From a candidate division WS1 bacterium (lineage in GTDB: Bacteria > Armatimonadota > Zipacnadia > Zipacnadales > UBA11051): a stretch of DNA of 64,000 nt. The stretch lies in the NCBI GenBank assembly GCA_012518355.1, contig JAAYSP010000072.1, forward strand, positions 7,644-71,643, read 5' to 3'. The position numbers and the translations under genes are program-made. The notes under the pieces were generated by a model. That model had not been told where the DNA came from and made no database searches. It saw only the letters and a list, made by a program, of their open reading frames with translations. Of this stretch, positions 1 to 64,000 are shown piece by piece; position 1 is the stretch's first letter, and the number at the start of each line of letters is the position of its first letter.

Positions 1-1167
1 GCACACTCTGGTGCCGTCACGGTTCCATCGTGGGTGTAAATCGCAGCGGATCTCACCTTGAAGCTCCGGTGGCGAATAAAATGCACCGATATCAGTACGT
101 TCGCCAGCAGCATTGTTGTAGAGAAGTATCGTGCGCAGGTGCCTCTCACCTTGCGGGTAGGTGTCAGTCAGGATGAAGCGACCGTCCGGCGAGTAGGAAC
201 AGTGCCCATCACAATTCAGGACACCCTCCCCGATGATTTCCGCATCCTGTGTATGATCGGTGAACAGTAAATAGTAGTCGCCGATGTCAAAACGCCGCGC
301 CCAGGCGAGGATCTCGTTGCCACTCTTCCAGTCGAAATGCGATGTCATGTCGTCTCTGTTGAGCAGGTACAGATCTGAGCCATCGGGAGAGGCCGTGAAC
401 ATGCGGGTATAGTGAGACTTTCTGCCATCGGGCAGAATTCGGCGCCAGCGGTGCAGGAACACAAACCGCGAATCGTCAGTCGAAAACTGCAGGTGATTGA
501 CCCAGTGCTTGCCCTGCTCGGTGGTCTCATCCGGTTCGATGGCGGCGATCTGATCCAGGGTGATGATCAGGTCATGCTCACCTGTTTGCAGATCCATCCG
601 CCAGATGCCGTACTGGTCAGGGTGCAACTCGTCGGGCAGCGGATCGGGTACTCCGTTATAGCCGTATCCTGGTCGGCCGGCGTGCAGACGTGAGAAATTG
701 ATGGATACGGCCTGAGTCCCATCTCGACTGACCGCGTATATCGGCAGTGGCAAGACAGTCTTGTCACCGCTTTGTATGTCATGCACGCACGCCGCGTAGT
801 GGTCGCCGTCGCGGATGTTGTAGATGATCTTGCGGTCCGGAGCGGTGGCGAGCCACTGCAGATGCGTCCCTTGCTGCCAATTCCACGCACGAGTCTCGTC
901 TAACGGTTCGAAATTGCCATCGCCCTCCAGATCTACAATGCCAATCCGCGCCGCATCATCCGGCGTAGGCGGCCGGTCCATGAAATCAGTCTCCAGTGCA
1001 AGCAGATATCTGCCAGTGATATCGTAGGGGAACTTGTCATAGTAACCGAAGTAGTGATGCTTCGGTCCTCTTGTAAGTGGTCTGCACTCGGGGTATTCTG
1101 CAGGCGCTGCCACGACGTTTCCTCCTTCGGTGGGGGCGGTCCAATCAGCGGACAACTGACTGTTCAT
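1..1167 (-). CDS. PD40/TolB-like beta-propeller protein, oligogalacturonide-lyase-like; N-terminal 389 codons, C-terminus lies beyond the window start
   Basis: Open reverse-strand frame from ATG (revcomp of cat 1165-1167, GGGAGA SD upstream) to position 1 with no stop; repeated blade motifs (YSPDGRF, HPRWNRDG, FTASPDGS). Absent from the ORF track only because it has no in-window stop. Confidence 0.5.
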   Translation of the reverse strand, partial: MNSQLSADWTAPTEGGNVVAAPAEYPECRPLTRGPKHHYFGYYDKFPYDITGRYLLALETDFMDRPPTPDDAARIGIVDLEGDGNFEPLDETRAWNWQQGTHLQWLATAPDRKIIYNIRDGDHYAACVHDIQSGDKTVLPLPIYAVSRDGTQAVSINFSRLHAGRPGYGYNGVPDPLPDELHPDQYGIWRMDLQTGEHDLIITLDQIAAIEPDETTEQGKHWVNHLQFSTDDSRFVFLHRWRRILPDGRKSHYTRMFTASPDGSDLYLLNRDDMTSHFDWKSGNEILAWARRFDIGDYYLLFTDHTQDAEIIGEGVLNCDGHCSYSPDGRFILTDTYPQGERHLRTILLYNNAAGERTDIGAFYSPPELQGEIRCDLHPRWNRDGTRVC

Positions 1168-1293
1168 GAGTCATTTCTCCCGCAGCTCAGCTGTCTCCTG
1201 CATGAAGATTGTGGACCGAGAGCTTGCTCATCTAAGCAGGATGTGATAGAAGAAAGCTGTTGCGCAACGATTTCGTATGATGCTGGTGAGGAC

Positions 1294-1716
1294 ATGACGG
1301 CGGGTTTTCGCATAATTGATCATACCGCTGACAAAGCAATTGAGGTTTGGGCGGCCGACATTGGGCGTCTCATCGAAGAAGCGGCGCGCGGACTGATGGC
1401 TTTGCTGGTGGAAGCCAGCGGCCTCCAGCCCGTGCAGTGGCTACGGCTTTCCTCGCATGAGCACGAGCCGGAGATACTGCTTCACGATATCCTGGCGCAG
1501 ATGCTCCACCTGGTTGAAGATGAGAGCCTTGTGCCAGTGCAAGTCCGTTCAGGCAATTGCAGCCCCGAAACGGCTACTTTGGAGATCGGCGTAGTGCCAA
1601 TTGCCCATGTGACTGAGCATCTACACAGCCCGATTAAGGCTGTGACATATCACAACCTCGAGATAGTCCGAGACACGGCTGGCCTGTTGCGAACCCAGAT
1701 AGTGTTCGACACATGA
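1294..1716 (+). CDS. archease family protein
   Basis: Internal Met of ORF 1054-1716 preceded by GGTGAGGA; N-terminus MTAGFRIIDHTADKAIEVWA matches archease signature (DHTAD...E). Confidence 0.7.
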   Translation: MTAGFRIIDHTADKAIEVWAADIGRLIEEAARGLMALLVEASGLQPVQWLRLSSHEHEPEILLHDILAQMLHLVEDESLVPVQVRSGNCSPETATLEIGVVPIAHVTEHLHSPIKAVTYHNLEIVRDTAGLLRTQIVFDT

Positions 1717-1865
1717 AGATAGTTTATAGTATTAAGAATAGTATTCGACCCGTAAGACGACAGTATGTAGGCTTGTAGGCGGGGCTTTGATTTGAGCAAC
1801 TGAAGTGCTCACCGGTGCTCAGCCAGGCATTTTGTTTTGGCGTTTTGCATTGTCAAACTAATGAT

Positions 1866-1894
1866 TTGACAACTGAGAAAGCAACAGCTATAAT
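1866..1894 (+). promoter_or_regulatory. sigma70-type promoter of tRNA operon: TTGACA (1866-1871), 17-nt spacer, TATAAT (1889-1894); T-rich UP-like tract upstream
   Basis: Perfect consensus hexamers with optimal spacing, 10 nt upstream of tRNA-Leu 5' end. Confidence 0.55.
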
Positions 1895-1903
1895 ACGTGT
1901 CAG

Positions 1904-1991
1904 GCCGAGGTGGTGGAATTGGCAGACACGCTAGCTTGAGGGGCTAGTGACCGTCTAGGTTGTGCGGGTTCGAGTCCCGCCCTCGGCACCA
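1904..1991 (+). tRNA. tRNA-Leu (anticodon GAG), long variable arm, CCA encoded
   Basis: Manual fold: acceptor GCCGAGG/CCTCGGC, anticodon loop TTGAGGG, T-loop TTCGAGT; aligns to E. coli Leu tRNA architecture. Confidence 0.9.
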
Positions 1992-2009
1992 GCATTGAGG
2001 ATAGTTTGC

Positions 2010-2085
2010 GGGCGGTTAGCTCAGCTGGAAGAGCGCTTCCCTCACGCGGAAGATGTCAGAGGTTCGAGTCCTCTACCGCCCACCA
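2010..2085 (+). tRNA. tRNA-Val (anticodon CAC), CCA encoded
   Basis: Cloverleaf: acceptor GGGCGGT/ACCGCCC, anticodon stem CTTCC/GGAAG with loop CTCACGC, T-loop TTCGAGT. Confidence 0.85.
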
Positions 2086-2088
2086 TAC

Positions 2089-2164
2089 GCGGGAATAGCT
2101 CAGCTGGTAGAGCATCAGCTTCCCAAGCTGAGGGTCGCGGGTTCGAGTCCCGTTTCCCGCTCCA
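2089..2164 (+). tRNA. tRNA-Gly (anticodon CCC), CCA encoded
   Basis: Acceptor GCGGGAA/TTCCCGC, anticodon loop TTCCCAA, T-loop TTCGAGT, discriminator U. Confidence 0.85.
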
Positions 2165-2212
2165 TAGCATGATAAAATTCGGCAGCGCAGTATCCGTTTG
2201 CATGGTTTGCGA

Positions 2213-2288
2213 GCGGGAGTAGCTCAGCTGGTAGAGCGCCACCTTGCCAAGGTGAAAGTCGCGAGTTCGAGTCTCGTCTCCCGCTCCA
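2213..2288 (+). tRNA. tRNA-Gly (anticodon GCC), CCA encoded
   Basis: Acceptor GCGGGAG/CTCCCGC, anticodon loop TTGCCAA, T-loop TTCGAGT. Confidence 0.85.
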
Positions 2289-2297
2289 ATTATTTCA

Positions 2298-2372
2298 GGC
2301 GGCATAGCCAAGAGGTAAGGCAACGGTCTGCAAAACCGTTATTCACCGGTTCGATTCCGGTTGCCGCCTCCA
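2298..2372 (+). tRNA. tRNA-Cys (anticodon GCA), CCA encoded
   Basis: Acceptor GGCGGCA/TGCCGCC, anticodon loop CTGCAAA, T-loop TTCGATT. Confidence 0.85.
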
Positions 2373-2382
2373 GATGAATTAA

Positions 2383-2410
2383 GAGACCGCAGCATGCACG
2401 CTGCGGTCTC
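2383..2410 (+). terminator. perfect 11-bp GC-rich hairpin (GAGACCGCAGC-ATGCAC-GCTGCGGTCTC) after tRNA-Cys; operon 3' end or processing hairpin, no U-tract
   Basis: Inverted repeat read directly; position right after last tRNA. Confidence 0.3.
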
Positions 2411-2455
2411 GGCGTGACTCAGTACGGTTTGAGAAGTAGGGACAATCCGCCGGTT

Positions 2456-2485
2456 CTGATAAGTGTCGCATGATTGTGCTATAAT
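2456..2485 (+). promoter_or_regulatory. candidate promoter of pfk with extended -10 (TGcTATAAT 2477-2485) and weak -35 CTGATA
   Basis: Sequence match only. Confidence 0.25.
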
Positions 2486-2559
2486 CCGCGACCGAAACCA
2501 ATCGGTGAGTTAATCTGAGCAATGTTGTAGTATCAGTACTTGATGGTTTAGGAAGGTGA

Positions 2560-3798
2560 TTGTACGTGGCGCTCAAAGGAAATGCTCTAATCGGCCAGTC
2601 TGGCGGCCCGACGATAGTGATCAACGCATCCATGGTAGGGGCCATAGAAGCCGCAGAAAGGCATCCCGAAATCGAACACTTCTATGGCGCACTATGCGGA
2701 TTGACTGGTGTTCTGAACGAAGAGATGATAGAGCTGTTTCGTGAAGACGACGATGTCATTCGTCAAATGCGGTATACTCCGTCGGCTGGTCTTGGTACCT
2801 GCCGGCTAAAGCCCAAAGAGTCCGATCTGGAACGCTGCATGGAGGTCTTCAAGGCTCACAACATTCGTTACTTCTTCTATAACGGTGGCAATGATTCACA
2901 GCTTACCTGCCACCTGATCTCTGAATTGGCCAAGGGCAGCGATTGGGAGATGCAGGTCATCGGTATCCCCAAGACCATAGACAACGATCTGGTCATAACC
3001 GACAACTGTCCAGGGTTTGGAAGCGCAGCGCGATATGCCGCATGGGCGGTCCAGTGTGCTGCACGCGACGCCATGGCTTTCGGCAACGTGGAGGTTGTCG
3101 AGGTCATGGGCCGCCATGCCGGATGGCTGACCGGTGCGACCCAGTGTGGGCGGAAAGAGCCCTGGATGGCGCCTCATCTCGTGTACTTGCCTGAGGTGAC
3201 TGTTGATCCTGACAAGTTTATCTCCGACTGCCAGAACGCCTATGACGAACACGGATATCTAGTCGTCGCGGTATCCGAAGGCTTCACGTTTGGTGAAAGC
3301 GAACAAGCCACCACCTCCGAGAAGCTCGACGAATTCGGCCATGCACGTCTGGGCGGAGTCGCTGAAGCCCTCGGTCATCTGATCGAAGAATCCATCGGTG
3401 TGCGAGCCCGCACTGACTGTCTGGGCAATCTGCAGCGTGCCTTTAGCCCATGCATGTCAAAGGTAGACAACGACGAGGCATACGCAGTCGGCGAAGATGC
3501 GGTCAATCGTGCTGTTGCCGGAGAAAATGATGTCATGATCACCATCAAGCGCAAACAGAACGACCCGTTCGAGTTTGAGACAGCGACCACTTCTCTGATG
3601 AGCGTCGCCGACAAGACCAAATTGGTTCCTGACGAGTGGATCAACGCTGACCGCAACGGTGTAACCGACGAGTTCATCGAATACTGCCTGCCCCTACTCA
3701 ACACTCCGGTATCTGATTTGCCGGCAGGACTGCCGCAGTATCCGGTGTTCCAGAAGCATTTTGCTGAACGGAAATTGGGAGAGCACGCGCGAGAGTAG
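2560..3798 (+). CDS. pfp: 6-phosphofructokinase, probably pyrophosphate-dependent type
   Basis: PKTIDND and MGR motifs of the PfkA family; the ATP-PFK GGDGS box reads GGNDS (Asp at the G104-equivalent position, a PPi-PFK hallmark). TTG start after GGAAGGTGA (GTG alternative at 2566). Confidence 0.8.
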   Translation: MYVALKGNALIGQSGGPTIVINASMVGAIEAAERHPEIEHFYGALCGLTGVLNEEMIELFREDDDVIRQMRYTPSAGLGTCRLKPKESDLERCMEVFKAHNIRYFFYNGGNDSQLTCHLISELAKGSDWEMQVIGIPKTIDNDLVITDNCPGFGSAARYAAWAVQCAARDAMAFGNVEVVEVMGRHAGWLTGATQCGRKEPWMAPHLVYLPEVTVDPDKFISDCQNAYDEHGYLVVAVSEGFTFGESEQATTSEKLDEFGHARLGGVAEALGHLIEESIGVRARTDCLGNLQRAFSPCMSKVDNDEAYAVGEDAVNRAVAGENDVMITIKRKQNDPFEFETATTSLMSVADKTKLVPDEWINADRNGVTDEFIEYCLPLLNTPVSDLPAGLPQYPVFQKHFAERKLGEHARE

Positions 3799-3834
3799 TA
3801 GCACTTCGCATCCACCGCACTCCCTGACATACAT

Positions 3835-3870
3835 CAGGCCCCCTCTACGCCGAGGGGGCCTGTTCTGTAT
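3835..3870. terminator. bidirectional intrinsic terminator between convergent genes: 11-bp stem CAGGCCCCCTC/GAGGGGGCCTG, then TTCTGTAT
   Basis: Perfect inverted repeat between pfp stop (3798) and the reverse-strand gene stop (3901). Confidence 0.5.
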
Positions 3871-3900
3871 ACGCTGCTGGGACTATATCTCAGATGGTAC

Positions 3901-5370
3901 TTACAGATTGTTGGCGAAGTCTAATCCATCAATCAGCCGCAGGGTCAAAGCTTCTACCTCATGGTCGTGAGTGGCTCGAAAGGCCTCATCAGACTGGACG
4001 AACTCCACCAGCGCCTCGCGGAAATACCGTTTGCCGTTCTCATCGCGCATGTTCAGGGCCAGGTACGAAGTGAAACGGAAAAAATCCGCCCTGGGATCGC
4101 GCTTCATTTTGGGATCGTGTGCTATCTGACGGTCATACTCTTCGAGTTGCCGGATGAGCAAGGGTTGTGCCAGTGGCCCGCCCTGGGCGACCTCGTCTCT
4201 GGTTAGCTGCAATACCGCATCAAAAATTCGATCGTATATCTTGCGCCCTTCAGATTCTGCCGACTGGGCGGCAAGCAGTTCCATCAGAAGTTCGAAATAC
4301 ACTCCGCTTATCTTGTATTTCACACTGCCCCCGGCACCAGCCAACACCGCCTCATAAGTGCCCTCGCCTTTGCCACTGTATGGAGTGGTACCTGAGCCTG
4401 AATGTATGGACAGCATTGCGCCGAATACCCCCTGCGCTATCGCATGGTGCTGTTTGACGCGGCTGCGCAGGGCTTCCATATCACCCGTGAAGTCGGCTCG
4501 CTTGGCAAAACCTATATTCGGCGCAAAGTAGTGGCAGGGCAATCCCAGCGCCTTCCATTCGGTCAGGTAGAATAGAGTCTCATGAGGAGAAGTCATCGCC
4601 TCTGTTTCGTCAAGAGATATCTCAAAGCTGAACGGCCTATCGCCAAGCTTCTCCGCGCAATAGCGGTATATGTCTGCGTTGATACGCAGGCTCTCACGGA
4701 ACTTCAGTGCCAGCCGCATAGCCTCCAGAGGGCTAAGCGTAACAGTAACAGGGTCGCCGTAGGCGGCAGGGAAGCTCTGGGGTTGGGCATAGCGCTGTAA
4801 CAGCTCCGCAGCAGCTTGAGCATCGTACTGTTCGGCAAACTCGCTACGAACCTGCTCTTCACCGAGGCGGTCAGCATCGAGCCAGAACAGATCGGAGGTG
4901 TCAGTGGTAAAGCACCCGACCACTCCGGTTTCAGCGGCTTCGTCTATCGCGGCCCAGTTGTACTCGAGTGACGCCTGCAATTCCTCGGGGCTGATATGAT
5001 GGGCCACATGGTGCCCGGCAATTCTCTTCACTGCAGCATCTGCTGAACCTATAACTATCAGGTGGTCCGCCTCGATTTCGGCTGTCACGCCCGCCTTTGT
5101 CGCTTCACTGGCACCCATCGTCATGTATTTGCGGATAGAAGTCCCGGTATGCCCTCGAGTGATCTCCCATGCTCCAGGTTTGGCGTCAATCACCTCTTCA
5201 GGAGCGGTTTCACGCCCAAACGAAAGCATCAAGCCAGTCGCGGTATTGCGCTGGCTGCACGCTGATAGGATGCCTGGCAAAAACAGTTCAGGGATGCGGA
5301 TGCCGATGGCAGGATGGCGTCTCACTCCCAGACATGCGGGGCCTGCAGGATACTCACTTTGTCCGGACAT
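3901..5370 (-). CDS. conserved hypothetical protein (about 489 aa); very tentatively UxaE-like tagaturonate/fructuronate epimerase family
   Basis: Long ORF; start moved to the ATG at 5370, which has a GGGAGG SD (the first in-frame start at 5412 has none). Family assignment is from memory of size and TIM-barrel-like composition only. Confidence 0.55.
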   Translation of the reverse strand: MSGQSEYPAGPACLGVRRHPAIGIRIPELFLPGILSACSQRNTATGLMLSFGRETAPEEVIDAKPGAWEITRGHTGTSIRKYMTMGASEATKAGVTAEIEADHLIVIGSADAAVKRIAGHHVAHHISPEELQASLEYNWAAIDEAAETGVVGCFTTDTSDLFWLDADRLGEEQVRSEFAEQYDAQAAAELLQRYAQPQSFPAAYGDPVTVTLSPLEAMRLALKFRESLRINADIYRYCAEKLGDRPFSFEISLDETEAMTSPHETLFYLTEWKALGLPCHYFAPNIGFAKRADFTGDMEALRSRVKQHHAIAQGVFGAMLSIHSGSGTTPYSGKGEGTYEAVLAGAGGSVKYKISGVYFELLMELLAAQSAESEGRKIYDRIFDAVLQLTRDEVAQGGPLAQPLLIRQLEEYDRQIAHDPKMKRDPRADFFRFTSYLALNMRDENGKRYFREALVEFVQSDEAFRATHDHEVEALTLRLIDGLDFANNL

Positions 5371-5472
5371 GAATACATACAACCTCCCAAGTCTACGTAG
5401 TGTGCAGCTCATGATCTTGCGATAGACGATAGGATTCGCCGCGCATGAAGGGCGGCTCCCGTCGAGAAGATG

Positions 5473-6258
5473 CTATGACGTCTTCACATGCTGCATAAGC
5501 AGCGCATGGCATTCCGGTGATGCCGCGACCATACAGGGCCCAGGCGCCCGATAGTCCCGGTTTTCCAGGTCAAAAAGCGATTGTCCATGGATATCGGTCA
5601 CCAGTGCCCCGACCTCCTTCAGTAGCACCATGCTTGCCCCCACGTCCCACACGTACCAGTGATTGCACACAGTCCCCACTGCGTTACCTGCGGCGACGAG
5701 TGCCATGGAGTAGGCGGTGCTGCCAGTGATGCGGTATTTCACCTGCGCTGAAAAATCCCAATGCGGTATATTGGGGGAAGATATCAATAGCAGATCGTTG
5801 CGTGCAAGCGTATCAGTGCGTCGCACGCTGACTCTTGTGCCATCACAGTATGCCCCCTCCCCATCGGACGCCCAAAAGGTCTGGTCAAGGCAGGGCATGT
5901 GCAGTACCCCCAGAAAGGGCTTGCCTTTATAAAACAGTCCGACTGAAATCCCCCAGATGGGTACTCCAGATGCGAAGTTGTTCGTCCCATCAATCGGATC
6001 GAGTAGCCACAAGAAGGGCGACTGTTCCATGCCTCCGGAGCCGTCTTCTTCGCCAAAAACCATATGATGCGGGTACTGGTCGAGGATGCGTTTTCGGATG
6101 TACTGCTCTACTCGCCTGTCCGCCTCTGTCACTAGAGTCCCATCGTCCTTCTCGCGGCCTTCGACCTGCCCGAACATACCCAGGGCGATCAGGCCAGCCT
6201 CTGCAGTGATATCCTGGACCATTTGCAGAGCGGACAGCATATCGAAATCTCGTGTCAC
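5473..6258 (-). CDS. inositol monophosphatase family protein (IMPase/SuhB/HisN-like)
   Basis: WLLDPIDGT and WD motifs of the IMPase fold; GTG start after GGGAGA SD. Confidence 0.8.
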   Translation of the reverse strand: MTRDFDMLSALQMVQDITAEAGLIALGMFGQVEGREKDDGTLVTEADRRVEQYIRKRILDQYPHHMVFGEEDGSGGMEQSPFLWLLDPIDGTNNFASGVPIWGISVGLFYKGKPFLGVLHMPCLDQTFWASDGEGAYCDGTRVSVRRTDTLARNDLLLISSPNIPHWDFSAQVKYRITGSTAYSMALVAAGNAVGTVCNHWYVWDVGASMVLLKEVGALVTDIHGQSLFDLENRDYRAPGPCMVAASPECHALLMQHVKTS

Positions 6259-6291
6259 AGCAAAACATCTCCCTGTTATTGTTTCGTCAGT

Positions 6292-7053
6292 CTATTCGAT
6301 GTCGCCCATACGTAGTGGCTTGTCCGGTTTCCATGAGGGTACTGAGACAATTTGCCAGATGCTGGTATAACGTGTACGTTCCTGAAAGACTGCATCTCCG
6401 GTCTGCACTTTCGAGGCAGTGCTAGACCAAGCGCGAACGCGGTATGCGCCACGCGGCAACTCAAACTCAATTGAATTATAGGGCGGTATCGCCTTAGTAA
6501 CACGGGTTGGCCCCTCAAAACTGAAGTACATGGCTTTGCCAGAGGCGTTGGTCATCCTGATCAGCGGCGTGATTTGTCCGCTCGGCCGCGCCTCGAACAT
6601 GGTCCCGATGCCCGAAGGCACAGGTAAGCCTGAGCCGATTGCCGGTGAGTTTCGTCCCGCAGGGAGACGCGCCCCGGCTGGCGCCTTTGCAGCCGGCCGT
6701 TGGGGGAGAACGCTGGTCAGGGCACCTCCGTCCAACGGCACCATGCTTACATCCTGGGCGGTCGGCCGCAGCCACCAGTGCCACAACGCTGCTGCCTCCA
6801 GGCTTAGCAGCAGCACCCCTGCCAGCAGTAGCCACACCAGAGGCACGACAGCCGGTCTACTCTTCCGATAGAGCGGAGCTTTGCCGCCGTGTCCCCGCTC
6901 CGAGGGCCCAACCTGTTGTTGCTGGAGTTGCTTCGGCGGTGGCTGACCAATCGCAGCGCCGCACCGCCGGCAGGCCGTGTTTAACCTCGTCATATAGTAA
7001 CCGCAATGCGGACAAGCTTGTGACCATTTCATGTCATCACCCATCCCACGCAT
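6292..7053 (-). CDS. hypothetical membrane-anchored protein with N-terminal zinc-ribbon (CPHCG...CRRCG), Pro/Gln-rich linker, one TM helix and an extracytoplasmic C-terminal domain
   Basis: ORF between cimA and the IMPase gene on the same strand; two CxxC pairs; hydrophobic segment VVPLVWLLLAGVLLLSL. Confidence 0.5.
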   Translation of the reverse strand: MRGMGDDMKWSQACPHCGYYMTRLNTACRRCGAAIGQPPPKQLQQQQVGPSERGHGGKAPLYRKSRPAVVPLVWLLLAGVLLLSLEAAALWHWWLRPTAQDVSMVPLDGGALTSVLPQRPAAKAPAGARLPAGRNSPAIGSGLPVPSGIGTMFEARPSGQITPLIRMTNASGKAMYFSFEGPTRVTKAIPPYNSIEFELPRGAYRVRAWSSTASKVQTGDAVFQERTRYTSIWQIVSVPSWKPDKPLRMGDIE

Positions 7054-7077
7054 TGCCTGCTACCGGCTTGCGCTTAC

Positions 7078-8649
7078 TCAGCCTCCATTTTTCAACAGAC
7101 CATAGATCAGCGAATCGACTACTGCCTGCCAACTGGCCTCGATGATGTTTTCGTGGACACCGACAGTGCCCCAGCTATCCTCAGCGTCGGCGGTCTGCAC
7201 GAGCACACGTACCGCCGCTTCAGTGCCTTCATCAGCGCGCAGCACTCTGACCTTGTAGTCCACAAGACTCAGCTCTTCTAGTTTCGGGAACAGTTCCGTC
7301 AATGCCTTTCGCAGTGCATTGTCGAGCGCATTCACTGGCCCGGTACCCTCGCCGGCGGTGTGTACTTCTCTGTCTCCGACGGCTACCTTGAGAGTAGCCT
7401 CAGAGTACGGTTCGCTGCCCTCATCAGCTTTGTAGACGGTAATCCGATAGCCGTGCAGGTCAAATGGAGGTAGCAGGCCCTCCTTCAGGCGACGTGCCAG
7501 AAGCTCAAATGTAGCCTCCGCTGCATCAAATTCGTACCCGCTCTTCTCTAGATTCTTGACCTGCTCCAGTACTGTGGCCACCAGGGGGTCGTCACGCTGA
7601 AGATCAGGCCAGATACGTTGGAGCTTGTGCACGATGGTGGAACTTCCGGAGTAGTCCGAAACCAGGATGCGCCGACTGTTGCCCACAGTTTCAGGCTCTA
7701 CATGCTCAAACGATGAGGGTTCTTTCAGCACCGCGTTGACATGCATGCCTCCCTTATGGGCAAAAGCAGATGCCCCGACGTACGGCTGTCGAGTGTCGGC
7801 AGGGAGATTGGCGATCTCGCTCACGAAATGCGCCAACTCGGTTATCTCGGTCAACTGGCCTTCTGGTAGGCAAACTGTGTCCATCTTGAGCTCGAGGTTG
7901 GGGATGATGACACACAGGTTCGCGTTGCCTGACCGCTCGCCGTAGCCGTTGATGGTGCCTTGCACCTGGCTGCAGCCCGCCTGGACTGCGGCCATACTGT
8001 TGGCCACGGCCAGACCGGCATCGTTGTGACAGTGTATGCCAAGTGCAATCTGGCACTCTGCGGCTACCGTCTCGACGATCTCACGTATCTCATCGGGCAG
8101 TGAGCCACCGTTGGTGTCACACAGCACCAGTGCATCCGCACCGCCTCGCTGTGCGGCTCGCAAGCACTCCAGAGCATATGCCGCATCAGCTTTGTAGCCG
8201 TCAAAGAAGTGCTCAGCATCGAACATCACCTCTTCACGATGAGCCTTGAGGTAGGCGATGCTGTCCTCGATCATCTGCAGGTTTTCATCCAGAGAGACAC
8301 GCAGCACTTCAGTGGCATGGAAGTCCCAGCTTTTGCCGAAAATGGTGATGACTGGTGCGCGGCTTGCCAGCAAATCCTGAAGTTGGCTGTCGTCTTCGAC
8401 GTTGATGTTGCCTCGTCGAGTGCTGCCAAATGCCGTGATGCGCGCGGTTTGCCAGGACATATCAGCGGCACGCTGGAAGAATTCGCGGTCACGAGGATTT
8501 GTCTCGTTTGGCCAGCCGCCCTCGATGTATGCAACGCCCACTTGATCCAGCTTCTGCGCGATGCGCAGTTTATCCTCTACGCTGAATGCCACACCTTCTG
8601 CCTGGCAGCCATCGCGGAGAGTGGTATCATATACGTCAACTCTTTTCAT
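7078..8649 (-). CDS. cimA: (R)-citramalate synthase, Geobacter type (LeuA/HCS superfamily)
   Basis: MKRVDVYDTTLRDGCQAEGVAFSVEDKLRIAQKLDQVGVAYIEGGWP N-terminus and about 520 aa length match GSU1798-type CimA; AGGAGG SD 8 nt upstream of the ATG at 8649. Confidence 0.85.
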   Translation of the reverse strand: MKRVDVYDTTLRDGCQAEGVAFSVEDKLRIAQKLDQVGVAYIEGGWPNETNPRDREFFQRAADMSWQTARITAFGSTRRGNINVEDDSQLQDLLASRAPVITIFGKSWDFHATEVLRVSLDENLQMIEDSIAYLKAHREEVMFDAEHFFDGYKADAAYALECLRAAQRGGADALVLCDTNGGSLPDEIREIVETVAAECQIALGIHCHNDAGLAVANSMAAVQAGCSQVQGTINGYGERSGNANLCVIIPNLELKMDTVCLPEGQLTEITELAHFVSEIANLPADTRQPYVGASAFAHKGGMHVNAVLKEPSSFEHVEPETVGNSRRILVSDYSGSSTIVHKLQRIWPDLQRDDPLVATVLEQVKNLEKSGYEFDAAEATFELLARRLKEGLLPPFDLHGYRITVYKADEGSEPYSEATLKVAVGDREVHTAGEGTGPVNALDNALRKALTELFPKLEELSLVDYKVRVLRADEGTEAAVRVLVQTADAEDSWGTVGVHENIIEASWQAVVDSLIYGLLKNGG

Positions 8650-8701
8650 TTGTCTTTCCTCCTGGATACGCCGGGGCCTTTTCGGCTGCGATGTCACCGC
8701 T

Positions 8702-8743
8702 GAAACACAAAACTCCGTCCCTGTTCAATTCAGAGACGGAGTC
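8702..8743 (-). terminator. intrinsic terminator of the T-box leader: stem ACTCCGTC/GACGGAGT followed by UUUUGUGUUU
   Basis: Inverted repeat plus U-tract read on the reverse strand, 52 nt upstream of the cimA ATG. Confidence 0.7.
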
Positions 8744-9018
8744 ATCCGCGGTACCACCCTGGTTACTCCCCCCCGAAAAGGAGGAGCCACTTTGCCAACA
8801 CGGGCCACCTGCGGCCGATGTCGTCTTCAGGATAACGGTAGAAGCTCCGACGAAGTCTACTCGGCCGCCTGTTGTCGGCCAGGCCTTTCGATTCGCAGCT
8901 CGAGGGTGATATTCAGATCGGACTTACCTGCCCGCTCTCACCATCCGGGCTCGCTGTCCGGTATAAACCGACCCTACTTGTCCCCTTCACAGCTTTTACG
9001 TGTCACGACTTAAATTGT
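8702..9018 (-). promoter_or_regulatory. T-box riboswitch leader (tRNA-sensing transcription attenuator) upstream of cimA; candidate specifier AUC-A (Ile) at complement 8908-8910 (CUC-G Leu alternative at 8902-8904)
   Basis: Canonical T-box sequence AACCAGGGTGGTACCGCGG (complement 8746-8764) immediately 5' of and overlapping an intrinsic terminator; about 315-nt leader length; amino-acid biosynthesis gene downstream. Confidence 0.75.
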
Positions 9019-9024
9019 GGGCTC

Positions 9025-9053
9025 AGTATAACATGAAATCGGCAGCAGAGCAA
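9025..9053 (-). promoter_or_regulatory. promoter for T-box leader/cimA: -35 TTGCTC (9053-9048), 17-nt spacer, -10 TATACT (9030-9025)
   Basis: Hexamer match and spacing; places TSS near 9018. Confidence 0.4.
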
Positions 9054-9070
9054 CACCACGATCACCCCAG

Positions 9071-9250
9071 TACTGTTTAACTCGCACACATACTGTCTCG
9101 CTCAGCAGACAGTGCTTCACTCACACACGTACTACCTCACCCATACAGGTACTGCTTCACCTGCCTGGGCATCGCTTCATCCACACAAGTACTGCTTCAC
9201 TCAAACACGTATTGTCTCGCTCAGCCAGGCAGTGCTTCACTTGTACAGGT
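9071..9250. repeat. nine tandem degenerate 20-bp direct repeats (plus-strand consensus aCTGcTTCAC tCAcACAcGT), two units containing TGTCTCGCTCAGC
   Basis: Units start every 20 nt from 9071 to 9231; array begins 6 bp after the upstream gene stop and ends 17 bp from the -35 of the T-box promoter. Confidence 0.75.
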
Positions 9251-9262
9251 AAGCGGGTCCAG

Positions 9263-11989
9263 TCAGTTGCCCTCCCCTTTACTCCATGAGGCGGTGCTGT
9301 ACATCGTGAAGCTCGGGTGGCCCGGTGCCGTCCTGATTGGGTAGAAGTGAAAGTGCGTCTCATCGCCGTCTACACTGAAATCAGGCGGTTCTGATACGTG
9401 CATGGTGATCACATCACCATCAGTTTCTAGTCGGTCAAGATACATCAGTGAGTACGCTCCGTCAGCATGAGTCACATGAATTGGTGTGCCTGCAGGCCAA
9501 TCTCCAGGATCTCTATCCGTGCTCACCCGCACAGCGGTGGAGCCCTCCAGGCTACCGCTGGCCTGCGCTATGTCACCGGTAACCGATGGAGCCGTTTCCA
9601 GCACAAAATCTCCCAACTGTAGAAGTGTGCCATCATGCATTTCGGCAGCAATCGGTCTGCCCTGCTGGAGCCTCACGATCGCAAACGCCGCATCTGTGAG
9701 CAGCCCAAATTGGTCGAGGGCGATGGGTTGCATAGGCTTTTGCAGGGGAGCGATAATCAGATCTGTATAGTCGCCGAAAACCACCTGTGCTCCCACGAGC
9801 TCACCGGCACAGGTCAGCGTGGAAAACGCCCCTAGCCCGGCCTCCTGCTCATAGGGCCACAGTAGAGCGGTGAAGCGACTTTGCAGGCCCTCTTCCCCAC
9901 GTCGGCGCACTATCACCAGTGGCTGACGAACCTGATCTACTCGGTCGGAATCTCTGTTGCACCGCTTTATGCTTGGTGCTGTGGCGAGGTAGTATTCACT
10001 GTCGGCAGCCGACAGGACGTGCAGCTCCATCTCTGGTTTGTCGGGCTCGACGTACGCAAAAGTAGCGACAAAGTGCTCCAGGTCGACCGCTTTTCGCAAA
10101 TCTTTGATCAATCCGTAGGGATTGAACTGAAGTCTGGCGCCTTCTCCAGGCTTCTCACTGGCGTTAGCTGCGTCTTCTGCCACCAGGTCAAAGCCGCCCT
10201 CGTTGATATACGGCACAAGCTTCCGACCGGGGCCCAATAGGCTGTACTCGAGCGGCTGTAGCGGCACATTCGCATCCGCTGTCTGGTCATGATCGGCGCT
10301 TCCACGCATAAGCCAGTCATGTTGTGAGCCACCATGCACATCGAAGAAATCTACCACATAGGCCGGCGCATCGGGGCGGTTCACAAGCACTGTAGAGCGC
10401 TGGTAAGTGCTGCAGGCTTCATAGGAAGGGGGACCGGCCATGTCAACGCAGACAGCCTGGCAGAGTTGCCCGGTGTGCCAGGTCCGTAGCGTACCGGCCC
10501 AGGGCACCTCGCGTGAGCCGTAGGATGCGGGAGTCTCATCTACGACCACCAGATTGTGGGCGGCTGCCGAGGCGGTGTAGCGGCGGTACTTGGTGTGAGT
10601 GTATCCCAGGTCAGAGACCAACTCATGACCGTATGCCCAGTAGGTAATATTGAGAGGATCCTGATGGGCATGTCCGTGAGATCCTGAGAAGTGCAACTGA
10701 GCTTCGGCCGCCAACGGCCCTGTCTCCGATTCGAGCACAGCATGCCCCATACTCCACAACAGTACAGATTTGGGCTGAGTTGACGGTGTCGTTCGATCGC
10801 CTGCCCAGGTATCGTGCACACATGCGTAGAATCCGTCGGGGTAAGCCAACGGGTTCATGGCGGTAAGCACCTTCTGAAGAAACAGCTCTGATGTGGATGG
10901 GTCATAGTCATCCAGCCGTTCACCCGTTGGTGGCCAGGTGTAGCCGGGTGGATCAGAGTATCCGTGCGCTGATGTGAACGCCGACCTGATGCCATTCGCA
11001 GTCTGCCTGTGGTAGGATACCGCTGCCTCGCTCCATACACCATCGGCCAAAAACATCTCGTTCAGCGTTCTGCGCAGAATGTTTACGCCTTCATGGACAT
11101 AGTCAGGCCGATCTACGATCCGCCCTGCAGATATCAGCCTTCGTGCCCATGATGGCGTCATGTTGCTGATGTGGCGCTCAAAAGTCAGTGTGAAGTCCGC
11201 CATAGCCTCTATGAGATCGGTCTTGACCAGTTCGCGGACGTCCACATTTGTCTCGGCGCTCAGGCGAGTGAATTCTTCACTATCATACAGGATGTCATAG
11301 GCCTGAAGCATGTCGACGTCGATTTCACCGTAAAACCAGGTTGAGCCCAGTTTCTGTGACAGATATGGAAAAGGCGGCTCATTTCCCGCCCACATGGGCC
11401 CACGGAAACTGTAGTCGCTTAGCCCGTGTATGGGTAGACCAGGGTAAATCTCCGCCATCCGGTGCAGTATCACCACCGCTCTGCGTGCGTATTTGGCGTC
11501 CTGCGTCTTCCACCATGCCAGGGCGCAGTTATAAGCCATGTTGGCCCAGTAGTAGCGAGCATGGTAATCAATCTTGGCCTGGAAGAAGTGATGAAAACCA
11601 TCCGGTCCGTCATAGTACGGGTAGCTTTGGATCTGGCCAGTTGGAGACAGGTGCTCATACACCCTATCCATGGGATACTTCTCGCTGGGATAGACGTGTC
11701 CGCAGTAGGCACATGTGAGCCGGTCAGGGGCATCTGTGCTCCACTCTAGCTGGCCACCCTGGCTGCCGGCAGTGCAGTTGGCACACTTGATCTCCAGGAA
11801 ACCAGCTTTCTCAGTGATCATATTGCGCACTTGTTGCTCTGTAAACGCGAGACACTCTTCGGCCTGCTTCACATAGGTGTCAGATACATCACCGGGCTCA
11901 TAGACCGGGTGAGACTGGCCGCGGGCAGGAATTGCCACAAGTGTTAAAGCAGGGATGAGACAGATCAGGCTGTGAAGAGCACACTTCAT
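9263..11989 (-). CDS. secreted heparinase II/III-like polysaccharide lyase family protein
   Basis: Signal peptide MKCALHSLICLIPALTLVAIPARG; alginate-lyase-like N-domain plus Hepar_II_III-like region (SGSHGHAHQDPLNITYWAYGHELVSDLGY); start at the ATG at 11989 with a GAGAGGA SD. Confidence 0.75.
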   Translation of the reverse strand: MKCALHSLICLIPALTLVAIPARGQSHPVYEPGDVSDTYVKQAEECLAFTEQQVRNMITEKAGFLEIKCANCTAGSQGGQLEWSTDAPDRLTCAYCGHVYPSEKYPMDRVYEHLSPTGQIQSYPYYDGPDGFHHFFQAKIDYHARYYWANMAYNCALAWWKTQDAKYARRAVVILHRMAEIYPGLPIHGLSDYSFRGPMWAGNEPPFPYLSQKLGSTWFYGEIDVDMLQAYDILYDSEEFTRLSAETNVDVRELVKTDLIEAMADFTLTFERHISNMTPSWARRLISAGRIVDRPDYVHEGVNILRRTLNEMFLADGVWSEAAVSYHRQTANGIRSAFTSAHGYSDPPGYTWPPTGERLDDYDPSTSELFLQKVLTAMNPLAYPDGFYACVHDTWAGDRTTPSTQPKSVLLWSMGHAVLESETGPLAAEAQLHFSGSHGHAHQDPLNITYWAYGHELVSDLGYTHTKYRRYTASAAAHNLVVVDETPASYGSREVPWAGTLRTWHTGQLCQAVCVDMAGPPSYEACSTYQRSTVLVNRPDAPAYVVDFFDVHGGSQHDWLMRGSADHDQTADANVPLQPLEYSLLGPGRKLVPYINEGGFDLVAEDAANASEKPGEGARLQFNPYGLIKDLRKAVDLEHFVATFAYVEPDKPEMELHVLSAADSEYYLATAPSIKRCNRDSDRVDQVRQPLVIVRRRGEEGLQSRFTALLWPYEQEAGLGAFSTLTCAGELVGAQVVFGDYTDLIIAPLQKPMQPIALDQFGLLTDAAFAIVRLQQGRPIAAEMHDGTLLQLGDFVLETAPSVTGDIAQASGSLEGSTAVRVSTDRDPGDWPAGTPIHVTHADGAYSLMYLDRLETDGDVITMHVSEPPDFSVDGDETHFHFYPIRTAPGHPSFTMYSTASWSKGEGN

Positions 11990-12176
11990 GTTCGATCGTC
12001 CTCTCACTTGTGCTCATACGGATGAAATGCTTTAATTGCTATAGTCATGGTCTTAAGTCTTGGCCTACAGTCTATGATGTTCTACACATGCACGTCCAGT
12101 CCTAGTTTTGCGGTTATAGTCTACCGAGATACCATGAATTCGAGATGGATGTCTTCCTTTGCGGATGTGATTGCCT

Positions 12177-12584
12177 ATGATGGAGAACGCAGAGCAGCTA
12201 AGCGAAACCGCGGCCATGGACCCAGTGACGAGTCTGTTGTTGGGGTTGATTGCCGTAGTAGTGGGTGTAGTGATCATGTGGTTGGCAGCTATCATCGTCC
12301 ACGTCAGGGATGCCACATTTGGCCGTACTGTGTTCGCTACACTGATGATGTCTGCTCTGACCGTTGGTGCCGTTAGCATGATATCGCGGAGTACAGAAAA
12401 CGCGCTGATAGCAGTGGGGGTGGCAGCGGTAGTCGGTGCGGTGATGGCCATCAAATTGATCTATCGAACAACTGTGTGGAAAGCTGCAGGAGTGCTAATT
12501 CTCAACATCATGATGCAAATCATCATATCTTCCCTGTACATTCAGGCGCGCCTGGGGGGAGCGGTGACATCGGGCCCATCCTAG
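12177..12584 (+). CDS. hypothetical small polytopic membrane protein
   Basis: ORF with 3-4 hydrophobic helices; weak SD; divergent from the lyase gene. Confidence 0.4.
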   Translation: MMENAEQLSETAAMDPVTSLLLGLIAVVVGVVIMWLAAIIVHVRDATFGRTVFATLMMSALTVGAVSMISRSTENALIAVGVAAVVGAVMAIKLIYRTTVWKAAGVLILNIMMQIIISSLYIQARLGGAVTSGPS

Positions 12585-12588
12585 CCGT

Positions 12589-12617
12589 TTGCCGAACTTT
12601 TGCCGGTGTGCTATACT
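12589..12617 (+). promoter_or_regulatory. candidate promoter for rnpA operon: TTGCCG-17-TATACT
   Basis: Hexamers and spacing; starts 5 nt after the upstream ORF stop. Confidence 0.3.
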
Positions 12618-12650
12618 TGTCACTCAACTGACATCGAACGAACGCCAACG

Positions 12651-12998
12651 GTGTGCGTCGTGACCGCAGTCCCCACTATACGTCTCCGCAGAGATTTCCG
12701 GCGCATATTCTCCCGGGGGCGGAGGTTCCACAGCAAGCGGCTTACGATGGTGGTTGCTGCTGCCGAGACTGAGCGAAGCCGGCTGGCGTATGTGGTAAGC
12801 GGCAGGCTCTGCGGTGCGGTCAAACGCAACCGCATTAGACGCAGGCTGCGTGAAGCGGCCCGTCGTCTAATTCCGTGCTGCTCGAGACATTGCGACATAG
12901 TTCTAATCGCTAAATCCGGGGCTGTAGAAGCCGATTATCGCACTCTATATGAGGAATTTGTCTCCCTGCTGTGTGCCGCCAGGCTTCTGAAGAGCTGA
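12651..12998 (+). CDS. rnpA: ribonuclease P protein component
   Basis: RLRRDFRRIFSRGRRFHS ... VKRNRIRRRLREAARR are the RnpA hallmark basic motifs; start uncertain (GTG 12651 or 12660, neither with an SD; ORF-track TTG 12600 would overlap the promoter). Confidence 0.7.
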   Translation: MCVVTAVPTIRLRRDFRRIFSRGRRFHSKRLTMVVAAAETERSRLAYVVSGRLCGAVKRNRIRRRLREAARRLIPCCSRHCDIVLIAKSGAVEADYRTLYEEFVSLLCAARLLKS

Positions 12999-13008
12999 TG
13001 ACGGGGAT

Positions 13009-13290
13009 ATGTTTGCACGATTGACCATCTGCCTCATCCGGCTGTACCAGCGGTCCATATCTCGGCTCATGCCCTCGATGTGCCGGTTTACGCCTTCGTG
13101 TTCGCAGTACTCCATTCGTGCGTTTCAGTTGCACGGCTTCTGGCGAGGGCTGTACCTGACCTGCCTGCGCATAGGGAGATGTAACCCTTTTAATGCGGGC
13201 GGCCATGATCCGGTGCCAGGCGATTCTGAAGTGGCTAACACAGCTTCTCAAACAGATTCTGATCAAAACAAGCTGACGGAGAGACAGTAA
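13009..13290 (+). CDS. yidD: membrane protein insertion efficiency factor YidD
   Basis: CRFTPSCSQYSIRA...GHDPVP matches the DUF37/YidD signature. Confidence 0.85.
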   Translation: MFARLTICLIRLYQRSISRLMPSMCRFTPSCSQYSIRAFQLHGFWRGLYLTCLRIGRCNPFNAGGHDPVPGDSEVANTASQTDSDQNKLTERQ

Positions 13291-13292
13291 AC

Positions 13293-15008
13293 TTGACATA
13301 CATGAGTAGCCGGAGCATCTGGACAGTGGCCCTTCTGCTAATGCTGACATACTGCACGTGTGTCAGCATGGTTGTTGCTGACACGAATACCGATGGTATC
13401 AGCTTCCAGGAAGGGTTGCCCGCCGAACTGGTGATCGACACCAACCTTCCGTTAGACGACCAACTGGGACAGCTCGACGCGATGGTGCGTTGGGGCGAGG
13501 AAAACGAACCCAAGCCGAAAGGCGGGCTACTGTCTGGCATCAAGAAAACGTTTGCTGGTCCTGAAGGACCGACGCCGACAACAGTCAGCGCGCTGCGCGA
13601 CAATCTCGGTGAGATACAGGGCGTCCAGGTGACTATAACCGGCATTTACACTGCCTCTGAGGATGGAGCCAGGGGGATATTGACGACTGCAGAGGGCACT
13701 GTCCCGGTGACCCTTGGCGGCGGCGTACAGCCGGAAGGCTTCGGTGAAAGCCCGCTTGGCGGGGTTCCGGCTGTCGTGGCCGGTCTGGTCGAAGTCGTCA
13801 ACACTCCACCCGAGCCTTCCATTCGCGTTACCAGGCTCACTCCTGCCGGCTGGCTGGCCACCCTGCGCATCGCGCGCATCCACGAGATTCAGGGCGATTT
13901 TAAGTCCGCACAGGCGGCCTACACGCAGGCCGCTGACTCAGCCCACACAGCAGGGGCCCTGTTCAGCGGCTTTGCCACAGTCCGTGCCGCCGAACTGGCT
14001 ATGGAACAACTGGCAGATCCTGCCCAGGCAGAGAAGCTCTACAACAAGGCATGGACCCAATGCGGGACGCTCGATAGCCAGGGGCACTGCGCCTATTTGA
14101 CGTGGCAGCTAAAGGACGGAGTGTGGGAGGAGAAGCCCCTGCGCAACGTAGTGGGGCCGGTGCTCGATAGCCTCAATCGGGAACGCTTCTGGTACCGGGT
14201 TGTTGCAGGCTTCGTAGCACTGGGCGGCAGCAACCCCGGTATCGGTGTCATCCTGCTCGCCTTTGCCGTCCGCCTGATGATTTGGCCATTGACGCGCAAG
14301 CAGCTCGAGTCAGCTCAGTCCATGCAAGCCCTGCAGCCGCAGATGAAGGCACTGCAGGAAAAGTATGTTGACGACAAACAGAAATTCCAGGAGGAATTCT
14401 GGAAGCTGTGTCAGAGCCGGGGCGTCAATCCTCTGGGGGGCTGTCTTCCGATGCTGATCCAGTTCCCCATCCTGATCATGCTGTATCGTGGTATCCGTGC
14501 CTACATCTGGCATTTCGACAACGCATCGTTCCTGTGGATCCACAACCTGGCTGCTCCTGACATGATTCTACTCGTGGCATACACCATAAGCATGATCATG
14601 TTCCAGAAGGCCACACAACGGATGCAACCTGCCGCGGCGATGAATCCTCAGCAAGCGCAGCAGCAGCAGATGATGACCTGGATGATGCCTATCATGTTCT
14701 TCTTTTTCTTCCAGAGTTTCCCTGCCGCCTTCCTGTTGTACTGGCTGTCGAGTAACGTGTTCTACTTTGGCGAGCAGTACGTACACAGAACGATGCGCAG
14801 CAAGTCTGCCGCAACCTGTGACGACGCTGCGGCCGATACGCCCAAGCCTGCGGGTGGATTGGTCTCAGGGATGGTCAAGCTACTATCTCCAGAAGATAAC
14901 TCCGAACAAAAGGAAGCTGAGACACAGCGGACCAGTTACGCGGACCGCAAGGCAGCCGAAGCGGGCAAGAAGGGCCGTAAGATGGACGCCAGGAAGAAAC
15001 GTCGGTAA
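13293..15008 (+). CDS. yidC: membrane protein insertase YidC with large N-terminal extracytoplasmic domain
   Basis: C-terminal 60-kDa insertase core (RLMIWPLTRKQ...GCLPMLIQFPILIMLY); TTG start 13293 (ATG alternative 13302). Confidence 0.85.
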   Translation: MTYMSSRSIWTVALLLMLTYCTCVSMVVADTNTDGISFQEGLPAELVIDTNLPLDDQLGQLDAMVRWGEENEPKPKGGLLSGIKKTFAGPEGPTPTTVSALRDNLGEIQGVQVTITGIYTASEDGARGILTTAEGTVPVTLGGGVQPEGFGESPLGGVPAVVAGLVEVVNTPPEPSIRVTRLTPAGWLATLRIARIHEIQGDFKSAQAAYTQAADSAHTAGALFSGFATVRAAELAMEQLADPAQAEKLYNKAWTQCGTLDSQGHCAYLTWQLKDGVWEEKPLRNVVGPVLDSLNRERFWYRVVAGFVALGGSNPGIGVILLAFAVRLMIWPLTRKQLESAQSMQALQPQMKALQEKYVDDKQKFQEEFWKLCQSRGVNPLGGCLPMLIQFPILIMLYRGIRAYIWHFDNASFLWIHNLAAPDMILLVAYTISMIMFQKATQRMQPAAAMNPQQAQQQQMMTWMMPIMFFFFFQSFPAAFLLYWLSSNVFYFGEQYVHRTMRSKSAATCDDAAADTPKPAGGLVSGMVKLLSPEDNSEQKEAETQRTSYADRKAAEAGKKGRKMDARKKRR

Positions 15009-15073
15009 TGAAACCTGCGCATTAGGCAGTGCTTTCGCTACCATACCATAGCTGCACAAAGAGGGGGCCTTCC

Positions 15074-15814
15074 ATGAGATCGGTGGAGGTCAGCGATAAG
15101 ACTATAGAGGCGGCAAAAGAGGCTGCGCTTGAGCAACTCGGAGTGCCTGAAGACCGGGTGCAATTCGAGGTGCTCAGAAGCCCTGACACAGCGGCCGGAT
15201 TGCCCAGTGGCGCAGAGTATGTCATCAGAGCTACGATAGCCGAAGATGCTGACAGCCCGGAGGGCACATCAATGACAGACAAGGCCTCGCCGGCCCAAAC
15301 TGACGGCTTTCCCGAAGCCCCGCAGATTAGTGACCGCGACAGTCGGCTGCAACAGATCGCCGAACGCGCCTGTCAGCTAACTACAGACATTATCGGCCTC
15401 ATGGGTGCTGCCGATGGAAAGGTCACACTCACCGGAACTACCGACCGCGAGATCGCTTTGGACATCTCAACAGAAAATGCAGGTATGATCATCGGCCGTC
15501 ATGGCGATACTCTAGATGCACTGCAGCTTATCGTCGCCATAGGGGCGAACAAGGGCTTCATCGAGGGAGCACGGGTCATACTCGACACAGAAGGATATCG
15601 AAGCCGCCACGTGGAGTCGCTGCAGGATATGGCTCGATCTTATGCAGACAGAGCCAGGGAGAAAGATCAGGAGCTTGTTATCGAAGGCCTCAATGCATAC
15701 GAACGGCGTATCATCCACATGACATTGCGCGATGACCCCGATGTGGAGACTTACAGCGAGGGTGACGGCAACGACCGCGTGCTCGTCATCTCCCCTACCG
15801 CCACCGCCAGCTAG
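15074..15814 (+). CDS. jag: RNA-binding protein Jag/KhpB (Jag_N-KH-R3H)
   Basis: Jag_N-like N-terminus, GxxG KH region (MIIGRHGDTLDALQ) and R3H-like C-terminus; start at the ATG at 15074 after AAAGAGGGGG. Confidence 0.8.
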   Translation: MRSVEVSDKTIEAAKEAALEQLGVPEDRVQFEVLRSPDTAAGLPSGAEYVIRATIAEDADSPEGTSMTDKASPAQTDGFPEAPQISDRDSRLQQIAERACQLTTDIIGLMGAADGKVTLTGTTDREIALDISTENAGMIIGRHGDTLDALQLIVAIGANKGFIEGARVILDTEGYRSRHVESLQDMARSYADRAREKDQELVIEGLNAYERRIIHMTLRDDPDVETYSEGDGNDRVLVISPTATAS

Positions 15815-15882
15815 AGAGACAACCGCTGCATAGCGCCTAACAGTGGTCAATTGGGAATGCGGCCCGCGCGACCAACAGGCTG

Positions 15883-16878
15883 CTATTCTGCCGCCATACC
15901 GTATGCCAACTGTTTCTGCATCTGTTCCCAGGTCAGCAGGCCAACCTTGGCGCCCAGGTACTGGATCACACCAGCCGCGTTGAGCGAACCGGCACGCAGG
16001 GCCAGGCGCAGTTCCAGACCGTGAAACAGTGCTGCTATGTACCCTGCGGCAAAAGCATCGCCGGCTCCAAGTGTGGATAGCTCCTTGACCGGTACTGCCG
16101 GTATCGTGTAGTGAGCAGTGCCATCATGTGCCTCTGCCCCTTCAGGGCCATCTGTCATGACCACGACCTGACATCCTGCCGATAACAGACTTGATAACAC
16201 CTGCATTTCGTCAGCCCGTCCCTGCCTCGGTTCGACACCAGTTAGCTCGTAGGCTTCCTCTTTGTTGACAAACAACGTATGAGTGGCCTCGAAAACCGGC
16301 TGCAGTGCTTCCATACCCTGTCGAATTTGAGTGCCGCCCGGATTCACTGCCAGCTTCACGCCATGTTCCCTTGCGTGTAAAGCTACCTTTTCAAAAAGTG
16401 GCGCACTTGGACCGGCCATGGATGATAGATATATCCATTCGGCATTTGCGAGAGCATCCCAGTTGACCTCATCCTCACGCAGGGCGGTACTGGCACCCCG
16501 GTGCACCAGCACAGTCCGGTCTCCGGTAAAACACGTGAGTATCACTGAGTAGCCGGTGGGATGCTCGTTGGTGCGAACCACCTGACTGATGTCAACTTTT
16601 TCACTGTGCAGCTCATCGAGTATGTGCTCTGCGGCCGAATCCTGCCCCAGTTTCGAAATGATACCTGCTCGCATGCCAAGCCTGGAGAAAGACACTGCAG
16701 TGTTGGTGGCGCCACCTCCGGTAGACACAAACAGTGTGTCAACTGGTATTTTGGCCCCATATTCAAATGAAATATAGGACCGGCGCTGATCCAGATCCTC
16801 GATAGAGATCAGCTTTAAGTCACGCGAACCCACGAAGACGTCTTCGGTAGCACTACCGACGCAGATGATGTCATGCAT
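15883..16878 (-). CDS. PfkB-family carbohydrate kinase (ribokinase-like)
   Basis: GGGATNTA and GAGDAF motifs. Confidence 0.85.
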   Translation of the reverse strand: MHDIICVGSATEDVFVGSRDLKLISIEDLDQRRSYISFEYGAKIPVDTLFVSTGGGATNTAVSFSRLGMRAGIISKLGQDSAAEHILDELHSEKVDISQVVRTNEHPTGYSVILTCFTGDRTVLVHRGASTALREDEVNWDALANAEWIYLSSMAGPSAPLFEKVALHAREHGVKLAVNPGGTQIRQGMEALQPVFEATHTLFVNKEEAYELTGVEPRQGRADEMQVLSSLLSAGCQVVVMTDGPEGAEAHDGTAHYTIPAVPVKELSTLGAGDAFAAGYIAALFHGLELRLALRAGSLNAAGVIQYLGAKVGLLTWEQMQKQLAYGMAAE

Positions 16879-17056
16879 TTGCTATCACACAAACCTACCG
16901 GGGTACTGTTCTGAGATGGCAGCAATATGGATGTGAAGGTGTATGGTCGTACCCTTTGTCAATTCTTCAGTCACTTCAGTTTCACCTGCCAGAAGGTGAA
17001 ACAGCTTCTACAGGGGAAAGACAATACATGCGATAGCACCTAAAGGAGGGACGCAA

Positions 17057-17248
17057 ATGCCATTTGTTACCGTGAAGATGTGGGAAGGGCGCACCACTGA
17101 ACAAAAAGCCGCTATCATCGAGAAAGTGACCGAGGCTCTGATAGAGTCCATGGGGGTAGAGCCTGAGCACGTTAGTGTGGTGCTTCAAGAGTACCCGAAA
17201 GAAAACTGGGGAGTGGGCGGACAGCTGGCATCAACGGCCCCTCAGTAG
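17057..17248 (+). CDS. 4-oxalocrotonate tautomerase family protein
   Basis: MPFVTVKMWEGRT...NWGVGG; 63 aa; AGGAGGG SD. Confidence 0.8.
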   Translation: MPFVTVKMWEGRTTEQKAAIIEKVTEALIESMGVEPEHVSVVLQEYPKENWGVGGQLASTAPQ

Positions 17249-17391
17249 CTTGCCTGGCTTACCGCTTCCCCTGCTGTTGAACTCATTCAGGCTTACACAT
17301 ACATACACATGCAGAGGAGCAGACAAGCACCTATCATGACATCTATGGTTCTTGCTTTTGCCTGACTTGTACACTTTTGAGGTGAACTTCC

Positions 17392-18663
17392 ATGGAACAA
17401 AAGTTGGTGAGCTTGCTCGACCAACGTGAACAGCGCACCATTGGCCTGCTGCAAGACCTGGTACGGATCAACACCAGCAATCCGTATTCAGGGGATGTCA
17501 ATCCAGGCGGAGAAAAAGCCGGCCAGGAGCTTTTGCGGCCACTACTCGAAGATATGGGTGCCCATATCCATATGTTTGACTGCCCTGACGATATCTACGA
17601 ACGGAACAAGGTTATCGGGCCAAAAAACCGCGACTTCACTGATCGACCCAACCTGGTGGCGACCTGGGATTTCGGTGGCGATGGCCCCACTGTCATTGTC
17701 AACGGCCACATGGACACAGTCGGCATAGACACCTATCAGGGTGACCCGTTGAGCGGTGCCATCATAGACGGTCGAATGCTGGGCCGGGGTACCAGCGATT
17801 GCAAGGGCGGCATCTGCACCGCCGTCAGTGCCATCGGAGCGATGCTGGACGTGGCGCAAGGTTTGCAGGGAAAGCTGATTTTCGAGAGTGTAGTTGACGA
17901 AGAGTGCAACGGCGGTGGCGCAGGCACGCTCGCGTGTCTGGAGGCAGGCTACAAAAGCGACATAGCGGTGTTTGTTGACGGTAAGGAGGGGGCCATCACT
18001 ATCGGCTGCAACGGTGTCCTGACTGCAGCGGCCGATGTGGTCGGCCAGGCCGGCCATGCGGCATTCGGCACTGGAGTGAACGCGATTGAGAAAGCGGGGT
18101 TGATCCAGGACGCTATTTTGGACTTCAAGCACACTCGTGAACAGCAACGTCAGGGTGCCAAGCTCAACCTCGGCATATTCAGAGGCGGAATTCATCCGGC
18201 AGTGGTGCCTGCCGAAGCTCGCCTGGAGATGAACATGGTTTACGAACTCGATGAGGCGCGTGCATCCAGGCAGTCCACGGGTGTCTGGGGAGCTGCGTTA
18301 TTGCGCGAGCAATTCGAGCAACATATCCGTGCTGCTGAGCAGAACGACGAGTGGCTACAGCAACATCCAACCGCCATAACCTGGATCAAAGATCTGGTAC
18401 CATTCAGCGAGGAGGAAAACCAGCCACTTGTACAGGCGCTGACAGCAGCCCACGAGGCGGTTAGCGGCAGCCGCCCAACTATCGACCGTATGGTGGCCTG
18501 GACTGACGCATGTTGGACTAGTGCTTACGCCGATATCCGCACAGTCCTATACGGCCCGGCGGCCCACGGGGCGCCACATACTGACAACGAGTTCATCAAT
18601 CTCGATATGCTGCTTCAGTGTACCAAGGTGCTGGCCGTTTTCTTGCTAAGACAGTTCACCTAG
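17392..18663 (+). CDS. M20 family metallopeptidase (ArgE/DapE-like deacylase)
   Basis: HMDTV, GRGTSDCKGG and EECNGGGAG metal-ligand motifs. Confidence 0.85.
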   Translation: MEQKLVSLLDQREQRTIGLLQDLVRINTSNPYSGDVNPGGEKAGQELLRPLLEDMGAHIHMFDCPDDIYERNKVIGPKNRDFTDRPNLVATWDFGGDGPTVIVNGHMDTVGIDTYQGDPLSGAIIDGRMLGRGTSDCKGGICTAVSAIGAMLDVAQGLQGKLIFESVVDEECNGGGAGTLACLEAGYKSDIAVFVDGKEGAITIGCNGVLTAAADVVGQAGHAAFGTGVNAIEKAGLIQDAILDFKHTREQQRQGAKLNLGIFRGGIHPAVVPAEARLEMNMVYELDEARASRQSTGVWGAALLREQFEQHIRAAEQNDEWLQQHPTAITWIKDLVPFSEEENQPLVQALTAAHEAVSGSRPTIDRMVAWTDACWTSAYADIRTVLYGPAAHGAPHTDNEFINLDMLLQCTKVLAVFLLRQFT

Positions 18664-18747
18664 ACAGGATATGCTGACGTGCTGATAGATTGAAGGCCTC
18701 CCGTGTCGCCCTTCCCAGCTGCACAGCGGCTGCCTATCACCTGTGAT

Positions 18748-19719
18748 TCACCGTGTCTGACTTGGTTTCCGCAATTCTTTCAGCAGGCCGAGTGCCAATG
18801 GCGTCCATGGTGAATCGAACTCTGGCGCCTTCTTGTCGTCGGTCTCAAAAGTCTGAAAAACCTTGATAGCATCTGCATACCGTTCCAGGACGACGAGGCA
18901 TACGCCCTTGTAGTAGCGAGCTTCCAGCAAACGCTCACTGTCCCTGTAGCGCACCATGTAGTCATCGAATTGCTTATATGCAAGGTCCGGATCTTCGGCT
19001 ATCCCGAGGACTATAGTGTCGAAGTAGGCATCGGCAAAAGCTCCGGTTTCGTTGTTTGGATCCAGTTGCATGGCCTTTTCCAGATGGGTTCTGGCATCTT
19101 CGAATTGCTCCATCTCCATGAGTATGTGCCCCGCCTGGGCATGCGCCTGCGCGGTTGGGCTCTCAGCGATTTGGCGCATCGCTGAGACCAGTTGAAGTAT
19201 GGTCTGTACCCGGCTGACGAACCCTTTGGCCGCCACAAACTCAAGGTCACTCTGCGAATCGTGGCTCGGTGGTGGCGAGACTGTACCATAGTCGCGGAAA
19301 TACTCCCTGCCATTTGCATCAAGGAACAGCAACACCGGTAGGATGGGTTGTGCGACCAACCAGGTATTATCTGCACTGACCACGCCAACCTGGTAGCGCC
19401 TGCAGAAATCAGCGGAGGTCGGGTTATCCACATCGGCGGCATATAGCTCTAGACTGTCAAGTTGCGCGACGACATCCGGATGAGGCAAAATGGAGTCAAT
19501 CAGTGTCTCACACGCTTCATGATTCTGGCGATAGCCGATGGCCAGAATTGGCTTGCCGCTTACGGTCGCCGCTGCCCGTGCTGCCGACAGCGATTCGTGC
19601 CAGGTGACCTCAGATGTAAGTGGCGCGGCCAAGATGGCGTGTGATGTGACAAGCAACAGCAAAAGCACAAGAGAAAGAAAAAGCAACCGCCAACAGACCA
19701 TAACGCTACCTCGGCGCAT
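18748..19719 (-). CDS. secreted hypothetical protein with thioredoxin-like N-region and TPR-like C-region
   Basis: Signal peptide; ATG at 19719 with a GAGGAT SD. Confidence 0.55.
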   Translation of the reverse strand: MRRGSVMVCWRLLFLSLVLLLLLVTSHAILAAPLTSEVTWHESLSAARAAATVSGKPILAIGYRQNHEACETLIDSILPHPDVVAQLDSLELYAADVDNPTSADFCRRYQVGVVSADNTWLVAQPILPVLLFLDANGREYFRDYGTVSPPPSHDSQSDLEFVAAKGFVSRVQTILQLVSAMRQIAESPTAQAHAQAGHILMEMEQFEDARTHLEKAMQLDPNNETGAFADAYFDTIVLGIAEDPDLAYKQFDDYMVRYRDSERLLEARYYKGVCLVVLERYADAIKVFQTFETDDKKAPEFDSPWTPLALGLLKELRKPSQTR

Positions 19720-19975
19720 ACGATATCCTCAGATTCTGAAGCGCATTAGGCTGCCGGAATCGGTCTATATAGTTGCACGATGAAATACAACCGAGCAAGA
19801 CCGTATGACTTGCAGCCTTTCGGTGCTCATGCCCGTGAGAAACTCGCTTCTTGTCGAAAAGTATAGCGTAAGATATGCTATGAGACAAGAGCAAACCACT
19901 GGGTGATCTATGTCCCATTGATAGACTTCGATAGCGCTTAACTGTTCACTTGCTACTCGATTATTCGGGGTTCCC

Positions 19976-21253
19976 ATGATCAGCGATACTTCCATCAAGA
20001 CGACCACTCTGAAACTGACGCAAGCCGCAGGTACGGTGTTGCTCATATGCCACGTGATAGTGTTCAGACTTGTCGGGCTACTGCCAACCCGCGACAGTCT
20101 ACAGCAAACAGCGGATGCGGATGCAATAGCGCTGGAGTGGCTTTCGTTTGTGGCCTGGCCGACTTTTCTGCTGGCAGGCATCGTCCTGTGGCTGCTGCCC
20201 CAACTCAAAGGGCGGTCAGGGGCATACTGGAGTCGTACGGTTATCATCCTGTCATTGTTGTTGGTGGGCATCTTCACAGAGACGGCAACGCGTATGACTG
20301 TCCTGGCTTCATTTGCCGAAGGCAGCCTCATGGTCATAGGGGCTGCGCTGCAAACAGCGGCTGTGGTTGCCTATCTGCTGGCAATCAGGCAGGATACCAC
20401 CCACTCACTTCACCCCTCAATACACGATATGTTGCTCCAAATTGGCGCCGTTTGGCTGGTAGGACTGCTATCACTTCATACAGCCCAAACTGCAGCATTA
20501 GTCGCTGGCTTTGACAGCATCTTGCTTGTGCAGATGCACGTTGGCCTATACAAAGGATTGGCATTGGGTTTTGTCGGCAACACAGCTCTATGGCTGCTCA
20601 TATCCACCATGCCACATCTCTTAGACACGCGGGAGCCGCCAGTCCGCTCATCAGGAGTTATAGTCACATACAATCTTCTGTTGATCGCCTGGATTTTCGG
20701 TGAAATCTGGTCACTGCATTACCCGTACACCTGGGTGCGACTGCCTCTTACACTCGTAGGCATTGCCTTCGGCGTCTCAGTGGTACGTTTACTCTCACAT
20801 CTGCGGGTGTTCGATTATTTGCGCGCACCTGTCAGAGACAAGCGACGCCTGGTCGTGCGGACATCTGTGGCTGCATTTGTGGCCAGCATATTGGCCTCGG
20901 CTGCCATCATCGCGGCTCTCGGCGTGTGGTTGGGGAGCACTCAGCAGGTTGTCTGGCCGTACGTGGGTTATGCGTTGCGTGAGCTTACTCAGCTTGGCAT
21001 GGGGAGTTACATTCTCGCTGCAATCCTGATAGCGCTGACCGAGCCTTCTCCGGTGGACGGCAAGCGATATCTATTGCTCTGGGGTCTTATCATCGTAGTC
21101 GGGATTGGACTGGTGTCCACAGTCTTAGTGAGCGCATTCGGAGCTGTTGCCCCTACAGACTTCTATCCGTGGTCCCAACTAGCCACGCGAATTGGCGCTG
21201 TAGGACATCTGATCGTTGCGTTGTGGTTGGTGGCGAGCATGACGCGCAGCTAG
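19976..21253 (+). CDS. hypothetical polytopic integral membrane protein (about 10-12 TM)
   Basis: Continuous hydrophobic helices; the overlapping reverse-strand ORF 19765-20337 is judged spurious. Confidence 0.6.
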   Translation: MISDTSIKTTTLKLTQAAGTVLLICHVIVFRLVGLLPTRDSLQQTADADAIALEWLSFVAWPTFLLAGIVLWLLPQLKGRSGAYWSRTVIILSLLLVGIFTETATRMTVLASFAEGSLMVIGAALQTAAVVAYLLAIRQDTTHSLHPSIHDMLLQIGAVWLVGLLSLHTAQTAALVAGFDSILLVQMHVGLYKGLALGFVGNTALWLLISTMPHLLDTREPPVRSSGVIVTYNLLLIAWIFGEIWSLHYPYTWVRLPLTLVGIAFGVSVVRLLSHLRVFDYLRAPVRDKRRLVVRTSVAAFVASILASAAIIAALGVWLGSTQQVVWPYVGYALRELTQLGMGSYILAAILIALTEPSPVDGKRYLLLWGLIIVVGIGLVSTVLVSAFGAVAPTDFYPWSQLATRIGAVGHLIVALWLVASMTRS

Positions 21254-21692
21254 CCAGCCCGGGGTGAATAGCCCCCACTCACGGGGTTTGCCTGGCTGTT
21301 TCCTTACCCCGCCTGCAGTGCAACCAATACACGTCCTACCCTACTGGACATGAACCTAGCAAGCACAAAAGATACTTGCCTATCGATGGCTCCTGAAACG
21401 GTGGTTTGGCGGAGAGGATCACCGGGAAGCTACATGCTCACATTGTCTGGCACAGGTGATTTGGTCTACGCTACGGGGAGTAGTATGGAAACAAGCCAGA
21501 CAAGGCAGTGGTAGACCAAACCTCCTGTGTCTGTCAGGTTTGATTACTGGTAGGGGCCAAACTCACCACGCTGGACATGATATACCTAGCAAGGCAACGC
21601 CATGGCATTACTGGCGCTGTGAGCAGCGGACTCTAACCGCTAATCAGATCCCCGTTGCTCTTCCCCCCGCTTACTTCGGCTGTAATCGCAGC

Positions 21693-22286
21693 CTATGCGG
21701 CATCTGGCGACTCCAGCGGCTCGGGCTGGGGCAAGATATCCACCGAACCGGCCAGAGTGCCCATGGGGATTTCGTACGAGCGCCCCTCCGAATGGTAACC
21801 AAGTTTTTCCAAAGCCTGTGTACTACACTCTCGTACAAGCGTTGCGGGTGCAACACCCACGGTAGCTGTTGTCCCGGTAATTAGAAGTGGCACGGCCTGC
21901 CGGCTACCTATCTCACCAAGCGTCCATGCTGCGCGTGCGCGGAAAGGTTCGGCCAGGTGGGCGTTTGCCAGGATACGCCCCACATCCTCGACGATGCGGT
22001 TAGACACACTGCGGCCATCTCGTTCGATCTCACGGCCCTTTTTGACTAACGCTACTGCAGCCAGGTCACAGAGTTGGTCGTCCTTTTCGAAGACGTCAAG
22101 CAACTTTTCTATGACCCGTGAATCATCAAGACTAGCCATAGTCTGGATGGCCTGTGTTTTCACCACGACTTCTTGTGATTCGATGTCCCTGCTAAGTTGC
22201 TCCATCGGGTCAATTGCACATCCAGCAATCATCATGACTGCTACCAAACTCAACAGCAACGCTGCACATCGCTGATTGTGCTGCAT
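21693..22286 (-). CDS. HEAT-repeat (PBS lyase-like) lipoprotein
   Basis: Lipobox LLLSLVAVMMIAGC; E/Z-type HEAT repeats; ATG at 22286 after a GGAGGA SD. Confidence 0.65.
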   Translation of the reverse strand: MQHNQRCAALLLSLVAVMMIAGCAIDPMEQLSRDIESQEVVVKTQAIQTMASLDDSRVIEKLLDVFEKDDQLCDLAAVALVKKGREIERDGRSVSNRIVEDVGRILANAHLAEPFRARAAWTLGEIGSRQAVPLLITGTTATVGVAPATLVRECSTQALEKLGYHSEGRSYEIPMGTLAGSVDILPQPEPLESPDAA

Positions 22287-22358
22287 GTATCTTCCTCCGC
22301 ATGACATATAGGCAATATGACAACATTGGCGGTTAGTGTTCCGCCATTTTTGCGGCAA

Positions 22359-23327
22359 TCAAACATCCAACAATCCAAGATTGCTACGAGCTTCTTTTGC
22401 AGCCTCACGAACCCAAAAGTGAGTGTCTTCCTCGGCAGAAGCCAGTGCCTGCGCTACCCTGGACTGGATCGCTTCGGGTACGATGCTAACTTTCCCCAAG
22501 GACTGCATCGCGGCGATGCGGACATCACCAACACTATCGCCGCATGCGAGAAGCATACCTTCAAGTGCTGTGAGTTGCTCGCTTTCCTTTTCATTTCTAG
22601 CAGCCAAATCACCGAGAGCATACACCGCGGCCACACGCACTGATGGAGCTATTTCTACGGCCTCGTCAACGGCCTGAGCCAGGCCTTCTACAGCCTCCGA
22701 CGACTGCAGGTAGCCGAGAGCCACTGCTGCGGCCAATCGCAGTGTCTGAGTTGTATCCTCTACCTCAGCCGGTGCTTCGTCCGCCTCTTCATCAGATATC
22801 GCGGGAGCAGGTACTGGTGGACGGGCGGCAAGTACTGCAAGCAACGGGATGGTTGCCTCTGCCGCCTCAAATGTACCTAAAGTGGTCGCGGCCCCTTCAC
22901 GCACTAGCAGGTCTTCCTGCTCATCTGACAGTACTGTTATCAATGTCGGTATTGCCTGTTTTGCACCAAGTCTGCCCAGTGCAAGTGTCACGTCTTTTCG
23001 GACGTACTCATCTTTATCGTTCTGGAGCAGCGGTGTCAACAGTTGTCCATGTTCAGGGCCGCCACACATCGCGATGAGCATGACGGCATTAGAGCGCACC
23101 AGGGGGTTAGCGTTGGTCAGCAGCGTCTCAACCATGGATACAACCCGCTCACCCTGGCCCGACAGAGCCTCGATGGCGCGGGTAGCCGCTGCGGTATCGT
23201 CTCCATCGAGAGCCTGTACGTGCTCTCGTATCTTGGCTGCACCCTGGTAAGTTGTGACGGCATAGACTCCGCCTAACACGATAATCAGGACCGCAATTGC
23301 TGTTATACTTCGCGTGTTCACTGGCAA
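22359..23327 (-). CDS. HEAT-repeat (PBS lyase-like) protein with N-terminal TM anchor and acidic linker
   Basis: Repeated LGxLG/AVxALG motifs; TTG start; 72-bp gap to the downstream lipoprotein gene. Confidence 0.7.
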   Translation of the reverse strand: MPVNTRSITAIAVLIIVLGGVYAVTTYQGAAKIREHVQALDGDDTAAATRAIEALSGQGERVVSMVETLLTNANPLVRSNAVMLIAMCGGPEHGQLLTPLLQNDKDEYVRKDVTLALGRLGAKQAIPTLITVLSDEQEDLLVREGAATTLGTFEAAEATIPLLAVLAARPPVPAPAISDEEADEAPAEVEDTTQTLRLAAAVALGYLQSSEAVEGLAQAVDEAVEIAPSVRVAAVYALGDLAARNEKESEQLTALEGMLLACGDSVGDVRIAAMQSLGKVSIVPEAIQSRVAQALASAEEDTHFWVREAAKEARSNLGLLDV

Positions 23328-23400
23328 TCAATCCTTGCTTAGGCCGGGCCGACGTATAGTAGCGCCCGAGTTCGGAATCCGTATGGTAGACTACAAACGA

Positions 23401-26028
23401 CTATCTCTTCTGGGTGCGAATACGCTCAGTCAACTGTTCGGCACGGGCTGCTTTTGCCGGGTCAGGTTTCTCCTGCTCGTGCATATGCTTGATGGCCTTC
23501 AGCGACCTATCGTCCCCTATACACTGCATGCTGATAGCCAGCCACATGCGGTAGTCGGCATCCTGCGTGCGATTACGAGTGTCTAGCACTGCCTCGGTAG
23601 CCTGACGCCCGATGCCCCCAATGGTGGCGGCTATCCACGGCTTGAGGCTATCGGATACTTTATCGAGTTCTTCCATCAGTGTTTTGACGGGGCCACTGCC
23701 CATCATAGACAGCGCGATCGCAGCCTGCATGCGTATATCTTCACCGCTACCAGGCTCTGTCAGGATTTCCACGAGCAACTTGCCGGCAGGTGACAGTTCG
23801 GATGAGACTTGCTGCTCCATTTCTTCCTGACTGGATTTCATCCCAATAAGCGCCACTGACTGGGCGGCACCGGCAGCAAATTCTCCGCCGGCCTTCAGGA
23901 GAGCACCTAGGACAGGGATCCCCTCTGCGTGTCCGATCCGGCCGAGACCTCGAATTGCATAGTGACGAACCGATGGCGAGGCTGTCTCGTCGCCGGCGGC
24001 AGCAGTCAACAGCTGGGCGACACTCCCCCGGATCCGGTCGTCAAATTGTGTTTCTCGGACTCCACCGATAGCAGTCTCGGCTGTCTGAACGGTCGATTCG
24101 CTTTCGAACACCAAAGATATCGCAGCGCGGTACTTCAAGTCGGTATCGGCACTGTCGAGCAATTTGGCTAGCTCATCGCGTGGGTGTCCAGACCGCCAGT
24201 TGGCGAGGGCATCCATTGCCATATCTCGAACTGCAGGCGAGGATGACTGCAGGGCCTTGACAAGCAACTCTACACCATCGGCGGAGGCGATCTTGCTGAC
24301 TGCCTTGACGACAGCTATGGCCAGGCCAGGCTGCACGTCGGTGTAGACAGATTTGAGAGTGGTGATGGCTTGTGGGTTACGTGTGTGTCCAAGGGCTGCC
24401 ACTGCAGCGACACGTGTAGGCACCGGTTCAGCGCTATTGCCTGCAAGCTCAGTCAACTGCGCGAGTGCATCCGTACCTAGCGCGCCGAGAGCGATAGCGG
24501 CCCAGTCAGCTTTGGTCGGATTAGTCGGCGCCTGCTTGAGCGCGTTGATCAGAGCGGGAATTGCCGGCTTACCAATTCGCACCAGTGCCTGTTCCGCCAT
24601 ATGAGCGACACGTTCATCGGTACTGCCCAAAGCTTCAGTGAGCACCGGGACCGCAGCTGGACCACACTTGGCCAGTGCATCACGGGCGGCGTAGTACACC
24701 CGCCAGTCACCATCGTGCAGAGCGCGGGCTAACGGCGCAGCGATTACGGCGGCATGGGAAGAGAGGTTGTGTCCGCTTTGTGCTCTCAGCGCTTCTGCTG
24801 CTGCCCGGCGTACTGCCGCGTCAGCGGCTCCCAGTGCCTGAGCAAGGGGCGGGACAGGGGTGGAGCCGGCAACGTTGGAAAGGGCGCGGATTGCTAGTAG
24901 TTGCGCTTCGCTCTGTCCGCTAGCGATTACTGTAGCAAGAGCCGGTACGGCAGCAGGGCCAAGTCTCTCAAGAGCGCTGACCAACTGGCTGGATATACCA
25001 GCGCGGCTATGGAGCAGGGCATGGGTCAGCGGACCAGCAGCGGCTGGATCGCCCAGTCTACCCAGTGCTTCGGCCACAGCGCCACGGACCTCGGAGTGCT
25101 GCCCGGTATCCTGCAAAGTGGCAATCAGCGGGCCAGCAGCTCCGTTTACACGGCCCACTTCGCCGAGACGTCCCAGGCTGAGTGCAGCCTGACGTCGGAC
25201 GGCATAGCTTCCGTCATTGCGAAGCCGGTCCAGCAACGGTGGCAACACCTGTAGCGCGCCCTCCTCACCTATCGGAGAAGCAACAGTCTGGTCGGCTATA
25301 ACGCCTAATAGAGACGTCCCCACGCCTCGAATGTCGGTGTTTGGCGATGTCAGCAGTTCAGTGATGATGGCAGGAATGGCTATGGCATTCATGGCCCTGA
25401 GAGCTGCTTGAGCGGCGGCCCGCTCACGCAAGTAGGCGTCAGCGTCCTGATCACCGCTTGGGCCTGTCTTCTGGATCACTGTGATGACGGCAGCCCGCGC
25501 AGGCTCCCCAATACCTCCAAGAATCGCACTTGCGCCAGCCCTGGCGAAATCATCCCACGCCGACAGGACGGGGAGAAGATAAGGAACCGCCGGCTCTCCG
25601 ATTGCGATCAGCACGGGATTCACTCCAGCACGGGTGTTCGCATCCTTGTCCTTGAGCGCTTCGATCAAGGTAAAGATGGCCGAATTGCCGGCTTGTGTGA
25701 GAATTTCGGTGATGCGCGCTTGAACCGGGGCATCAACGAATTTGAAAACCGTGAGCAGTTGATGCCATGCCTGGGGCGTGCTTATCTGTGCCGCGGCGGC
25801 TATCGCACGATCTTGCACCCAACGGGGCTGGTCCTTGATTGCCTCTGCTAGCGTGCGACTACGTATAAGCTCATCTACGGCACGAACCTGCTGGGTGGGC
25901 GTGCCGGTGGCCAGTTGTTCCTGTAGCCTGGCCATCCGTTGGCTTCGGCCGACCCCCCACACGAGAAGACAGGCGAGGGCGCCGATGATGATTACCCAGT
26001 TAATCTGCCGCCGGGTGCTTTCGTCCAC
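23401..26028 (-). CDS. large HEAT-repeat (PBS lyase-like) protein with N-terminal TM anchor (about 875 aa, more than 20 repeats)
   Basis: Pervasive AxxALGxxG repeats; GTG start at 26028 placed 9 nt after a GAGGAG SD (the ORF-track TTG at 26037 abuts the SD). Confidence 0.75.
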   Translation of the reverse strand: MDESTRRQINWVIIIGALACLLVWGVGRSQRMARLQEQLATGTPTQQVRAVDELIRSRTLAEAIKDQPRWVQDRAIAAAAQISTPQAWHQLLTVFKFVDAPVQARITEILTQAGNSAIFTLIEALKDKDANTRAGVNPVLIAIGEPAVPYLLPVLSAWDDFARAGASAILGGIGEPARAAVITVIQKTGPSGDQDADAYLRERAAAQAALRAMNAIAIPAIITELLTSPNTDIRGVGTSLLGVIADQTVASPIGEEGALQVLPPLLDRLRNDGSYAVRRQAALSLGRLGEVGRVNGAAGPLIATLQDTGQHSEVRGAVAEALGRLGDPAAAGPLTHALLHSRAGISSQLVSALERLGPAAVPALATVIASGQSEAQLLAIRALSNVAGSTPVPPLAQALGAADAAVRRAAAEALRAQSGHNLSSHAAVIAAPLARALHDGDWRVYYAARDALAKCGPAAVPVLTEALGSTDERVAHMAEQALVRIGKPAIPALINALKQAPTNPTKADWAAIALGALGTDALAQLTELAGNSAEPVPTRVAAVAALGHTRNPQAITTLKSVYTDVQPGLAIAVVKAVSKIASADGVELLVKALQSSSPAVRDMAMDALANWRSGHPRDELAKLLDSADTDLKYRAAISLVFESESTVQTAETAIGGVRETQFDDRIRGSVAQLLTAAAGDETASPSVRHYAIRGLGRIGHAEGIPVLGALLKAGGEFAAGAAQSVALIGMKSSQEEMEQQVSSELSPAGKLLVEILTEPGSGEDIRMQAAIALSMMGSGPVKTLMEELDKVSDSLKPWIAATIGGIGRQATEAVLDTRNRTQDADYRMWLAISMQCIGDDRSLKAIKHMHEQEKPDPAKAARAEQLTERIRTQKR

Positions 26029-27335
26029 TGATGTCAACTCCTCAGAAGCAGCGGAGCGCCCCGGCCTATCCGGGGCCTCCCAATAGTGCCGATCATAGAC
26101 TTACGCGTGAACTGGATTACTCTTCCAGCCACCTAATCGTGCAATTCCGCAACGACGCGCCGGAATCCTTCTCCGTTTTGCGCCGTATACCTTCTCCTGA
26201 ATCAGAAAATCCCAAAAAGCAAAAACAGTAGATCACCTGACCGTCTCACCGGCTATCACGGACTGTCGAAGGCTGGCGCCATTATATGCTCTCACGGGCC
26301 TGCTGACAAGAGTGTCTGTCATAATTGCCAGGGTGGAACTGGCGATGAGGCATCTCCAGACCGGGTCACAAGTGAGCCAGTAGCGTTCTTCACAACAATC
26401 AACGCTATCCGACAATGCTCTGCTAACACGCCATCACCTGATGGTGTCGACGGACGCCCGAGCACTGTTTCTTCCAACACTGCTTCAACGCAGAATTCCC
26501 AAAAGCAGCGCGCCTGGCGCGCCTCACGGGCCATTTGTTGGCGAGTAGCGTAAAATCTACTGCATCGCGAAAGGGTGCTTTGCTGATGCCATCGCAAAAT
26601 CTGCGCATATACTGCTACAGCTACTGCGTATATAGGATATACGGTAGATATATCGTAGGCACCAGCCGGGGGATAGCCACGAAGCGCCTTACCGGGGCGC
26701 AATGACGGGAGCCCACTATCCGGAGGCTGCGCCGATCATCTGCCTCTGTGAGAATACAACTGAAAATAGTTGGCAGTAGTGGCTAATGCTTACTTGGATA
26801 GCGCTATTTGTGTTACAATTGAGCGACAGTTCGGGCACTTGTGTCCTACAGCACGGATCGTCTTTGTGCTGTCCATGCTCGGCAAGATGCTTACCGCCGG
26901 CCCGGCTCCTGCTACGGCCTAGACTCTGGGCGATTGTACTGAACTCTATAGTGTTCTTGCACAGGTCGCCAAAACCATAGAGAGTGTGGGGCAATCGTAG
27001 CTAGAACCGGGCCTGTGTTGTGAAGTAGTGTGCTAGATATGTTGAGTGCCCAACAGAATAAGCCAGCACCAATACGCCTGACCTGATGGCCATCAGCAGC
27101 CTGTTCGACAGCAGATGTTATCGCTGTTACCAGTTACCAGGAGCACGCAGCAACTTTTTCTGATGACAGGTGAAGTCGGATCTGAACCGACAGCAATTGG
27201 CAATTGTACCTGGTGCGATAACTGGTTGGGCAACTGATTGATTTATTTATGAGTATCGACACTGAACAGCATACACGCCACAAAACCCGCACGAGTTCCA
27301 TTCACCGGCGCAACCGCCTGATGAGGGAGCACAGC

Positions 27336-28355
27336 ATGAACCATCACCGGCCGTTGACCGACCGCGCATCGTCATACACAAGACAGGCATTTGCCATTGC
27401 CATACTGTTGGTGGTGAGCGCATTGACTGGCTGTCGACCCACGGATGCTGTAGGCCGTTCACGCTCCGATGCTGACCACAATGACAGCACTAAAGGGGAC
27501 GCATTCAAAGCTCTAGGCCTACAACAGCTTGAAGCGGGCAACTACAATGATGCCTATGTTGCCTTCAAACACGCCGCAGCGTTGACAGGTGATGATTACG
27601 ATATTGCGTGGGGAATGGCTCAGGTCAACTCGAAGCTCGGTGATGACATCGAAGCATTAGACTGGATCAACCAGGCCTTGTCCCTACAGCCGGAGTCTGC
27701 CGAAGTGTTGGAGTTGAAGGGTCGGACGCTGTTGCGACTGGCCCGTTTCACGGAAGCGATAGGCGTACTGGAACGCACCGTACAGACACATCCAGACAAC
27801 ACAGTGGCGTGGCTAAATCTATCGGCGGCCTATGATGCTACCAAGCAGCCCGATAAATCCATGGACGCTGCCCGCTCTGCGATCACGAGTGCACCGGATG
27901 CACCTATCCCCTATTTTGCCATGGGCGACATATACCTGCAACGGGAGCAACTTGCCGAGGCCGAAAAGCAGTATCGTCTTGCGCTCGAAAAAGATTCCGC
28001 CCACGCGGCATCATATCTGCGACTGGCAGCACTGTACATCCGGCAAAACAAGGATCTTGACCAGGCCCGTACATGGGCAATTAAATCTGAAGAGCTCGAT
28101 CCGGGCGATGGCAGCGCCGCATCTGCCGCCGCATGGGTTCTCTTTTTGCAGGATAGGAAGGTCGAAGCCGTCAAGGAAATGGCCAAGACCGCCGAAGCGC
28201 ACCCTCAGAATTACCACATTTGGATGCGGCTGGGACACATTTTGGACGACATGGGCGATAAAGAAATGGCGCAACAGGCCTTTGACACAGGAGCCAGGTT
28301 TGCCCCGCGCGGGGTTAGAAGTGCGGTAGCCGATGACAAACAAGACAGCCAATAG
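27336..28355 (+). CDS. TPR-repeat lipoprotein
   Basis: Lipobox LLVVSALTGC; multiple TPR units; ATG at 27336 after a GAGGGAG SD. Confidence 0.7.
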   Translation: MNHHRPLTDRASSYTRQAFAIAILLVVSALTGCRPTDAVGRSRSDADHNDSTKGDAFKALGLQQLEAGNYNDAYVAFKHAAALTGDDYDIAWGMAQVNSKLGDDIEALDWINQALSLQPESAEVLELKGRTLLRLARFTEAIGVLERTVQTHPDNTVAWLNLSAAYDATKQPDKSMDAARSAITSAPDAPIPYFAMGDIYLQREQLAEAEKQYRLALEKDSAHAASYLRLAALYIRQNKDLDQARTWAIKSEELDPGDGSAASAAAWVLFLQDRKVEAVKEMAKTAEAHPQNYHIWMRLGHILDDMGDKEMAQQAFDTGARFAPRGVRSAVADDKQDSQ

Positions 28356-28368
28356 AGGAGTAGAGGCG

Positions 28369-29340
28369 ATGAACCTTCGGTATTTGAGCCGATCCGACGT
28401 AGAAGACCTGAATATATCCATGAGCCAAATCATCTCTGTTGTCGAAGAAGGCTTCCGCCTGAAGGGCCTGGGCAAGGTGCAGATGCCACCCAAGATTGCT
28501 GTCAAGTCGCGCGGCCCCGAGAGCTTCCTACACGCCATGCCTGCATACGTCGGTGGCCTGGACATTGCGGCCATCAAATGGGTTGGCGGCAACGATGACA
28601 ACCCCGATCGGGGTTTGCCGACCATCAGCGGTCTTATCGTGCTCAACGACCCTGAGACCATGTTCCCCGTGTGTGTCATGGATGCCATCTGGGTGACTGC
28701 AGTGCGCACCGGAGCAGCCAACGCTGTAGCAATGAAATATCTGGGCCCTGCGCAAGCAAAGACGGTGTCAATTGTCGGTTGTGGCGTGCAGGGCCGGAGC
28801 AATCTGCTGGCGATGGCAACCATTTATCCGGAAATCACTGAAGCACGTTGCTTTGATGTGAATCCAGATGCACTGGAACGCTTCGTCAGAGAAAGCCGAG
28901 ATGCGTACAACTTTCAGATCACGCCCGCTGCAAGTCCTCGGGAGGCTGTTGAGGAGGCTGATGTTGTGGTCACTGCCGGGCCCAGCCCCAAAGAGCCCAC
29001 ACCGTACCTGTCGGAAGAGTGGCTCAAACGCGGTGCTATGGCCGCTCCCGTCGATTACATGGGAGCATGGGAAGGGCCCATGGCATCCAGCGTGGACCGG
29101 CTCATCACCGACGATCATGGCCAGATGGAGTACTATAGAAGCAAAGGCTACTTCCGCGATGTCCCACGCCCCTATGCAGACCTGGGTGAAATAGTCGCCG
29201 GCGTCAAACCGGGTCGCCAGAATCCGGACGAACGGACTATGTCAATTCTGCTGGGCATAGCTCTGGATGATGCAGTCACCGCCAATCTAATCCATCAGCG
29301 GGCCATCGAGGAAAATATCGGGACGCTTCTACCGCTGTAG
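28369..29340 (+). CDS. ornithine cyclodeaminase/mu-crystallin family protein
   Basis: Rossmann GCGVQG motif and OCD-family N-terminal region; GAGGAG SD 8 nt upstream. Confidence 0.8.
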   Translation: MNLRYLSRSDVEDLNISMSQIISVVEEGFRLKGLGKVQMPPKIAVKSRGPESFLHAMPAYVGGLDIAAIKWVGGNDDNPDRGLPTISGLIVLNDPETMFPVCVMDAIWVTAVRTGAANAVAMKYLGPAQAKTVSIVGCGVQGRSNLLAMATIYPEITEARCFDVNPDALERFVRESRDAYNFQITPAASPREAVEEADVVVTAGPSPKEPTPYLSEEWLKRGAMAAPVDYMGAWEGPMASSVDRLITDDHGQMEYYRSKGYFRDVPRPYADLGEIVAGVKPGRQNPDERTMSILLGIALDDAVTANLIHQRAIEENIGTLLPL

Positions 29341-29461
29341 TGTCACGAGCTCTGGGATAAGTTTAGTCTCTGTAGACCCCGGCTTGGATGTGTAGCTGGA
29401 ATGTGTAGCGATTCGGCTGCAGCGCTGCAACGAATGTGCCTAGCAAGGGAGGCCTGACACG

Positions 29462-30832
29462 ATGTGCACAGATGCCCGTGTAAGAATTGCGGAACTCGAA
29501 TTAGAGCTGCAAGAGCGGGATACTCACATGGAAGCGATACGCCGCATAAGTGCGGCGCTGTGCCAGGTCACGAAAGTTGATGAACTGGTCCGCCGCGCTC
29601 TGGACACCTCGCTGCAGGTGGTAAGCGCTGATGCCGGATCCGTAATCCTGTATGATCCGGACAAAGACAAGCTGATATTCGAGTATGTGGTGGGTGGTGC
29701 TGCTGACATCCTCACGGGTACGGAATTGAGCCCCAATCAGGGCATAGCGGGTGCAGTCTTCCAGAGCGGTGAGATTGATGTAAGCGAAGATGTGACCACT
29801 CGCGACAAACATGATCGGGCCGTAGGAGAGAAGGTACACTACGTGACCAAAAACATGGTCACAGTGCCGCTTCTTAGTGCCGGAGGTAAGCGGTTTGGCG
29901 TCATGCAAGTGCTAAACAAAACTGATGGCACGTTCAAAGACAGGGACGTAGCGTTGCTAGACACTCTCGCCTCGCAAATCGCTACTGCGCTGGAGACAGC
30001 TCGACTTCACGAAGAGGCGCGGCTAGCCGAGGTCATACGCTTCATCGGCAACCTCAGCCATGACGTTAAGAACATGATGACACCGGTGCAGACCGCCGCC
30101 GAGACGCTCGAATTGATTGCATCAGACACATGGAGCGATTTCGACACCGCCGTGTCAACGCTGCCGGATCGAGATGAAGTGGCCGACACCATCGAAGGGT
30201 TGCGACAACTGCTCCCCGAGATGACCGAGATGATGAAAAACGGCTCTGAGGCCGTGCAGGGCCGGATGGCAGAGGTCTCAGCCGCTGTAAAAGGCATGGT
30301 CACCGAGCCTGATTTCCATCTCGAACACATCCGCACCGTAGTAGATCAGGTAGTGCCGATGTTGGCGGTGGTGGCCAAAAAAGAGCATATCACCATCCAA
30401 ACCGACATTCCGGACGACATAAAACCGGCGATAATGGACGCCAAGCAGATGTATAACGCAGTGTACAACCTGGTGAACAACGCCCTACAGGCCTGTCCTC
30501 CTGATGCCACCATCACGGTGCGTTGCCGCAGCGAGATAAATGGCAGCTTCCCTGATGGCGGTTATCTGGAGGTAGCTGTGCAGGACACCGGCGAGGGGAT
30601 GCCCGAGGAAGTCCGCCACAAGCTTTTCACTGATGACGCCATCAGTACCAAACCGATGGGGACCGGACTTGGGACGAAAATCGTGAAAAACGTGGTAGAT
30701 GTCCACGGAGGGACCGTCTGGGTCGAAAGCACTCTGGGACAGGGCACCACCATCACGCTCCGCATTCCCATCGAAGGCTCCTCTGAAGCGCGTGATCGCA
30801 TGGCAAAGAACAGACAGCAGGAGGAGCAGTGA
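29462..30832 (+). CDS. cytoplasmic GAF-domain sensor histidine kinase (no cognate response regulator adjacent)
   Basis: GAF region; H-box LSHDVKNMMTP; HATPase_c N, G1 and G2 boxes (NLVNNALQA, DTGEGM, GTGLGT). Confidence 0.85.
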   Translation: MCTDARVRIAELELELQERDTHMEAIRRISAALCQVTKVDELVRRALDTSLQVVSADAGSVILYDPDKDKLIFEYVVGGAADILTGTELSPNQGIAGAVFQSGEIDVSEDVTTRDKHDRAVGEKVHYVTKNMVTVPLLSAGGKRFGVMQVLNKTDGTFKDRDVALLDTLASQIATALETARLHEEARLAEVIRFIGNLSHDVKNMMTPVQTAAETLELIASDTWSDFDTAVSTLPDRDEVADTIEGLRQLLPEMTEMMKNGSEAVQGRMAEVSAAVKGMVTEPDFHLEHIRTVVDQVVPMLAVVAKKEHITIQTDIPDDIKPAIMDAKQMYNAVYNLVNNALQACPPDATITVRCRSEINGSFPDGGYLEVAVQDTGEGMPEEVRHKLFTDDAISTKPMGTGLGTKIVKNVVDVHGGTVWVESTLGQGTTITLRIPIEGSSEARDRMAKNRQQEEQ

Positions 30833-30836
30833 GCGG

Positions 30837-32006
30837 ATGAATTTCGTCTTCTATAACCCAACACGCCTCGTGTTCGGCGATGGGAGATTTCATGAATTGA
30901 GCGAACTGGCCGCCGGCCTGGGCAACCGCGCACTGCTGGTGACGGGGCGTTCGGCCATGCAGAAAACCGGGCATCTGGACAATGCGGTGGAGATGCTTGA
31001 GCAAGCCGGAGCGAGAGTCACCGTGTTCGATCACATACCACCTAACCCCACGCTTGAGGCTATCGAGGACGGCGGACGCCTCGCTCGCGAGACAGACTGT
31101 GATTTCATCGTCGGTCTGGGTGGGGGCAGTGCTATGGACAGCGCCAAGGCCATTGCCGTGGCGGCAACACATGACTGCAACCTGCGCGAATTCCTGCTAC
31201 CCGGAGAAAACGGCGTCAAACGCCAACCTACTGATGACACTTTGCCCGTAATTGCTATCACCTCAACCGCCGGCACCTCTTCCGAACTGACGCCATTCGC
31301 AGTTATCACCATGTCTGACACCTGCGAGAAGTCAGCCATGGGTGGTCCGGCACTGTATCCGCATGTGGCCATCGCGGATCCGCAACTGACCCGGAGTCTG
31401 CCGCCACGGATTACCGCTTCGACCGGTATGGATGTGATGTGCCATGCTCTGGAAGGCTACGTGTCTACTGTTGCAAACCCGATAACGGACGTGCTGGCAC
31501 TGCATGCAATTGAACTCGTGGCGCTCCATCTCCCCCATGCAGTGGCTGACGGCGGTGATGAAGATGCTCGCCGTGGCATGATGCTGGCCAACTGCCTTGC
31601 CGGATACGTGCTCTCACAAAACGGCACCAACCTGATGCACGCACTGGAGCACCCCATGAGTGGCCGATACCCTGACTTGCCTCATGGGGAGGGCCTCTGT
31701 GCCGTACTGTCTGCCTGGGCAGAGCTTATGGCAGAGCGTCAGCCCGACCGCCTTGCAGCGGTGGCTCGGCGGATAGGAGTACAGGAGGCTGACGATGTAC
31801 GGGCGGCTGCTCACACTGCGGAAGCGTTGAGCCAACTGCTCGCACAGGTGGGGATGGATTTGTGCCTGAACCAGTTGGGCGTCGAACCACACATGCTGGA
31901 CACGCTCGCAGATGACGCCCTGCGGTACATGCACCATGCACTTGCTAAAACACCGGGGCAGGTGACGCGCGAGCATCTCACCGACATACTGCAAGCGAGT
32001 TACTAG
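30837..32006 (+). CDS. iron-containing alcohol dehydrogenase family protein
   Basis: GGGSAMDSAKAIA motif and metal-binding His cluster; start 4 nt after the HK stop with a GGAGGAG SD. Confidence 0.85.
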   Translation: MNFVFYNPTRLVFGDGRFHELSELAAGLGNRALLVTGRSAMQKTGHLDNAVEMLEQAGARVTVFDHIPPNPTLEAIEDGGRLARETDCDFIVGLGGGSAMDSAKAIAVAATHDCNLREFLLPGENGVKRQPTDDTLPVIAITSTAGTSSELTPFAVITMSDTCEKSAMGGPALYPHVAIADPQLTRSLPPRITASTGMDVMCHALEGYVSTVANPITDVLALHAIELVALHLPHAVADGGDEDARRGMMLANCLAGYVLSQNGTNLMHALEHPMSGRYPDLPHGEGLCAVLSAWAELMAERQPDRLAAVARRIGVQEADDVRAAAHTAEALSQLLAQVGMDLCLNQLGVEPHMLDTLADDALRYMHHALAKTPGQVTREHLTDILQASY

Positions 32007-32028
32007 CCTTTTTTCGAGGCTGCGCAAA

Positions 32029-32868
32029 ATGACTTCCGCTCCACTGCAACGCTGGACAATCGCCAGGCCTGCTGAGCTCTCCGGATTGGGCGTGCGCACC
32101 GGCAGACACATCACAGTGCGTTTTTTGCCCGCAGAGGCCTACAGTGGTATCACTGTAACGCGCACAGACCTGGATATGACGTGGCCTGTGGATCTAGATC
32201 ATGCCCTTGATGTGCCCAATAGCACCTGCATCGGCGACCACAGCGGCATGGTCGCTTTCGTCGAGCATGTGTTAGCTGCATTGTGGGCTGCAGCCATCAG
32301 CGATGCGCAAATCGTGGTGGATGGGCCAGAGATACCGCTGCTCGACGGCAGTGCGCTACCGTGGTATGGTGCGGTGACTGCCGCCGGGCGCAGGCAACTC
32401 GACGGCGAGTGGACACCGTTGAAGTTAACCGAACCGGTTTTTGTGCTGGGAGACAACACAGCGCTGATCGCGTTGCCAGCGGAACGGCTCCGGCTCAGCT
32501 ATGCACTGCTGCACAGTCATCACATGATAGGCCATCAGTTCGCACACTTTGACGCCGAATGTGACAGCTTCGCCGATGACCTGGCACCGGCTCGAACTTT
32601 TGCCACCGGAGCGGAGCTGGAGCAACTGCAGCAGGCGGGGTTGATAGTTGCAGGCAGTGAAGAGAACTGCCTGATCGTCTATGATGACCGATATTCGTCT
32701 GCGCTTTTTGCAGGCAATGCCATGGCCCGGCATAAATTGGTGGACATGGCCGGAGACTTGTACTTGCTCGGGCGTCGCGTACATGCCCATGTGCTGGGAT
32801 ACCGGACAGGGCACACGGACAATCGTGCTCTGGCCCACCGCATCGCCGAGCAACAGCAGGCGCCCTGA
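32029..32868 (+). CDS. lpxC: LpxC-family deacetylase (UDP-3-O-acyl-N-acetylglucosamine deacetylase-like)
   Basis: Catalytic EH (FVEHVLAAL), HKxxD zinc site (ARHKLVDMAGDL) and the C-terminal His (GYRTGHTDN) are all conserved relative to E. coli LpxC. Confidence 0.75.
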   Translation: MTSAPLQRWTIARPAELSGLGVRTGRHITVRFLPAEAYSGITVTRTDLDMTWPVDLDHALDVPNSTCIGDHSGMVAFVEHVLAALWAAAISDAQIVVDGPEIPLLDGSALPWYGAVTAAGRRQLDGEWTPLKLTEPVFVLGDNTALIALPAERLRLSYALLHSHHMIGHQFAHFDAECDSFADDLAPARTFATGAELEQLQQAGLIVAGSEENCLIVYDDRYSSALFAGNAMARHKLVDMAGDLYLLGRRVHAHVLGYRTGHTDNRALAHRIAEQQQAP

Positions 32869-32931
32869 CGAGAGATTTCACGCAAACTGCACTCAATTTG
32901 AGCAGCATAACACAGCACTGGAGGACAAATT

Positions 32932-34194
32932 ATGGCTGAAGAACTAGCGATTAATGGTGGGCCCAGGACTGCCGAGGAAAGCTTTCCGAGTACCGGAAAT
33001 GCCAGTGGCAGAGATCTGGGTGAAGAGGAAATCGCTCTTGTAAGCGAAGTCATCCGCAGTGGCAGGATGTTCCGTTACAGTGGGAGCATGGTGGGGCAAT
33101 TCGAAAAAGAGTACGCTGAATATCTTGGCATCGAGTATGTTTTGGCCGTCACCTCTGGCACCGCCTCACTTCACACTGCAGTGGCGGCACTGGAATTGAA
33201 TCCCGGCGACGAGATCATCACCAGCCCCATCAGCGACATGGGTACCTACATCGGCATTGTGCAGTCTTGCTGCATCCCGATCTTCGCCGATTGCGACCCT
33301 CTGACGCTGAACATGAATCCGGAGTCTATCGAGAAACAGATCACGGACCGCACCCGCGCCATACTCGTGGTTCATCTATTCGGGCAGCCTTGCCGGATGG
33401 ACGAGATCATGGATATCGCCAAGCGTCATGACCTCTACGTCATAGAAGACTGCGCTCAGGCTCACGGGGCCACCTATGATGGGCAACAGGTCGGCACTTT
33501 CGGCGATATAGGCTGCTTCTCACTGCAGCAGAGCAAACAGATTACAGCCGGTGATGGCGGCATCATCGCGACTGCCAGGGAAGAGTTCCATGCGCGCGCA
33601 CGAGATTTCCATGACAAGTACTACGACCGCACGGGGCGCAGCCAGGACCGCAGTGGCGTGGCCCGCATCGGCATCAACTATCGCATGAACGAAGTCACCG
33701 GAGCGGTGGCGCTGGCTCAAACCCGCAAACTTAAGAGTATCCTCGAGCGGCGACGGGCATCCGCAGAACGGCTCGTCGAGTTGATCGAGCAGATCGACGG
33801 CATCAATGGCCCACATATATACCCCAATACCACTGACCACTCCTGGTGGCGCTTCACATTCAGCATAGACCAGGAAGCACTCGGTGTGGACAATGAAACC
33901 TTCGCCAAAGCCATCCGCGCTGAGGGCTTGCCATTCGGACTGGGCTATGTGGGCAATCTGATGGTCGGTACCAAATGCCTCGTCGACCACGTAGCATATG
34001 GCGACTCGAAGTTCCCCTGGGAACCTCCGTACGGACGCGATCCGGAGTATGATGAAGCCGACTATCCCGGTGCAGCATGGGGCGAGTCGAACCTGTTTAC
34101 TCATGCCTGGACAGAGGGCCACACGGTAGAGCACGCCGAGCTGATTGCACAGGGGCTCCGAAAGGTCGCCGACTACTACCGCTCTAAAAAATAG
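32932..34194 (+). CDS. DegT/DnrJ/EryC1/StrS-family PLP-dependent sugar aminotransferase
   Basis: PLP lysine motif SLQQSKQITAGDGG; family architecture. Confidence 0.85.
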   Translation: MAEELAINGGPRTAEESFPSTGNASGRDLGEEEIALVSEVIRSGRMFRYSGSMVGQFEKEYAEYLGIEYVLAVTSGTASLHTAVAALELNPGDEIITSPISDMGTYIGIVQSCCIPIFADCDPLTLNMNPESIEKQITDRTRAILVVHLFGQPCRMDEIMDIAKRHDLYVIEDCAQAHGATYDGQQVGTFGDIGCFSLQQSKQITAGDGGIIATAREEFHARARDFHDKYYDRTGRSQDRSGVARIGINYRMNEVTGAVALAQTRKLKSILERRRASAERLVELIEQIDGINGPHIYPNTTDHSWWRFTFSIDQEALGVDNETFAKAIRAEGLPFGLGYVGNLMVGTKCLVDHVAYGDSKFPWEPPYGRDPEYDEADYPGAAWGESNLFTHAWTEGHTVEHAELIAQGLRKVADYYRSKK

Positions 34195-34373
34195 TTTCGT
34201 TTTGTCTATACGGTATGCGCATCTGTGTCCTGCAGGCGTGGCGCTCATAGCCACGCCTGCAGAGGCGTGTGCCATTTGAAGGCATTTTCGGGATGACGAC
34301 GAAATATATATCTAGGGCACTAATACAGAGCACTAGTGCAAGCGATTATCAGAAATTGTAGAGGAAATCAACT

Positions 34374-35522
34374 ATGAGCAGGCGCATCGGCATCGGTCTG
34401 GTAGGATTTGGCTTTATCGGCAAGGTACACACGCACGCATACCAGACTCTGCCGCTATTTTTTGACCCTTGCCCGGTTCACGCCGAACTAGTCGGAGTGT
34501 GTACTAGCAGGCAAGAGACGGCCGATCGGGCAGCCCAGATCGGCCGGTACAGCTTCGGGACCACCGACTTCGACCAACTACTCGCCCGTGATGATATAGA
34601 CGTCATAGACATCTGCACACCCAATCATCTTCATCTAGACCAGATTCTGGCGGCGCTGGAGGCAGGTAAGCATGTTTACTGCGACAAACCGCTGACCGTG
34701 GATTTGTCGTCCGCCCAACAAATTGCAGCTGCTGCAAAACAGCGCCCAAATTTGTGCCATGGGATGGCTTTTCACTGCCGTTTCGTCCCCGCCTGTATGA
34801 AAGCCCGGCAACTCATCGCAGACGGCTTCCTAGGACGACTGTACCATTACCGAGCCACATACTACCACGCTGGTTATACGGATCCTGCCAGGCCTATCTC
34901 CTGGCGGCTGCAAAAGGAGTTCGGCGGAGGCGCTCTGAGTGACCTCGGCAGTCACATCATAGACATGATGATGTATCTGTTGGGCGACATAAGCCGTGTG
35001 CGAGGCTCGATCGAAACGTTTATCACTGAGCGGCCAGTGGCGCCCGGGGCATCGGAGACCGTGCCTGTGGAGGTAGATGACTACGTCTGTCTGGAGGCGG
35101 TCATGGGACGCGGTGGGCGTGGGTTGATAGAGGCCTCCCGCTTCGCCACCGGAACCCAGGACGGCTTCACGTTCGAGATATATGGCGAGCGCGGCTCTCT
35201 AAAATTCGACATGATGGACCCGAATTTCTTGTATGCCTATGACATGCGCGATCCTGAGGGAGAGCTTGGTGGCGAACGTGGCTACAAGCAAATTGAGTGT
35301 GTTCAACGCTACCCCAAACCTTCAGCGTTACCTTCACCTAAACTCCCAGTGGGTTGGATGCGATTTCACACACAGAGTATTTTCGACTTCCTACACGCTC
35401 TAAGCGAGAACCGACTTGGAACTGCGACACTGTTTGACGGTGTTAGAACTCAAGCAGTGGACGAAGCGGTCACGCGTAGCGTGGACACGGGCGATTGGGC
35501 CGAGGTGCACTACCCATGCTGA
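34374..35522 (+). CDS. Gfo/Idh/MocA-family NAD(P)-dependent oxidoreductase
   Basis: N-terminal Rossmann GLVGFGFIGKVH and the C-terminal alpha/beta domain. Confidence 0.85.
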   Translation: MSRRIGIGLVGFGFIGKVHTHAYQTLPLFFDPCPVHAELVGVCTSRQETADRAAQIGRYSFGTTDFDQLLARDDIDVIDICTPNHLHLDQILAALEAGKHVYCDKPLTVDLSSAQQIAAAAKQRPNLCHGMAFHCRFVPACMKARQLIADGFLGRLYHYRATYYHAGYTDPARPISWRLQKEFGGGALSDLGSHIIDMMMYLLGDISRVRGSIETFITERPVAPGASETVPVEVDDYVCLEAVMGRGGRGLIEASRFATGTQDGFTFEIYGERGSLKFDMMDPNFLYAYDMRDPEGELGGERGYKQIECVQRYPKPSALPSPKLPVGWMRFHTQSIFDFLHALSENRLGTATLFDGVRTQAVDEAVTRSVDTGDWAEVHYPC

Positions 35523-35619
35523 CCGCACGCGGCTCTTCGTGCAGTGTCAGTGGATCCGCAGACCCTAACCCATCAAACCCATCAGAGGATACTGCAGAGA
35601 TCATCCGGGGCGATACTTG

Positions 35620-36402
35620 ATGAGAGACGTAGCTTCCGAATCCGATAACAGAGGCATCACGATAGACAGAGTCGGTATACGCGACTTGCATTTACCTGTC
35701 CGCATAATGGAAAAGGACGGAGGGTACGCGCGCCTTCTGGGCCAAATTGAGGCCAGTGTCAAGTTGCCGCATGTCAGGCGAGGCACGCATATGAGCCGCT
35801 TTGTCGAGATCCTTTCGGCATGGAGCAAGCGGTCGGTCTCCATGACGGAAATGGAAGCCACTTTGTGGCACATGCTTGACGAATTCTCAGCCCCTGCCGC
35901 CCGTGTGCTGCTCAAATTTAAGTACTTCCTGCCCAAACATGCTCCAGCTTCCGGGCAAAATAGCCAACTGGATTACGATTGCAGCTTCGAAGGCACTGTC
36001 GCGGACGGTCAATTCCGCTTCCGGCTTGGCGTAGCGGTACCAATACTAACTCTATGTCCATGCTCCAAGGAGATCTCCGATCGTGGGGCGCACAGTCAGA
36101 GAGCCGTGCTTTCAGTGCAAGTCAACTGTCGGTCAGGTATCATACTCTGGCTGGAAGACCTCATACCTCTTTTGGAGCAGCAAGGAAGTGCAGAGATCTA
36201 CCCTCTACTCAAACGCACAGACGAAAAAGCGATAACTGAATCCGCGTATGACAATCCAAAGTTTGTTGAAGACGTGGTTCGTGACACCATCATCGCACTG
36301 AAGGGCCACCCCGCCGTGCTAGGTGCATCCGCCCAGTGTGACAGCTTTGAATCAATTCACAATCATGTGGCTTACGCTTATGCAGAACTCGGAGACCTGT
36401 AA
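35620..36402 (+). CDS. folE2: GTP cyclohydrolase FolE2/MptA family
   Basis: TLCPCSKEIS...GAHSQR active-site region. Confidence 0.75.
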   Translation: MRDVASESDNRGITIDRVGIRDLHLPVRIMEKDGGYARLLGQIEASVKLPHVRRGTHMSRFVEILSAWSKRSVSMTEMEATLWHMLDEFSAPAARVLLKFKYFLPKHAPASGQNSQLDYDCSFEGTVADGQFRFRLGVAVPILTLCPCSKEISDRGAHSQRAVLSVQVNCRSGIILWLEDLIPLLEQQGSAEIYPLLKRTDEKAITESAYDNPKFVEDVVRDTIIALKGHPAVLGASAQCDSFESIHNHVAYAYAELGDL

Positions 36403-37410
36403 ATGGTCGAACTGATCATCGGTTTGGTGTTGGGTACACTCGGCTTGTCAGCGTTCTGGCTGGTGCTTCGAACACTGAGACGTGCAGGCAAACCTGCCCC
36501 TGTCGCACCACCACCTGTAGAAGATGAAGAGATCGAACCGATTGACCCTGAAGGCGAAATCGGTACCGACGGGCTTGTATACATGTTTGCCGGCAAGTTT
36601 GTCAGGCCGGTCGGCCGCCGTTCGCTGGGTTCAATTCCGCGAGATCGGGCGTTCGATCTGGCTAGCGGCGATGAACTCGACCCGTTGGATTTTGCTATGC
36701 AGATGTTATATGCGGTACTCACCGACTTGCTTTCGGGCGAGTATATCAAGCTACGTCTGGTAGAGCGTGAGGCCACTTTCATGCCTCCTTTCCCCCACAA
36801 AAACTGGGAGATGGAGCTTCGACAGGTGAAAGCCTTCCGCTCCAGTCCACTGTGTGATGGCCTGAACATAGCTTTCGAGATGATCTACAAGAAGCGGATG
36901 AGAAAAACCCAGACGGACAATCCGCAGTCGCTGGCTGAGAGTACTCCGGAAGCCCTCTGGGTCCCACTCGATGAACTGGTAGAGAACGCGCTGAAAGCTA
37001 TGCGCCAGGAGATGCGCTTCTGGGACCGGGGCTGCATCTATTCGGACCTACGAAATTACGTAGGTATCGGTCTGACCGCCCAGCGCTACGTCCTGGCACC
37101 AGCGCAGGACACGTGGCTTGACAGGCTGCGGCGCAAAGGGCCACTTCTCAATCCTCACGCGATCAGCAAACACCGATTGGATGAAGCAGCCGAGGCGCTG
37201 CTGCGCCGCATCGAGACCTTCCACACCCGTTTTGGCTCTCCTGAGGCCAGAGAAGATCCTCGCTGGCCGGCAGGTGACGTCAGTCCCGCTCTTTTGCAGC
37301 CGCGCGTGCCGCTTCATGAACTGCCGCTCGATGACTGTTTGCGCCTGAGTGTCTACGAGACTCTGGTAGCCATCCGCCAGTTGGAGCCAAGTGGAGAGGC
37401 AGGGATTTAG
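36403..37410 (+). CDS. hypothetical membrane-anchored protein
   Basis: ATG immediately follows the folE2 stop (TAAATG); N-terminal TM helix. Confidence 0.55.
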   Translation: MVELIIGLVLGTLGLSAFWLVLRTLRRAGKPAPVAPPPVEDEEIEPIDPEGEIGTDGLVYMFAGKFVRPVGRRSLGSIPRDRAFDLASGDELDPLDFAMQMLYAVLTDLLSGEYIKLRLVEREATFMPPFPHKNWEMELRQVKAFRSSPLCDGLNIAFEMIYKKRMRKTQTDNPQSLAESTPEALWVPLDELVENALKAMRQEMRFWDRGCIYSDLRNYVGIGLTAQRYVLAPAQDTWLDRLRRKGPLLNPHAISKHRLDEAAEALLRRIETFHTRFGSPEAREDPRWPAGDVSPALLQPRVPLHELPLDDCLRLSVYETLVAIRQLEPSGEAGI

Positions 37411-37411
37411 C

Positions 37412-37744
37412 ATGAAGTGGGCTGAAGTGGTCGAGTGGATAGCCATCATGCTGATCATCGTTTTGTGGTGGCCACGCATATTTCTCGGTTACGGCTACAA
37501 CCATGATCCGATGTGGTACCATATACTCACCCACTATGTATCGCCCCTGGTGCTGATTGTCATCGTCCTGCGGCGTTGGCGTCGTATGCAGGAAGGCTTT
37601 GATTACAGTGAGGAAATGCTGAAACATATGCCACGGGCAGGTTCCGAAAGCCGCCACAATAGTGACGCCAAATCCAAACATGATGGCCCCCCGTCACTTC
37701 CTTTTGCACCACCGTCTGATGAAGAAGACGGCGACCGATCATAG
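37412..37744 (+). CDS. hypothetical small membrane protein (two TM, acidic tail)
   Basis: ATG one nt after the upstream stop. Confidence 0.45.
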   Translation: MKWAEVVEWIAIMLIIVLWWPRIFLGYGYNHDPMWYHILTHYVSPLVLIVIVLRRWRRMQEGFDYSEEMLKHMPRAGSESRHNSDAKSKHDGPPSLPFAPPSDEEDGDRS

Positions 37745-37913
37745 GCCGAAGAGCCCCCTAACCCCTGGCCGCGCCGCCACCGACGTCGACTCAGAGTGCC
37801 TCATCTGCGCAGTAAGCCGGGACCTTTTCGGTTTCCAACTGCTTCTGTGACATCATAGAATCTAAGCCACCGCCGTCTGCACTAAGCGTTGGGCCGGAAC
37901 AGTGAGAATAGCT

Positions 37914-38768
37914 ATGCCAGAGTTGCCTGAAGTCGAGACTATACGTCGAGGGCTGCAAGATCAGGTGGTCGGCGACACCATCGTGTGCGCACACCTGCGC
38001 CGCCAGGACATAATCCTGACACCGCCGGAAGAATTTCTATCCGCACTGGAGGACAGGCGGATAATCGGCACTGGCCGGCATGGGAAGGCACTGTGGCTGG
38101 CTCTGGAAGACCATGTGGGCCTGGGCATCCATCTGCGTATGAGCGGGCAGTTCAAACTTGTTCCTTCAGATAGCCTGACGCCCAAACACACCCACCTGGT
38201 GCTTGAGCTTGCCGCGAATGGCAGGCTGATCTTCGTGGACCCACGCCGTTTTGGCCGACTGGAGCTGCTCGACACTCGGCGACTGGACCAGGCCGTGCTT
38301 CTGCGGCGGCAGGGCCCCGATGCCCTGTCCGAACAGTTGACCAGAGAGCACCTCCTCGAAGCAGCTTCCCATCACAGTATCGCGATCAAGCAGTTCCTGC
38401 TGGACCAGTCACACGTGGCAGGCATCGGGAACATCTACGCCTGCGAAATTCTCCATCTGTGTCGGCTGCACCCGGACACGCCTGCCAACCGTGTCACCGC
38501 TAACGAAATGGCTCGTCTGCTGGAAGCTACACGTAGCGTGTTGACCGCGGCGGTGCAGGCTGGCGGTACCACTCTGGCCGACGCCCAGTACCAGACGCTG
38601 AACGGCAAATCTGGCGAGTACCAACACCACGCTGCCGTCTATGCGCGCGAAGACGAACCCTGTGTCCGGCGCGATTGCCGAGGCCGAATTCGCAGGTACA
38701 GACAGGCGGGCCGAAGTACCTACCTGTGTCCTGTCTGCCAGGCTTCCGGTAGGGGTCGCAAGAAGTAG
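37914..38768 (+). CDS. mutM: formamidopyrimidine-DNA glycosylase (Fpg/Nei family)
   Basis: MPELPEVE N-terminus (Pro2 nucleophile), H2TH region and C-terminal zinc finger CxxC...CxxC. Confidence 0.85.
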   Translation: MPELPEVETIRRGLQDQVVGDTIVCAHLRRQDIILTPPEEFLSALEDRRIIGTGRHGKALWLALEDHVGLGIHLRMSGQFKLVPSDSLTPKHTHLVLELAANGRLIFVDPRRFGRLELLDTRRLDQAVLLRRQGPDALSEQLTREHLLEAASHHSIAIKQFLLDQSHVAGIGNIYACEILHLCRLHPDTPANRVTANEMARLLEATRSVLTAAVQAGGTTLADAQYQTLNGKSGEYQHHAAVYAREDEPCVRRDCRGRIRRYRQAGRSTYLCPVCQASGRGRKK

Positions 38769-39156
38769 ACGCTATCTCACCATCCGTGGCTTCGCGCTTC
38801 CTCATCAGGCCGTCGTCAGTTGATGCTCCGAAGATACGGACTGACTTGTGATGCGAGGGATGGATGCGTAGAGGGCCTCCGCGCCTGATGGCACAGTGCT
38901 CGTCCGCTTGAGTGGAGTGCAAGGCAAATGTCACTGTGTCTATACACACATGAACGCCGCCGCCACAGTAGAGGGGCGATATCTGTCACCAGGGGGAAAA
39001 CGGTATCCAAACGGGAGTGTCGTGCTTGCAGCCATAGGCTATAGGCTATCGTACAGGTGAACTTCTCAACGCTGCGCGCAACCTACCCGAAATGCGAACT
39101 CGTCACTCGTCAGGCACTCGGTCCCACAAATGGTCATGTGTCATGTACAGCCCAGG

Positions 39157-39501
39157 CTACTCCGTCAACTCGTCTCTGGACACCTGAGGAGCAGGGCCGT
39201 TAGCTTCCTGCTGTTGCGACTCCGCCGACTTCTGTTCCCACAACTCTTCTTCCTCGCGATTTCGCTTATCTATGGCGACAATTGACACCCGCGTGAACAG
39301 GGCTAGCGACAGCAGCAAACCCGCAAGCCCAATCCACGTCAGCAAAAGTCCGTTGCCGACATACGTGAGCACCGCCGACGTGGCTGCCAGCGTCCAGGCT
39401 GAAAGAAGCAGGGGGCGGTTGACCTTGCTACGAAGGTCGTGCTTGCCCCACTCTTCCTGGGGCAGTATCAAACCTGCTCTCTCCAGGTCTCTCAGTGACA
39501 T
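39157..39501 (-). CDS. hypothetical small membrane protein downstream of the permease gene
   Basis: Two TM helices; 21-bp gap to the upstream gene. Confidence 0.4.
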   Translation of the reverse strand: MSLRDLERAGLILPQEEWGKHDLRSKVNRPLLLSAWTLAATSAVLTYVGNGLLLTWIGLAGLLLSLALFTRVSIVAIDKRNREEEELWEQKSAESQQQEANGPAPQVSRDELTE

Positions 39502-39522
39502 CCGGGCTTCTCCCTTACCTCA

Positions 39523-41901
39523 TCAGCCTTCTATGTCCCAGAAGAACTCGAAAAACTGGGAGACGCTGAACTTCATCCAGCCGCTGCTCATGTTCACCAG
39601 CATCAACGGGGTCTGTATCTGCCGCGCTATTTGAGCTGTCTTGTCGCCCCAGACCTTGCGACGCACCCAGCTTTCGCGCGAAGCACCGACGATAACAAGA
39701 TCGAACTCCTCAGACTGTTCGGCTATTGTCTCTACCACTTCTCCGGCTTCAACACGTATCTGAAAGCGCTGTTCAGCCAGCGGAGTTTCTACGTCTTGTT
39801 TATGCTTTTCCGTATAGCGCGCTACCGCCTCACGCAACTCCGTAGCTCGCTGGGCCTGGAGGGCTGGCGGCATGTCCCGATCCACGACATGCAGCAGGCG
39901 GATATACGAGTCAGAACGGTCCGCCATGACAGCGGCGAACTGGGCGATCAGGCTGGCATGCTGGGGATGCTGCACAGGTACCAAAATACGTTTGGCCGGT
40001 ACCTTCACATCGCCGCGCACCACTACCACGTTTGCATCGGCGTTTTTCACGATGCGATCGATGGTAGAGCCGATAACTGTACGCGGATCGCGGCTACGGC
40101 CGGCCCAACCCATAACTACAAAATTGGCGTGAGTGTCCTCCACGGTGTCCACAATCGCATCCGCAGCCCGATGGCCTATCCGCACCAGGCTGTTTGGCAC
40201 AATCCCCAGGTCTTCAGCCTGCGCGGAGACTTCATCCAGCAGTGGCCGACTGTCCCCTATGAAGTCGCGCCCGACGCTCACTGGCAGTTGATCCGGTACC
40301 GTGATTACGTTCAGAAGCATCAGATTACCTGGCTTCAAACGAAGCAAGCGATGGCTGACCGCCAGCAGGCTTGGAGCTGTCTGTGGATTAGCTATGGGCA
40401 CGAGAACCGAGAACTTCCGTCTCTCGATCTGGGGCATCTGCGCTGCGACAACAGGGCTCACATCGCGTTCACGTTCTCGTTTGGAGGCATAGAAGTGATG
40501 GATCAGCAATCCTGCGGCAATCCAGCCGGTGGTAATCAGGGCGGCCGTAGGCGAGAAAGCGAAAGTGAACACGATCAGCACAAGCTGCAGGGTGATGGCC
40601 ACCACCTGCACCCAGGGGAAAAACGGCAGCATGTAGCCGTAACGCAGCTTGTCGCCATACTTGCGCCGTATAGTGATGGAGGCCACGTTGACCTGAAGAA
40701 ACAGTAGCATAAACATGATGCCTGCAGATGCAGCCACCGCCTCCAGAGGGATGCTCACTGCCATCAAAGTGATGATCACTCCGCTGAAGATGAGTGCGAC
40801 ATGAGGGACCCGGGTCCGCGGATGGACGGCGGCAAACATATCGGGGAGGTTGCGGTCGCGTCCCATGGCGAACGCCACTCGTGTGGAAGAGTATGTCGTG
40901 GCGTTCAACGCGCTCATCGTAGAGAGCAGTGCGCCAATCGAGAGCAGTATGGTGAAGGGCCCCATGAAGCTTCGTGCGGCGCGTGCCAGAGCCACGTCGG
41001 GATCGGTCTGACTAAGCCATTGCCAGGTGGTGATTGCCCCTTCACTGGCGGGCACCTGCACAGCCCCAAGTGCAACAAAAGCCACTGCGATATAGGTGGG
41101 TATGACGATGATCATCGCCAGGAAAACTGCTTTGGGTATGTTCTTGCGCGGATTGCGGACCTCTTCACCCGCCTGAGCGATAATTTCGTAGCCCTCGAAC
41201 GCAATGAAAGTCAATCCCATAGCTATGAAAACACCGGTGATGCCGTTGGGCGCAAATCCGCGCACGCTATCATCGAGTCCGGGGAGATGGAGGTTCGAAA
41301 AGTGGCTCATCTGCTCAGGATTGCGCATGATCGCCCATAGCCCTGCGATGACGAAGATCCAGATGATCAGCATCTTGCCCACGGTGACGAAATTGCCTGC
41401 TCGCCCGGTTTCAGAAGCACCGCGGAAATTGACGTAGACGAACATCAATGCTATCGCAGCCGCAATCGCCTTCTGTAACGCTGGGCCTTCAAGTCCAAAG
41501 GCAGGAATGTTCAAGTCACGAAGCACGAGCGCGAAATAGGCCGCGAAACCCAGGGCGTACACACTGCCGACTACCGTATGAGAAAACCAGTCAATCCAGC
41601 CTGCAAGAAATGCATTTGCGCCAGGCAAGCCCTGTTTCACCCACTGATATCCACCGCCTGCAGTGGGTATAGCGGAGCCTAATTCGGCGTATACCATACC
41701 TGTCAGCAGGGTGACCACGCCGTTGAGGCCGAACGCAAGCAGCAAGGCGGGCCCTGCTTCTCCGGCAGCGATACCGGTCAGGACGAAAATGCCGGCACCA
41801 ATCATGCCGGCAACCCCAATCATGGTAGCATCGAAGAGCCCCAAATCACGACTAAGGTCGCTTTGGGGCTCTTGTGCACTTCCTTGCGAAACTCCTGCCA
41901 T
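39523..41901 (-). CDS. APC-superfamily amino acid permease fused to two C-terminal universal stress protein (UspA) domains
   Basis: 12-TM permease core, then a tandem USP-like alpha/beta region. Confidence 0.8.
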   Translation of the reverse strand: MAGVSQGSAQEPQSDLSRDLGLFDATMIGVAGMIGAGIFVLTGIAAGEAGPALLLAFGLNGVVTLLTGMVYAELGSAIPTAGGGYQWVKQGLPGANAFLAGWIDWFSHTVVGSVYALGFAAYFALVLRDLNIPAFGLEGPALQKAIAAAIALMFVYVNFRGASETGRAGNFVTVGKMLIIWIFVIAGLWAIMRNPEQMSHFSNLHLPGLDDSVRGFAPNGITGVFIAMGLTFIAFEGYEIIAQAGEEVRNPRKNIPKAVFLAMIIVIPTYIAVAFVALGAVQVPASEGAITTWQWLSQTDPDVALARAARSFMGPFTILLSIGALLSTMSALNATTYSSTRVAFAMGRDRNLPDMFAAVHPRTRVPHVALIFSGVIITLMAVSIPLEAVAASAGIMFMLLFLQVNVASITIRRKYGDKLRYGYMLPFFPWVQVVAITLQLVLIVFTFAFSPTAALITTGWIAAGLLIHHFYASKRERERDVSPVVAAQMPQIERRKFSVLVPIANPQTAPSLLAVSHRLLRLKPGNLMLLNVITVPDQLPVSVGRDFIGDSRPLLDEVSAQAEDLGIVPNSLVRIGHRAADAIVDTVEDTHANFVVMGWAGRSRDPRTVIGSTIDRIVKNADANVVVVRGDVKVPAKRILVPVQHPQHASLIAQFAAVMADRSDSYIRLLHVVDRDMPPALQAQRATELREAVARYTEKHKQDVETPLAEQRFQIRVEAGEVVETIAEQSEEFDLVIVGASRESWVRRKVWGDKTAQIARQIQTPLMLVNMSSGWMKFSVSQFFEFFWDIEG

Positions 41902-41965
41902 GCACTACCTCCAGCGGAGACAATCCGTGAATAGCTGTCGGGCCAACACGGATTGGACGAGCCCC

Positions 41966-42295
41966 CTATCCCGCAATAACCTTGTCCAGGCTCGAAGCCA
42001 GGTCTTCTTCGGAGTGCACGCCGACTATCGTCTCAACAATCTCACCGTTGTTGAAGATGGCCATGAAGGGAATTGCACGAATCTGATACTTCTGAGCCAG
42101 CTGTTCGTTGCTGCCATCAGAGATGTTGACACGAGCAATCACGGCCTGGTCACGGTACGTCTCGGCAACCTTATCCAGCACTGGATGCATCATCATACAC
42201 GGGCCACACCAGGGGGCCCAAAAATCCACCAGTACTGGTTTTTCAGCCTGCAAAACCTGTGCATCAAAATCTTCATTTGTGACATCAATCGGCAT
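41966..42295 (-). CDS. trxA: thioredoxin
   Basis: WCGPC active site; 109 aa; AGGAGGA SD. Confidence 0.9.
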   Translation of the reverse strand: MPIDVTNEDFDAQVLQAEKPVLVDFWAPWCGPCMMMHPVLDKVAETYRDQAVIARVNISDGSNEQLAQKYQIRAIPFMAIFNNGEIVETIVGVHSEEDLASSLDKVIAG

Positions 42296-42412
42296 GAGAT
42301 TATCCTCCTGACCATTTGCGTTATACTATAGGCTATAGTTGGTGTAACAGTATGACATAACGACATTTGAGCTGATCTTTGTTATCGAAACAGGCAAAGC
42401 ATACACAGCATC

Positions 42413-42988
42413 TTATTGTGACAGAGTTTTGGTGATTGCGTTGTTCAACTGCTGCTCGATGTCCGGCGCAAGCCCCTCCCACCTGTCAATCACTGTACCA
42501 TTGGAGAAAAGTAGCACCGTAGGTATCGCGCGGATCGAGTACTCAGAAGCCAACTGTGGTTCGTCATCTATATCAACGCGCCCCATGATTGCCTTCCCGG
42601 CAAACTCACTGGCCAGGCCGTCCATAATTGGGTGCATTTTTTCACACGGCCCGCACCAGGGGGCCCAGAAATCCACCAGAACAGGTGTCGAAGCGCCAAG
42701 AACGCTGTCCTGGAATGACGCTGTGGTGAAGTCAACAACTGCAGCTTCCGCCGCGCTCTCTTCGGCCTCACCAGCACTGTCTACCGCCTGTTCGGCCTCA
42801 GGTGCTTCCGCTTCTTCGACGGGAGACGGTAGTGGTGGCAGCTCGGCTTCAACGCCGGCGACATCTGTTTTTCCCGGGCATCCCGAAATCGCAAATGGCA
42901 CCACGAGAAGCAGCATGGCTATCAGTAGACCTGCGAGTGGCCTCGCACATCGAGACCGCCTGAAAGTATCGTACCAGGTAGATATCAA
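42413..42988 (-). CDS. membrane/lipid-anchored thioredoxin with acidic Ala/Glu linker
   Basis: Lipobox-like AISGC, then WCGPC thioredoxin domain. Confidence 0.75.
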   Translation of the reverse strand: MISTWYDTFRRSRCARPLAGLLIAMLLLVVPFAISGCPGKTDVAGVEAELPPLPSPVEEAEAPEAEQAVDSAGEAEESAAEAAVVDFTTASFQDSVLGASTPVLVDFWAPWCGPCEKMHPIMDGLASEFAGKAIMGRVDIDDEPQLASEYSIRAIPTVLLFSNGTVIDRWEGLAPDIEQQLNNAITKTLSQ

Positions 42989-43068
42989 TTCCCTACCTCC
43001 TTGTGACTAAATCGTAGAATTGGGCAATTCTACCACCTTTGCACACTTGACGCAACTGCAACACCACC

Positions 43069-44127
43069 TCAGACATGGATTGCCTCGTAAGCAGTGTCGT
43101 ACATAGCCACGATGTTTTCCGGTGGGCTGACCGCCTGGATGTTGTGGCATGGGGCCAGGATGTATCCCCCTCCGCAACCGAGGGTAGCCAGGTTATCGAG
43201 CACTTCCTGACGCACCTCATCCACAGTGCCAAAGGGGAGTGTGTACTGATTGTCCATCGCTCCGTGAAAGACAATCTGATCGCCGAAGTCGCGCTTGAGC
43301 GCTTCTCGTTCCATCCCTTCGCAACGCCACTGCACCGGGTTGAGCACATCCATGCCGATCTCGATCATATCCGGTATCACTTCGCGCACCGCACCGTCAC
43401 TGTGATGGAACACGTAGGCTCCTGCGTCATGAACCAGGTCCATCATCCGCTTCATCCGTGGCAGGAGAAACTCGTGCATGTGACTGCGCGACATCAGAAG
43501 TGACTGCTGCGTACCGAGGTCCTCGGCCACGTAGCTGAACAGTACTTTTCCCGGTATTTGCTCGAAGATGCGTTCCGTACTTTTGTAGCATAGGTCGAAT
43601 AGTCTGTCCAAACAGTAGTGGACGATATCGGGGTGAAGCACCAGATCCATCAGGGCCTGCTCCTGCCCACGCAAATGGCAGTAGGTTAGGAACGGTTCGG
43701 AGCCCCCACCACGTACAGGGCAATCAGGGAGCTGATCAGTCTGCGCGGGAATGTGCGTATAGTTCCACCAATCAGGGCTGGGCCAGCGGTACTCAGAGTC
43801 TATCTGACTTACGGTCTCAAATTCGGCCAGAGGATGAAATACGCATTCTCGATAGCTCCCCGTGGCGTAAGCGACATCGCGATAGCCGCAGCCGAACACG
43901 TCAAGCTCGGGGCTGATCGGCGGCCCGACATAGCGGCCGGAAACAGCCACCACACGATCTATGTGGAGTCGCTCATACAGTTGGCTGTGGTTCTGCAAGT
44001 CCAGATGATCGAGCAGTTTCTTCGTCGCTTCCGGAGTTGCCCAGTAGTCAGTTGGGACCCTATCTGTTGGCTCTCTTTTCAGCACAGCCATCCAACGCTC
44101 TCTGGGCGTCATCTGTTCTGTGGCCAT
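43069..44127 (-). CDS. uroporphyrinogen decarboxylase (URO-D) family protein, MtaA/CmuA-like
   Basis: URO-D fold length and composition; start at the ATG at 44127 with a GAGGTGA SD (the ORF-track start at 44253 has none). Confidence 0.7.
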   Translation of the reverse strand: MATEQMTPRERWMAVLKREPTDRVPTDYWATPEATKKLLDHLDLQNHSQLYERLHIDRVVAVSGRYVGPPISPELDVFGCGYRDVAYATGSYRECVFHPLAEFETVSQIDSEYRWPSPDWWNYTHIPAQTDQLPDCPVRGGGSEPFLTYCHLRGQEQALMDLVLHPDIVHYCLDRLFDLCYKSTERIFEQIPGKVLFSYVAEDLGTQQSLLMSRSHMHEFLLPRMKRMMDLVHDAGAYVFHHSDGAVREVIPDMIEIGMDVLNPVQWRCEGMEREALKRDFGDQIVFHGAMDNQYTLPFGTVDEVRQEVLDNLATLGCGGGYILAPCHNIQAVSPPENIVAMYDTAYEAIHV

Positions 44128-44569
44128 GTGTACTATCACCTCACGCGGAGATCGAAAGCTGTTATCACTACATGGTGGCATGGATTCACTGACAGACTTG
44201 AGCAGATGTTGCAGGCATGGTATCATCATTTCAGATGTGTGCATAGTAGACACTGGATGCCGCGCAGATGATCGTCACTCCTCGGCCTATCTCCACGCTT
44301 GACCTGTCAGGCGGTGGCTGTAGACCGGCAAACAGCTGTATCTCGTCCCCTGGCATCTTGTGTCGCGACCAGATACAGAACTACTCATGCAAATGCTATC
44401 TGATTTACTTCTCCAGTGGCATAGCCATCAGCCACTGCTTTACGCTGCCGTGACCGTGCTTTCGATGGTCGGGCTCGGCACGCTCTTCGCCCTGCTGACT
44501 AACTGGACGAGCGCGCGCAATCGGCCGTCTACCCGCAATTCACAAGAGCCCGATGCCGGTGATAAGTAA

Positions 44570-45613
44570 GTGCATTTCCCGATAGCCGGAGTAACGGTCA
44601 ACCCGTACTATCTGATCGGCCTCGGCGTATTGGTCGGTGTATCCGGCGGCTTTATGGGCATGGGCGGCGGTTGGTTGCTAGTGCCGGCCTTGAGCGCTCT
44701 GGGCACACCGATGAACATAGCAGTAGGGACATCCCTTGCCCAGATGCTGGGTGCTGCCATCGTGTCAGCGATGCGTCACTGGCAGTTTGGCAACATATCA
44801 TTTCGCATCGCGACAATCATGATCCCAGGCAGCCTGCTGGGAGTGGAGTTCGGAGCGTTCATCATCGAACTGCTCAAGGGGCAGGGACCTACCCAGGTTG
44901 ACTTCGGCATTGGTGTGACTTTTGCAGGCATTCTGACCCTGGTATCGCTGTTCGTCCTCCGCGACGCGCTGAAAGACTATACCAGAGCACGGCAGTTGGC
45001 CGCGTCTCATCCAGGTGACAGCATCCACAAGTACCATGTGACCCCGGTTCGTCCTATCCCCCGTCGCCTGCAGGCCATCAAGCTCAAGCCTTGCATCGCC
45101 TGCCCCATCTCGGGCATAGAATCGATTTCAGTTTGGGCAATTCTGGCCGTAGCATTCATCATGGGCACACTCACCGGACTGCTCGGCATCGGTGGAGGGC
45201 TGGTCGGGTTGCCACTACTGGTCTATGTCATCGGCGTGCCAACTAGAGTGGCAGTAGGCACGGTAGTTCTCACCGTAGTGGTGGCCTCAGGGTTTGGTAC
45301 CTTTTCACATGCATTGAAGGGAAATGGTGACCTGTTGATGGCGCTGTTCATCTTCATCGGCGCCGCGATAGGCTCACAAATTGGCGCCCTGGCCACACGT
45401 TATGTGTCGGGCATCTTCATCCGTGCACTTTTCGCCGTGGCTGCCCTTGGTGCAGCGGCATCCGTAGTGCTGAACACCTTTCTGGGGCTGCGTACCGCGG
45501 CTCTCGTCGTGGTACTGATGGTGGGCGTACTCACGTGTGCACTTATCATCCAGCTACTGTTCACTGGCCTGTTACGTTCGCGCCGTCAGAGGCTAGACAG
45601 CAATTCGCCATAG
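44570..45613 (+). CDS. TauE/SafE-family (DUF81) anion exporter
   Basis: Duplicated 4-TM repeats with GxGGG motifs; GTG start. Confidence 0.75.
   Translation: MHFPIAGVTVNPYYLIGLGVLVGVSGGFMGMGGGWLLVPALSALGTPMNIAVGTSLAQMLGAAIVSAMRHWQFGNISFRIATIMIPGSLLGVEFGAFIIELLKGQGPTQVDFGIGVTFAGILTLVSLFVLRDALKDYTRARQLAASHPGDSIHKYHVTPVRPIPRRLQAIKLKPCIACPISGIESISVWAILAVAFIMGTLTGLLGIGGGLVGLPLLVYVIGVPTRVAVGTVVLTVVVASGFGTFSHALKGNGDLLMALFIFIGAAIGSQIGALATRYVSGIFIRALFAVAALGAAASVVLNTFLGLRTAALVVVLMVGVLTCALIIQLLFTGLLRSRRQRLDSNSP
45521..45613. repeat. direct repeat copy 1 (about 93 bp, about 90% identical to 45870-45962); encodes the TauE C-terminus
   Basis: Read directly in sequence. Confidence 0.8.
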
Positions 45614-45869
45614 CCGCGCAACGTAGACATAGGGTGGATCGCACCTGTAGGCTTCGCGCTGTGTCTCATGGAGGTATTGCCAGAGACGGGCACACGTAAA
45701 CCGCTAGCCTCCATCCTCCCACCTGCCTCTTCAGGCTCGTAGCACACTCGCACCGCCAGGGCCGAGCAGCAATCATGTGTGGCCATAGCCGCGAGAGCAC
45801 GGTCACGGTTGTGAGACTCCCCTTGAAAGCTTCACGTTGTGCCTGGTGTGGTGGTACCGGGTACTAACA

Positions 45870-45962
45870 GTGGGCGTGCTCACGTGTAGTACTTATCATC
45901 CAGCTACTGTTCACTGGCCGTTACGTTCGCGCCGTCAGAGTCTGGGCAGCAATTCGCCATGG
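45870..45962. repeat. direct repeat copy 2; its reverse strand encodes the C-terminus and stop of the ECF T component
   Basis: Read directly in sequence. Confidence 0.8.
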
Positions 45963-46735
45963 CCTTGCAGGCGCAACCATATGCTTAGAGCTGCCGCACA
46001 AACGATCAGTACCATAGCTCCTACATCGGCCCACCTCACGGCAAATGTACGCAACTCAACGCGCCTGGCAGTAGCCATGAGTCCACGTGCTTCCAGAGCG
46101 CGCGACAGGTTGTCGGCCTGCCTTAGCGCATATCCGAATACTGGGGCGGCAAGGCTCAGATATCTACGTAAACGTGTCATCAGTCCGCCACTATCCAGAT
46201 CCAAACCGCGTGCGCGTTGAGCATCCTTCACAGTCTGCACCGTCGCGAGGAAGCTGGGCAGCAGTCGGAATGCAAGCGACAAAGCTACTGACATACCGCC
46301 TGGCAGCCCCAGCCTGCGCAACGCAAAGGTGAAGTCTTCGGGACGGGTGGTAGTCACAAACACCAGGCCGAACACCAGTAGAGCGGTAATTCGGCAGCCC
46401 ATCGCCACTCCATAGAGTACAGATTGCTCAGATATAGTCAGCGGGCCCAGTTCTGCCAGCACGTGTGGCTCCTCGACATCCAGCAGGAACAGTGACCACA
46501 TAAGTGAAGCCATGATGAACAGCACGACTAGAAACGCGCCTAACTGACGCAAGTTTGGCTTCCCCCCTGCCGCAATCAGCAATAGCAGGGCAACTGCGAG
46601 AACTACGGCCTCCCACAAAGGAAGATTGAAGGCCATAGCAGGGACAAAAAGCAGGATCAGCCCCAACAGCTTCACCACGGGGTGCAACCGATGAATAGCA
46701 GTGTCAGCGCTGATGAAAAGAGAACTGGTTTGCAT
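45935..46735 (-). CDS. ecfT: ECF transporter T component (EcfT/CbiQ family)
   Basis: CbiQ-family transmembrane architecture; ATG at 46735 after AAAGGAA. Confidence 0.8.
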   Translation of the reverse strand: MQTSSLFISADTAIHRLHPVVKLLGLILLFVPAMAFNLPLWEAVVLAVALLLLIAAGGKPNLRQLGAFLVVLFIMASLMWSLFLLDVEEPHVLAELGPLTISEQSVLYGVAMGCRITALLVFGLVFVTTTRPEDFTFALRRLGLPGGMSVALSLAFRLLPSFLATVQTVKDAQRARGLDLDSGGLMTRLRRYLSLAAPVFGYALRQADNLSRALEARGLMATARRVELRTFAVRWADVGAMVLIVCAAALSIWLRLQGHGELLPRL

Positions 46736-46797
46736 ACGTATTCCTTTCAATCGCTCCAGACGGCACCAAACAACACGGCAATCAATCCCAGGTCTCG

Positions 46798-49377
46798 CTA
46801 GCTCAAACGCACATACTCGCCGAATTCTTCCGGGCTCAAGAGTGGCACTCCAAACAGGGCCATCGAAATCTCGACCACCGCCGGTATACGCTGGCAGGCG
46901 GCCTGCAGAGCCCTCTCATCTGCTACCACATCGCGCACCGCACCATCAACCACCACCTGTCCTTCCCGCAGCAAAATGAGCCTGCTTGCGTAGCGCATAG
47001 CCATCTCTGTATGGTGTGTGACTACGATTATGGTATGGCCTTGTGTCTGCAATTGACGCAACAGTTCCATCATGGCCTCTTGCTGCGGGACATCAAGGCC
47101 GGTGGTGGGCTCGTCAAACACTATGATGCCGGGTTCGCAGGCCAAAATGGCTGCCAACGCTACGCGCTGTCTCTGGCCTCGGGTCAGTGCGAATGGATCA
47201 GCGGTCTCGAGGCCCACAAGCTCAGTGACTGCTATAGCGTCGGCTACCAACCGTGTGACCTCCTCGCGGCTGCGGCCGAGGTTGCGCGGCCCAAACGCTA
47301 CCTCATCGAAAACCGTGTCGGCGAAAATCTGGTTGTCAGGGTTCTGATACAGATAGCCAATCTGAGATGCCAGGTCGGTTACACTCATAGCTGCAACGTC
47401 ACGTCCGTTCACCTTCACAGTGCCCTGATGTGGTGTCAACAGGCCCATCATCAGCTTGCACAGAGTGGTCTTGCCCGAACCGTTGGGCCCGAGAATGGCG
47501 ACGAACTCACCCTGCCGCACCTGCAGCGATACCTTCTGGAGAGATGCAGGACCGCCATAGCTGTGAGAAACCAGGTCAACAGCGACGGCTTCACCGCCTG
47601 CGAAGGGCTCGCGCTCACTATCGCGTCGCCTCGTCAGAGCAGGCTCATCCAGCACTGCCGCACAATCACGCAGCGTGCGCACTGCCTCCGCGGCTGTCTC
47701 CGGCACATCGGGCAGGCCGACGGCTTGCGCTATCTCGGCCAGTGGATGGGGCCGCAAGCCAACGGCTCGAGCACGTGCCACATCTCTAAGCAAGTGGCCG
47801 CAGGCTCCGTCATACGCGACAGCCCCTTCGCTGAGGACCAGCAGAGGGTCTGTGCCTGTCCCGTGCGTCGGATCATCTGTAGCCAACAGAATGGTGCGCC
47901 CCTGAGTCGCTAGGCTCTCAACGGCGTCTATAACTTGAGCTCGACCCAGGGGATCAAGGTCAGTGGTCGGCTCGTCAAGCACCACTATGGGCGGTTCGGC
48001 AGCCATCACTGCAGCAAGCGCCAGGCGTTGTTTCTCGCCTCCTGACAGTGTAATCGGATCGCGTCCCAGCAGATGCCCAAGCCCCAGCGTGTCGAGCCAG
48101 TGATTTACTCGCTCACGCATAGCCTCTCTTGGTACTCCACGGTTTTCAAGCCCGAACGCGATCTCCAACTCTACATCGCTGCAGAAGAGTTGGGTCTCGA
48201 AATCCTGAAACACCAATCCCGCAACTTGAGACAGGTCATCCACCGATTGCGACCTGGTGTCCTGACCTCCAATGTGCACGGTTCCAACAAAATCACCGGA
48301 CTGCATGTGGGGGATCACGCCGTTCATGCACAGGCACAGCGTAGATTTGCCGGCACCTGTTCGCCCCATGAGTAGGCGCATTTGGCCTGACTTTTGCCGG
48401 AAGCTGACTTCATGTAGTGCCGGGGTGATGCTGTCACCATAGGCAAAATGCAGGTCAGAGACCGCTATCACACCATCGCTTACATCGGTAGGCTTTTCGT
48501 CTGACACTCCAGCAGTAGTAGCCTGCGAGCGCCTCGAACCGATTCGAGCCATCAGTGAACTACCCAACACGATTAGCAGACTACACCACATACCTAGCTC
48601 TCGAAGCGACATTTCTGCGGGCATTAGCAGAGACACCGGGATGGGTTTACCGTCAGCATCTAGAGTCGGCTCCAGCGTGAGCATCCCCAGTTTGCTCCCC
48701 CAGGAAGCGAGTGCGCCGGTCTTATCGAGTGCTGCAAACACACCCACTATGCAGGCCGCCATCAGGACAAGCCCGGCAATTGGCGTTATCGGCGTCGTCT
48801 TGATGTCGTCCTCGTGCATAATCTGTGAGTACGTCAAGTTCCATTTATGCGCTCGCGGATACATCAGTATCAGCAGAGGGATGCCGAGTACGATTCCCGC
48901 AATGCTATTGTTGATAGTGATGATGCTCGTGAGCACAACATATGGCACGAGACCCAGCAGATCCAGTCCGGTGCCGATGACGACTGCACAGGCAGCGCTA
49001 CCAAGGAAAATCACCAGTACCAGTAGAGGCACTTCCCGCCAGGTACCTCGGGGTGGGTTGAAACCCTTGAACATAACCCACAGCCTATATGGCACATAGG
49101 CGAAGAGGAAATTGCCAATCAGGCCGAAAAAACTGCCTGGTCCCACGGTACCAAAAAAATCGGCCATGAGATTGCCGATAGCACATCCCCATGCCGCCGC
49201 TGGTCCAAACAGTAGCCCGCAGACTACAGGGATTGCGTTACCGGGCCGCAACTCCGTGAAACCCGGGACGATCGGGATGATTTTGAACGGTATCAAAATC
49301 GCCGCATAGATGGCCGCTGAGAGGGCCACGAGCACCACCATCTTGCTGCTGCGCCACATCACAAGCACATCTCGCAT
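46798..49377 (-). CDS. ECF transporter triple fusion: N-terminal S-component-like membrane domain (about 280 aa) plus two ABC ATPase domains (EcfA-EcfA')
   Basis: Two complete sets of Walker A (GRTGAGKST, GPNGSGKTT), signature (LSGGEKQR, LTRGQRQR) and Walker B motifs after a 6-7 TM domain; GAGGAG SD before the ATG at 49377. Confidence 0.8.
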   Translation of the reverse strand: MRDVLVMWRSSKMVVLVALSAAIYAAILIPFKIIPIVPGFTELRPGNAIPVVCGLLFGPAAAWGCAIGNLMADFFGTVGPGSFFGLIGNFLFAYVPYRLWVMFKGFNPPRGTWREVPLLVLVIFLGSAACAVVIGTGLDLLGLVPYVVLTSIITINNSIAGIVLGIPLLILMYPRAHKWNLTYSQIMHEDDIKTTPITPIAGLVLMAACIVGVFAALDKTGALASWGSKLGMLTLEPTLDADGKPIPVSLLMPAEMSLRELGMWCSLLIVLGSSLMARIGSRRSQATTAGVSDEKPTDVSDGVIAVSDLHFAYGDSITPALHEVSFRQKSGQMRLLMGRTGAGKSTLCLCMNGVIPHMQSGDFVGTVHIGGQDTRSQSVDDLSQVAGLVFQDFETQLFCSDVELEIAFGLENRGVPREAMRERVNHWLDTLGLGHLLGRDPITLSGGEKQRLALAAVMAAEPPIVVLDEPTTDLDPLGRAQVIDAVESLATQGRTILLATDDPTHGTGTDPLLVLSEGAVAYDGACGHLLRDVARARAVGLRPHPLAEIAQAVGLPDVPETAAEAVRTLRDCAAVLDEPALTRRRDSEREPFAGGEAVAVDLVSHSYGGPASLQKVSLQVRQGEFVAILGPNGSGKTTLCKLMMGLLTPHQGTVKVNGRDVAAMSVTDLASQIGYLYQNPDNQIFADTVFDEVAFGPRNLGRSREEVTRLVADAIAVTELVGLETADPFALTRGQRQRVALAAILACEPGIIVFDEPTTGLDVPQQEAMMELLRQLQTQGHTIIVVTHHTEMAMRYASRLILLREGQVVVDGAVRDVVADERALQAACQRIPAVVEISMALFGVPLLSPEEFGEYVRLS

Positions 49378-49512
49378 CTACGGCAACTCCTCATCGATAT
49401 GAACTGGTCTTCGCGTACGAAGTCAGTATTCCACTCCGAGACCGCCTTTCCCTGTCTGTTGCAGCTAATAAACCAGGATGTTTACCTATTGACCTTGCAT
49501 ACTGGTGGATTT

Positions 49513-51603
49513 ATGGGCTTACTTACGGCTTTTTGCGCCGCCTGGAGGCAAACCGTAAAACGGCGTGGAGGAATTATCCGTACTAAGGGCGAAGTGGCTC
49601 CTGCCGCAGCAAGTACCGTATTCCGTTGCATTGCTGGAGGACTTGGCGTGACGTCTCGCACTCTGCTTCTATCGGTTGTCCTGGCTCTGGCTGCGATAGC
49701 GTGGATGCACCAGGCCAGTTTGGTACAAACCCCCGGACAGATATATGCTCCGGTGTACCTTCTTTCGGTGCCTCCGGTGCCGGCGATTTTTTGTCTACTG
49801 CTACTGGTGATCTTGGCACCTGTGCTGCCTCGACTAAGTAGGAAGCTCAAAAGCTTCAGCAAACAAGAGATGCTGCTGATATATATGGTCCTCGTAGTCG
49901 CTGTTCCGCCGGTGACTTTCGGCGTCGTCTCCAGTATGCTTCCGGCAGCATCGGCAGCAAATTACTTTGCCGCCCCTGATAACAACTTCCAGGCACTGGC
50001 CGACAATCTGCCGAAGTGGTTCGCTCCTCAGAATCCAGAGATCATCCGCACCATGTATGAGGGCAGCCCGGATGGCACCATCCCCTGGCGGCAGTGGGCG
50101 TATCCTCTGGCGATGTGGACCGGTTTCATGGCTCTGCTTTATTTCACAGGTCTATGCCTGGTCACGATTTTCCGCAAGCAGTGGTCTGAAAACGAACGGC
50201 TTCGCTACCCACTGCTTTTCATACCTCTGAGCATCGTCGAGAAAGAGGCACCGGGAAGCCACACGCAGTTTTTTCGCAATTCGCTTGTGTGGATGGGGAT
50301 CGGCATCGTGGTACTTCACCACGCTCTAAACATAGCCAATGCCTATAACCCCGCAGTCATGGCACTGAAGGACCGCTACGGATTGGGTGCACAGATCTTC
50401 ACCGAGTACCCGTGGACCGCGTACCGAGGCATCACCTTTTTCCATAGACCACAGGTCATCGGTCTGGCCTACTTCGTCCCCCTCGACATACTCTTTTCCG
50501 GGTGGTTCTTCTTTCTCCTGCAGCCCACTCTGCGACTGATTTCCGACCTGTTCGGCTTCACTGCCTCGGCGGGTTTTCCCCACACCCTGCCGCAATCTGC
50601 GGGGGGCTACGCAGGCATGACCCTGATACTGTTCTGGGTAGCACGCCACGAAATCGTGAAAATGCTTCGCAAAGCTTTCGGAGGCGACCGCAGCATTGGC
50701 GATTCCAGTGAGCCGATGTCACACCGTGCTGCACTCATCGGAGCTCTGGGCGGTATGCTGGCGATAATCATATGGGTAAGCGCGATGGGAGCCAACTGGG
50801 CCCATGCTACAGCCTACTTTCTCATGGTCGTTGGCTTTGGCCTGGTATATGCTCGCATACGTGCAGAAGCTGGCATACCTACCATGTGGGGCTATTTTGG
50901 CGGCCATGTGCGTACGCTAAGATACTTCCTCGATGTACGACAAATCATGCCCCAGAGCTCTCTGTCCAACCTGGCTGTCCTGACGTCTTTCGACTGGCTG
51001 ACTGAGGGCTACTTTCCGGGCCAGTGGGGATATGTGGCAGAAAACCAGAAACTGGCTGAAGACATCAAAATCAAGCCTCGAATTATCGTGCCTGTGATGA
51101 TGGTTGCCTTCGTCCTGGGCTGTGTTTTTGCATACTACCTGATCCTGCAATCGTACTATACATACGGCGCCATGGTATTGCATGGCGGCACCACTCGCGG
51201 CGGATATGCGATTATCAACGCAGTGAACGCCTGGACTCAGGCGTCATCTATGGTAGACACTGGAGGTGCGCCCAACCGAGAGTACGCCATCGCCATGATT
51301 AGCGGTGCCGCTTTAACCGTTCTCCTGGTGCTGGGCAGATGGCGCTGGCTGCGGCTGCCCTTTCACCCCCTCGGGTATATCTCCTGCATCCAGTACGGGT
51401 ACTGTCTATGGGGGCCGTTTTTCGTGGTCTGGATCATCAAGGGCCTGGTGCACCGGCTGGGAGGGGCACGTCTCTATCGTCAATTGATGCCGTTTTTTCT
51501 CGGACTTGCATTTGGGGATCTACTGTGTGGTGGCATAACCTGGATTCTCATGGCGCTTTTGGGCCCTGATATCACAGCGGGTTACATGGTGCAGTTCGGA
51601 TAG
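49513..51603 (+). CDS. hypothetical large polytopic membrane protein (about 697 aa)
   Basis: Long hydrophobic ORF divergent from the ECF gene; start set at the internal ATG at 49513, because the ORF-track ATG at 49399 is only 21 bp from the divergent gene and is followed by rare codons. Confidence 0.55.
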   Translation: MGLLTAFCAAWRQTVKRRGGIIRTKGEVAPAAASTVFRCIAGGLGVTSRTLLLSVVLALAAIAWMHQASLVQTPGQIYAPVYLLSVPPVPAIFCLLLLVILAPVLPRLSRKLKSFSKQEMLLIYMVLVVAVPPVTFGVVSSMLPAASAANYFAAPDNNFQALADNLPKWFAPQNPEIIRTMYEGSPDGTIPWRQWAYPLAMWTGFMALLYFTGLCLVTIFRKQWSENERLRYPLLFIPLSIVEKEAPGSHTQFFRNSLVWMGIGIVVLHHALNIANAYNPAVMALKDRYGLGAQIFTEYPWTAYRGITFFHRPQVIGLAYFVPLDILFSGWFFFLLQPTLRLISDLFGFTASAGFPHTLPQSAGGYAGMTLILFWVARHEIVKMLRKAFGGDRSIGDSSEPMSHRAALIGALGGMLAIIIWVSAMGANWAHATAYFLMVVGFGLVYARIRAEAGIPTMWGYFGGHVRTLRYFLDVRQIMPQSSLSNLAVLTSFDWLTEGYFPGQWGYVAENQKLAEDIKIKPRIIVPVMMVAFVLGCVFAYYLILQSYYTYGAMVLHGGTTRGGYAIINAVNAWTQASSMVDTGGAPNREYAIAMISGAALTVLLVLGRWRWLRLPFHPLGYISCIQYGYCLWGPFFVVWIIKGLVHRLGGARLYRQLMPFFLGLAFGDLLCGGITWILMALLGPDITAGYMVQFG

Positions 51604-51867
51604 ACGGACGTCAGCACGTTGGGCGACGCCAGGTTGGCCGCCCCACATAGAGATTGCAGTCGGAGCTTTCCGAACATACCAGACTGTATGACGTACCTCT
51701 TACCCCGTTGTCTCTTCGGGGCTGCCAGGGTATCTGGAAGCGACGTCAGATGTCACACCGACCACGCAATCCGACTTGTGGCCGGATAGATGGCAGCTTT
51801 GGGGCTTGAGACACGCTTACCGAACGGGAAACTTACTTCTCTCAGATGGCCAGGGTGCAAACACGAA

Positions 51868-51903
51868 AAAGCCCTTCCCGTGGTATTACACGGGAAGGGC
51901 TTT
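51868..51903. terminator. palindromic intrinsic terminator (AAAGCCCTTCCCGTG-GTATTA-CACGGGAAGGGCTTT), with a U-tract on the reverse strand 3' of tRNA-Asp
   Basis: Perfect 15-bp inverted repeat; TTTTCGTGTTT follows on the reverse strand. Confidence 0.7.
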
Positions 51904-51912
51904 AGTATACGT

Positions 51913-51991
51913 TGGCGGGGCTGACGGGACTCGAACCCGCGACTTCCACCTTGACAGGGTGGCACTCTAAAACCGACTGAGCTACAGCCCC
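51913..51991 (-). tRNA. tRNA-Asp (anticodon GTC), CCA encoded
   Basis: Acceptor GGGGCTG/CAGCCCC, anticodon loop CTGTCAA, T-loop TTCGAGT; close to E. coli tRNA-Asp. Confidence 0.85.
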
Positions 51992-52054
51992 AGCGTCGCC
52001 GACAAAAAACACTTCCTCTTGCACAACAACTACGGTGCGTGTGGAAGCCTGTAC

Positions 52055-52083
52055 AGTCTACCATGCAAGCAACGAATTGTCAA
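52055..52083 (-). promoter_or_regulatory. promoter for tRNA-Asp: -35 TTGACA (52083-52078), 17-nt spacer, -10 TAGACT (52060-52055)
   Basis: Hexamers and spacing; about 55-nt leader before the tRNA 5' end. Confidence 0.45.
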
Positions 52084-52112
52084 CAATCAGATGCGCTGCA
52101 AGAAACAAAAGA

Positions 52113-52142
52113 CCCGCCGGGCCGTGGGAGAGACCCGGCGGG
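52113..52142 (-). terminator. 9-bp GC hairpin (CCCGCCGGG...CCCGGCGGG) followed on the reverse strand by TCTTTTGTTTCTT; candidate terminator of an unannotated reverse-strand transcript
   Basis: Inverted repeat plus T-rich tract. Confidence 0.35.
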
Positions 52143-52669
52143 CACCATCTCTTCCGCCCGTGCCTGCATCTGTAGCTACATCATATGGGCGGCAAGTGTC
52201 TGCTCTTAGCCTGGGCGCAAGTCAAGGGGGCGACCTTGAAGTTGCTAAGAACAGACCAGGGTAGTAGACTGCATGTGAAGCTATGTCTAAGATGCAAGCA
52301 TTGTTACTATACAACCCTGCACGCAGTATAGTGTAGCTTTAGGCTGCTGTCAAGTACAGTTTTCTACGATAGCATCACAGGAACCAATATGCTCATCAGG
52401 TAACATGGCGGCTGCTGTGCGTAGTTGAATGCAACAAAACTCGATGCATTCCAACCGCCAGTCATCGGCATTTGTGCCGAGAAAATCGGTGCTGGACATA
52501 TGGCTGCCACTTTACATGGATTTTCTACGGCTTTCCTGTTATACTTGCATATCAAGGAACTGCCTGGTCACACCTGTACGTTAGGGATAATGGCACGGGC
52601 TTGCTACTTTTCGTGTCTAACGTTCGAAGGCTGGGACATACTCTTCATACTGATGGGAGGTGTTGGATC

Positions 52670-53614
52670 ATAGGCCTGGCAATTGAGACGGAGAAGCTTA
52701 GTAAGATTTATACACATGACGCAAATGGTCAACCGGTCGGGCTGATAGATCTGTCACTTGTAGTAGAGGAAGGACAGATTTTCGGTTTGCTGGGGCCCAA
52801 CGGTTCCGGCAAGACCACAACGCTCAAACTGCTCCTCGGACTAATTTTTCCTACTGCGGGTAGAGGCCAGGTGTTTGGCCAGCCGCTGGGCAGTAACACC
52901 TACAAGCAGCGCATCGGTTTTCTGCCCGAGGGGCCCTACTTTTACGAGCATTTGAACGGTGTGGAGCTATTGCAGTTCTACGGCAGCCTGTTCGGCATGG
53001 GTGGCAGCGCACTGTCTGCACGCATCGAAGAGCTGCTCAAGCTGGTGGGCATGTGGGACCGGCGTTTTATCCGGGTTCGCGACTATTCTCGAGGCATGCG
53101 CCAGAGAATAGGAGTGGCCCAGGCGCTCATAAACGACCCCGACCTTCTGTTTCTCGATGAGCTCACATCAGGGCTCGATCCAATTGGCGTCGTCGACATG
53201 CACCACCTGCTAACGGATCTGCGAGACATGGGCAAGACCCTCTTTGTCTGCAGCCACCTGCTCAAGGACATGGAGCCACTTTGCGACCGAGTGATCATCC
53301 TCAACAGAGGCAAAGAATGTCGCACCGGTACGGTGGATGAACTGCTGCGAGTGGCTGACCAGGTACGCTTGGTCCTGTCCAACTGGTCTGATGAGCTGAA
53401 AACCCGGCTGGCGACCTCCGCAGCCGATTGTGAGGTGGCCGACAAACAACTGATCTGTCACTTCCAGGATCAGAGCCAGGCGTTGGCAGCCGCGACAATC
53501 GCCGTGGAGGCCGGCGCGGTCATCGAGGATCTTGGTGCCCGCCGCCGCACTCTCGAAGAAGTATTCATTGAAGCTGTGGGAGGCGAGGAACCATGCGACC
53601 AATCTTCAGAGTAG
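52670..53614 (+). CDS. ABC transporter ATP-binding protein (ABC-2 exporter type); start codon uncertain (non-ATG)
   Basis: Walker A GPNGSGKTT, signature, Walker B and H-loop motifs; no ATG/GTG/TTG near the expected N-terminus (AIETEKLSKIY); GGGAGGTG SD at 52655-52662 is followed by ATC/ATA/CTG candidates (an in-frame GTG at 52613 has no SD). Confidence 0.75.
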   Translation: MGLAIETEKLSKIYTHDANGQPVGLIDLSLVVEEGQIFGLLGPNGSGKTTTLKLLLGLIFPTAGRGQVFGQPLGSNTYKQRIGFLPEGPYFYEHLNGVELLQFYGSLFGMGGSALSARIEELLKLVGMWDRRFIRVRDYSRGMRQRIGVAQALINDPDLLFLDELTSGLDPIGVVDMHHLLTDLRDMGKTLFVCSHLLKDMEPLCDRVIILNRGKECRTGTVDELLRVADQVRLVLSNWSDELKTRLATSAADCEVADKQLICHFQDQSQALAAATIAVEAGAVIEDLGARRRTLEEVFIEAVGGEEPCDQSSE

Positions 53615-54405
53615 CTCGAGCCACCTTCCACGAAGCATGGCGACGCAGATTTCTTAACGGAATCCTGATTTTTGCCATCCTCATCATCGGCTCATCATGG
53701 GCTTTCGCATATCTACAGCCCGGAGCCGAACTGCAGATGGTAATTGACATTGGCCTCGGCTCCATCCGCTTTTTCGGAATGTTGATTGCGGTGTTCCTCG
53801 GAACCAGATTGGTGCCTGACGAGATTGAGCTACGCACGATTCACACCATATTGGCCAAGCCAGTCAGCCGTGCACAGTTTCTATTCGGCAAATATCTGGG
53901 TGGCGTAGGCACCTTGGCGGCTAACATGCTGCTGATGGGCGCCGCATTCTATGTGGTGTTCGCCATCAAGGCGCCGCAATTTCTTGCCGAGAAGCCGGAA
54001 GATGCGATGATTGTCGCAGCGATGTATTCCAACATCGCTAAGGCCATACTGCTGACTTTCTTTGAAGTCTTCCTAATACTAGGCATTGCTGTCGTTGCCG
54101 CGACGCTGTTCTCGTGGGTGCTGTCAGTGATCTTCACATTTGTCTTCTACTTCGTGGGCCATATGAGCGACTTTTTCCAGCAGCTCTCCGACCCGGAACG
54201 TGGCGCCTCGAAAATCGCCCAGATAGTCATGGGTGCGCTATACCGTATTCTGCCTCACTTCGAGATCTTCGATATCCGCGAGGCAATTCTAATGGGTACA
54301 TATACCCCCTGGTCGGTGATGTTCAAGACCATCGGCGAAGGTGTAGCGTATCTTGTAGTGGTATTACTTATCGGTTATCTCGTGTTCAACGAACGCGAGG
54401 TCTAA
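53593..54405 (+). CDS. ABC-2 family transporter permease
   Basis: 6-TM ABC-2 topology; ATG overlaps the ATPase gene end by 22 nt with a GGAGG SD. Confidence 0.8.
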   Translation: MRPIFRVARATFHEAWRRRFLNGILIFAILIIGSSWAFAYLQPGAELQMVIDIGLGSIRFFGMLIAVFLGTRLVPDEIELRTIHTILAKPVSRAQFLFGKYLGGVGTLAANMLLMGAAFYVVFAIKAPQFLAEKPEDAMIVAAMYSNIAKAILLTFFEVFLILGIAVVAATLFSWVLSVIFTFVFYFVGHMSDFFQQLSDPERGASKIAQIVMGALYRILPHFEIFDIREAILMGTYTPWSVMFKTIGEGVAYLVVVLLIGYLVFNEREV

Positions 54406-54423
54406 AAGGGGGGTCTGGCAGAC

Positions 54424-55473
54424 ATGAAGCTGTATCGAATTGTCGGTTGGCTACTGGCTATCGCCATGCTGTTTGCCATCCACCCGCTGGATCAAAGCTT
54501 GCAGTACGATCGCCTTGTTCTGGGGCTTCGTCAACCGACGCCGTGGTTTCAGATCGTCGCACGGGCATCTGGAGGCGACACAGAGCTCGCCGTTACCGGT
54601 GTGACTGGCGTGATAGTCGGAGCGGCCCTGGGTGGTTTCCGCGAGGTAGCCGCAAGCATGCTTTGGATGAAGACCCACGAATACTGGCACAAGGGACACG
54701 GTACACAGGCGAAGGCTCTCTGGCTGATGCGCTTGGTCACGCTGCTGGATCCACACTGGCTGGAGCCATGGCGCATCACTGCCTGGCACCTGGCCTACAA
54801 TCTATACGTAGAGACCGATGACCCTGCATTGCAGGCAAAATATCTGCAGATGGGCGTGGAATGCCTGAAAGAGGGCATCTCATGGAACCCCGATAGATAC
54901 GACCTCTATCTGGAGCTTGGTTGGACTCTCTTCGACAAGGTCAAAGACTATGAAGAGGCACCCAAATGGTTCCGTGCCGCTATGCGCTATCCGCATCCCG
55001 AGTATGTGGACCGTCTGGTAGGCCATGCGTATGAGCGCATGCCTGACATACCCCGTGCCCTCGATGCCTACGACTACTGCATGAAGCGCAACCCTCTTGA
55101 CCAGACTGCAGTAGGCGCTACGCTGACCATACGCGAACGGTACCTGCCGGCATGGGATCTGGCAGAGCAAGGGAGCTACGACGAAGCGTTGGACGCAATC
55201 AACGAATATCTATTGGCCCAGCCTACCAGCAGCCTTGGCCTACATGTCAAGGCTCATATTGCCGAACAGGCAGGGCAGTTGCGGCTGGCCTATGATACGT
55301 GGTCGCTTGCTGGCAACCTCTCAGCGCTGGACTTCCTGGCTCAACGAAAAGCTGTGGAGCTCGCTCAGAGACTGGGCATCCCGGTCGAAGAAACACCACA
55401 GCACATATACATGCAACGTACCGGGAAAGAGATGAAGGCAGGGAGTCCCGACCGTGACCGGTTGAGCCGTTAG
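54424..55473 (+). CDS. hypothetical membrane-anchored protein with TPR-like helical repeats, co-transcribed with the ABC-2 transporter
   Basis: N-terminal TM helix; 18-bp gap from the permease gene. Confidence 0.55.
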   Translation: MKLYRIVGWLLAIAMLFAIHPLDQSLQYDRLVLGLRQPTPWFQIVARASGGDTELAVTGVTGVIVGAALGGFREVAASMLWMKTHEYWHKGHGTQAKALWLMRLVTLLDPHWLEPWRITAWHLAYNLYVETDDPALQAKYLQMGVECLKEGISWNPDRYDLYLELGWTLFDKVKDYEEAPKWFRAAMRYPHPEYVDRLVGHAYERMPDIPRALDAYDYCMKRNPLDQTAVGATLTIRERYLPAWDLAEQGSYDEALDAINEYLLAQPTSSLGLHVKAHIAEQAGQLRLAYDTWSLAGNLSALDFLAQRKAVELAQRLGIPVEETPQHIYMQRTGKEMKAGSPDRDRLSR

Positions 55474-55512
55474 TAGACAGCATACTGAGATAGCTGAAAT
55501 ACTGAGCAGTGC

Positions 55513-55549
55513 AGATCACCGGGTTCAAATCCCGGTGATCTTGCTTTCT
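55513..55549 (+). terminator. intrinsic terminator; 11-bp stem AGATCACCGGG/CCCGGTGATCT with tRNA T-loop-like loop TTCAAAT, followed by TGCTTTCTG
   Basis: 40 nt after the stop of the 54424-55473 gene. Confidence 0.5.
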
Positions 55550-55738
55550 GGCCTCCAGTCACATGTTACAGCCTAGCATGGCAGAGTGTGGATAACAGAT
55601 GGTCGCTGCTGCCTATAGAGCAGTAATGACCAGGCCAGATTCGTACAGTTGCAGCAGTTCGCAGCGGTTGTAGCAGTGCGGTAAGGCTCACCCGCGATAT
55701 GTGCTGATATGGGGGCTTATGGGCAGTGCGTATATCTC

Positions 55739-57973
55739 TTAGGGCTCCGTACTACGCACTGGCAGGTCCCCACAAAGCCTACCGCGCAAGCGTGTGTAGC
55801 GCCGCGCCTCCTCCCCACGCCTCACCGCAGTCCATAGCCCCTTGTCATCGCCGATCACCACCGCCATCTTCTCGGCCCGTGTCAACGCGGTGTACAGCAG
55901 GTTGCGCTGAAGCATGATGTAGTGGGTGGAGTGGAATACCATCACGACCGCCGGATACTCGCTGCCCTGTGACTTGTGGACCGTTAATGCGTAGGCCAAT
56001 CGCAACTGATCGGCCTCGGAGAACTCATAGGAAACTCGCCCCTGATCGAACTCTACCACAAAAGTGCTGTTGCGAGGATCTATCTGGAGCATGCGGCCGA
56101 TGTCGCCGTTGTACACTTCCTTATCGTAGTTGTTGACGTTCTGCAACAGCCGATCTCCGCTGCGAAATATCTGATTGCCATGCCGAAGCTCAAACCCACC
56201 GGGCCTGGGCGGGTTCATCTTTTCCTGAAGTATACGATTGAGTTCGATGACTCCGGCAGGGCCTCTATGCATCGGCGTGATGACCTGGATATCATCACGC
56301 CGGAAGCCGAGACGCGGCAAAGCTAAGGTGACCACCTGGAGCACGGCGGCGGGTACCTCGTCCGCTCTCTGCCGGCTCATGAAGACCGTATCCTCACCGT
56401 TCCAATCACGGACTGGTGTGAATTCCGGAAACTGCCCTTCGCGGATGCGATGGGCGTTGTGGACGATGTCACCGCCCTCATCCTGCCGGAATATCCTTTG
56501 CAGACGTGCCACAGGCACCACTTCTGCGGCGACCAGATCGCGGAGAAACGAACCCGGCCCGACACTTGGCAACTGATCTGCATCGCCGATGAAAACCATC
56601 TTAGTGCCTGATTTGATCGCTGACACCAAATCGTTGGCTAAGAGTGCGTCCACCATGCTGGATTCGTCCACTATCAGTAGATCGGTCTGCAACGGCTCGT
56701 CCGCGTTGTGAGAGAACTCGTGAGTACGTGGGTCATAGACCAGAAGGCGATGAATCGTGCTGGCCGACTTTCCCGCCAGCTGCGACAGGCGCTTGGCCGC
56801 CCGCCCTGTCGGTGAACACAAGGACACATGCCAGCCCTGGCTGTCACAAGCATCGCAAATGGCACGTGTGACGGTGGTTTTGCCAGTGCCCGGACCGCCG
56901 GTGATGACCGATATCGGCCCCTGCAGGGCCATATGCACAGCCCGCAACTGTTCGGATGATAGCTCCGTCGCGCCCATCGTCACTCGTTGCCCCAGCCACT
57001 GTACGAGCGTATCATACTCGGGCGCTGAGGGGCTGGGCGAAGCGCTGAGAGCCAACAGCCTTGCCGCCAGGTTCTTTTCCGTACTAAGCATGCCGGGCAG
57101 ATAGTATGCGCTACAGCCCTCAAAATCCTCGCGCTGCAACTGTCTCTCGCGTAACACCTGGTCAAGCTGTAGTTCCACGGTCGCTTCGTCCAGCTTCAGC
57201 AAGCGACAAGTTTCTGCGAGCAGTGTGTCTGCAGGAAGAAAGAAATGCCCCTCATCACTTGCTCGTCGCAGAATATGCTTCAACCCTGCAGTGATGCGCG
57301 CAGGGTCCTCCAAAGCGATACCGGCAACTTGTGCGATACGGTCAGCGGTCAGAAATCCTATCCCGTAGACATCGTCTGCCAGCCGATACGGCTCCTGCTC
57401 GATCACACTCATGGAACGGGACCCGAAGTGCTGATATATGCGTGCGGCCAAAGCGGGCCCCAGCCCGTGCTGCTGAAGAAACACCATCACCCGATGTGCA
57501 TGCTCACTGGCTTTCCAGGCTTCACGCAAGGCGGCGGCTCGAGTGCGCCCGATGCCCTCGACTTCTCGGAGCCGTTCAGGTTCCCTGTCAAGCACATGCA
57601 GCGTCTGCTCACCAAATTTGTCCACCAGACGCTTTGCCATGACCGGACCGACACCATGCACAAGACCCGAGCTAAGATAGGCTGCGATAGCCTCGCGGGT
57701 GACCGGTCTGACAAGCTCATAGTGTTCAAATTCATACTGGCGGCCATACTTGCGGCTGTCCACCCATTGCCCATGGAGGCGCAGACTCTCACCATTTGTG
57801 AGCCCTAAAGTGTTGCCGACTGCTGTGAATTGCGTGCCTCCAGCTCCGATTACAAGGACAGTGTACCCGTTAGCGTCGTTATGATACACGATACGCTCTA
57901 CCGTGCCTTCTACTACCTGCCGCTGATCTGAAGCCGGTTCTGTACTAGACTTGTCGCGGTCAAACAGACGCAT
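55739..57973 (-). CDS. recD2: RecD2-type ATP-dependent DNA helicase (RecD/TraA family)
   Basis: N-terminal OB-like region; Walker A GGPGTGKTT; SF1B helicase motifs; start at the ATG at 57973. Confidence 0.85.
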   Translation of the reverse strand: MRLFDRDKSSTEPASDQRQVVEGTVERIVYHNDANGYTVLVIGAGGTQFTAVGNTLGLTNGESLRLHGQWVDSRKYGRQYEFEHYELVRPVTREAIAAYLSSGLVHGVGPVMAKRLVDKFGEQTLHVLDREPERLREVEGIGRTRAAALREAWKASEHAHRVMVFLQQHGLGPALAARIYQHFGSRSMSVIEQEPYRLADDVYGIGFLTADRIAQVAGIALEDPARITAGLKHILRRASDEGHFFLPADTLLAETCRLLKLDEATVELQLDQVLRERQLQREDFEGCSAYYLPGMLSTEKNLAARLLALSASPSPSAPEYDTLVQWLGQRVTMGATELSSEQLRAVHMALQGPISVITGGPGTGKTTVTRAICDACDSQGWHVSLCSPTGRAAKRLSQLAGKSASTIHRLLVYDPRTHEFSHNADEPLQTDLLIVDESSMVDALLANDLVSAIKSGTKMVFIGDADQLPSVGPGSFLRDLVAAEVVPVARLQRIFRQDEGGDIVHNAHRIREGQFPEFTPVRDWNGEDTVFMSRQRADEVPAAVLQVVTLALPRLGFRRDDIQVITPMHRGPAGVIELNRILQEKMNPPRPGGFELRHGNQIFRSGDRLLQNVNNYDKEVYNGDIGRMLQIDPRNSTFVVEFDQGRVSYEFSEADQLRLAYALTVHKSQGSEYPAVVMVFHSTHYIMLQRNLLYTALTRAEKMAVVIGDDKGLWTAVRRGEEARRYTRLRGRLCGDLPVRSTEP

Positions 57974-58278
57974 GATGCTCGAGGACTCCTGCAAGAGTTT
58001 TCCACAATTGCTCCACAACGCAAGCTGTGCGCTGTGGAAAAGCGGCTGTGCGTTAGATTTACTGCCTAGGTGCCACACTGCCAATCAGCGCTGGTAAACG
58101 GCATGATTTGCATCTACAGCTGCTGACATACTCCGCAACAGATACGTCTAGTTTTCCACATTTAGAGATGCTTGTCCACACTGGGACGCAGAATGCCCCT
58201 CTAACCGTCCTGAAAACGCTCCGGTATTCCGGTATTTATGTCACCGAAAGCAGGCGGTCAACTGTATGCAGCTACAGA

Positions 58279-59670
58279 CTACTGCCGATTAATCGCGCTT
58301 GATGTCAAAGCGCGCTGGCGCAGCCTATCATCCCACCGAGCAAGCGCGCGCCAGTCCTCCTGGAGAGAGTACTCTGAGAACCACTCCTCGGTGTACTCAT
58401 GCCCGGCCATCTGCAAGAGTTGTGCGTCCTGCAGCCCCAGAAACAGCCGCTCGGCAGCAAGTGACATCCGTACCTGCTCACCTACATGGAAGAGGCTGGT
58501 CGTGGCGCTCTGTTCCTGCATGTCCCCCGTGGCGTCCGAATCCTGCGTACCATCTGCTACGACATCACCAAATGATGAGCTGACTACAATCCCATCAAGC
58601 CCGAGATAGTACGCCAGGGGCCCTGCAGCATAGGAATAGACAGCGGGAAGGCCATTCTGTATGCTGGGGCCGTCATCACCGGGGTCCAGAAAACCCCACA
58701 CAGTCTTGCCCATAGAGCGCAACTTGTCCACGGTCTTCGGGGATGGCTCAGTCAATCCCTGCAAAGGTAGCGCCACACGGTCCACCTGGTCAGCCAATTC
58801 CAGCGCAGTCTCCGCACTGTCCACCGTGACCCCTATGCGACAGTCGGGACTGTGGGAGCGCAGAAGTCCTGCAGCGTGGGCAAAACGTCCGACATCTTCC
58901 GTCTCCGCTGGGCGGTCTGTCGGCCACACGTAGATGTCGGACGGTGACGCTACATGCCGCCAATGCCTGGCCAAAGCCTCACCGAAAGCTGCCCACGCAT
59001 CATCGAACATCTCCTCACCAGGCTCAGCCGTGACTGTCTGAAGCTCGCCAGCCTCGTCGAAATAGTGAACCTGCGTAGGCTCTCCAGTACCGAACATCCC
59101 AAGATAACTGGTAGGCCCGTCAATTCCGCAGTCATGGCACAGTCTTCGAAATCGGTCCAGTCGTGTGAAATCAAACTGCCACTGCCCATCCGCGACACGC
59201 CGCCAGTCACAGAAAGCCCGCCCCACCTGTGCAGACTGCACTCCCAGGGTTGCAAGGGCCATCATGTAAGCCTCAGCCGTGGCCCACCATGGTTCGGTGA
59301 AGAGCGCCGCGCCCTGACTGTGGCCTAACAAAGACCATGGCTGCCAGACCTCCAATCCCAGAGACCAATCAGACGGGTTGGGAAGCAGCACATCGTGGAC
59401 ATGAACCGTGAACGGAAAATGACCACATGGGGTACCATCAGCAGAGAACTCGAGGGCACTTGTGTAGACGCCTGGGGTGGCATCAGAAGGCACAGCAACT
59501 CGAAGCCACAGCACTGTATCCTGCGTGCTGCTAACAGACACCCCCTTTGGCCCGATGTCACACAGCATCACCGCCGTTGCCGCACGCCCATTCGGAACTT
59601 CTGCCGGAGATCTGACTTCGTACAGCTCTACGTGTCGCCGTGCCAGGCTTTGGCCATCAGGGCCGTGCAT
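58279..59670 (-). CDS. hypothetical protein, Trp-rich glycoside-hydrolase-like/DUF4091-like (tentative); possibly the C-terminal part of a frameshifted larger gene
   Basis: ORF begins 18 bp after the stop of the upstream CBM9-like ORF, in another frame, without an SD. Confidence 0.5.
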   Translation of the reverse strand: MHGPDGQSLARRHVELYEVRSPAEVPNGRAATAVMLCDIGPKGVSVSSTQDTVLWLRVAVPSDATPGVYTSALEFSADGTPCGHFPFTVHVHDVLLPNPSDWSLGLEVWQPWSLLGHSQGAALFTEPWWATAEAYMMALATLGVQSAQVGRAFCDWRRVADGQWQFDFTRLDRFRRLCHDCGIDGPTSYLGMFGTGEPTQVHYFDEAGELQTVTAEPGEEMFDDAWAAFGEALARHWRHVASPSDIYVWPTDRPAETEDVGRFAHAAGLLRSHSPDCRIGVTVDSAETALELADQVDRVALPLQGLTEPSPKTVDKLRSMGKTVWGFLDPGDDGPSIQNGLPAVYSYAAGPLAYYLGLDGIVVSSSFGDVVADGTQDSDATGDMQEQSATTSLFHVGEQVRMSLAAERLFLGLQDAQLLQMAGHEYTEEWFSEYSLQEDWRALARWDDRLRQRALTSSAINRQ

Positions 59671-59687
59671 ATCCGCGGCAGAGGCTG

Positions 59688-61145
59688 TTATTCGGCGCGA
59701 GGCCGTCGAGAAAAAGGGGCCATCACCAACTGCATAGCGGCCCGACTGTTGCGCGCGGCATGAAGGCGCGCCAGGGTGAACGGTCGGCTTGCTCCGGGGG
59801 TGGTGTCCGGGTCAGCCAGCACTGGTATGGCATGGATTTGCAACCCGGCAGTATGGGTCTGAATATGAGCATCCAATTGCTCTCTGAATTGATGGGCATC
59901 GGCCGTTACACTGAGCAGTTCGGCCTCCAGTTGTGCCAGCTCATCAGTGGTCATCCCCCGCCTCTGCGTCCGGTACCTATCGTTGAGTGTCCACCACTGC
60001 TCCAGTAGCTCAGTCAACTGTTCGCCGCTCTCCTGCTTGAATGCAGATTCATCCAGCACTGACCACACACGCAAGGCGCCAGCCAGTGCTGTCTCCAAAT
60101 CCCCCAACGCCATTCCCACTGGCGGCAGCATCACCGGATACGGCGGAGTGCGACTGATGGTTCGACCCTCGGCATCGGTCAGTGAAAACTGGACCAGATT
60201 AGCTCCATCTTGAGCGATTCTATAGGGCACCCTCACCGTCTCAGTCTTACCTGGTGTGATGCTGATCTTCTCGGCCCCATAGTAATCGCCGTAACTTGTC
60301 GGCGCAATCAGGCGTACGTTTGCCTTGCCGGTAAATGTCGCAGCACTGTTGTTTTTGACGGCCAGCACCGCGGTATTTTCGCCCAGACTGCGAACACCCA
60401 TAGTGGCCATCTTCATGCTGGCAGACTGGGGCATAAACATGAGCTTTCCGAGACTCTCAAATTCGTGGAAATCTCTCAGTATTCTGGTCGAACAGCTTTT
60501 CTCATCCATATGTGGCACGAATCGGCCTGCAGCAAATCCCCAGACGGCCCCCGGTGATGGGGCAATAGCACCTTCAAAAGGCAGTGTCAGCTCTGCCGAC
60601 CATCCCGACTCCACTGTGGCGGTTTTGACCTCCCAACGGTAGTCAACTGTACTATCATGATCGAGAGCATCATAGCGTGTGCCTGCGGGGTTAATAGCAA
60701 GATGAATGTATTTGTCACCGGTGTCACTCGGATCGAAAAATAGCTGGAGACAGTCGTCTTCACAAACCAGGCCGTCGCGGACGGTGGCCTCTGACTTGAT
60801 CTTATCGGGCTCAGGATCGTGCATGATGGCACCAATGTATAGCTGTTCGTCATCATATCCAACCCATATTTCAGTCTGGGTCTTCGGCTCACTCTGCCCG
60901 CCCAGCAAGATTAAGCCACTCATGGCCCCAGCGCCGGCCCACTCTTCGGGCTTGACCAACCCATCTATAGTAGGAGGATGAGGCATGACTGGAGCAGTGA
61001 CCAACGGAGGTGTGAAAAAGACCCTCTGTTGGGCTTGGGCTGTGTGGAATGGAATTAGGATGATAGCTAAAGCGACTGCGACTATACTGTAGCGCACTTG
61101 TCGCACCTCCCCATAGCGGGCTGATGCCCGATTCATTTGCTGCAT
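59688..61145 (-). CDS. secreted protein with CBM9-like (DOMON-like) carbohydrate-binding domain
   Basis: Signal peptide; WVGYDDEQLYIGA...DCLQLFFDPSDTGDKYIHLAINPAGTRYDA resembles CBM family 9. Confidence 0.5.
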   Translation of the reverse strand: MQQMNRASARYGEVRQVRYSIVAVALAIILIPFHTAQAQQRVFFTPPLVTAPVMPHPPTIDGLVKPEEWAGAGAMSGLILLGGQSEPKTQTEIWVGYDDEQLYIGAIMHDPEPDKIKSEATVRDGLVCEDDCLQLFFDPSDTGDKYIHLAINPAGTRYDALDHDSTVDYRWEVKTATVESGWSAELTLPFEGAIAPSPGAVWGFAAGRFVPHMDEKSCSTRILRDFHEFESLGKLMFMPQSASMKMATMGVRSLGENTAVLAVKNNSAATFTGKANVRLIAPTSYGDYYGAEKISITPGKTETVRVPYRIAQDGANLVQFSLTDAEGRTISRTPPYPVMLPPVGMALGDLETALAGALRVWSVLDESAFKQESGEQLTELLEQWWTLNDRYRTQRRGMTTDELAQLEAELLSVTADAHQFREQLDAHIQTHTAGLQIHAIPVLADPDTTPGASRPFTLARLHAARNSRAAMQLVMAPFSRRPRAE

Positions 61146-61216
61146 CTTGCCAGGTGGCGAAACACCGAAAATAGGAGTACAACCGTCTCTGGCACTGTTG
61201 CTGAGGCCCACACTAT

Positions 61217-61891
61217 TTATGAGACCAACACTTCCTTGACGTCTTCAAGCACTTCCAGATGCTGGCACATGGGTTCCAGCAGCATAGAGTCGGCCATCTG
61301 AATACGCACAGACATTCGGCGTAACTGTCCCGGCTTGCAGGGGTCAAATTTGACGCTGCTAATGTTTGCACCGTGCTGACGTATGGTTTCAAGGATAGCG
61401 GGCAGAGTTTCAGGATTATCTCGTGTGACCAATTCCAATTGAACAACACCACTACGTGACATAACCACTTGTGCAAACCAGTCCACAACTGCTAAGGTGA
61501 GTATGCCGATGACGGTAGTGAAAACCGCCGGTGCATACCAGCCGACTCCGCATGAAAGCCCTATCGCTGCCACCATCCACAGCGATGCGGCAGTTGTCAG
61601 CCCACGCACCACGTTGCCGTAGCGCATGATGGTACCAGCACCCAAAAAACCAATGCCGGACACTACTGACGCGGCCACGCGTGAAGGATCGCCTTCGCCG
61701 ATGCTAACACCAGTCACCGCAGCGGCTGAGATGATACCAAAAAGTGCAGACGCTACGCAGACGAGGATGTGCGTACGCAACCCGGCTGGCCGATGGTGCC
61801 ATTCTCGCTCCAAACCCATAAGCCCGCCGAGCACGAACGCTACTACCAACCGCAATATAAGAGTGCCATAAGCATCAGGCGCAAGATCCAT
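61217..61891 (-). CDS. MgtC/SapB family membrane protein
   Basis: MgtC N-terminal signature (LGGLMGLEREW). Confidence 0.8.
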   Translation of the reverse strand: MDLAPDAYGTLILRLVVAFVLGGLMGLEREWHHRPAGLRTHILVCVASALFGIISAAAVTGVSIGEGDPSRVAASVVSGIGFLGAGTIMRYGNVVRGLTTAASLWMVAAIGLSCGVGWYAPAVFTTVIGILTLAVVDWFAQVVMSRSGVVQLELVTRDNPETLPAILETIRQHGANISSVKFDPCKPGQLRRMSVRIQMADSMLLEPMCQHLEVLEDVKEVLVS

Positions 61892-62116
61892 AACACCGTG
61901 GGTCCTTTCGTGGTGTATACATCTTTCGCCATTGCATGGCCATCACCTGCATACCCAGCAACTCAATGGTGATGGCCCATCCTGGCAGCGAAGCGGAACG
62001 TATGTGCAGCAACTGTTGTTGATAATTCTTGGACGAATACAGGGGCCAGCATGCGACTTGCCCAGGCAGGTCCTGCGCTGCCGGTCCGTTTTTTACCAGT
62101 GAAAAGAGGGAGCGTA

Positions 62117-63295
62117 GTGTCTGACAGTATCGAACGTATCGATTTCCCCGAACATGAAAATCCTGTAACTGTGTTTTCGGGCCCAGGGGCAATTGGGCAG
62201 GCCGCCGGACTGTTGGCTGATTTGGGCGCACAACGGGTGATGATCGTCTGTGGTCAGACAGTCGCTGGGCTGCCAGCCGCCAAGGCACTTGCTGACAGCG
62301 CCAAAGCCAACGGCGCCGTCAGAGTGTTCGATCAGGTTGAGCCAGACCCATCAGACGTGACTTGTGCCGCAGGTGGTACTGCAGCCCGAGACTTTGGCGC
62401 AGAGGCTATCGTAGGCATCGGTGGAGGCAGTAGTATGGATGCGGCCAAAGCGATCGCCGCGGAGGCGATTCAAGCCGGTTGGACGCAATCACAAGACAAT
62501 CCAGGGCAACCTACTGAAGTAGACTTTGAACCCTTGCCCACCATCCTGATCCCCACCACTGCGGGAACCGCATCCGAGGTGACGCCATTTTCGGTGATCA
62601 TCTACACCGAAACCAAGCGTAAACTTGTGCTGAGCCACCCCAAACTATATGCCAAATACGCTCTGTTAGACCCGGAATTGCTGAGTACTTGCTCACCCCA
62701 GGTGCGCATGGCTGCCGGGATGGACGCTCTGACCCACGCTATCGAATCGTATGTCAGTAAGCAGGCTACAGAACAGACCCGTCGCAGGGCTTTGGAGGCC
62801 ATCCGTATGCTCGCACCGCATCTTGTGCGCGCTGTGGAGGCCCCCGGAGACATGGCAGCTCAACAGCAAGTGCAAGAAGGTGCGATGATTGCGGGACTGG
62901 CGTTCTCCAAGAGCCGTCTCGGCATCGTCCACGCTATGGCACTACCGTTATCAGCGCTATTCCAGGTCCCACATGGAGTGGCAAATGCATTGCTCTTACC
63001 ATACGGAATGCGTTTCAACGCAGAAGCCGCAGCACCACTCTATGCGGACATCGCCGAGGCTTGCGGCATCGAGATTTCCGGCTTAACAGCTTCGCAAGCC
63101 GCAATCACCCTGATCGAACATGTCGAACAGCTAGGCAGGGCTATCGGCGCACCTACACGGATGGCCGAAGTTGGAGTAGAGGAGGCTGCGATTCCTCAGA
63201 TGGCCCAGGACGCGATGCCTAGCGCCCATATCGCCTGCAATCCCCGCACGCCTGGTATGGATGACCTGATCGAGCTATACACGGAAGCCTACTAA
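62117..63295 (+). CDS. iron-containing alcohol dehydrogenase family protein (second paralog)
   Basis: GGGSSMDAAKAIA and His-rich metal site; GTG at 62117 after AGAGGGAG (the ORF-track start at 62051 has no SD). Confidence 0.8.
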   Translation: MSDSIERIDFPEHENPVTVFSGPGAIGQAAGLLADLGAQRVMIVCGQTVAGLPAAKALADSAKANGAVRVFDQVEPDPSDVTCAAGGTAARDFGAEAIVGIGGGSSMDAAKAIAAEAIQAGWTQSQDNPGQPTEVDFEPLPTILIPTTAGTASEVTPFSVIIYTETKRKLVLSHPKLYAKYALLDPELLSTCSPQVRMAAGMDALTHAIESYVSKQATEQTRRRALEAIRMLAPHLVRAVEAPGDMAAQQQVQEGAMIAGLAFSKSRLGIVHAMALPLSALFQVPHGVANALLLPYGMRFNAEAAAPLYADIAEACGIEISGLTASQAAITLIEHVEQLGRAIGAPTRMAEVGVEEAAIPQMAQDAMPSAHIACNPRTPGMDDLIELYTEAY

Positions 63296-63329
63296 ACTCG
63301 ACTGATCTGCCGGAGGAGAATTGAGAGAC

Positions 63330-64000
63330 GTGGAAGAGCACAGAGAACTAGCCATGCAGCTCATCGGCGAGATCGAGAAGGTGATTGTAGGGAAACGACA
63401 TGCCATCGAACTGGTCATCATAGGCTTTCTGTGTCGGGGACATATCCTGATAGAAGATATACCCGGCCTGGGCAAGACCATGCTGGCTCGGGCACTTGCC
63501 AGGGCCATCGAGTGCGATTTCCGCCGCATCCAGTTCACCCCTGATCTGCTCCCTGCTGACATCACCGGAACTACAGTGTATGACAAAAGCAATGGCAAAT
63601 TCAGTTTCCGCCAGGGGCCCATTTTCGGCAATATAGTACTGGCTGATGAGATCAACCGCGCCACCCCCAAATCGCAGGCGTCGTTGCTTGAGAGTATGGA
63701 AGAGTTCCAGGTTAGTGTGGATGGCGCCACCCACCAGCTACCAGATCCGTTCTTCGTCATCGCCACCGAAAATCCCATAGAATACGAAGGGACCTACTCT
63801 CTGCCGGAAGCGCAATTGGACCGTTTCATTTTGAAGGTGCGCCTGGGCTACCCCACGCCGGACGATGAAGTCACCATCATGCAGCGTCAAATTCTGGAGC
63901 ACCCCATACAGACCGTCCAGCCTGTTGTGGGAGTTGACGAGGTGCATCAGATGCAGGACGCGGTACGCCAGGTGCATGTAGACGACTCACTTCACCGCTA
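63330..64000 (+). CDS. MoxR-family AAA+ ATPase (N-terminal 223 codons; continues beyond the window end)
   Basis: Walker A GLGKT, DEINRA Walker B and FxVxATxNP sensor motifs; absent from the ORF track because it has no in-window stop. Confidence 0.8.
   Translation, partial: MEEHRELAMQLIGEIEKVIVGKRHAIELVIIGFLCRGHILIEDIPGLGKTMLARALARAIECDFRRIQFTPDLLPADITGTTVYDKSNGKFSFRQGPIFGNIVLADEINRATPKSQASLLESMEEFQVSVDGATHQLPDPFFVIATENPIEYEGTYSLPEAQLDRFILKVRLGYPTPDDEVTIMQRQILEHPIQTVQPVVGVDEVHQMQDAVRQVHVDDSLHR

Follow-up and report, generated by a model that had tools for sequence, protein, structure and literature searches.

A probable isoleucine-specific T-box riboswitch upstream of a stand-alone citramalate synthase gene in an Armatimonadota-like genome

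That T-boxes control branched-chain amino acid genes is already well known. In the transcriptional T-boxes of Bacillota, among them those of B. subtilis tyrS, glyQS and ilvBNC-leuABCD, termination is the default outcome and is relieved by the uncharged cognate tRNA, and the B. subtilis ilv-leu leader reads leucine (PMC12452182). Outside Bacillota, Geobacter and Pelobacter were described in 2008 as having T-boxes in front of leuA (PMC2494555), and isoleucine-specific T-boxes occur on ileS in actinobacteria (TBDB preprint). These actinobacterial elements act at the level of translation through a sequestered Shine-Dalgarno sequence, have a reduced Stem I with the specifier in a terminal hairpin loop, and regulate a tRNA synthetase. 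The TBDB preprint also quotes the view that the T-box originated in an ancestor shared by Firmicutes, Actinobacteria, Chloroflexi and Deinococcus-Thermus.

Here we describe a leader RNA in a stretch of 64 kb of DNA (the window) that is very probably a T-box riboswitch of the canonical class I (transcriptional) type, with specificity for tRNA-Ile and control over cimA, a citramalate synthase gene. All features discussed below lie on the reverse (-) strand. The leader has the same full architecture as the Bacillota transcriptional T-boxes and would follow the same regulatory logic, but its host appears to belong to Armatimonadota, and the RNA differs in being GC-rich (59%), in carrying a 19-nt insertion in Stem II and in having an extra conserved hairpin. 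Whereas the B. subtilis ilv-leu leader reads leucine, this one appears to read isoleucine. It resembles the Geobacter and Pelobacter elements in being isolated, in lying outside Bacillota and in preceding the gene for a LeuA-family synthase that opens a branched-chain amino acid pathway; the specifier of those leuA T-boxes is leucine, and their reported target is 2-isopropylmalate synthase rather than citramalate synthase. It shares isoleucine specificity and a non-Bacillota host with the actinobacterial ileS elements, but has a full Stem I, an intrinsic terminator and a biosynthetic gene as its target.

Two loci in our comparison set, L047 (a Vallitaleaceae MAG of Bacillota) and L140, are like the window in having an AUC-A specifier and a TIGR00977-type cimA under a T-box. 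The isoleucine T-box of L047 heads an ilvN-ilvC-cimA-leuC-leuD operon, so that the same regulatory logic exists elsewhere, and L140, likewise a Bacillota-like locus, has the order T-box(Ile)-cimA-leuB-pheA. In both, cimA is part of a branched-chain amino acid operon, whereas in the window and its Armatimonadota-like relatives it stands by itself and its neighbours are unrelated. In mechanism the element is ordinary, and we do not claim its first description; only the host phylum and the stand-alone Ile-T-box-cimA unit are less familiar, and these we consider mildly notable. Our literature search returned nothing linking a T-box specifically with citramalate synthase or cimA, or with Armatimonadetes or Armatimonadota, although Vitreschak et al. 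2008, RegPrecise or TBDB may already describe such a case; the phylum is absent from the T-box phylum lists that we examined.

The original prediction, made from the sequence alone, placed a T-box on the reverse strand upstream of cimA, and a search of the region with the Rfam T-box leader model RF00230 bears this out. The T-box leader RNA at 8999..8729 (-) matches the model over its full length (positions 1-219 of 219) with 103.8 bits and E 7.7e-22, exceeding the gathering score of 93 by about 11 bits, and is the sole non-tRNA Rfam match within the 64-kb window. All of the sequence strings quoted in that prediction were found in their places on the - strand. The leader contains the Stem I motifs, a specifier followed by a purine, Stem II, Stem IIA/B, Stem III, the T-box bulge and a competing terminator; since every sequence and structural feature of the family that can be assessed in silico is present, we regard it as a member of RF00230 and not as a mere analog. 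Thermodynamic folding of the leader as a whole was uninformative, because its minimum free energy is unremarkable (z = -1.24) and the canonical Stem I was not reproduced in the context of the whole-leader fold; the family model and comparative folds were used instead.

Relatives for these comparisons came from a search for the closest CimA proteins, with one genome per species, and from additional metagenome contigs. The closest CimA, at 79% identity, is encoded by a MAG labelled "uncultured Armatimonadia" (L001), whose neighbourhood is syntenic with the window: the full gene order is kept and all five neighbouring genes were matched. Identities between the two neighbourhoods are 64% for a heparinase-II/III-like protein, 37% for a 253-aa protein, 57% for an IMPase-family protein and 69% for a 503-aa protein. 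The heparinase-II/III-like gene flanks the T-box-cimA pair in both, on the side opposite the downstream genes. The metagenome relatives L081, L082 and L083 have CimA proteins of 68-71% identity, and that of L140, a distant, low-GC relative, is 53% identical. An affinity with Armatimonadota, which rests on one MAG label and synteny, replaces the earlier suggestion that the T-box pointed to Chloroflexota, Deinococcota, Actinobacteria or delta-proteobacteria.

A T-box lies immediately upstream of cimA in L001 (100.6 bits), L083 (104.8 bits) and L140 (126.1 bits). The T-boxes of L081 (61.1 bits) and L082 (59.5 bits) are also full-length RF00230 matches; their scores, lowered by large insertions, are below gathering, so that they were missed at the Rfam gathering threshold and recovered when the search was rerun with an E-value threshold. 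A motif scan of 160 cimA loci placed a T-box core directly upstream of the gene in only these five (L001, L081, L082, L083 and L140). Thus, the arrangement is restricted to certain lineages and is not general to cimA. Motif matches at L053, L055, L058, L089, L102 and other loci were set aside, as they were either not T-boxes at Rfam gathering or not upstream of cimA.

The gene behind the leader, at 8649..7078 (-), encodes a protein of 523 aa from the same start as in public gene calls. Judged by its profile matches, this protein is an equivalog-level citramalate synthase, as originally proposed: it scores 716.5 bits against the NCBIfam equivalog TIGR00977, whose cutoff is 450, and every sister model falls below its own cutoff, the best LeuA model reaching 299.5 where 517 would be needed, with the scores of the homocitrate synthase models likewise too low. 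Its Pfam domains are HMGL-like (PF00682), HCS_D2 (PF22617) and, at the C-terminus, the LeuA allosteric domain LeuA_dimer (PF08502). Citramalate synthase forms citramalate from pyruvate and acetyl-CoA, and this is the first committed step of isoleucine synthesis by the citramalate (pyruvate) route. We consider it very unlikely that the regulated enzyme is instead another member of the LeuA/homocitrate family, in which case an isoleucine T-box would act on a different pathway step. The family is admittedly hard to annotate by homology, with LeuA, NifV and homocitrate synthase models all matching at E < 1e-59; yet TIGR00977 alone exceeds its curated cutoff while the LeuA and homocitrate models remain far below theirs, an isoleucine specifier suits an isoleucine-committed enzyme, and the ortholog is found among ilv and leu genes in L047 and L140. 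With citramalate synthase as the target, the citramalate pathway is probably controlled both at the gene level, by the T-box, and at the enzyme level, by feedback, since CimA keeps the LeuA-type C-terminal allosteric domain.

The promoter was present as originally quoted, with a -35 element TTGCTC at 9053..9048 (-), a spacer of 17 nt and a -10 element TATACT at 9030..9025 (-) that is preceded by TGn, giving an extended -10 element TGT-TATACT at 9033..9025 (-). A strict sigma-70 consensus scan did not report it, because the -35 element matches only 3/6 consensus positions. Phylogenetic footprinting across five related leaders nevertheless supports it as a real promoter: TTG and TAnAnT are invariant and identically spaced in 5/5, and the TG extension is found in 4/5. 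Transcription from this extended -10 promoter would start near 9018, and the distance from there to 8703, where the U-tract ends, fits the predicted leader length of roughly 315 nt.

Stem I occupies 8993..8898 (-) in both the Rfam alignment and a consensus fold of six sequences. In the Rfam alignment it carries a K-turn formed by UGUGAA (8991..8986) and CGAGC (8902..8898), an S-turn AGUA (8977..8974) opposite GAA in the specifier loop, the AG bulge ACAGCGAG (8957..8950), which contains AGCGA, and the distal loop GGAUGGUGAGAG (8946..8935), which contains GGUGAGA and corresponds to the platform for the tRNA elbow. The consensus fold of Stem I has 26 pairs, 17 of them compensatory. When the structure was held fixed, 96.7% of cells were paired and 17/25 pairs had double changes, and 0/500 shuffles reached any of five measures; these values come from six related sequences and can be inflated by shared ancestry. 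Sliding the pairing partners by 1-3 columns reduced pairing to 35-46%. Folding of Stem I had been proposed as a check on the specifier loop and the distal platform. The specifier is left unpaired in both the RF00230 family model and the six-sequence consensus fold, and the distal loop is aligned, but in the isolated thermodynamic fold the U and C of the specifier pair with G-A across the loop.

The central part of the leader also aligns to the family model. Stem II (8896..8851, -), with the S-turn GAAA...AGUAG, shows compensatory pairs in the consensus fold, and it is in its loop that the 19-nt insertion relative to the RF00230 consensus is found. The Stem IIA/B pseudoknot (8849..8825, -), which appears in both the Rfam alignment and the consensus fold, consists of Stem IIA (CGG...CCG with the F-box CCGUUA, 8849..8833) and Stem IIB, in which a loop CUUC pairs with a downstream GAAG (8828..8825); the IIB helix covaries, being CUUC/GAAG in the window and CUCCC/GGGAG in L083. 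Between Stem IIA/B and Stem III there is a 30-nt insertion relative to RF00230, which forms the extra hairpin at 8820..8799 (-). This hairpin is absent from the Rfam consensus and is kept in 5/5 Armatimonadota-like leaders, as GGCC/GGCC in some and GGUC/GACC in others. Stem III, at 8788..8765 (-), is found in both the Rfam alignment and the minimum-free-energy fold.

The expression platform begins with the conserved T-box sequence AACCAGGGUGGUACCGCGG (quoted also as AACCAGGGTGGTACCGCGG) at 8764..8746 (-), which falls in invariant columns. It includes the conserved 14-nt T-box motif, here AGGGUGGUACCGCGG, with the 7-nt bulge UGGUACC (8756..8750) opening with UGGU, the predicted partner of the tRNA 3' end ACCA (A73-CCA). 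The antiterminator at 8760..8732 (-) consists of helix A1 (AGGG/CUCU), the 7-nt bulge and helix A2 (GCGGA/UCCGU). It folds only if the terminator lacks its 3' arm, with a free energy of -8.3 to -9.5 kcal/mol. The intrinsic terminator (8743..8703, -) has a 13-bp stem and a 7-nt loop, formed by GACUCCGUCUCUG-loop-CAGGGACGGAGUU at 8743..8711, followed by the U-tract UUUUGUGUUU at 8712..8703, which two G residues interrupt. It was picked up independently by a pattern scan, and its fold of -24.3 kcal/mol (z = -4.15) was matched in stability by 0/200 shuffles. An antiterminator far weaker than its terminator (-8 to -9.5 vs -24 kcal/mol) is as expected for a default-termination switch.

The two structures are mutually exclusive, since the 3' strand of the antiterminator, UCCGUCUCU, is also the core of the 5' arm of the terminator; the original proposal of a competing terminator, and of an antiterminator able to pair, holds in both respects. 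Compensatory changes in the terminator are seen in four relatives, and in five sequences the shared strand shows covariation with each of the two exclusive partners. At switch position s1, a U in the window and L001 pairs with A in both A2 and the terminator, and a C in L083 and L081 pairs with G in both structures; at s2, the U of L083 forms a G-U pair as part of the antiterminator and a U-A pair as part of the terminator. Pairing is also kept in the extension unique to the terminator, whose sequence is entirely different from one locus to the next (window, GAC/GUU; L083, GCG/CGC; L081, AGG/CCU). The cimA Shine-Dalgarno sequence AGGAGG (8663..8658, -) is found about 45 nt downstream of the terminator, in neither alternative helix, which argues that the expression platform is transcriptional.

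These observations bear on whether the leader could be a decaying or non-functional T-box remnant, or could control translation rather than termination, which we judge a shade less probable even than the misassignment of the enzyme. An RF00230 score only about 11 bits above gathering, large insertions relative to the consensus, a weak -35 element and an interrupted U-tract might each be read as signs of decay. However, all elements are kept, with compensatory changes, among relatives with CimA identities of only 68-79%, and three-way covariation is not expected of a remnant. Translational control is further disfavoured by the position of the Shine-Dalgarno sequence 45 nt past the terminator and outside both helices, unlike the arrangement in the translational isoleucine T-boxes of actinobacteria. 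We therefore continue with the reading of a functional termination switch.

The specifier lies in the segment GAAUAUCA at 8914..8907 (-). In the RF00230 alignment, eight unpaired positions, G-A-A-U-A-U-C-A, precede the closing helix CCCU. By the canonical rule, the specifier triplet and one purine after it abut the closing helix; applied here, the rule gives AUC (8910..8908) with the 3' purine A (8907). AUC-A is invariant in 6/6 cimA-adjacent T-boxes (the window, L001, L083, L081, L082 and L140), as is the longer string AUCACC, and the base before AUC is U, A, U, G, G and A in turn. The same model columns contain AUC-A in L047, ahead of its ilvN-ilvC-cimA-leuC-leuD operon, and CUC-A in L067, where a leuA paralog comes next, so that L067 provides a positive control for the register. 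Family-model columns and conservation together support the originally proposed isoleucine specifier, read by tRNA-Ile with the anticodon GAU. The tRNA genes within the 64-kb window (Leu, Val, Gly, Gly, Cys and Asp) do not include one for tRNA-Ile.

It is highly improbable that the T-box is instead specific for leucine, with CUC as the triplet and cimA as a leucine-responsive gene. A CUC does occur 4 nt downstream of AUC, at 8905..8903, and had been offered, as CUC-G, as the leucine alternative; moreover, leucine T-boxes on leuA-type genes exist, both in L067 and in front of the leuA of Geobacter and Pelobacter (PMC2494555). Yet this CUC falls outside the specifier loop, its C-U belonging to the basal helix in which CCCU pairs with GGGG and the next bases, C-G-A, to the 3' side of the K-turn. 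The position is not conserved, being CCC in L083, CUU in L081 and L082, and UUU in L140, and the purine rule fails there because the loop-closing helix does not come after it. We reject the leucine reading on the basis of this location and lack of conservation. Just as improbable is a shifted register in which one of the overlapping triplets of GAAUAUCACC, UAU (Tyr) or UCA (Ser, and as invariant as AUC), is read in place of AUC, because the variable base preceding AUC leaves the -1 frame without a consistent codon (UAU, AAU or GAU), the triplet and purine directly before the closing helix are AUC-A, the leuA-linked T-box of L067 has CUC-A in the same columns, and a serine or tyrosine signal would make no sense for citramalate synthase. 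We therefore set aside the Leu (CUC), Tyr (UAU) and Ser (UCA) readings alike.

With AUC as the specifier, established T-box biology leads us to infer the following course of events. Transcription would begin near 9018, at the extended -10 promoter, and Stem I would fold so that its distal platform docks the elbow of the tRNA by stacking while AUC (8910..8908) pairs with the GAU anticodon of tRNA-Ile. When tRNA-Ile is uncharged, its free 3' ACCA would pair with UGGU in the T-box bulge (8756..8753) and thereby stabilise the weak antiterminator (8760..8732), allowing RNA polymerase to read into cimA. When tRNA-Ile is charged, the antiterminator would go unstabilised and the shared strand UCCGUCUCU would form the terminator (8743..8711 plus the U-tract), stopping transcription near 8703. 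As the terminator is about 15 kcal/mol more stable than the antiterminator, termination would be the default.

Read-through may extend beyond cimA. Three genes follow on the same strand (7053..3901), with gaps of 24, 33 and 60 nt; family searches identify them as a 253-aa zinc-ribbon/membrane protein (7053..6292, -), a 261-aa IMPase-family phosphatase (6258..5473, -) and a 503-aa UxaE-like protein (5412..3901, -). A pattern scan found no terminator-like site in the 24-, 33- and 60-nt gaps. The short gaps and the lack of such a site make read-through into the three genes plausible, and to that extent the suggestion that they are co-regulated stands as physically reasonable. Conservation does not favour it, however. 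Among the T-box-cimA relatives, these genes trail cimA only in L001, and elsewhere the gene is followed by a SAM methyltransferase (L083), fpg (L081) or leuB-pheA (L140). Since the downstream genes are kept only in the nearest relative, we conclude that the T-box is tied to cimA rather than to a functional operon; the case for the three genes as part of the regulated unit is weak, and any co-regulation of these neighbours would be incidental. Biosynthetic pathways in Armatimonadetes genomes are largely non-operonic (PMC4959169), which fits with a cimA standing alone among unrelated neighbours.

A more ambitious reading is that Armatimonadota kept or acquired a stand-alone Ile-T-box-cimA module and that, in the window, read-through places three unrelated genes under the control of tRNA-Ile charging. 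We regard this as doubtful. If true, it would mean a T-box regulon reaching beyond amino acid metabolism, to a zinc-ribbon membrane protein, an IMPase/HisN-like phosphatase and a UxaE-like protein.

The leader leaves the understanding of how T-boxes work unchanged, and its interest lies in its setting. An isoleucine-specific T-box provides independent in silico evidence that the TIGR00977 enzyme serves isoleucine synthesis, and that the citramalate route is used, in an uncultured lineage. The locus also adds an Armatimonadota-like genome to those with a full-length transcriptional T-box. Armatimonadota groups with Terrabacteria. A T-box in this phylum would fit the common-ancestor view quoted in the TBDB preprint. 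In a phylum of non-operonic genomes (PMC4959169), the locus would represent a single pathway-entry gene equipped with its own cis-regulator. By exact-protein look-up, the cimA of the window also occurs on nine metagenome contigs, and ERZ778607, ERZ773357 and JGI 3300002898 are samples with the identical contig; four upstream regions taken from these contigs are identical across the leader, and so add no variation to the comparisons above, and one of them, L162, carries two substitutions near 9411-9416.

The two insertions in the T-box leader of cimA, both on the reverse strand, are lineage-specific. One is an extra hairpin in the interval between Stem IIA/B and Stem III (8799..8820), which is kept in all five Armatimonadota-like leaders, and the other adds 19 nt to the loop of Stem II (8866..8884). 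In the metagenome contig L081 the site of the extra hairpin has grown to approximately 65 nt, and the interior of Stem I is also interrupted by insertions in both L081 and a second metagenome contig, L082.

The wiring of cimA to T-boxes differs between other loci. In one Bacillota MAG operon, a Leu (CUC) T-box is followed by a leuA paralog and then cimA (L067, 1108..4557), whereas in another an Ile (AUC) T-box precedes ilvN-ilvC-cimA-leuC-leuD (L047, 985..6534). Thus, the cimA enzyme is coupled to differing tRNA signals between lineages. At a metagenome locus of low GC content (39%), the order is T-box(Ile, AUC)-cimA-leuB-pheA (L140, 380..5999), together with a divergent TPP enzyme that resembles the acetolactate synthase large subunit; the prephenate dehydratase behind its Ile T-box would be an unusual passenger.

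Upstream of the T-box promoter, the spacer that runs from the stop of a heparinase-like ORF (9263) to the -35 element is occupied by a degenerate 20-nt repeat array (9069..9240), which, read on the reverse strand, comprises about nine units of GTGAAGCAGTACnTGTnTGG and is reported by TRF with periods of 20 and 60. These units are local, being confined to this spacer. The array is unchanged in four metagenome copies, and it is absent from the syntenic nearest relative, the uncultured Armatimonadia MAG L001. The array could be bound by a regulator, a reading suggested by a unit length close to two helical turns, or it could be a neutral minisatellite.

Three genes follow cimA on the reverse strand. 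The first encodes a 253-aa protein without a family match (6292..7053). This protein has a zinc-ribbon-like CPHCG...CRRCG motif at its N-terminus, then a Gln-rich linker, a single hydrophobic stretch, and a domain at the C-terminus, and shares only 37% identity with its L001 counterpart, compared with 57-79% for its neighbors. The top NCBIfam match of the IMPase-family protein (5473..6258) is histidinol-phosphatase HisN, at 153 bits, far under the cutoff of 275. The adjoining gene encodes a 503-aa protein (3901..5412) that resembles tagaturonate epimerase UxaE weakly and over part of its length (75.9 bits, residues 155-341). Between the end of this gene at 3901 and a convergent PPi-phosphofructokinase gene (2560..3798, forward strand) sits a GC-rich, 11-bp hairpin (3835..3862, forward strand), which may be a bidirectional terminator that closes the cimA-side transcription unit.

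No tRNA-Ile gene was found within the 64-kb window, which carries five tightly clustered tRNA genes on the forward strand, Leu(GAG)-Val(CAC)-Gly(CCC)-Gly(GCC)-Cys(GCA) (1904..2372), and a tRNA-Asp(GTC) gene on the reverse strand (51913..51991). Because the yidC-jag/EloR gene pair, present here at 13293..15814 on the forward strand, adjoins rnpA-rpmH-dnaA in many bacteria, a replication origin may lie near the window. The products of two adjacent reverse-strand genes (22359..26037), 322 and 878 aa long, match models of HEAT-repeat phycobilin lyases and NblB (CpcE, CpcF, NblB) below threshold and are probably generic HEAT-repeat proteins.

Follow-up and report, generated by a model that had tools for sequence, protein, structure and literature searches.

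Nine degenerate repeats of about 20 bp lie between the end of a 908-aa gene and the promoter of a cimA/leuA-family gene in the 64,000-nt stretch of DNA analysed here (the window). Our present results indicate that this array is probably a lineage-specific, non-coding minisatellite (VNTR), shaped by replication slippage or unequal recombination and not needed for the control of cimA. Strains with 96-100% identical flanks carry nine, five or three units, which agrees with the replication-slippage minisatellite that a first-pass annotation of this DNA had considered as one possibility. The other possibility it had considered, a cooperative array for a regulator of the Lrp/AsnC type, is not supported, given the lack of conservation of the array, the absence of a match to the Lrp consensus, the confinement of the motif to this single place in the DNA searched and a phasing that is only approximate.

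Architecture of the array and of the cimA locus

All components of the locus are encoded on the minus strand, in the order 908-aa gene, 12 nt, array, 18 nt, promoter, T-box leader and cimA. The 908-aa gene (9263..11989, -) codes for a secreted-looking protein with a weak match to the heparinase II/III C-terminal domain, and a terminator scan found no terminator between this gene and the cimA promoter. Its stop codon (TGA, 9265-9263) is followed in the sequence by a non-repeat spacer of 12 nt (9251..9262, -), where only 6 had originally been counted, and then by the array itself (9072..9250, -), which is evident in the sequence, in the output of Tandem Repeats Finder (TRF) and in self-match. 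The units abut head-to-tail and occupy non-coding DNA between stop codon and promoter.

On the cimA-sense strand the consensus of the unit is ACCTGTGTGAGTGAAGCAGT, the reverse complement of the consensus given in the first-pass annotation. In the direction of transcription, all on the minus strand, the units are u1 (9250-9231, ACCTGTACAAGTGAAGCACT), u2 (9230-9211, GCCTGGCTGAGCGAGACAAT), u3 (9210-9191, ACGTGTTTGAGTGAAGCAGT), u4 (9190-9171, ACTTGTGTGGATGAAGCGAT), u5 (9170-9151, GCCCAGGCAGGTGAAGCAGT), u6 (9150-9131, ACCTGTATGGGTGAGGTAGT), u7 (9130-9111, ACGTGTGTGAGTGAAGCACT), u8 (9110-9092, GTCTGCTGAGCGAGACAGT) and u9 (9091-9072, ATGTGTGCGAGTTAAACAGT). A uniform length of 20 bp, as first described, holds for eight of them; u8 has 19. 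The presence of nine consecutive degenerate units upstream of the T-box and cimA is confirmed by TRF, which reports a period of 20 along with a best-scoring period of 60 bp (2.9 copies, score 167), and by the lag-20 self-match, which reaches 0.53 in the array vs 0.253 +/- 0.037 when every 180-nt stretch of the window is taken. No second place with a comparable lag-20 self-match was found anywhere in the 64 kb. A further repeat search returned 5 copies spaced 20 nt.

The 60-bp period reflects a structure of higher order, in which the units form three triplets, each composed of an A-type, a B-type and again an A-type unit. Identity between the first triplet (u1-u3) and the last (u7-u9), which are 119 nt apart, is 82%. 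Pairwise identity among units ranges from 50 to 90%, and the best-kept part of the unit is the core GTGAAGCA. The units are old and degenerate, so that the array has persisted for some time. It is G+T-rich on the cimA-sense strand, with a GC content of 0.50-0.55 throughout, and contains two perfect 11-nt runs of alternating purines and pyrimidines (GTACGTGTGTG and GTATGTGTGCG) as well as one run of 8 nt. A perfect 7-8-7 palindrome, ACTGTCT-N8-AGACAGT, spans 22 bp at the u7/u8 junction (9092..9113) and is unique in the window. A near-palindrome had been noted in two units: one B-type copy is this perfect one, while the second copy is degenerate. The 20-bp period had also been equated with two helical turns, placing all copies on the same face of the DNA. 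At 10.5 bp per turn, however, the phase drifts by about -34 degrees per 20-bp unit and by about 274 degrees from the first unit to the ninth, a geometry that fits a wrapped or superhelical complex and not a single helix face.

Downstream of u9 follows an 18-nt stretch (9054..9071, -) with weak likeness to the unit (6-11 of 20 positions when the next 2 nt are included). The distance of 17 nt between array and -35 hexamer given in the first-pass annotation proved correct, and in every allele described below it amounts to 17-18 nt. The predicted promoter (9025..9053, -) is of sigma-70 type, with -35 TTGCTC (9053-9048) and, after 17 nt, a TG-extended -10 TATACT (9030-9025), and would start transcription near 9018; it was read from the sequence, and a consensus scan, in which the -35 matches at 3 of 6 positions, gave no call there. 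Its layout is preserved in relatives without the array. The T-box leader, also proposed earlier, was verified at 8729..8999 (-) by a match to RF00230 of 103.8 bits (gathering score 93), and its terminator hairpin lies at 8743-8711. According to our reading of the Rfam alignment, the specifier triplet is AUC (Ile), also in two relatives, which fits an isoleucine gene of the citramalate pathway.

The gene controlled by this leader (7078..8649, -) codes for 523 aa with HMGL-like, HCS_D2 and LeuA_dimer domains and is named citramalate synthase in the sources. In an exact-protein look-up the ATG start at 8649 was matched, and the long ORF with a GTG start gave no match. Contigs encoding exactly this protein come from metagenomes of anaerobic digesters and biogas. 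Members of its cluster are labelled 'candidate division WS1 bacterium' by NCBI, and the genome collection has as its closest species representative an entry with the label 'uncultured Armatimonadia'.

Copy-number alleles and relatives without the array

Three alleles of the array were found. The nine-unit allele is present in six independent metagenome assemblies (L001-L006), all with an identical intergenic region of 613 nt and with flanks as in the window. The five-unit allele occurs on eight contigs (L088, L094, L095, L096 and L102-L105), whose intergenic regions measure 530-533 nt and whose flanking genes are 95.5-97.6% identical to those of the window at the DNA level; small indels of 1-3 nt exist within this class. 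The three-unit allele rests on one contig of 2.1 kb (L097), the only one returned by a metagenome scan with a 32-nt pattern from the 5' part of the T-box, and its flanks are 98.9-99.9% identical to the window. One more contig (L110) breaks inside the array, at u6; assemblers commonly break contigs inside repeats.

Differences in length between alleles correspond to whole units, with gaps of 20, 60 and 119 nt in register with the repeat. Alignment of the five-unit with the nine-unit allele requires gaps of 20 and 60 nt. The three-unit allele consists of u1, a u2/u8 hybrid and u9, and equals an exact 119-nt deletion across a 12-nt microhomology, CTGAGCGAGACA. The upstream copy of this 12-mer lies in u2 (9213..9224, -) and forms the joining point of the L097 allele, and the downstream copy lies in u8 (9094..9105, -), 119 nt away. 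We take the three-unit allele as real, because 12 shared nt are not enough to collapse assemblies made with k=127-141.

Each of the three alleles retains the first unit, the last unit and one of B-type, and the promoter spacer of 17 nt does not differ between them. Retention of the end units, of a B-type unit and of the GTGAAGCA core could be explained equally well by selection or by shared descent. When the nine-unit and five-unit alleles are aligned, identity is 79% in array columns, 91% in the promoter stretch, 94% in the T-box and 96-97% in the two genes. This faster divergence of the array than of its flanks may be read as a sign of weak constraint.

For the 908-aa protein, a database search returned no relatives between 97% and 65% identity. 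At 65% (L089-L093), 64% (L008) and 58% (L107) identity of this upstream protein, the order 135-aa gene, 908-aa gene, promoter, T-box and cimA is kept. These loci possess the promoter, the Ile T-box and cimA without any array, and their intergenic regions (419-422 nt) are about 190 nt shorter than the 613 nt of the window. TRF detected no tandem repeat in the corresponding region of L008. A further contig (L108, 62%) ends about 70 nt past the 908-aa gene and shows the stop and the promoter, but neither T-box nor cimA. In all four same-order relatives (L089-L093, L008, L107 and L108) the stop lies 9-21 nt from the -35, and the promoter has the layout TTGnnn-17-TAT(A/G)CT. As the stop abuts the promoter in these array-less relatives, the ancestral state was presumably a promoter abutting the preceding stop, and the array an insertion private to one species-level lineage. 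At the orthologous loci it thus appears to be dispensable. The first-pass annotation had named absence of the array or strong variation of its copy number among close relatives, combined with unchanged cimA expression on deletion, as what would speak against a regulator array; conservation upstream of cimA orthologs was checked, and the array is missing from all more distant same-order relatives, just as its copy number varies between nine, five and three among strains.

Two contigs from independent samples (L106 and L109, 99.7% alike), which represent a further lineage, carry a cimA about 96-97% identical to that of the window and have neither the 908-aa gene nor the array. Their homology to the window begins at about 9033, inside the promoter; further upstream, rnpA and the gene for 135 aa are present and about 70% identical to those of the window. 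Upstream of its promoter, L106 has a C/A-rich stretch, which is unrelated to the array. Everything upstream of the -10 is replaced in these strains (L106 1-1200 and L109 219-1420, compared with about 9033-12600 of the window), while T-box and cimA remain about 96-97% identical, an arrangement that points to recombination or replacement at the level of strains, joined within the promoter. A different change is seen in two contigs with the five-unit allele (L104 1-700 and L105 1-600), in which the 908-aa gene is cut to its last 60 codons and preceded by an ORF on the opposite strand, possibly the result of a rearrangement or inversion within the 908-aa gene.

For the minisatellite we propose the following course of events. 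The array would originate from slippage during replication or from unequal recombination among its 20-bp units and 60-bp higher-order units, and the same processes would reshape it; it would be an insertion that separates the stop of the 908-aa gene from the -35 of a promoter conserved in other respects. Concerning the source of the unit, comparison of the array with the leader, with the promoter and with the final 600 nt of the 908-aa gene gave no significant similarity on either strand. Control of cimA would rest on the constitutive-looking promoter and on the Ile-specific T-box attenuator, and the array, evolving in a nearly neutral manner, would at most shift the promoter by 60-180 bp from the end of an unterminated gene and may slightly alter promoter strength. 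A minisatellite of this kind is of little biological weight, though it could serve as a strain-typing marker for the digester lineage. It also means that a promoter normally abutting the preceding stop tolerates 60-180 bp of inserted repeats.

Comparison with known repeats and alternative readings

The array most likely represents a further case of the known intergenic VNTR or minisatellite type. With bacterial loci such as those used in MIRU-VNTR typing it shares head-to-tail, non-coding units of tens of bp and changes of whole units between close strains. It differs from them in that its units are strongly degenerate and have a 60-bp higher-order structure, and in that it is a single locus of an uncultured lineage, with no second copy in 64 kb, and not a member of a dispersed family. 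Plasmid iterons are similar as direct repeats of about 17-22 bp with roughly two-turn spacing; iterons, however, are conserved and essential and lie beside a rep gene and an AT-rich unwinding region, none of which applies here.

Several other classes of repeats were considered and rejected. The array is not a CRISPR, as the first-pass annotation had already stated, since its units abut one another and there are no unique spacers. Contingency promoter repeats are near-perfect units of 1-8 nt, situated in the spacer between -35 and -10 or in a reading frame, that switch expression on and off. Phase-variable repeats of this kind do not fit units that are 20 bp long, degenerate and wholly upstream of the -35, next to a promoter spacer of constant length. 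No similarity of the array to plasmids or phages was detected, and a loose two-unit pattern gave four matches in viral contigs, single and non-repeated, three of them in one homologous phage stretch; we regard these as chance matches and reject an origin from a mobile element.

Variable repeats near bacterial promoters do in some cases affect transcription. In the colibactin island of E. coli, the clbR VNTR consists of 8-bp ACAGATAC units, and alleles of 5 vs 20 repeats differ about 2-fold in reporter expression (PMC7364221). Like that VNTR, the present array is a strain-variable tandem repeat beside a promoter. The clbR units are however 8 bp long, near-perfect and situated in the 5' untranslated region, whereas those described here are 20 bp long, degenerate and located upstream of the -35. 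In the ctxAB promoter of Vibrio cholerae, variable TTTTGAT heptad repeats are reported to recruit regulators (bioRxiv 10.1101/2021.05.14.444153). The heptads resemble our array as direct repeats of variable number upstream of a core promoter, and differ from it as AT-rich, regulator-recruiting 7-mers, the unit here being G+T-rich on the sense strand and having no predicted binding protein. By analogy with these two cases, both variable and yet affecting transcription, variable copy number may be compatible with function.

The principal alternative to the minisatellite is accordingly a cis-regulatory VNTR, whose units would bind a multimeric protein (an activator or a nucleoid-type silencer) and whose unit number would tune the cimA promoter differently from strain to strain. 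We consider it unlikely. Apart from the precedents (PMC7364221 and bioRxiv 10.1101/2021.05.14.444153), it could explain why the end of the array is fixed 17-18 nt upstream of the -35 in all alleles, why the core and the terminal units are kept across them, and why one unit junction contains a perfect 22-bp palindrome of operator type. On the other hand, the array is lacking in relatives with the same promoter and T-box as well as in L106 and L109, it diverges faster than its flanks, the drift of about 34 degrees per repeat moves the units off a single face, and cimA already possesses a dedicated Ile T-box. The motif was not seen elsewhere either: outside the array, matches to the 20-mer (<=6 mismatches) and to the 12-nt core (<=2 mismatches) did not exceed chance, whether in the 64 kb of the window or in 1.5 Mb of loci retrieved for comparison. 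The sequence YAGHAWATTWTDCTR, the consensus of E. coli Lrp, has no match in 9072-9250 at <=3 mismatches, and its total in the window (32) lies below the 35 expected by chance.

A narrower form of this proposal, distinctly unlikely in our view, supposes a recent cis-regulatory addition, in which the units or the 22-bp palindrome of the B-type unit would recruit a putative multimeric protein and three, five or nine units would give strains of this digester bacterium different levels of isoleucine synthesis by the citramalate pathway, on top of the T-box. None of our findings points toward tuning of cimA by unit number. If it were true, it would present a case of repeat-based regulatory variation stacked on a T-box in a poorly known phylum.

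The array might also act as a physical DNA element, absorbing negative supercoils or shielding the cimA promoter, by mere spacing, against read-through from the gene upstream. The two perfect 11-nt and the one 8-nt alternating purine-pyrimidine runs would suit the former role; the latter would fit the lack of a terminator between the 908-aa gene and the promoter, and the near contact of stop and -35 in relatives. Yet the tracts are short and confined to three of the nine unit junctions, relatives manage with no spacer at all, A-tracts and other signals of curvature are missing, and the reading is purely inferential, so that we hold it to be very unlikely.

A role of the array as RNA is highly improbable. 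With no terminator before it, the array is probably transcribed together with the mRNA of the 908-aa gene, and might thus form a structured or protein-binding 3' UTR of that gene or, in read-through transcripts, an extended cimA leader. Its predicted folding, however, is not significant against shuffled sequences on either strand (z -1.9 and -2.0), no Rfam family matches it at E<=1, a scan gave neither promoter nor terminator inside it, and allele differences of 80 and 119 nt would break a conserved structure or a reading frame; moreover, the array is missing in relatives. Least credible of all is a part in replication or segregation, with the repeats as iterons, clustered DnaA boxes or parS-like half-sites, or else the scar of a mobile element. 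In favour, rnpA, yidC and jag lie 3-6 kb away, TCATCCACA in one unit differs from a DnaA box at a single position, and TGCTTCAC is, as read from the sequence, one mismatch from a parS half-site. Against this, TCATCCACA is the only DnaA-box-like match in the array, and a weak one (the window total being not above chance), the window has no parS, and neither dnaA nor a rep gene was seen among the scanned ORFs. GC skew makes no clear turn at the array, which at a GC content of 0.50-0.55 has no AT-rich unwinding stretch and no plasmid, phage or viral-contig relative, and which is dispensable in relatives.

Further features of the window and of related loci

The lineage labelled WS1/Armatimonadia carries an Ile-specifier T-box on its citramalate synthase gene, located at 8729-8999 (-) in the window, at 4437-4711 in L008 and at about 7770-8060 in L089. 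T-boxes are usually discussed in other phyla. Relatives whose neighbouring 908-aa protein is as little as 58% identical still have this leader.

Divergently from the 908-aa gene, the window encodes at about 12050-15814 (+) a 135-aa protein of unknown character followed by rnpA, yidC and jag, a set associated with replication origins; neither dnaA nor dnaN is present beside it. The divergent arrangement of the 135-aa gene, rnpA, yidC and jag is conserved in L008, L089 and L107.

At another place in the window (57998-58180), four DnaA-box-like 9-mers (TTTTCCACA three times and TTGTCCACA once, each with <=1 mismatch to TTATCCACA) are found within 185 nt, where the window-wide rate predicts about 0.03 matches. 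Two of them are located in the first ~90 nt of an ORF for a RecD2-like helicase (55739-58084, -), and the remaining pair in the gap that precedes a GH123-like gene (58279-59670, -). The window also contains a cluster of five tRNA genes at 1904-2369 (+) and a sixth tRNA gene at 51916-51991 (-).

Follow-up and report, generated by a model that had tools for sequence, protein, structure and literature searches.

A conserved operon of three anchored HEAT-like repeat proteins from uncultured Armatimonadota, probably a non-enzymatic envelope scaffold

Within a stretch of 64,000 nucleotides from a candidate division WS1 bacterium (the window, as the whole analysed DNA is called below) three consecutive genes encode HEAT-like repeat proteins, P1, P2 and P3. 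Sequence comparison supports a conserved operon: the order of the genes is kept, the gaps are short and a single conserved promoter precedes P1. The gene products probably constitute an envelope scaffold that is not enzymatic. In its full form, for which we see an even chance, this reading describes a membrane-tethered alpha-solenoid scaffold that would serve as a joint platform for protein binding at the cytoplasmic membrane, on its periplasmic side, in envelope biogenesis or maintenance. The three genes are:

23401-26028, minus strand, P1, 875 aa, GTG start
22359-23327, minus strand, P2, 322 aa, TTG start
21693-22286, minus strand, P3, 197 aa, ATG start

P1, P2 and P3 are genuine genes. The first-pass annotation had described three adjacent, closely spaced genes of 875, 322 and 197 aa on the same strand and an operon devoid of an enzymatic partner. 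The ORFs were found as described, the spacers amount to 73 and 72 nt (6-76 nt between gene calls in relatives) and no enzyme gene lies inside the operon. The longest ORF of P1 begins with a TTG three codons upstream of the GTG, at 26037. For P2 a GTG two codons downstream of the TTG is better spaced from an AAGGA ribosome-binding site and would lead to a protein of 320 aa.

The profile search against Pfam HEAT_2 and HEAT_PBS, which the annotation had named as its own check, strongly supported all three proteins. HEAT_2 (gathering score 27.7 bits) matched P1 with 193.2 bits (E 8e-58), P2 with 94.6 bits (E 4e-27) and P3 with 33.3 bits, and the HEAT_PBS scores of 62.5, 50.3 and 31.0 bits all exceed the cut-off of 20.9 bits; by whole-protein score each protein is thus a member of both families. 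Homologues with 34-99% identity number about 50 for P1, 20 for P2 and 120 for P3. The AlphaFold2 models of P1 and P3, together with Foldseek matches to alphaRep and large HEAT solenoids, reveal a solenoid of stacked antiparallel helical hairpins. Both by sequence and by fold, artificial consensus alphaRep proteins are the best matches in the PDB. With these and their natural prototype MTH187 the trio shares the helical-hairpin repeat of about 31 residues with its AxxALGxxG-like second helix. The characterized PBS-type proteins are soluble and single, whereas the repeats described here follow a TM anchor or lipobox that is conserved, and belong to a fixed set of three genes.

In P1, a single N-terminal TM helix is followed by a solenoid of about 24 hairpins. 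A tail of 10 residues (MDExTRRQI-N/T-W) precedes the helix at residues ~11-27, and the model (pLDDT 91.1, pTM 0.68) contains 49 helices, i.e., about 24 HEAT-like hairpins. More than 20 repeats had been proposed for this protein; this number holds structurally, whereas the sequence profile recovers only 14-16. The nearest solved structures in Foldseek are the large HEAT solenoids CAND1, transportin and SF3B1, with TM-scores of only 0.2-0.3; their repeat number of ~20-27 is similar (karyopherin-beta proteins in the case of transportin), but they share 11-15% identity with P1, differ in curvature, are devoid of a membrane anchor and belong to unrelated biology. At E <= 1e-40 the search yielded 54 matches to P1, the last three of which are HEAT proteins of a generic kind, including an archaeal one. 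Full-coverage relatives comprise 856-947 aa, and ~1040 aa in a deep clade. The length of 856-947 aa at 35-40% identity favours a defined structure over a drifting repeat array.

P2 is a solenoid of about seven HEAT-like repeats (seven by sequence profile) behind one TM helix of 21 residues, which follows an N-tail of 4-6 residues; an acidic Pro-rich insertion is located at residues ~165-190. P3 consists of a signal peptide, a lipobox (IAG|C23, in the window MMIAG|C23), four HEAT-like hairpins and an extended, conserved C-terminal tail (GRxFEIPMGxL...LPxPxP). In its AlphaFold2 model (pLDDT 92.4) the tail is confidently modelled and non-helical, and the folded domain begins about three residues past the predicted lipidated cysteine. 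The P3 family is small and sharply bounded, with ~125 clusters of ~190-200 aa. In one lineage P3 is extended at its C-terminus by a beta-rich part, whose match to CarboxypepD_reg stays below threshold (E 0.053).

The N-terminal TM helix or lipobox, noted initially for each protein, is conserved throughout the families: the helix occurs in 49 of 50 relatives of P1 and in all 18 of P2, and the lipobox cysteine in 119 of 120 relatives of P3. The pattern [LVI][ASTVI][GAS]C was matched in 116 of the 120; of the remaining four, three carry LPGC or LWGC in this position and the fourth is a truncated sequence. As residues G22, C23, D26 and P27 are also at least 90% conserved, P3 is by its sequence predicted to be an exported lipoprotein. 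P2 probably adopts an N-in/C-out topology, which the net-charge rule assigns in 18/18 relatives. The claim that all three solenoids are displayed outside the cytoplasm is therefore well supported for P3 only and fits P2, whereas for P1 the charge difference is about zero (16 relatives N-in, 11 neutral and 22 N-out among 49), so that the flanking charges do not decide its orientation.

Export of P1 and P2 by the Tat route was rejected. For a Tat substrate a near-invariant RR in an S/T-R-R-x-F-L-K-like motif, followed by a mildly hydrophobic h-region, was expected. P1 does contain TRRQITW; however, RR is replaced by RQ, RH or KR in about 9 of 49 relatives, and the following segment is strongly hydrophobic; P2 of the window has a single Arg only.

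The charges around the P1 helix give room for an arrangement in which P1, and possibly P2, is N-out/C-in and forms a tethered scaffold in the cytoplasm, with P3 (with or without P2) in the periplasm and the TM helices linking both sides. On average the C-terminal flank of the helix is richer in Lys and Arg than the N-tail (3.2 vs 2.1), and a conserved RR or RK pair, which is unusual for a translocated flank and thus speaks against a periplasmic P1, directly follows the helix in most orthologues. The 22 relatives with a charge difference for N-out, and likewise L082 (L numbers designate loci), point the same way, as does the highly conserved N-tail (R6, Q8 and W11 at >=90%), whose conservation would suit a contact with some partner. 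Cytoplasmic repeat proteins with an N-terminal anchor are known, for example LapB/YciM and EzrA. Against this, the two Arg residues of the N-tail disfavour its translocation, the 16 N-in and 11 neutral relatives do not follow the pattern, and P3 is clearly exported and P2 N-in/C-out by prediction, while operon partners built from the same repeat usually share a compartment. Moreover, the conserved neighbours are secreted proteins. We regard such a split arrangement as possible, yet unlikely.

Among 60 loci with a P3 orthologue, P2 lies directly upstream of P3 and is followed by P1 on the same strand wherever the upstream DNA suffices, in line with the expectation that homologues would be co-localised in other genomes. 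Besides partial trios, 19 complete non-identical ones were found in addition to the window, with identities down to 34%, and the order P1-P2-P3 is invariant. No match came from a named cultured species and all contigs are <=380 kb, so that the trio is not tied to a phenotype.

Upstream of P1 the following elements were identified:

26029..26273, minus strand, putative 5' leader of ~245 nt, its transcription start deduced from the promoter
26281..26309, minus strand, sigma-70-type promoter TTGTCA-17 nt-TATAAT, 11/12 consensus positions

The distance from the promoter to P1 is 245 nt. When the region is aligned with L080 and L081, whose P1 proteins are 91% and 72% identical to that of the window, neither hexamer varies, and the surrounding DNA has diverged. 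Within the leader a GC hairpin (arms 26070-26076 and 26058-26064) and the ribosome-binding site GAGGAG (26038-26043) form a block conserved in the same two loci. The leader as a whole is not more stable than shuffled sequences (z = -0.45) and has no match in Rfam. The non-coding DNA described on both sides is present: downstream, where about 440 bp with repeated motifs had been noted, we count 439 nt (21254-21692) with a 20-nt motif occurring twice and an imperfect inverted repeat, neither of which is conserved in relatives. Upstream, the distance of 1.3 kb is 1.22 kb to the longest ORF of the neighbouring TPR gene and ~1.3 kb if that gene starts with its lipoprotein signal, as the L080 orthologue does.

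Three neighbours are of interest for the context of the trio:

18748..19719, minus strand (the trio strand), secreted thioredoxin-like and TPR protein with signal peptide, Pfam TPR
19976..21253, plus strand, convergent, polytopic membrane protein of 425 aa with ~12-13 hydrophobic segments
27249..28355, plus strand, divergent, TPR lipoprotein with lipobox LTG|C, likely true start near 27336

The TPR lipoprotein matches Pfam TPR families and, below threshold only, NCBIfam models of the PrsT, PilW and Tgl type; orthologues take the same divergent position at L008, L018, L024 and L080. The thioredoxin-like protein, as read from its sequence, has no CxxC but a single Cys (HEAC), and its orthologues give weak or faint matches to Thioredoxin_7. 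Genes of this type lie on the trio strand 0.2-3 kb downstream at L004, L006, L008, L024/26, L033, L038/39, L040, L041, L080 and L081, and no such gene lies close to the trio in L001, L018 and L054. For the polytopic protein no match in Pfam, NCBIfam or PDB was obtained. Clear orthologues occur at L080, L081 and L018, the convergent proteins of 432-463 aa at L004, L006 and L033 are weakly but colinearly similar (E 1e-5 to 1e-6), and other loci have different genes in this variable position. TPR and polytopic neighbours are frequent but not universal, being missing in L001, L012 and L054.

The wider surroundings bear on the idea that the three genes are separate HEAT-like paralogues with unrelated binding roles, adjacent merely through a conserved, origin-proximal housekeeping block. 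The region with yidC-jag, pfkB and an M20 peptidase is indeed syntenic in several lineages, and the likeness between P3 and P1 is that of generic repeats only (hhalign probability 95.6%, 18% identity). However, gene order and gaps of 6-76 nt are kept at L001, L012 and L082, where all flanking genes differ, and the trio is intact across the deep clade, in which P3 identity falls to 34-37%. No member was found without the others at any locus whose sequence allows the test, and a single conserved promoter precedes P1. We consider an association without joint function quite improbable.

The absence of a catalytic signature argues for the non-enzymatic part of the proposal: the alignments of P1 and P3 show neither His nor Cys as an invariant residue, the invariant P1 columns do not include Glu, and none of the curated enzyme families was reached. 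A HEAT metalloenzyme of the deoxyhypusine-hydroxylase type, with conserved His-Glu motifs for metal binding on its repeats, was rejected, since no (near-)invariant His is present in P1 or P3 and DOHH is only a weak generic match. By sequence, the nearest curated functional families are E/F-type lyases (CpcE/CpcF, NblB, CpeY), and the proteins could be imagined as lyase-like enzymes attaching bilin or haem to an exported protein or removing it. CpcF, NblB and CpcE are the best curated matches, CpcE/F (5n3u) appeared weakly in the PDB profile search, and among the frequent neighbours are one thioredoxin-like protein and one with TPRs that weakly match a TPR model of the CcmH/CycH type. Yet P1 scores 88 of 220 for the NCBIfam equivalog cut-off of CpcF, 66.2 of 300 for NblB and 53.6 of 330 for CpcE, i.e., a quarter or less, for CpcF ~40%, and P2 and P3 score lower still, so that the proteins are not phycobilin lyases. 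The matches reflect a shared repeat consensus, as the top PDB matches are artificial alphaRep proteins. Phycobiliprotein, cytochrome or haem-biogenesis genes were not seen in about half of the window's large ORFs and the flanks of at least 10 loci. The thioredoxin-like neighbour lacks CxxC, and the solenoids, unlike the lyases membrane-anchored, have no conserved Cys or His or other residue suggesting chromophore chemistry. A role in tetrapyrrole handling is thus very improbable. The host, for which a non-photosynthetic context had been presumed, belongs to Armatimonadota and is not a phycobilisome organism. PADLOC gave partial repeat-level matches to HEAT-ARM_XIII only; the partner genes are absent and the housekeeping neighbourhood is vertically conserved, and a defence function against phages was rejected.

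That the frames opened by chance in DNA of high GC content and match the repeat models only spuriously can be dismissed: nothing was found in favour of this, and it is excluded by the strong HEAT_2/HEAT_PBS support with E-values down to 8e-58 and homologues in the hundreds with conserved length, as well as refuted by AlphaFold2 pLDDT values above 91 for two proteins and the conserved ribosome-binding site and promoter.

For the scaffold reading, which had been guessed at as a structural or assembly system and which remains a reasonable guess, the following picture emerges. Together, P1, P2 and P3 would form a platform that binds proteins on the periplasmic side of the cytoplasmic membrane; in it, P1 may offer a long surface for binding, with P2 and P3 perhaps acting as smaller adaptors near the membrane. 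With the adjoining secreted TPR proteins, this platform could contribute to envelope biogenesis or maintenance, and it would work like other repeat scaffolds of the bacterial envelope, holding partners in place rather than catalysing. A point in its favour are the frequent neighbours with signal peptide or lipobox and TPR repeats. As LpxC is encoded, the Armatimonadota host probably possesses a periplasm and an outer membrane. The operon itself would be inherited vertically and restricted to uncultured Armatimonadota lineages, a part of the full reading that shares its evenly balanced standing.

Repeat scaffolds are known from Gram-negative envelopes: YfgM-PpiD at the Sec translocon, LpoA, BamD, CpoB/YbgF and PilW/PilF combine a single N-terminal anchor or a lipid anchor with an all-helical repeat domain and bind partners non-catalytically. 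By analogy their architecture resembles that of the trio, beside which such TPR proteins are encoded, although they consist of TPR or SLR repeats instead of HEAT-like ones and a sequence relation was not detected. A HEAT-like counterpart is MXAN_1397 of Myxococcus xanthus, a likewise uncharacterised lipoprotein with PBS lyase HEAT-like repeats that was detected in the inner-membrane fraction (PMC3222651). To judge by its description, this HEAT-like protein of a two-membrane bacterium is exported and carries a lipid anchor, as P3 would, but no trio is reported for it; its export indicates that PBS-HEAT repeats can function outside the cytoplasm.

The trio was initially called uncharacterised, and we likewise found no paper or curated family describing it. 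Nothing indicates a new type of mechanism, and the repeat class, PBS-type HEAT-like, is already known. What is new is a fixed, putatively lineage-restricted set of three genes for anchored HEAT-like proteins, often encoded beside secreted TPR proteins.

Three adjacent genes of the window, designated P1, P2 and P3, code for proteins with HEAT-like repeats and lie head to tail with intergenic gaps of 73 and 72 nt:

23401-26028, minus strand: P1, 875 aa
22359-23327, minus strand: P2, 322 aa
21693-22286, minus strand: P3, 197 aa

The start codon of P1 is the GTG at 26028, and several P1-orthologous ORFs start exactly at the same Val/Met; the residues "EEL", which are apparently conserved 5' of this start in relatives, are the GAGGAG ribosome-binding site. 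P2 may start two codons downstream, at a GTG with better spacing from the AAGGA site, and an exact look-up of P2 with the TTG start returned no database record. All three products exceed the gathering score of Pfam HEAT_2 (27.7) with 193 (P1), 95 (P2) and 33 bits (P3) and are also matched by HEAT_PBS. With a purpose-built repeat profile, 14-16 repeats were detected in P1, 7 in P2 and 2-3 in P3. P2 is a solenoid of seven repeats with an acidic loop and, like P1, a one-helix anchor. The AlphaFold2 model of P1 (pLDDT 91.1) contains 49 helices, which form approximately 24 hairpins, and its transmembrane (TM) helix runs on unbroken to residue 41. The more than 20 repeats noted in the first-pass annotation thus hold structurally. 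In the model of P3 (pLDDT 92.4) a signal helix is followed by four hairpins and by a C-terminal tail which is non-helical yet confidently placed; the fold begins about three residues from the lipid anchor. P1, P2 and P3 are all acidic. The initial observation of three real HEAT-repeat genes therefore stands; its description was accurate, and an ORF artefact was rejected on the Pfam scores, the homologues found and the predicted structures.

LpxC is encoded at 32029-32868 in the window, therefore the host makes lipid A; presumably it possesses an outer membrane and a periplasm. The anchors of the three proteins were compared among the relatives. The lipobox cysteine of P3 is kept in 119 of 120 relatives, and a motif x-[IVL]-D-P-M-E after it is also conserved, features by which P3 is predicted to be an exported lipoprotein. 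P2 carries a TM helix of 21 residues in 18 of 18 relatives, with an N-tail free of acidic residues and two acidic residues after the helix, so that the net-charge rule gives an N-in/C-out orientation in every one of them. The TM helix of P1 is present in 49 of 50 relatives and has balanced flanking charges: the N-tail MDExTRRQITW comprises two Arg and two acidic residues, and the C-flank, which usually begins with RR or RK, contains 3.2 Lys and Arg on average. By the charge-difference rule, 16 sequences are N-in, 11 neutral and 22 N-out. An earlier expectation had been that all solenoids are displayed outside the cytoplasm; it is only partly supported, well for P3 and by the net-charge rule for P2, and the divided prediction for P1 favours neither side. 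A Tat signal is unlikely for P1, since its RR is not invariant: about nine of 49 relatives have RQ, RH or KR at this place. Tat export was rejected on this variation together with a segment that is too hydrophobic. The main rival to a common placement, a split topology in which P1 would lie in the cytoplasm and P3 would be exported, is rather unlikely.

For the comparison of the trio P1-P2-P3 as a unit, 82 related loci were collected and their ORFs were compared with the window proteins. P3 is the most specific marker, with a family of about 125 clusters of 190-200 aa. An exhaustive P3 profile search yielded about 25 single-domain representatives of P3 size (50% identity level); the other matches were giant HEAT proteins, each matched many times. 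A P3 orthologue was present in 60 of the 82 loci, and wherever the upstream DNA was sufficient, P2 was located directly 5' of P3, followed by P1 on the same strand. Besides the window, 19 non-identical complete trios were found, plus many that are truncated by contig ends. In a few short loci no P2 was detected; these are contigs of a deep clade with less than about 750 nt of upstream DNA. Gaps between the called genes of the trio amount to 6-76 nt across the relatives. The trio is kept even in loci whose flanking genes differ completely (L001, L012 and L082), and also in the deep clade, where the proteins are larger (P1 about 1070-1130 aa, P2 365-402 aa, P3 220-257 aa). Moreover, P1 stays within 856-947 aa even among relatives of 35-40% identity. 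The trio is a real, conserved and lineage-restricted operon of uncharacterised HEAT-like proteins, inherited as one operon. That its members are independent paralogues, sharing a repeat type and found side by side in these loci, seems improbable.

The closest loci are from metagenome-assembled Armatimonadota genomes, and all homologues with a named source belong to Armatimonadota or Armatimonadia, plus one "candidate division WS1". A 1.8-kb contig of GCA_900198705.1 is identical to the window. This locus (L078, FZPS01000091.1) is reported under one record name both as a contig of 1,797 nt and with 2.65 Mb, with unrelated flanking genes. The longer version appears to be a fragmented assembly that has been concatenated, and its flanks were ignored for this reason. 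Its P2 gene call is shortened to 258 aa, with loss of the TM helix.

Several known identities were considered for the trio. The curated cut-offs for phycobilin lyases were missed by far (CpcF 88 against 220, NblB 66 against 300 and CpcE 54 against 330 bits), and no phycobiliprotein gene was seen among the ORFs scanned, which comprised about half of the large ORFs of the window and the flanks of ten or more related loci. The best PDB matches were artificial consensus alphaRep proteins; structures of CpcE/F and deoxyhypusine hydroxylase were matched only marginally. No His or Cys is conserved in the alignments of P1 or P3, and on this ground a metalloenzyme of the DOHH type as well as metal or thiol chemistry were rejected. 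Conserved columns include K82-R85 and R116-R129 of P3 and R69 and W70 of P1. A lyase-like enzyme is hardly to be expected, and like independent paralogues it is less likely than a split topology. A defence system was rejected, with PADLOC matches only generic and at the level of the repeats. In full-text literature searches no description of the trio was found; the sole related item was an uncharacterised PBS-HEAT lipoprotein in the inner-membrane proteome of Myxococcus. In one lineage P3 carries a beta-rich C-terminal extension whose sole Pfam match, CarboxypepD_reg, is sub-threshold (E 0.053), and this fusion did not reveal a function. Locus L082 (1051-9135), from a divergent lineage, encodes such an extended P3 of 460 aa. 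About 1.5 kb, including an MFS transporter gene, separate its trio from mreC-mreD upstream.

Upstream and downstream of the operon the following elements were located:

26309-26281, minus strand: near-consensus promoter TTGTCA-17-TATAAT, 5' of P1
26058-26076, minus strand: conserved GC hairpin of 7 bp, just 5' of the P1 ribosome-binding site
21344-21363 and 21571-21593, minus strand: 20-nt motif CTTGCTAGGT[ATA]TCATGTCCAG, downstream of P3
21444-21469 and 21511-21536: imperfect inverted repeat of 26 nt, between the motif copies

The promoter hexamers are invariant in the relatives with 91% and 72% identical P1 (L080 and L081), where the surrounding DNA has diverged, and their position implies a P1 leader of about 245 nt. 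Within this leader, conservation is otherwise limited to the GC hairpin and the ribosome-binding site; a CUCC:GGAG pairing might mask the latter. The leader is no more stable than shuffled sequences, and the hairpin alignment comprises three sequences, too few for covariation testing. Rfam gave no match in 21200-27300, which covers the upstream region and the downstream spacer, even at E <= 1; a structured RNA or riboswitch was rejected on this result and on the leader stability. A hidden gene in the 1.2-kb upstream region was likewise rejected, as none is called in L080 or L081; conservation of this region is confined to the promoter and to the stretch around the ribosome-binding site. The repeated motifs noticed earlier in the downstream spacer were confirmed, the 20-nt motif occurring exactly twice in the whole window against none expected. 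Similarity between the copies ends at the core, the motif is absent from L080 and L081, and the spacer motifs are not conserved among relatives.

The window and several lineages share a syntenic block in the order TPR lipoprotein (divergent), P1-P2-P3, polytopic membrane protein (convergent), thioredoxin-like/TPR secreted protein, M20 peptidase, PfkB, Jag and YidC. The genes next to the trio, and those directly after P3 in the deep clade, are:

27249-28355, plus strand: TPR lipoprotein, with a likely start near 27336
19976-21253, plus strand: polytopic protein of 425 aa (about 12-13 hydrophobic segments), in several lineages convergent to the trio
18748-19719, minus strand: thioredoxin-like/TPR secreted protein
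L048 3239-6299, L050 10947-13906 and L051 9560-12689, same strand as the trio: ABC ATPase, ABC-2 family permease and TM-anchored TPR protein

The thioredoxin-like/TPR protein, which has no CxxC motif, is encoded in at least ten distinct loci on the trio strand, at a distance of 0.2-3 kb downstream. At least five loci have a TPR lipoprotein gene divergent from P1; in the closest clade its place upstream is taken by a large TPR protein. The deep-clade ABC ATPase, permease and TPR genes may belong to the same operon as the trio. The 425-aa protein has no match in Pfam, NCBIfam or PDB and is fast-evolving. Its clear conservation is confined to close relatives and L018; with the convergent proteins of L004, L006 and L033 it shares a weak, colinear similarity. 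No neighbour is universal across the loci, and part of the synteny is merely a conserved housekeeping region. A DUF6785/DUF6784 membrane protein is encoded at 49399-51603 (plus strand), and L008 has the same domain pair at 10389-12284, about 5 kb away from its trio, probably by shared synteny only.

Further features of the window include:

8729-8999, minus strand: T-box leader, 104 bits (gathering score 93)
7078-8697, minus strand: LeuA-like 2-isopropylmalate/homocitrate synthase gene with HMGL-like and LeuA_dimer domains
1904-2372, plus strand: five-tRNA cluster (Leu-GAG, Val-CAC, Gly-CCC, Gly-GCC, Cys-GCA)
51913-51991, minus strand: separate tRNA-Asp

The T-box lies directly 5' of the LeuA-like gene, which points to a leucine-pathway gene under tRNA-sensing control in an Armatimonadota genome. 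The longest ORFs at 29462-30832 (GAF-histidine-kinase-like) and 30699-32006 (Fe-alcohol-dehydrogenase), both on the plus strand, overlap by 134 nt. The dehydrogenase orthologue of L080 has 389 aa, and the true start in the window is therefore probably internal to the longest ORF.

The best-supported role of the trio is that of a membrane-proximal protein-binding scaffold; the solenoids are anchored, acidic, without catalytic signatures and inherited as one operon. P1 forms a solenoid of fixed length with about 24 repeats, held by one helix. The scaffold would be placed on the periplasmic face on three grounds: the export of P3, the N-in/C-out score of P2 and the secreted TPR proteins that recur as neighbours; for P1 itself the chances of this location are roughly balanced. 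More speculative, and rather improbable, is an envelope machine dedicated to these Armatimonadota lineages, in which P1, the adaptor P2, the lipoprotein P3 and the secreted TPR neighbours would assemble into a HEAT-based periplasmic scaffold. It would stand in for the TPR-based systems with which model diderms carry out envelope assembly or protein hand-over. Such a complex would be the first functional one of HEAT-repeat proteins to be described from a bacterial envelope.

The trio belongs to a known kind, the PBS-type HEAT-like repeat scaffolds; there is no evidence towards a new mechanism, and no long-standing question is opened. The misleading reading as "PBS lyase" is removed, and three annotations as "HEAT repeat domain-containing protein" become one co-inherited unit with boundaries, anchors, a promoter and frequent partners. 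If the trio forms an extracytoplasmic complex, it would represent a lineage-specific envelope module whose repeat type has been known in bacteria almost exclusively from soluble cytoplasmic proteins, and its genes would serve as markers for a phylum that is poorly studied and mostly uncultured.

Follow-up and report, generated by a model that had tools for sequence, protein, structure and literature searches.

In the 64-kb window, i.e., the whole stretch of DNA that was analyzed, the longest segment without genes separates the start of the HEAT operon, which is read leftward, from the start of a TPR gene, which is read rightward together with OCD (Table 1). Another ORF-poor segment of 1.3 kb (12007-13293) contains rnpA and yidD. 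The earlier note on this DNA had described the HEAT-TPR gap as gene-free, with short overlapping ORFs only, and this description holds. It had also placed a drop in GC content, to about 48%, at 26100-26400; the computed value for this interval is 52.2%. The gap as a whole (52.9%) has a lower GC content than the window (56.0%) and the HEAT gene (59.9%), and the minimum per 100-nt window, 42%, is found at 26751-26850.

Table 1. Features of the HEAT-TPR gap and its borders. Positions are those of the window.
Feature	Position	Strand	Description
HEAT gene start	26028	minus	GTG; RBS GAGGAG at 26038-26043
Gene-free gap	26029-27335		1307 nt, between HEAT gene start and TPR start
HEAT promoter and leader part of the gap	26029-26309	minus
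Shine-Dalgarno (SD) sequence, first HEAT gene	26038-26043	minus	GAGGAG, 9 nt before GTG 26028
7-bp G+C hairpin	26058-26076	minus	mRNA GCCCCGG-AUAGG-CCGGGGC, ~15 nt upstream of RBS
Conserved core of HEAT leader	26143-26215	minus	Pyrimidine box and three purine boxes
Purine box 3	26143-26148	minus	GGAATT
Purine box 2	26167-26174	minus	GGAGAAGG
Purine box 1	26190-26197	minus	GGAGAAGG
Pyrimidine box	26203-26215	minus	Anti-SD-like
Predicted HEAT operon promoter, sigma-70-type	26281-26309	minus	TTGTCA-N17-TATAAT
Middle spacer	26310-26788	none	~480 nt, without sign of constraint
9-nt tandem duplication	26508-26525		GCGCGCCTG then GCGCGCCTC; window-specific
AT-rich variable short tandem repeat	26605-26659		TATAC repeat
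Decayed addA 3' end (whole)	26789-27335	plus
Conserved island	26789-26819	plus	CTTACTT-N16-TGTTACAAT; relic of AddA codons for TYLxTPTYATI
Extended -10 promoter-like site in island	26811-26812, 26814-26819	plus	TG (26811-26812), TACAAT (26814-26819)
Decayed addA 3' end and old addA-TPR spacer	26820-27335	plus	Presumed ~510-nt TPR-OCD operon leader
Rod-like imperfect palindrome	26899-27013	none	115 nt; 18-nt outer arms 26899-26916 and 26996-27013
Second relic island	27206-27217	plus	GTACCTGGTGCG; matches AddA C-terminal TWCxxC motif
TPR start	27336	plus	ATG; RBS GAGGGAG at 27323-27329

The gap is non-coding. Substitutions show no 3-periodicity in any part of it (all p > 0.2); in the flanks, codon periodicity is evident in both the HEAT gene (p 6e-13) and the TPR gene (p 1e-7). 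Indels that distinguish the gaps of relatives have lengths that are not multiples of three, and a Pfam search with the two longest gap ORFs gave no match. These comparisons covered three distinct lineages for the whole gap, i.e., the window lineage and two related lineages designated B and C, and nine lineages for the HEAT leader. A scan of genome contigs for further relatives returned one distant TPR protein only, and additional protein searches yielded generic HEAT repeats or no match. About 700 nt could not be aligned between strains whose sequences immediately downstream of the gap are 95-98% identical. The HEAT-to-TPR alleles are strongly divergent among otherwise near-identical strains.

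The left end of the gap carries a sigma-70-type promoter sequence that matches 11 of the 12 consensus positions and is the single match to this pattern within the 64 kb (0 expected). The two hexamers recur without a change in 9/9 HEAT lineages, with a varying spacer sequence between them, a spacing of 17 (18) nt and a position 245-330 nt ahead of the start codon. In its near-consensus hexamers, a spacing within 16-18 nt and a location that is kept in relatives, this element resembles a typical sigma-70 promoter. Transcription is predicted to start near 26274 on the minus strand, which would give the HEAT mRNA a leader of approximately 245 nt.

The order and spacing of the leader boxes are alike in all nine lineages. 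The purine boxes are located 21-26 nt apart, and the sequence shared by boxes 1 and 2 is found just four times in the 64 kb. The SD sequence lies within a 20-nt block, GAGGAGTTGACATCAGTGGA, which is almost invariant across lineages; it is exact or nearly so, although the HEAT proteins are just 56-63% identical. A 7-bp GC hairpin (GCCCCGG/CCTAT/CCGGGGC), which had been noticed earlier, is indeed present at the position shown in Table 1. It is kept in four lineages, i.e., the window lineage, B, C (in a slightly shifted register) and L020, and only on the HEAT-sense strand does the change in L020 yield a G-U pair. With regard to structure, the leader has a folding z of -1.1, and RNAalifold on eight leaders returned only a 5-bp hairpin (5 pairs, consensus energy -1.8 kcal/mol). 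No covariation-supported conserved structure was detected in the leader among eight to nine lineages, and a helix between the pyrimidine box and purine box 2 was no better than shuffled or slid controls. Judged by its conservation across lineages, the HEAT promoter with its ~245-nt leader is under purifying selection, and the leader would most likely tune how the HEAT operon mRNA is translated or how stable it is. Thus, the earlier proposal of a long 5' UTR or regulatory region for this operon applies to the left 281 nt (the promoter and the ~245-nt leader, in nine lineages) and does not extend to the remainder of the gap.

The middle spacer is different in character. Its identity between the window lineage and lineage C is 60-73%, vs. 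66-69% at HEAT four-fold sites, i.e., its rate of divergence is close to that of synonymous sites in the adjoining HEAT gene. It has no codon periodicity and no homology with the region upstream of addB in L020, and searches of these 480 nt for traces of a 334-aa gene, addB or the rest of addA gave noise only. Two repeat features had been reported here in the earlier note. The first, read as a GGCGCGCC-T-GGCGCGCC double palindrome, is actually AGCGCGCC-T-GGCGCGCC, a tandem 9-mer that is single-copy in both related lineages. The second, an AT-rich block, is present; what appeared to be nested inverted repeats in it are degenerate tandem repeats with a period of 9-15. Its copy number varies between close relatives (a 15-nt indel), and the block is absent in lineage C. 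Both features are lineage-specific, unlike the hairpin near the HEAT start, and slippage in unconstrained sequence may have created the 9-nt duplication as well as the variable TATAC repeat.

Evidence on the origin of the gap was provided by gene order in relatives. In L027/L028, the order is HEAT (minus strand), a 334-aa gene, addB, addA, TPR, OCD, GAF kinase, Fe-ADH, LpxC and DegT, and the flanks are identical in gene content to those of the window. The distance between the HEAT and TPR starts is 8386 nt in these loci vs. 1307 nt in the window. Partial versions of this arrangement occur in L024 (HEAT / 329 aa / addB), L020 (HEAT / addB), L016 (HEAT / 328 aa / TPR), and L019, L025 and L026 (addA then TPR). 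In L020, the apparent absence of genes over 4 kb upstream of HEAT was an artefact, as addB runs off the end of that locus. As L027/L028 still have the 334-aa gene along with addB and addA between these flanks, the window lineage appears to have lost the three genes.

The right part of the gap retains a trace of this loss. In nhmmer searches with a gap profile, the addA 3' end was the sole match (E 8.5e-5 and 6e-6), and the reverse comparison, L013 against lineage C, matched over 212 nt (E 9.9e-5). No match in the window was obtained with a DNA profile of four addA lineages, and single-sequence and gap-profile searches alone matched; protein-profile matches to addA were weak but collinear, and individually not significant (E 0.1-4). 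The distance from the conserved island to the TPR start is 547 nt both in the window and in L013/L027, in which addA is intact. Ungapped, in-register identity between the window and L013 was 32.9%, vs. 25.1 +/- 1.7% for shifted controls (maximum 29.4%, n = 120), and alignments without the island gave z = 2.0-4.6 in five of the six lineage pairs (0.9 in B vs. L013). The segment therefore combines an intact syntenic gene in relatives, collinear residual similarity (for the addA tail only) and lost coding constraint, and it is a pseudogene relic. Of the earlier idea that the gap is a decayed gene, this much remains: the right ~550 nt derive from the addA 3' end and show a faint collinear trace (nhmmer E 6e-6 to 1e-4), without a clear frameshifted blastx match.

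Within this relic, the island at its head is nearly identical in the window lineage, B and C, and its surroundings are 51-61% identical and unalignable. It looks like an extended -10 promoter with a poor -35 element (TTACTT), and the TGnTAnAAT motif is kept in four addA-coding lineages (L013, L019, L026 and L025). In lineages that still code for AddA, protein constraint alone could explain the conservation of the island, except in L025, which keeps TGnTAnAAT although its peptide differs at this place.

These data allowed us to propose a history of the locus. The ancestral order would have been the HEAT operon leftward and the 334-aa gene, addB, addA, TPR and OCD rightward, and the window lineage and its relatives B and C would have been left with neither the 334-aa gene nor addB and with only the tail of addA. 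This tail, the last ~550 nt, no longer codes for protein, and an internal extended -10 promoter (TGTTACAAT, with the motif itself at 26811-26819) may drive the TPR-OCD operon. Such a promoter is our proposed reason for the retention of the addA tail; with the promoter at its head, the dead tail would serve as a long TPR-OCD leader. Overall, we consider it likely that gene loss left the gap behind as a composite non-coding spacer, in which the HEAT promoter and leader and the addA tail have been retained. Substitution-saturated lineages still have a gap of ~1.2-1.3 kb, whereas deletional bias on useless DNA predicts otherwise, and therefore a further function of the spacer or of the long TPR leader is possible. 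A bolder reading, which we regard as conceivable but doubtful, is that the HEAT leader, at about 26029-26280 on the minus strand, represents an undescribed translational-control leader and that, in addition, the addA tail was recruited as a long 5' UTR of TPR or a source of sRNA. The pyrimidine box, the regularly spaced SD-like boxes and the RBS/start block are kept in at least nine Armatimonadota-like lineages, and recruitment of the addA tail, if true, would account for a length that is kept despite sequence turnover.

Other explanations of the gap were also considered. The 328-334-aa gene, divergent from the HEAT operon, sits at exactly this position in L016/L017, L021, L024 and L027, and the middle 480 nt have no other explanation, which speaks for a plain pseudogene of this gene as the gap or its middle. 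However, tblastn and a three-sequence protein profile revealed no trace of it in the window, B or C (best E-values > 1, with matches that were not collinear), nhmmer found no remnant, and we think this origin unlikely. Mobile DNA could have contributed to the length of the gap in the form of the 115-nt palindrome, which resembles a MITE/REP-like remnant in that its 18-nt inverted arms flank 79 nt and either strand folds strongly, and which is confined to the window and B lineages. Folding z-scores of -4.6 and -4.3 were obtained for the window; the value rises to -2.9 in B, -1.1 in C and +1.7 in the coding homologue, and the palindrome itself is absent in the latter two. Dispersed copies would be expected of MITE/REP elements, but it is single-copy within the 64 kb; searches of the gap against plasmid and phage collections gave no match, and the alignment with lineage C continues across the region without a corresponding gap. 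In a non-systematic inspection, no target-site duplication was noticed. The island-to-TPR distance is the same as in the lineage with intact addA, and a net insertion is therefore disfavored. A contribution of mobile DNA is thus rather improbable.

The same palindrome is an argument for a large structured noncoding RNA (a ribozyme, an OLE/ROOL/GOLLD-like RNA or a long riboswitch-type leader) that would fill much of the gap, since it folds far better than shuffled sequence; the region is also long and gene-free, and its length is kept in diverged lineages. Nevertheless, sliding 150-nt folds are ordinary throughout the gap except for this lineage-specific hairpin, and no Rfam match was found in the gaps of the window and five related loci, either with gathering thresholds or with a cutoff relaxed to E 10. 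ARAGORN found no tRNA in the gap. Together with the poor alignability between close strains described above, these results make the structured RNA suggested in the earlier note very unlikely. Small proteins missed by an ORF-length filter were considered as well. Although ORFs of 30-127 aa occur on both strands of the gap, and in the relatives L003 and L004 a gene caller had placed a 168-aa ORF there, this ORF maps to three different window frames, indels disrupt every longer frame, and we found neither codon periodicity, nor a Pfam match, nor an upstream ORF common to the nine HEAT leaders; we give little credence to this explanation. Finally, a replication origin or site-specific recombination site, also raised earlier, would fit with the genes that diverge from the gap, the AT-rich repeat block and palindromes, and the cumulative GC skew, which at 200-nt resolution reaches a local minimum at ~26400-26600. 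At 2-kb resolution, however, the skew tracks gene orientation, and the minimum for the whole 64-kb window is elsewhere. DnaA boxes (TTATCCACA-like, <=1 mismatch) number 0 in the gap and 14 in the rest of the window, close relatives either lack the AT-rich repeats or have them in a different length, and the same interval in L027 is filled with genes. We therefore consider such a site extremely improbable.

A composite spacer of this kind has precedents. In Buchnera, intergenic spacers contain decaying pseudogenes beside retained regulatory elements (Degnan, Ochman and Moran 2011, PMC3164680), and pseudogene decay in bacteria in general has been described (PMC2916853, PMC522871). As in these spacers, an intact gene occurs at the same place in a relative of the window, a faint collinear trace is all that is left of it, coding constraint is gone, and small conserved islands (promoters and ribosome-binding regions) are embedded in unconstrained sequence. 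Unlike Buchnera, the host genome is of a free-living, gene-dense type, probably from Armatimonadota, rather than that of a reduced symbiont, and the relic was apparently kept for the promoter of the downstream operon. In this respect it resembles promoters internal to an upstream gene: a TGnTAnAAT element is located ~510-550 nt upstream of TPR inside addA in four lineages, and this candidate element survives in the window after addA decay. Compared with established internal promoters, the window element has a poor -35 and a predicted activity.

The HEAT side is similar to divergent sigma-70 regions with long 5' leaders in its near-consensus -35 and -10 elements and 17-nt spacer in every lineage, and in a leader with conserved boxes and a small hairpin. 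It differs from known leader families in having no Rfam match or demonstrable conserved fold, and its start site is a predicted one. Leaders of the CsrA/RsmA type (glgC, pgaA and hag) carry GGA motifs in several copies, including one within the Shine-Dalgarno sequence. Likewise, the HEAT leader has two to three GGA-containing purine boxes, (A/G)GAGAAGG, with the same 21-26-nt spacing upstream of the SD sequence, and the latter also contains GGA. In predicted folds, box 2 lies in an AAGGA hairpin loop in the window lineage, B and C only; the remaining lineages fold otherwise. The HEAT boxes are, however, longer and more uniform than CsrA sites and are accompanied by the anti-SD-like pyrimidine box.

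The gap is thus an ordinary one. It holds neither a novel RNA gene nor an origin or a mobile element and is the scar that remained when the 334-aa gene and the recombination genes addAB were lost, and with this a conspicuous gene-free stretch is explained away. As a small example, the scar would show how part of a dead gene may persist as a leader by virtue of an internal promoter. To those who work on these organisms, both the local loss of addAB and the strong divergence of the HEAT-to-TPR alleles may be of interest. The one item of the gap that is worth follow-up is the conserved HEAT leader: its repeated GGAGAAGG boxes make it a candidate post-transcriptional control element in a phylum that has received little study.

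The gap between the leftward HEAT operon and the rightward TPR-OCD operon (positions 26029-27335; 1307 nt) is flanked by two divergent genes and, as the earlier note described, is a genuine 1.3-kb gene-free stretch with only short, overlapping ORFs. Its GC content is 52.9%, versus 56.0% for the window, with a minimum of 42% per 100 nt at 26751-26850; the value of about 48% previously given for 26100-26400 was too low (52.2% measured). The window's other ORF-poor stretch of like size (12007-13293) carries rnpA and yidD, and the gap is thus its one real gene-free kilobase. The surroundings of that other stretch (12171-15008) comprise a 137-aa membrane-like ORF, rnpA (12600-12998), yidD (13009-13290) and a 571-aa ORF (13293-15008), which we take to be a candidate yidC from its rnpA-yidD context.

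Related loci (L numbers) were gathered via the proteins of the two flanking genes, TPR and HEAT. The gap is covered in full by just three distinct lineages, namely the window, lineage B (L002, plus L003, L004 and L022, which are equivalent to one another; ~89% nucleotide identity) and lineage C (L005-L011); those further away have one or both flanks in common with the window. When the window was compared with B or C, the HEAT and TPR genes showed strong third-position periodicity of substitutions (p = 6e-13 and 1e-7, respectively), which was absent from every segment of the gap (all p > 0.2). Indels of 1, 2 and 4 nt in the relatives' alignment break every longer frame, a 168-aa ORF called in B falls on three different window frames, and the gap's two longest ORFs have no Pfam match. 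An ATG at 27249 was rejected as the TPR start because in relatives the protein starts where 27336 lies, and in B a 1-nt indel falls between the two ATGs. In L002, a Logan contig, the large HEAT gene (2021-4647) is called in two pieces (737 and 120 aa), probably owing to a frameshift or assembly error, and the leader has one extra T relative to L003.

Features of the gap and its borders (window positions)
Feature	Position	Strand	Details
First HEAT-repeat gene	start GTG 26028; RBS GAGGAG 26038-26043	minus	left flank
RBS/start block			HEAT leader; GAGGAGTTGACATCAGTGGA; nearly invariant across lineages
Hairpin	26058-26076		HEAT leader; common to closer lineages
Purine boxes	26143-26148, 26167-26174, 26190-26197		(A/G)GAGAAGG; three, 21-26 nt apart
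Pyrimidine box			HEAT leader; AAAUYCCUYUUU across lineages, GGGAUUUUCU in the window
HEAT promoter	26309-26281	minus	TTGTCA-N17-TATAAT; 11/12 consensus matches
Core island	26789-26819		CTTACTTGGATAGCGCTATTTGTGTTACAAT; corresponds to AddA codons for TYLxTPTYATI
Rod-like palindrome	26899-27013		115 nt; the gap's one strong fold
Second small island	27206-27217		matches AddA C-terminal TWCxxC region, at similar distance from TPR
TPR lipoprotein gene	start ATG 27336; RBS GAGGGAG 27323-27329	plus	right flank

An ancestral gene order was predicted from partial loci, namely HEAT / 329 aa / addB in L024 (whose homologue is labelled Armatimonadota at NCBI, making this the probable phylum), HEAT / addB in L020, HEAT / 328 aa / TPR in L016, and addB-addA-TPR in L013, L019, L025 and L026. 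It was borne out by the longer flank of L027/L028, which carries HEAT (minus), a 334-aa gene, addB (1106 aa), addA (1219 aa) and TPR, followed by OCD, GAF kinase, Fe-ADH, LpxC and DegT; the flanks match the window, and the HEAT and TPR starts lie 8386 nt apart. This order on the same flanks implies that ~7 kb was lost in the window, B and C. Since the closest outgroup by HEAT identity (L020, 76%) retains addB, the loss postdates the split from it; an apparent ~4-kb ORF-free region in that locus (1-3200) proved to be an artefact, in that ORF listing omits frames cut off by the locus end, as addB is here; by tblastn this addB is uninterrupted. The 328-334-aa protein, which has no Pfam domain and is missing in the window, is well conserved (69% identity between L016 and L021) and always divergent from the HEAT operon (L016 4893-5879; L021 2626-3627; L024 2653-3642; L027 1940-2944). 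A 1-nt deletion in L014/L027 (~5555; L027 ~9555; metagenome JGI 3300017989) shortens addA to 1150 aa, the sister assembly L013/L028 having the full 1219-aa gene; the deletion either reflects a sequencing error or marks the onset of addA decay in the lineage still carrying it.

The right part of the gap (26789-27335) is probably a relic of addA. Outside the HEAT leader, a profile of the gap built from the window, B and C matched one place in the related loci, the addA 3' end of L013/L027 (E = 8.5e-5 and 6e-6), and the reverse search of L013 against lineage C gave E = 9.9e-5 over 212 nt. The distance from the core island to the TPR start codon is 547 nt in the window and L013 alike; over it, in-register ungapped identity is 32.9%, versus 25.1 +/- 1.7% (maximum 29.4%) in 120 shifted registers. 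With the core removed, global alignments exceeded shuffles in 5 of 6 lineage pairs (z = 2.0-4.6; for B vs L013 z was only 0.9), and none of 300 shuffles reached the C vs L013 score. Protein-level evidence is weaker than that from DNA: AddA profile matches are each insignificant, yet collinear, with frame shifts between them.

The core island is nearly identical between the window and C, whereas its surroundings (51-61%) are effectively unalignable. Situated in the lowest-GC region of the gap and preceded by an A-rich stretch, it resembles an extended -10 promoter (TG-n-TACAAT) with a poor -35 element. Four lineages in which this sequence remains part of coding addA also keep TGnTAnAAT; among them is L025, where the peptide has changed to YDRI. 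A plus-strand promoter scan of 26700-27335 found no site closer upstream of TPR, and inspection of the alignment by eye revealed no candidate TPR promoter conserved in lineage C. As judged from sequence, a promoter internal to addA may drive the TPR-OCD operon, which would give a TPR leader of ~510 nt, and the addA tail would have been retained because it holds this promoter.

At the other end, the HEAT promoter match is unique in the window, with none expected by chance. Both hexamers are exact in 9/9 HEAT lineages, 245-330 nt upstream of the start, while the spacer sequence varies. Within the leader, the previously noted hairpin is as described; in L020 its pairing is saved only by a G-U pair on the HEAT-sense strand. 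Two of the four copies of GGAGAAGG in the 64 kb lie in this leader. Folding of the leader gave a z-score of -1.1, and RNAalifold on the leaders of eight lineages yielded a 5-bp hairpin (-1.8 kcal/mol). A helix between the pyrimidine box and purine box 2, suggested by three single-sequence folds, did not outperform shuffled or slid controls, as is to be expected when a pyrimidine tract is set against a purine tract. With no conserved fold found, conservation is at the sequence level; by analogy, the boxes look like SD/anti-SD mimics or protein-binding sites (CsrA-like).

The proposal of a HEAT 5' UTR or regulatory region holds for the left part of the gap, with its conserved promoter and leader, and not for the rest; that of a decayed gene suits the right part, on the DNA-level addA matches, and not the middle (26310-26788), where neither the 334-aa gene nor addB or addA could be traced. 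We treat the middle as unconstrained filler: its identity between the window and C (60-73%) is about that of four-fold degenerate sites in the adjoining HEAT gene (66-69%). The supposed double palindrome in it is a tandem 9-mer (26508-26525), and the AT-rich block (26605-26659), though present, is a degenerate short tandem repeat rather than nested inverted repeats; both are lineage-specific slippage products. A large structured RNA is not supported, as Rfam searches at curated and permissive thresholds gave no gap match in the window or five related loci; ARAGORN found no tRNA or tmRNA in the gap. The rod-like palindrome folds well (z = -4.6 on one strand and -4.3 on the other; 0/200 shuffles as good). 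In B the fold is less pronounced (z = -2.9), and both C (z = -1.1) and the coding homologue (z = +1.7) lack it; within the window the palindrome is single-copy. It is recent and lineage-specific, a candidate chance palindrome, processing site or small insertion. Nor is an origin supported: the gap has no DnaA boxes with up to one mismatch, and GC skew at the 2-kb scale tracks gene orientation. Plasmid and phage collections had no match to the gap.

Elsewhere in the window lie a T-box leader (8729-8999, minus; Rfam 103.8 bits) upstream of a 539-aa gene (7078-8697), a five-tRNA cluster (1904-2372; Leu-GAG, Val-CAC, Gly-CCC, Gly-GCC, Cys-GCA) and a lone tRNA-Asp (51913-51991). Four DnaA-box-like 9-mers (TTTTCCACA three times, TTGTCCACA once) occur within 180 nt (57998-58180), at the 5' end of and just upstream of a RecD2-like helicase gene (55739-58084).

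Downstream of TPR, from ~28300 to 34335, the window and lineage C (L005) are 95-98% identical, whereas identity falls to 64-92% (250-nt blocks) in the HEAT operon and to 74% in TPR, and the right half of the gap is unalignable. Low identity beside a near-identical flank marks HEAT-gap-TPR (21700-28350) as a divergent-allele island, either recombined or fast-evolving, between strains that are otherwise almost identical, and the addAB deletion, common to both alleles, must be old. The gap length of ~1.2-1.3 kb nevertheless persists in both, which is the main observation that gene loss does not predict; on its account we allow that the leaders might have an unrecognised function, although we consider this unlikely. 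General background on such gene-loss spacers is available (PMC3164680). Overall, the gap is probably a scar of gene loss, made up of two predicted promoters, a leader that is deeply conserved and the tail of a dead gene: a finding that is real but ordinary.
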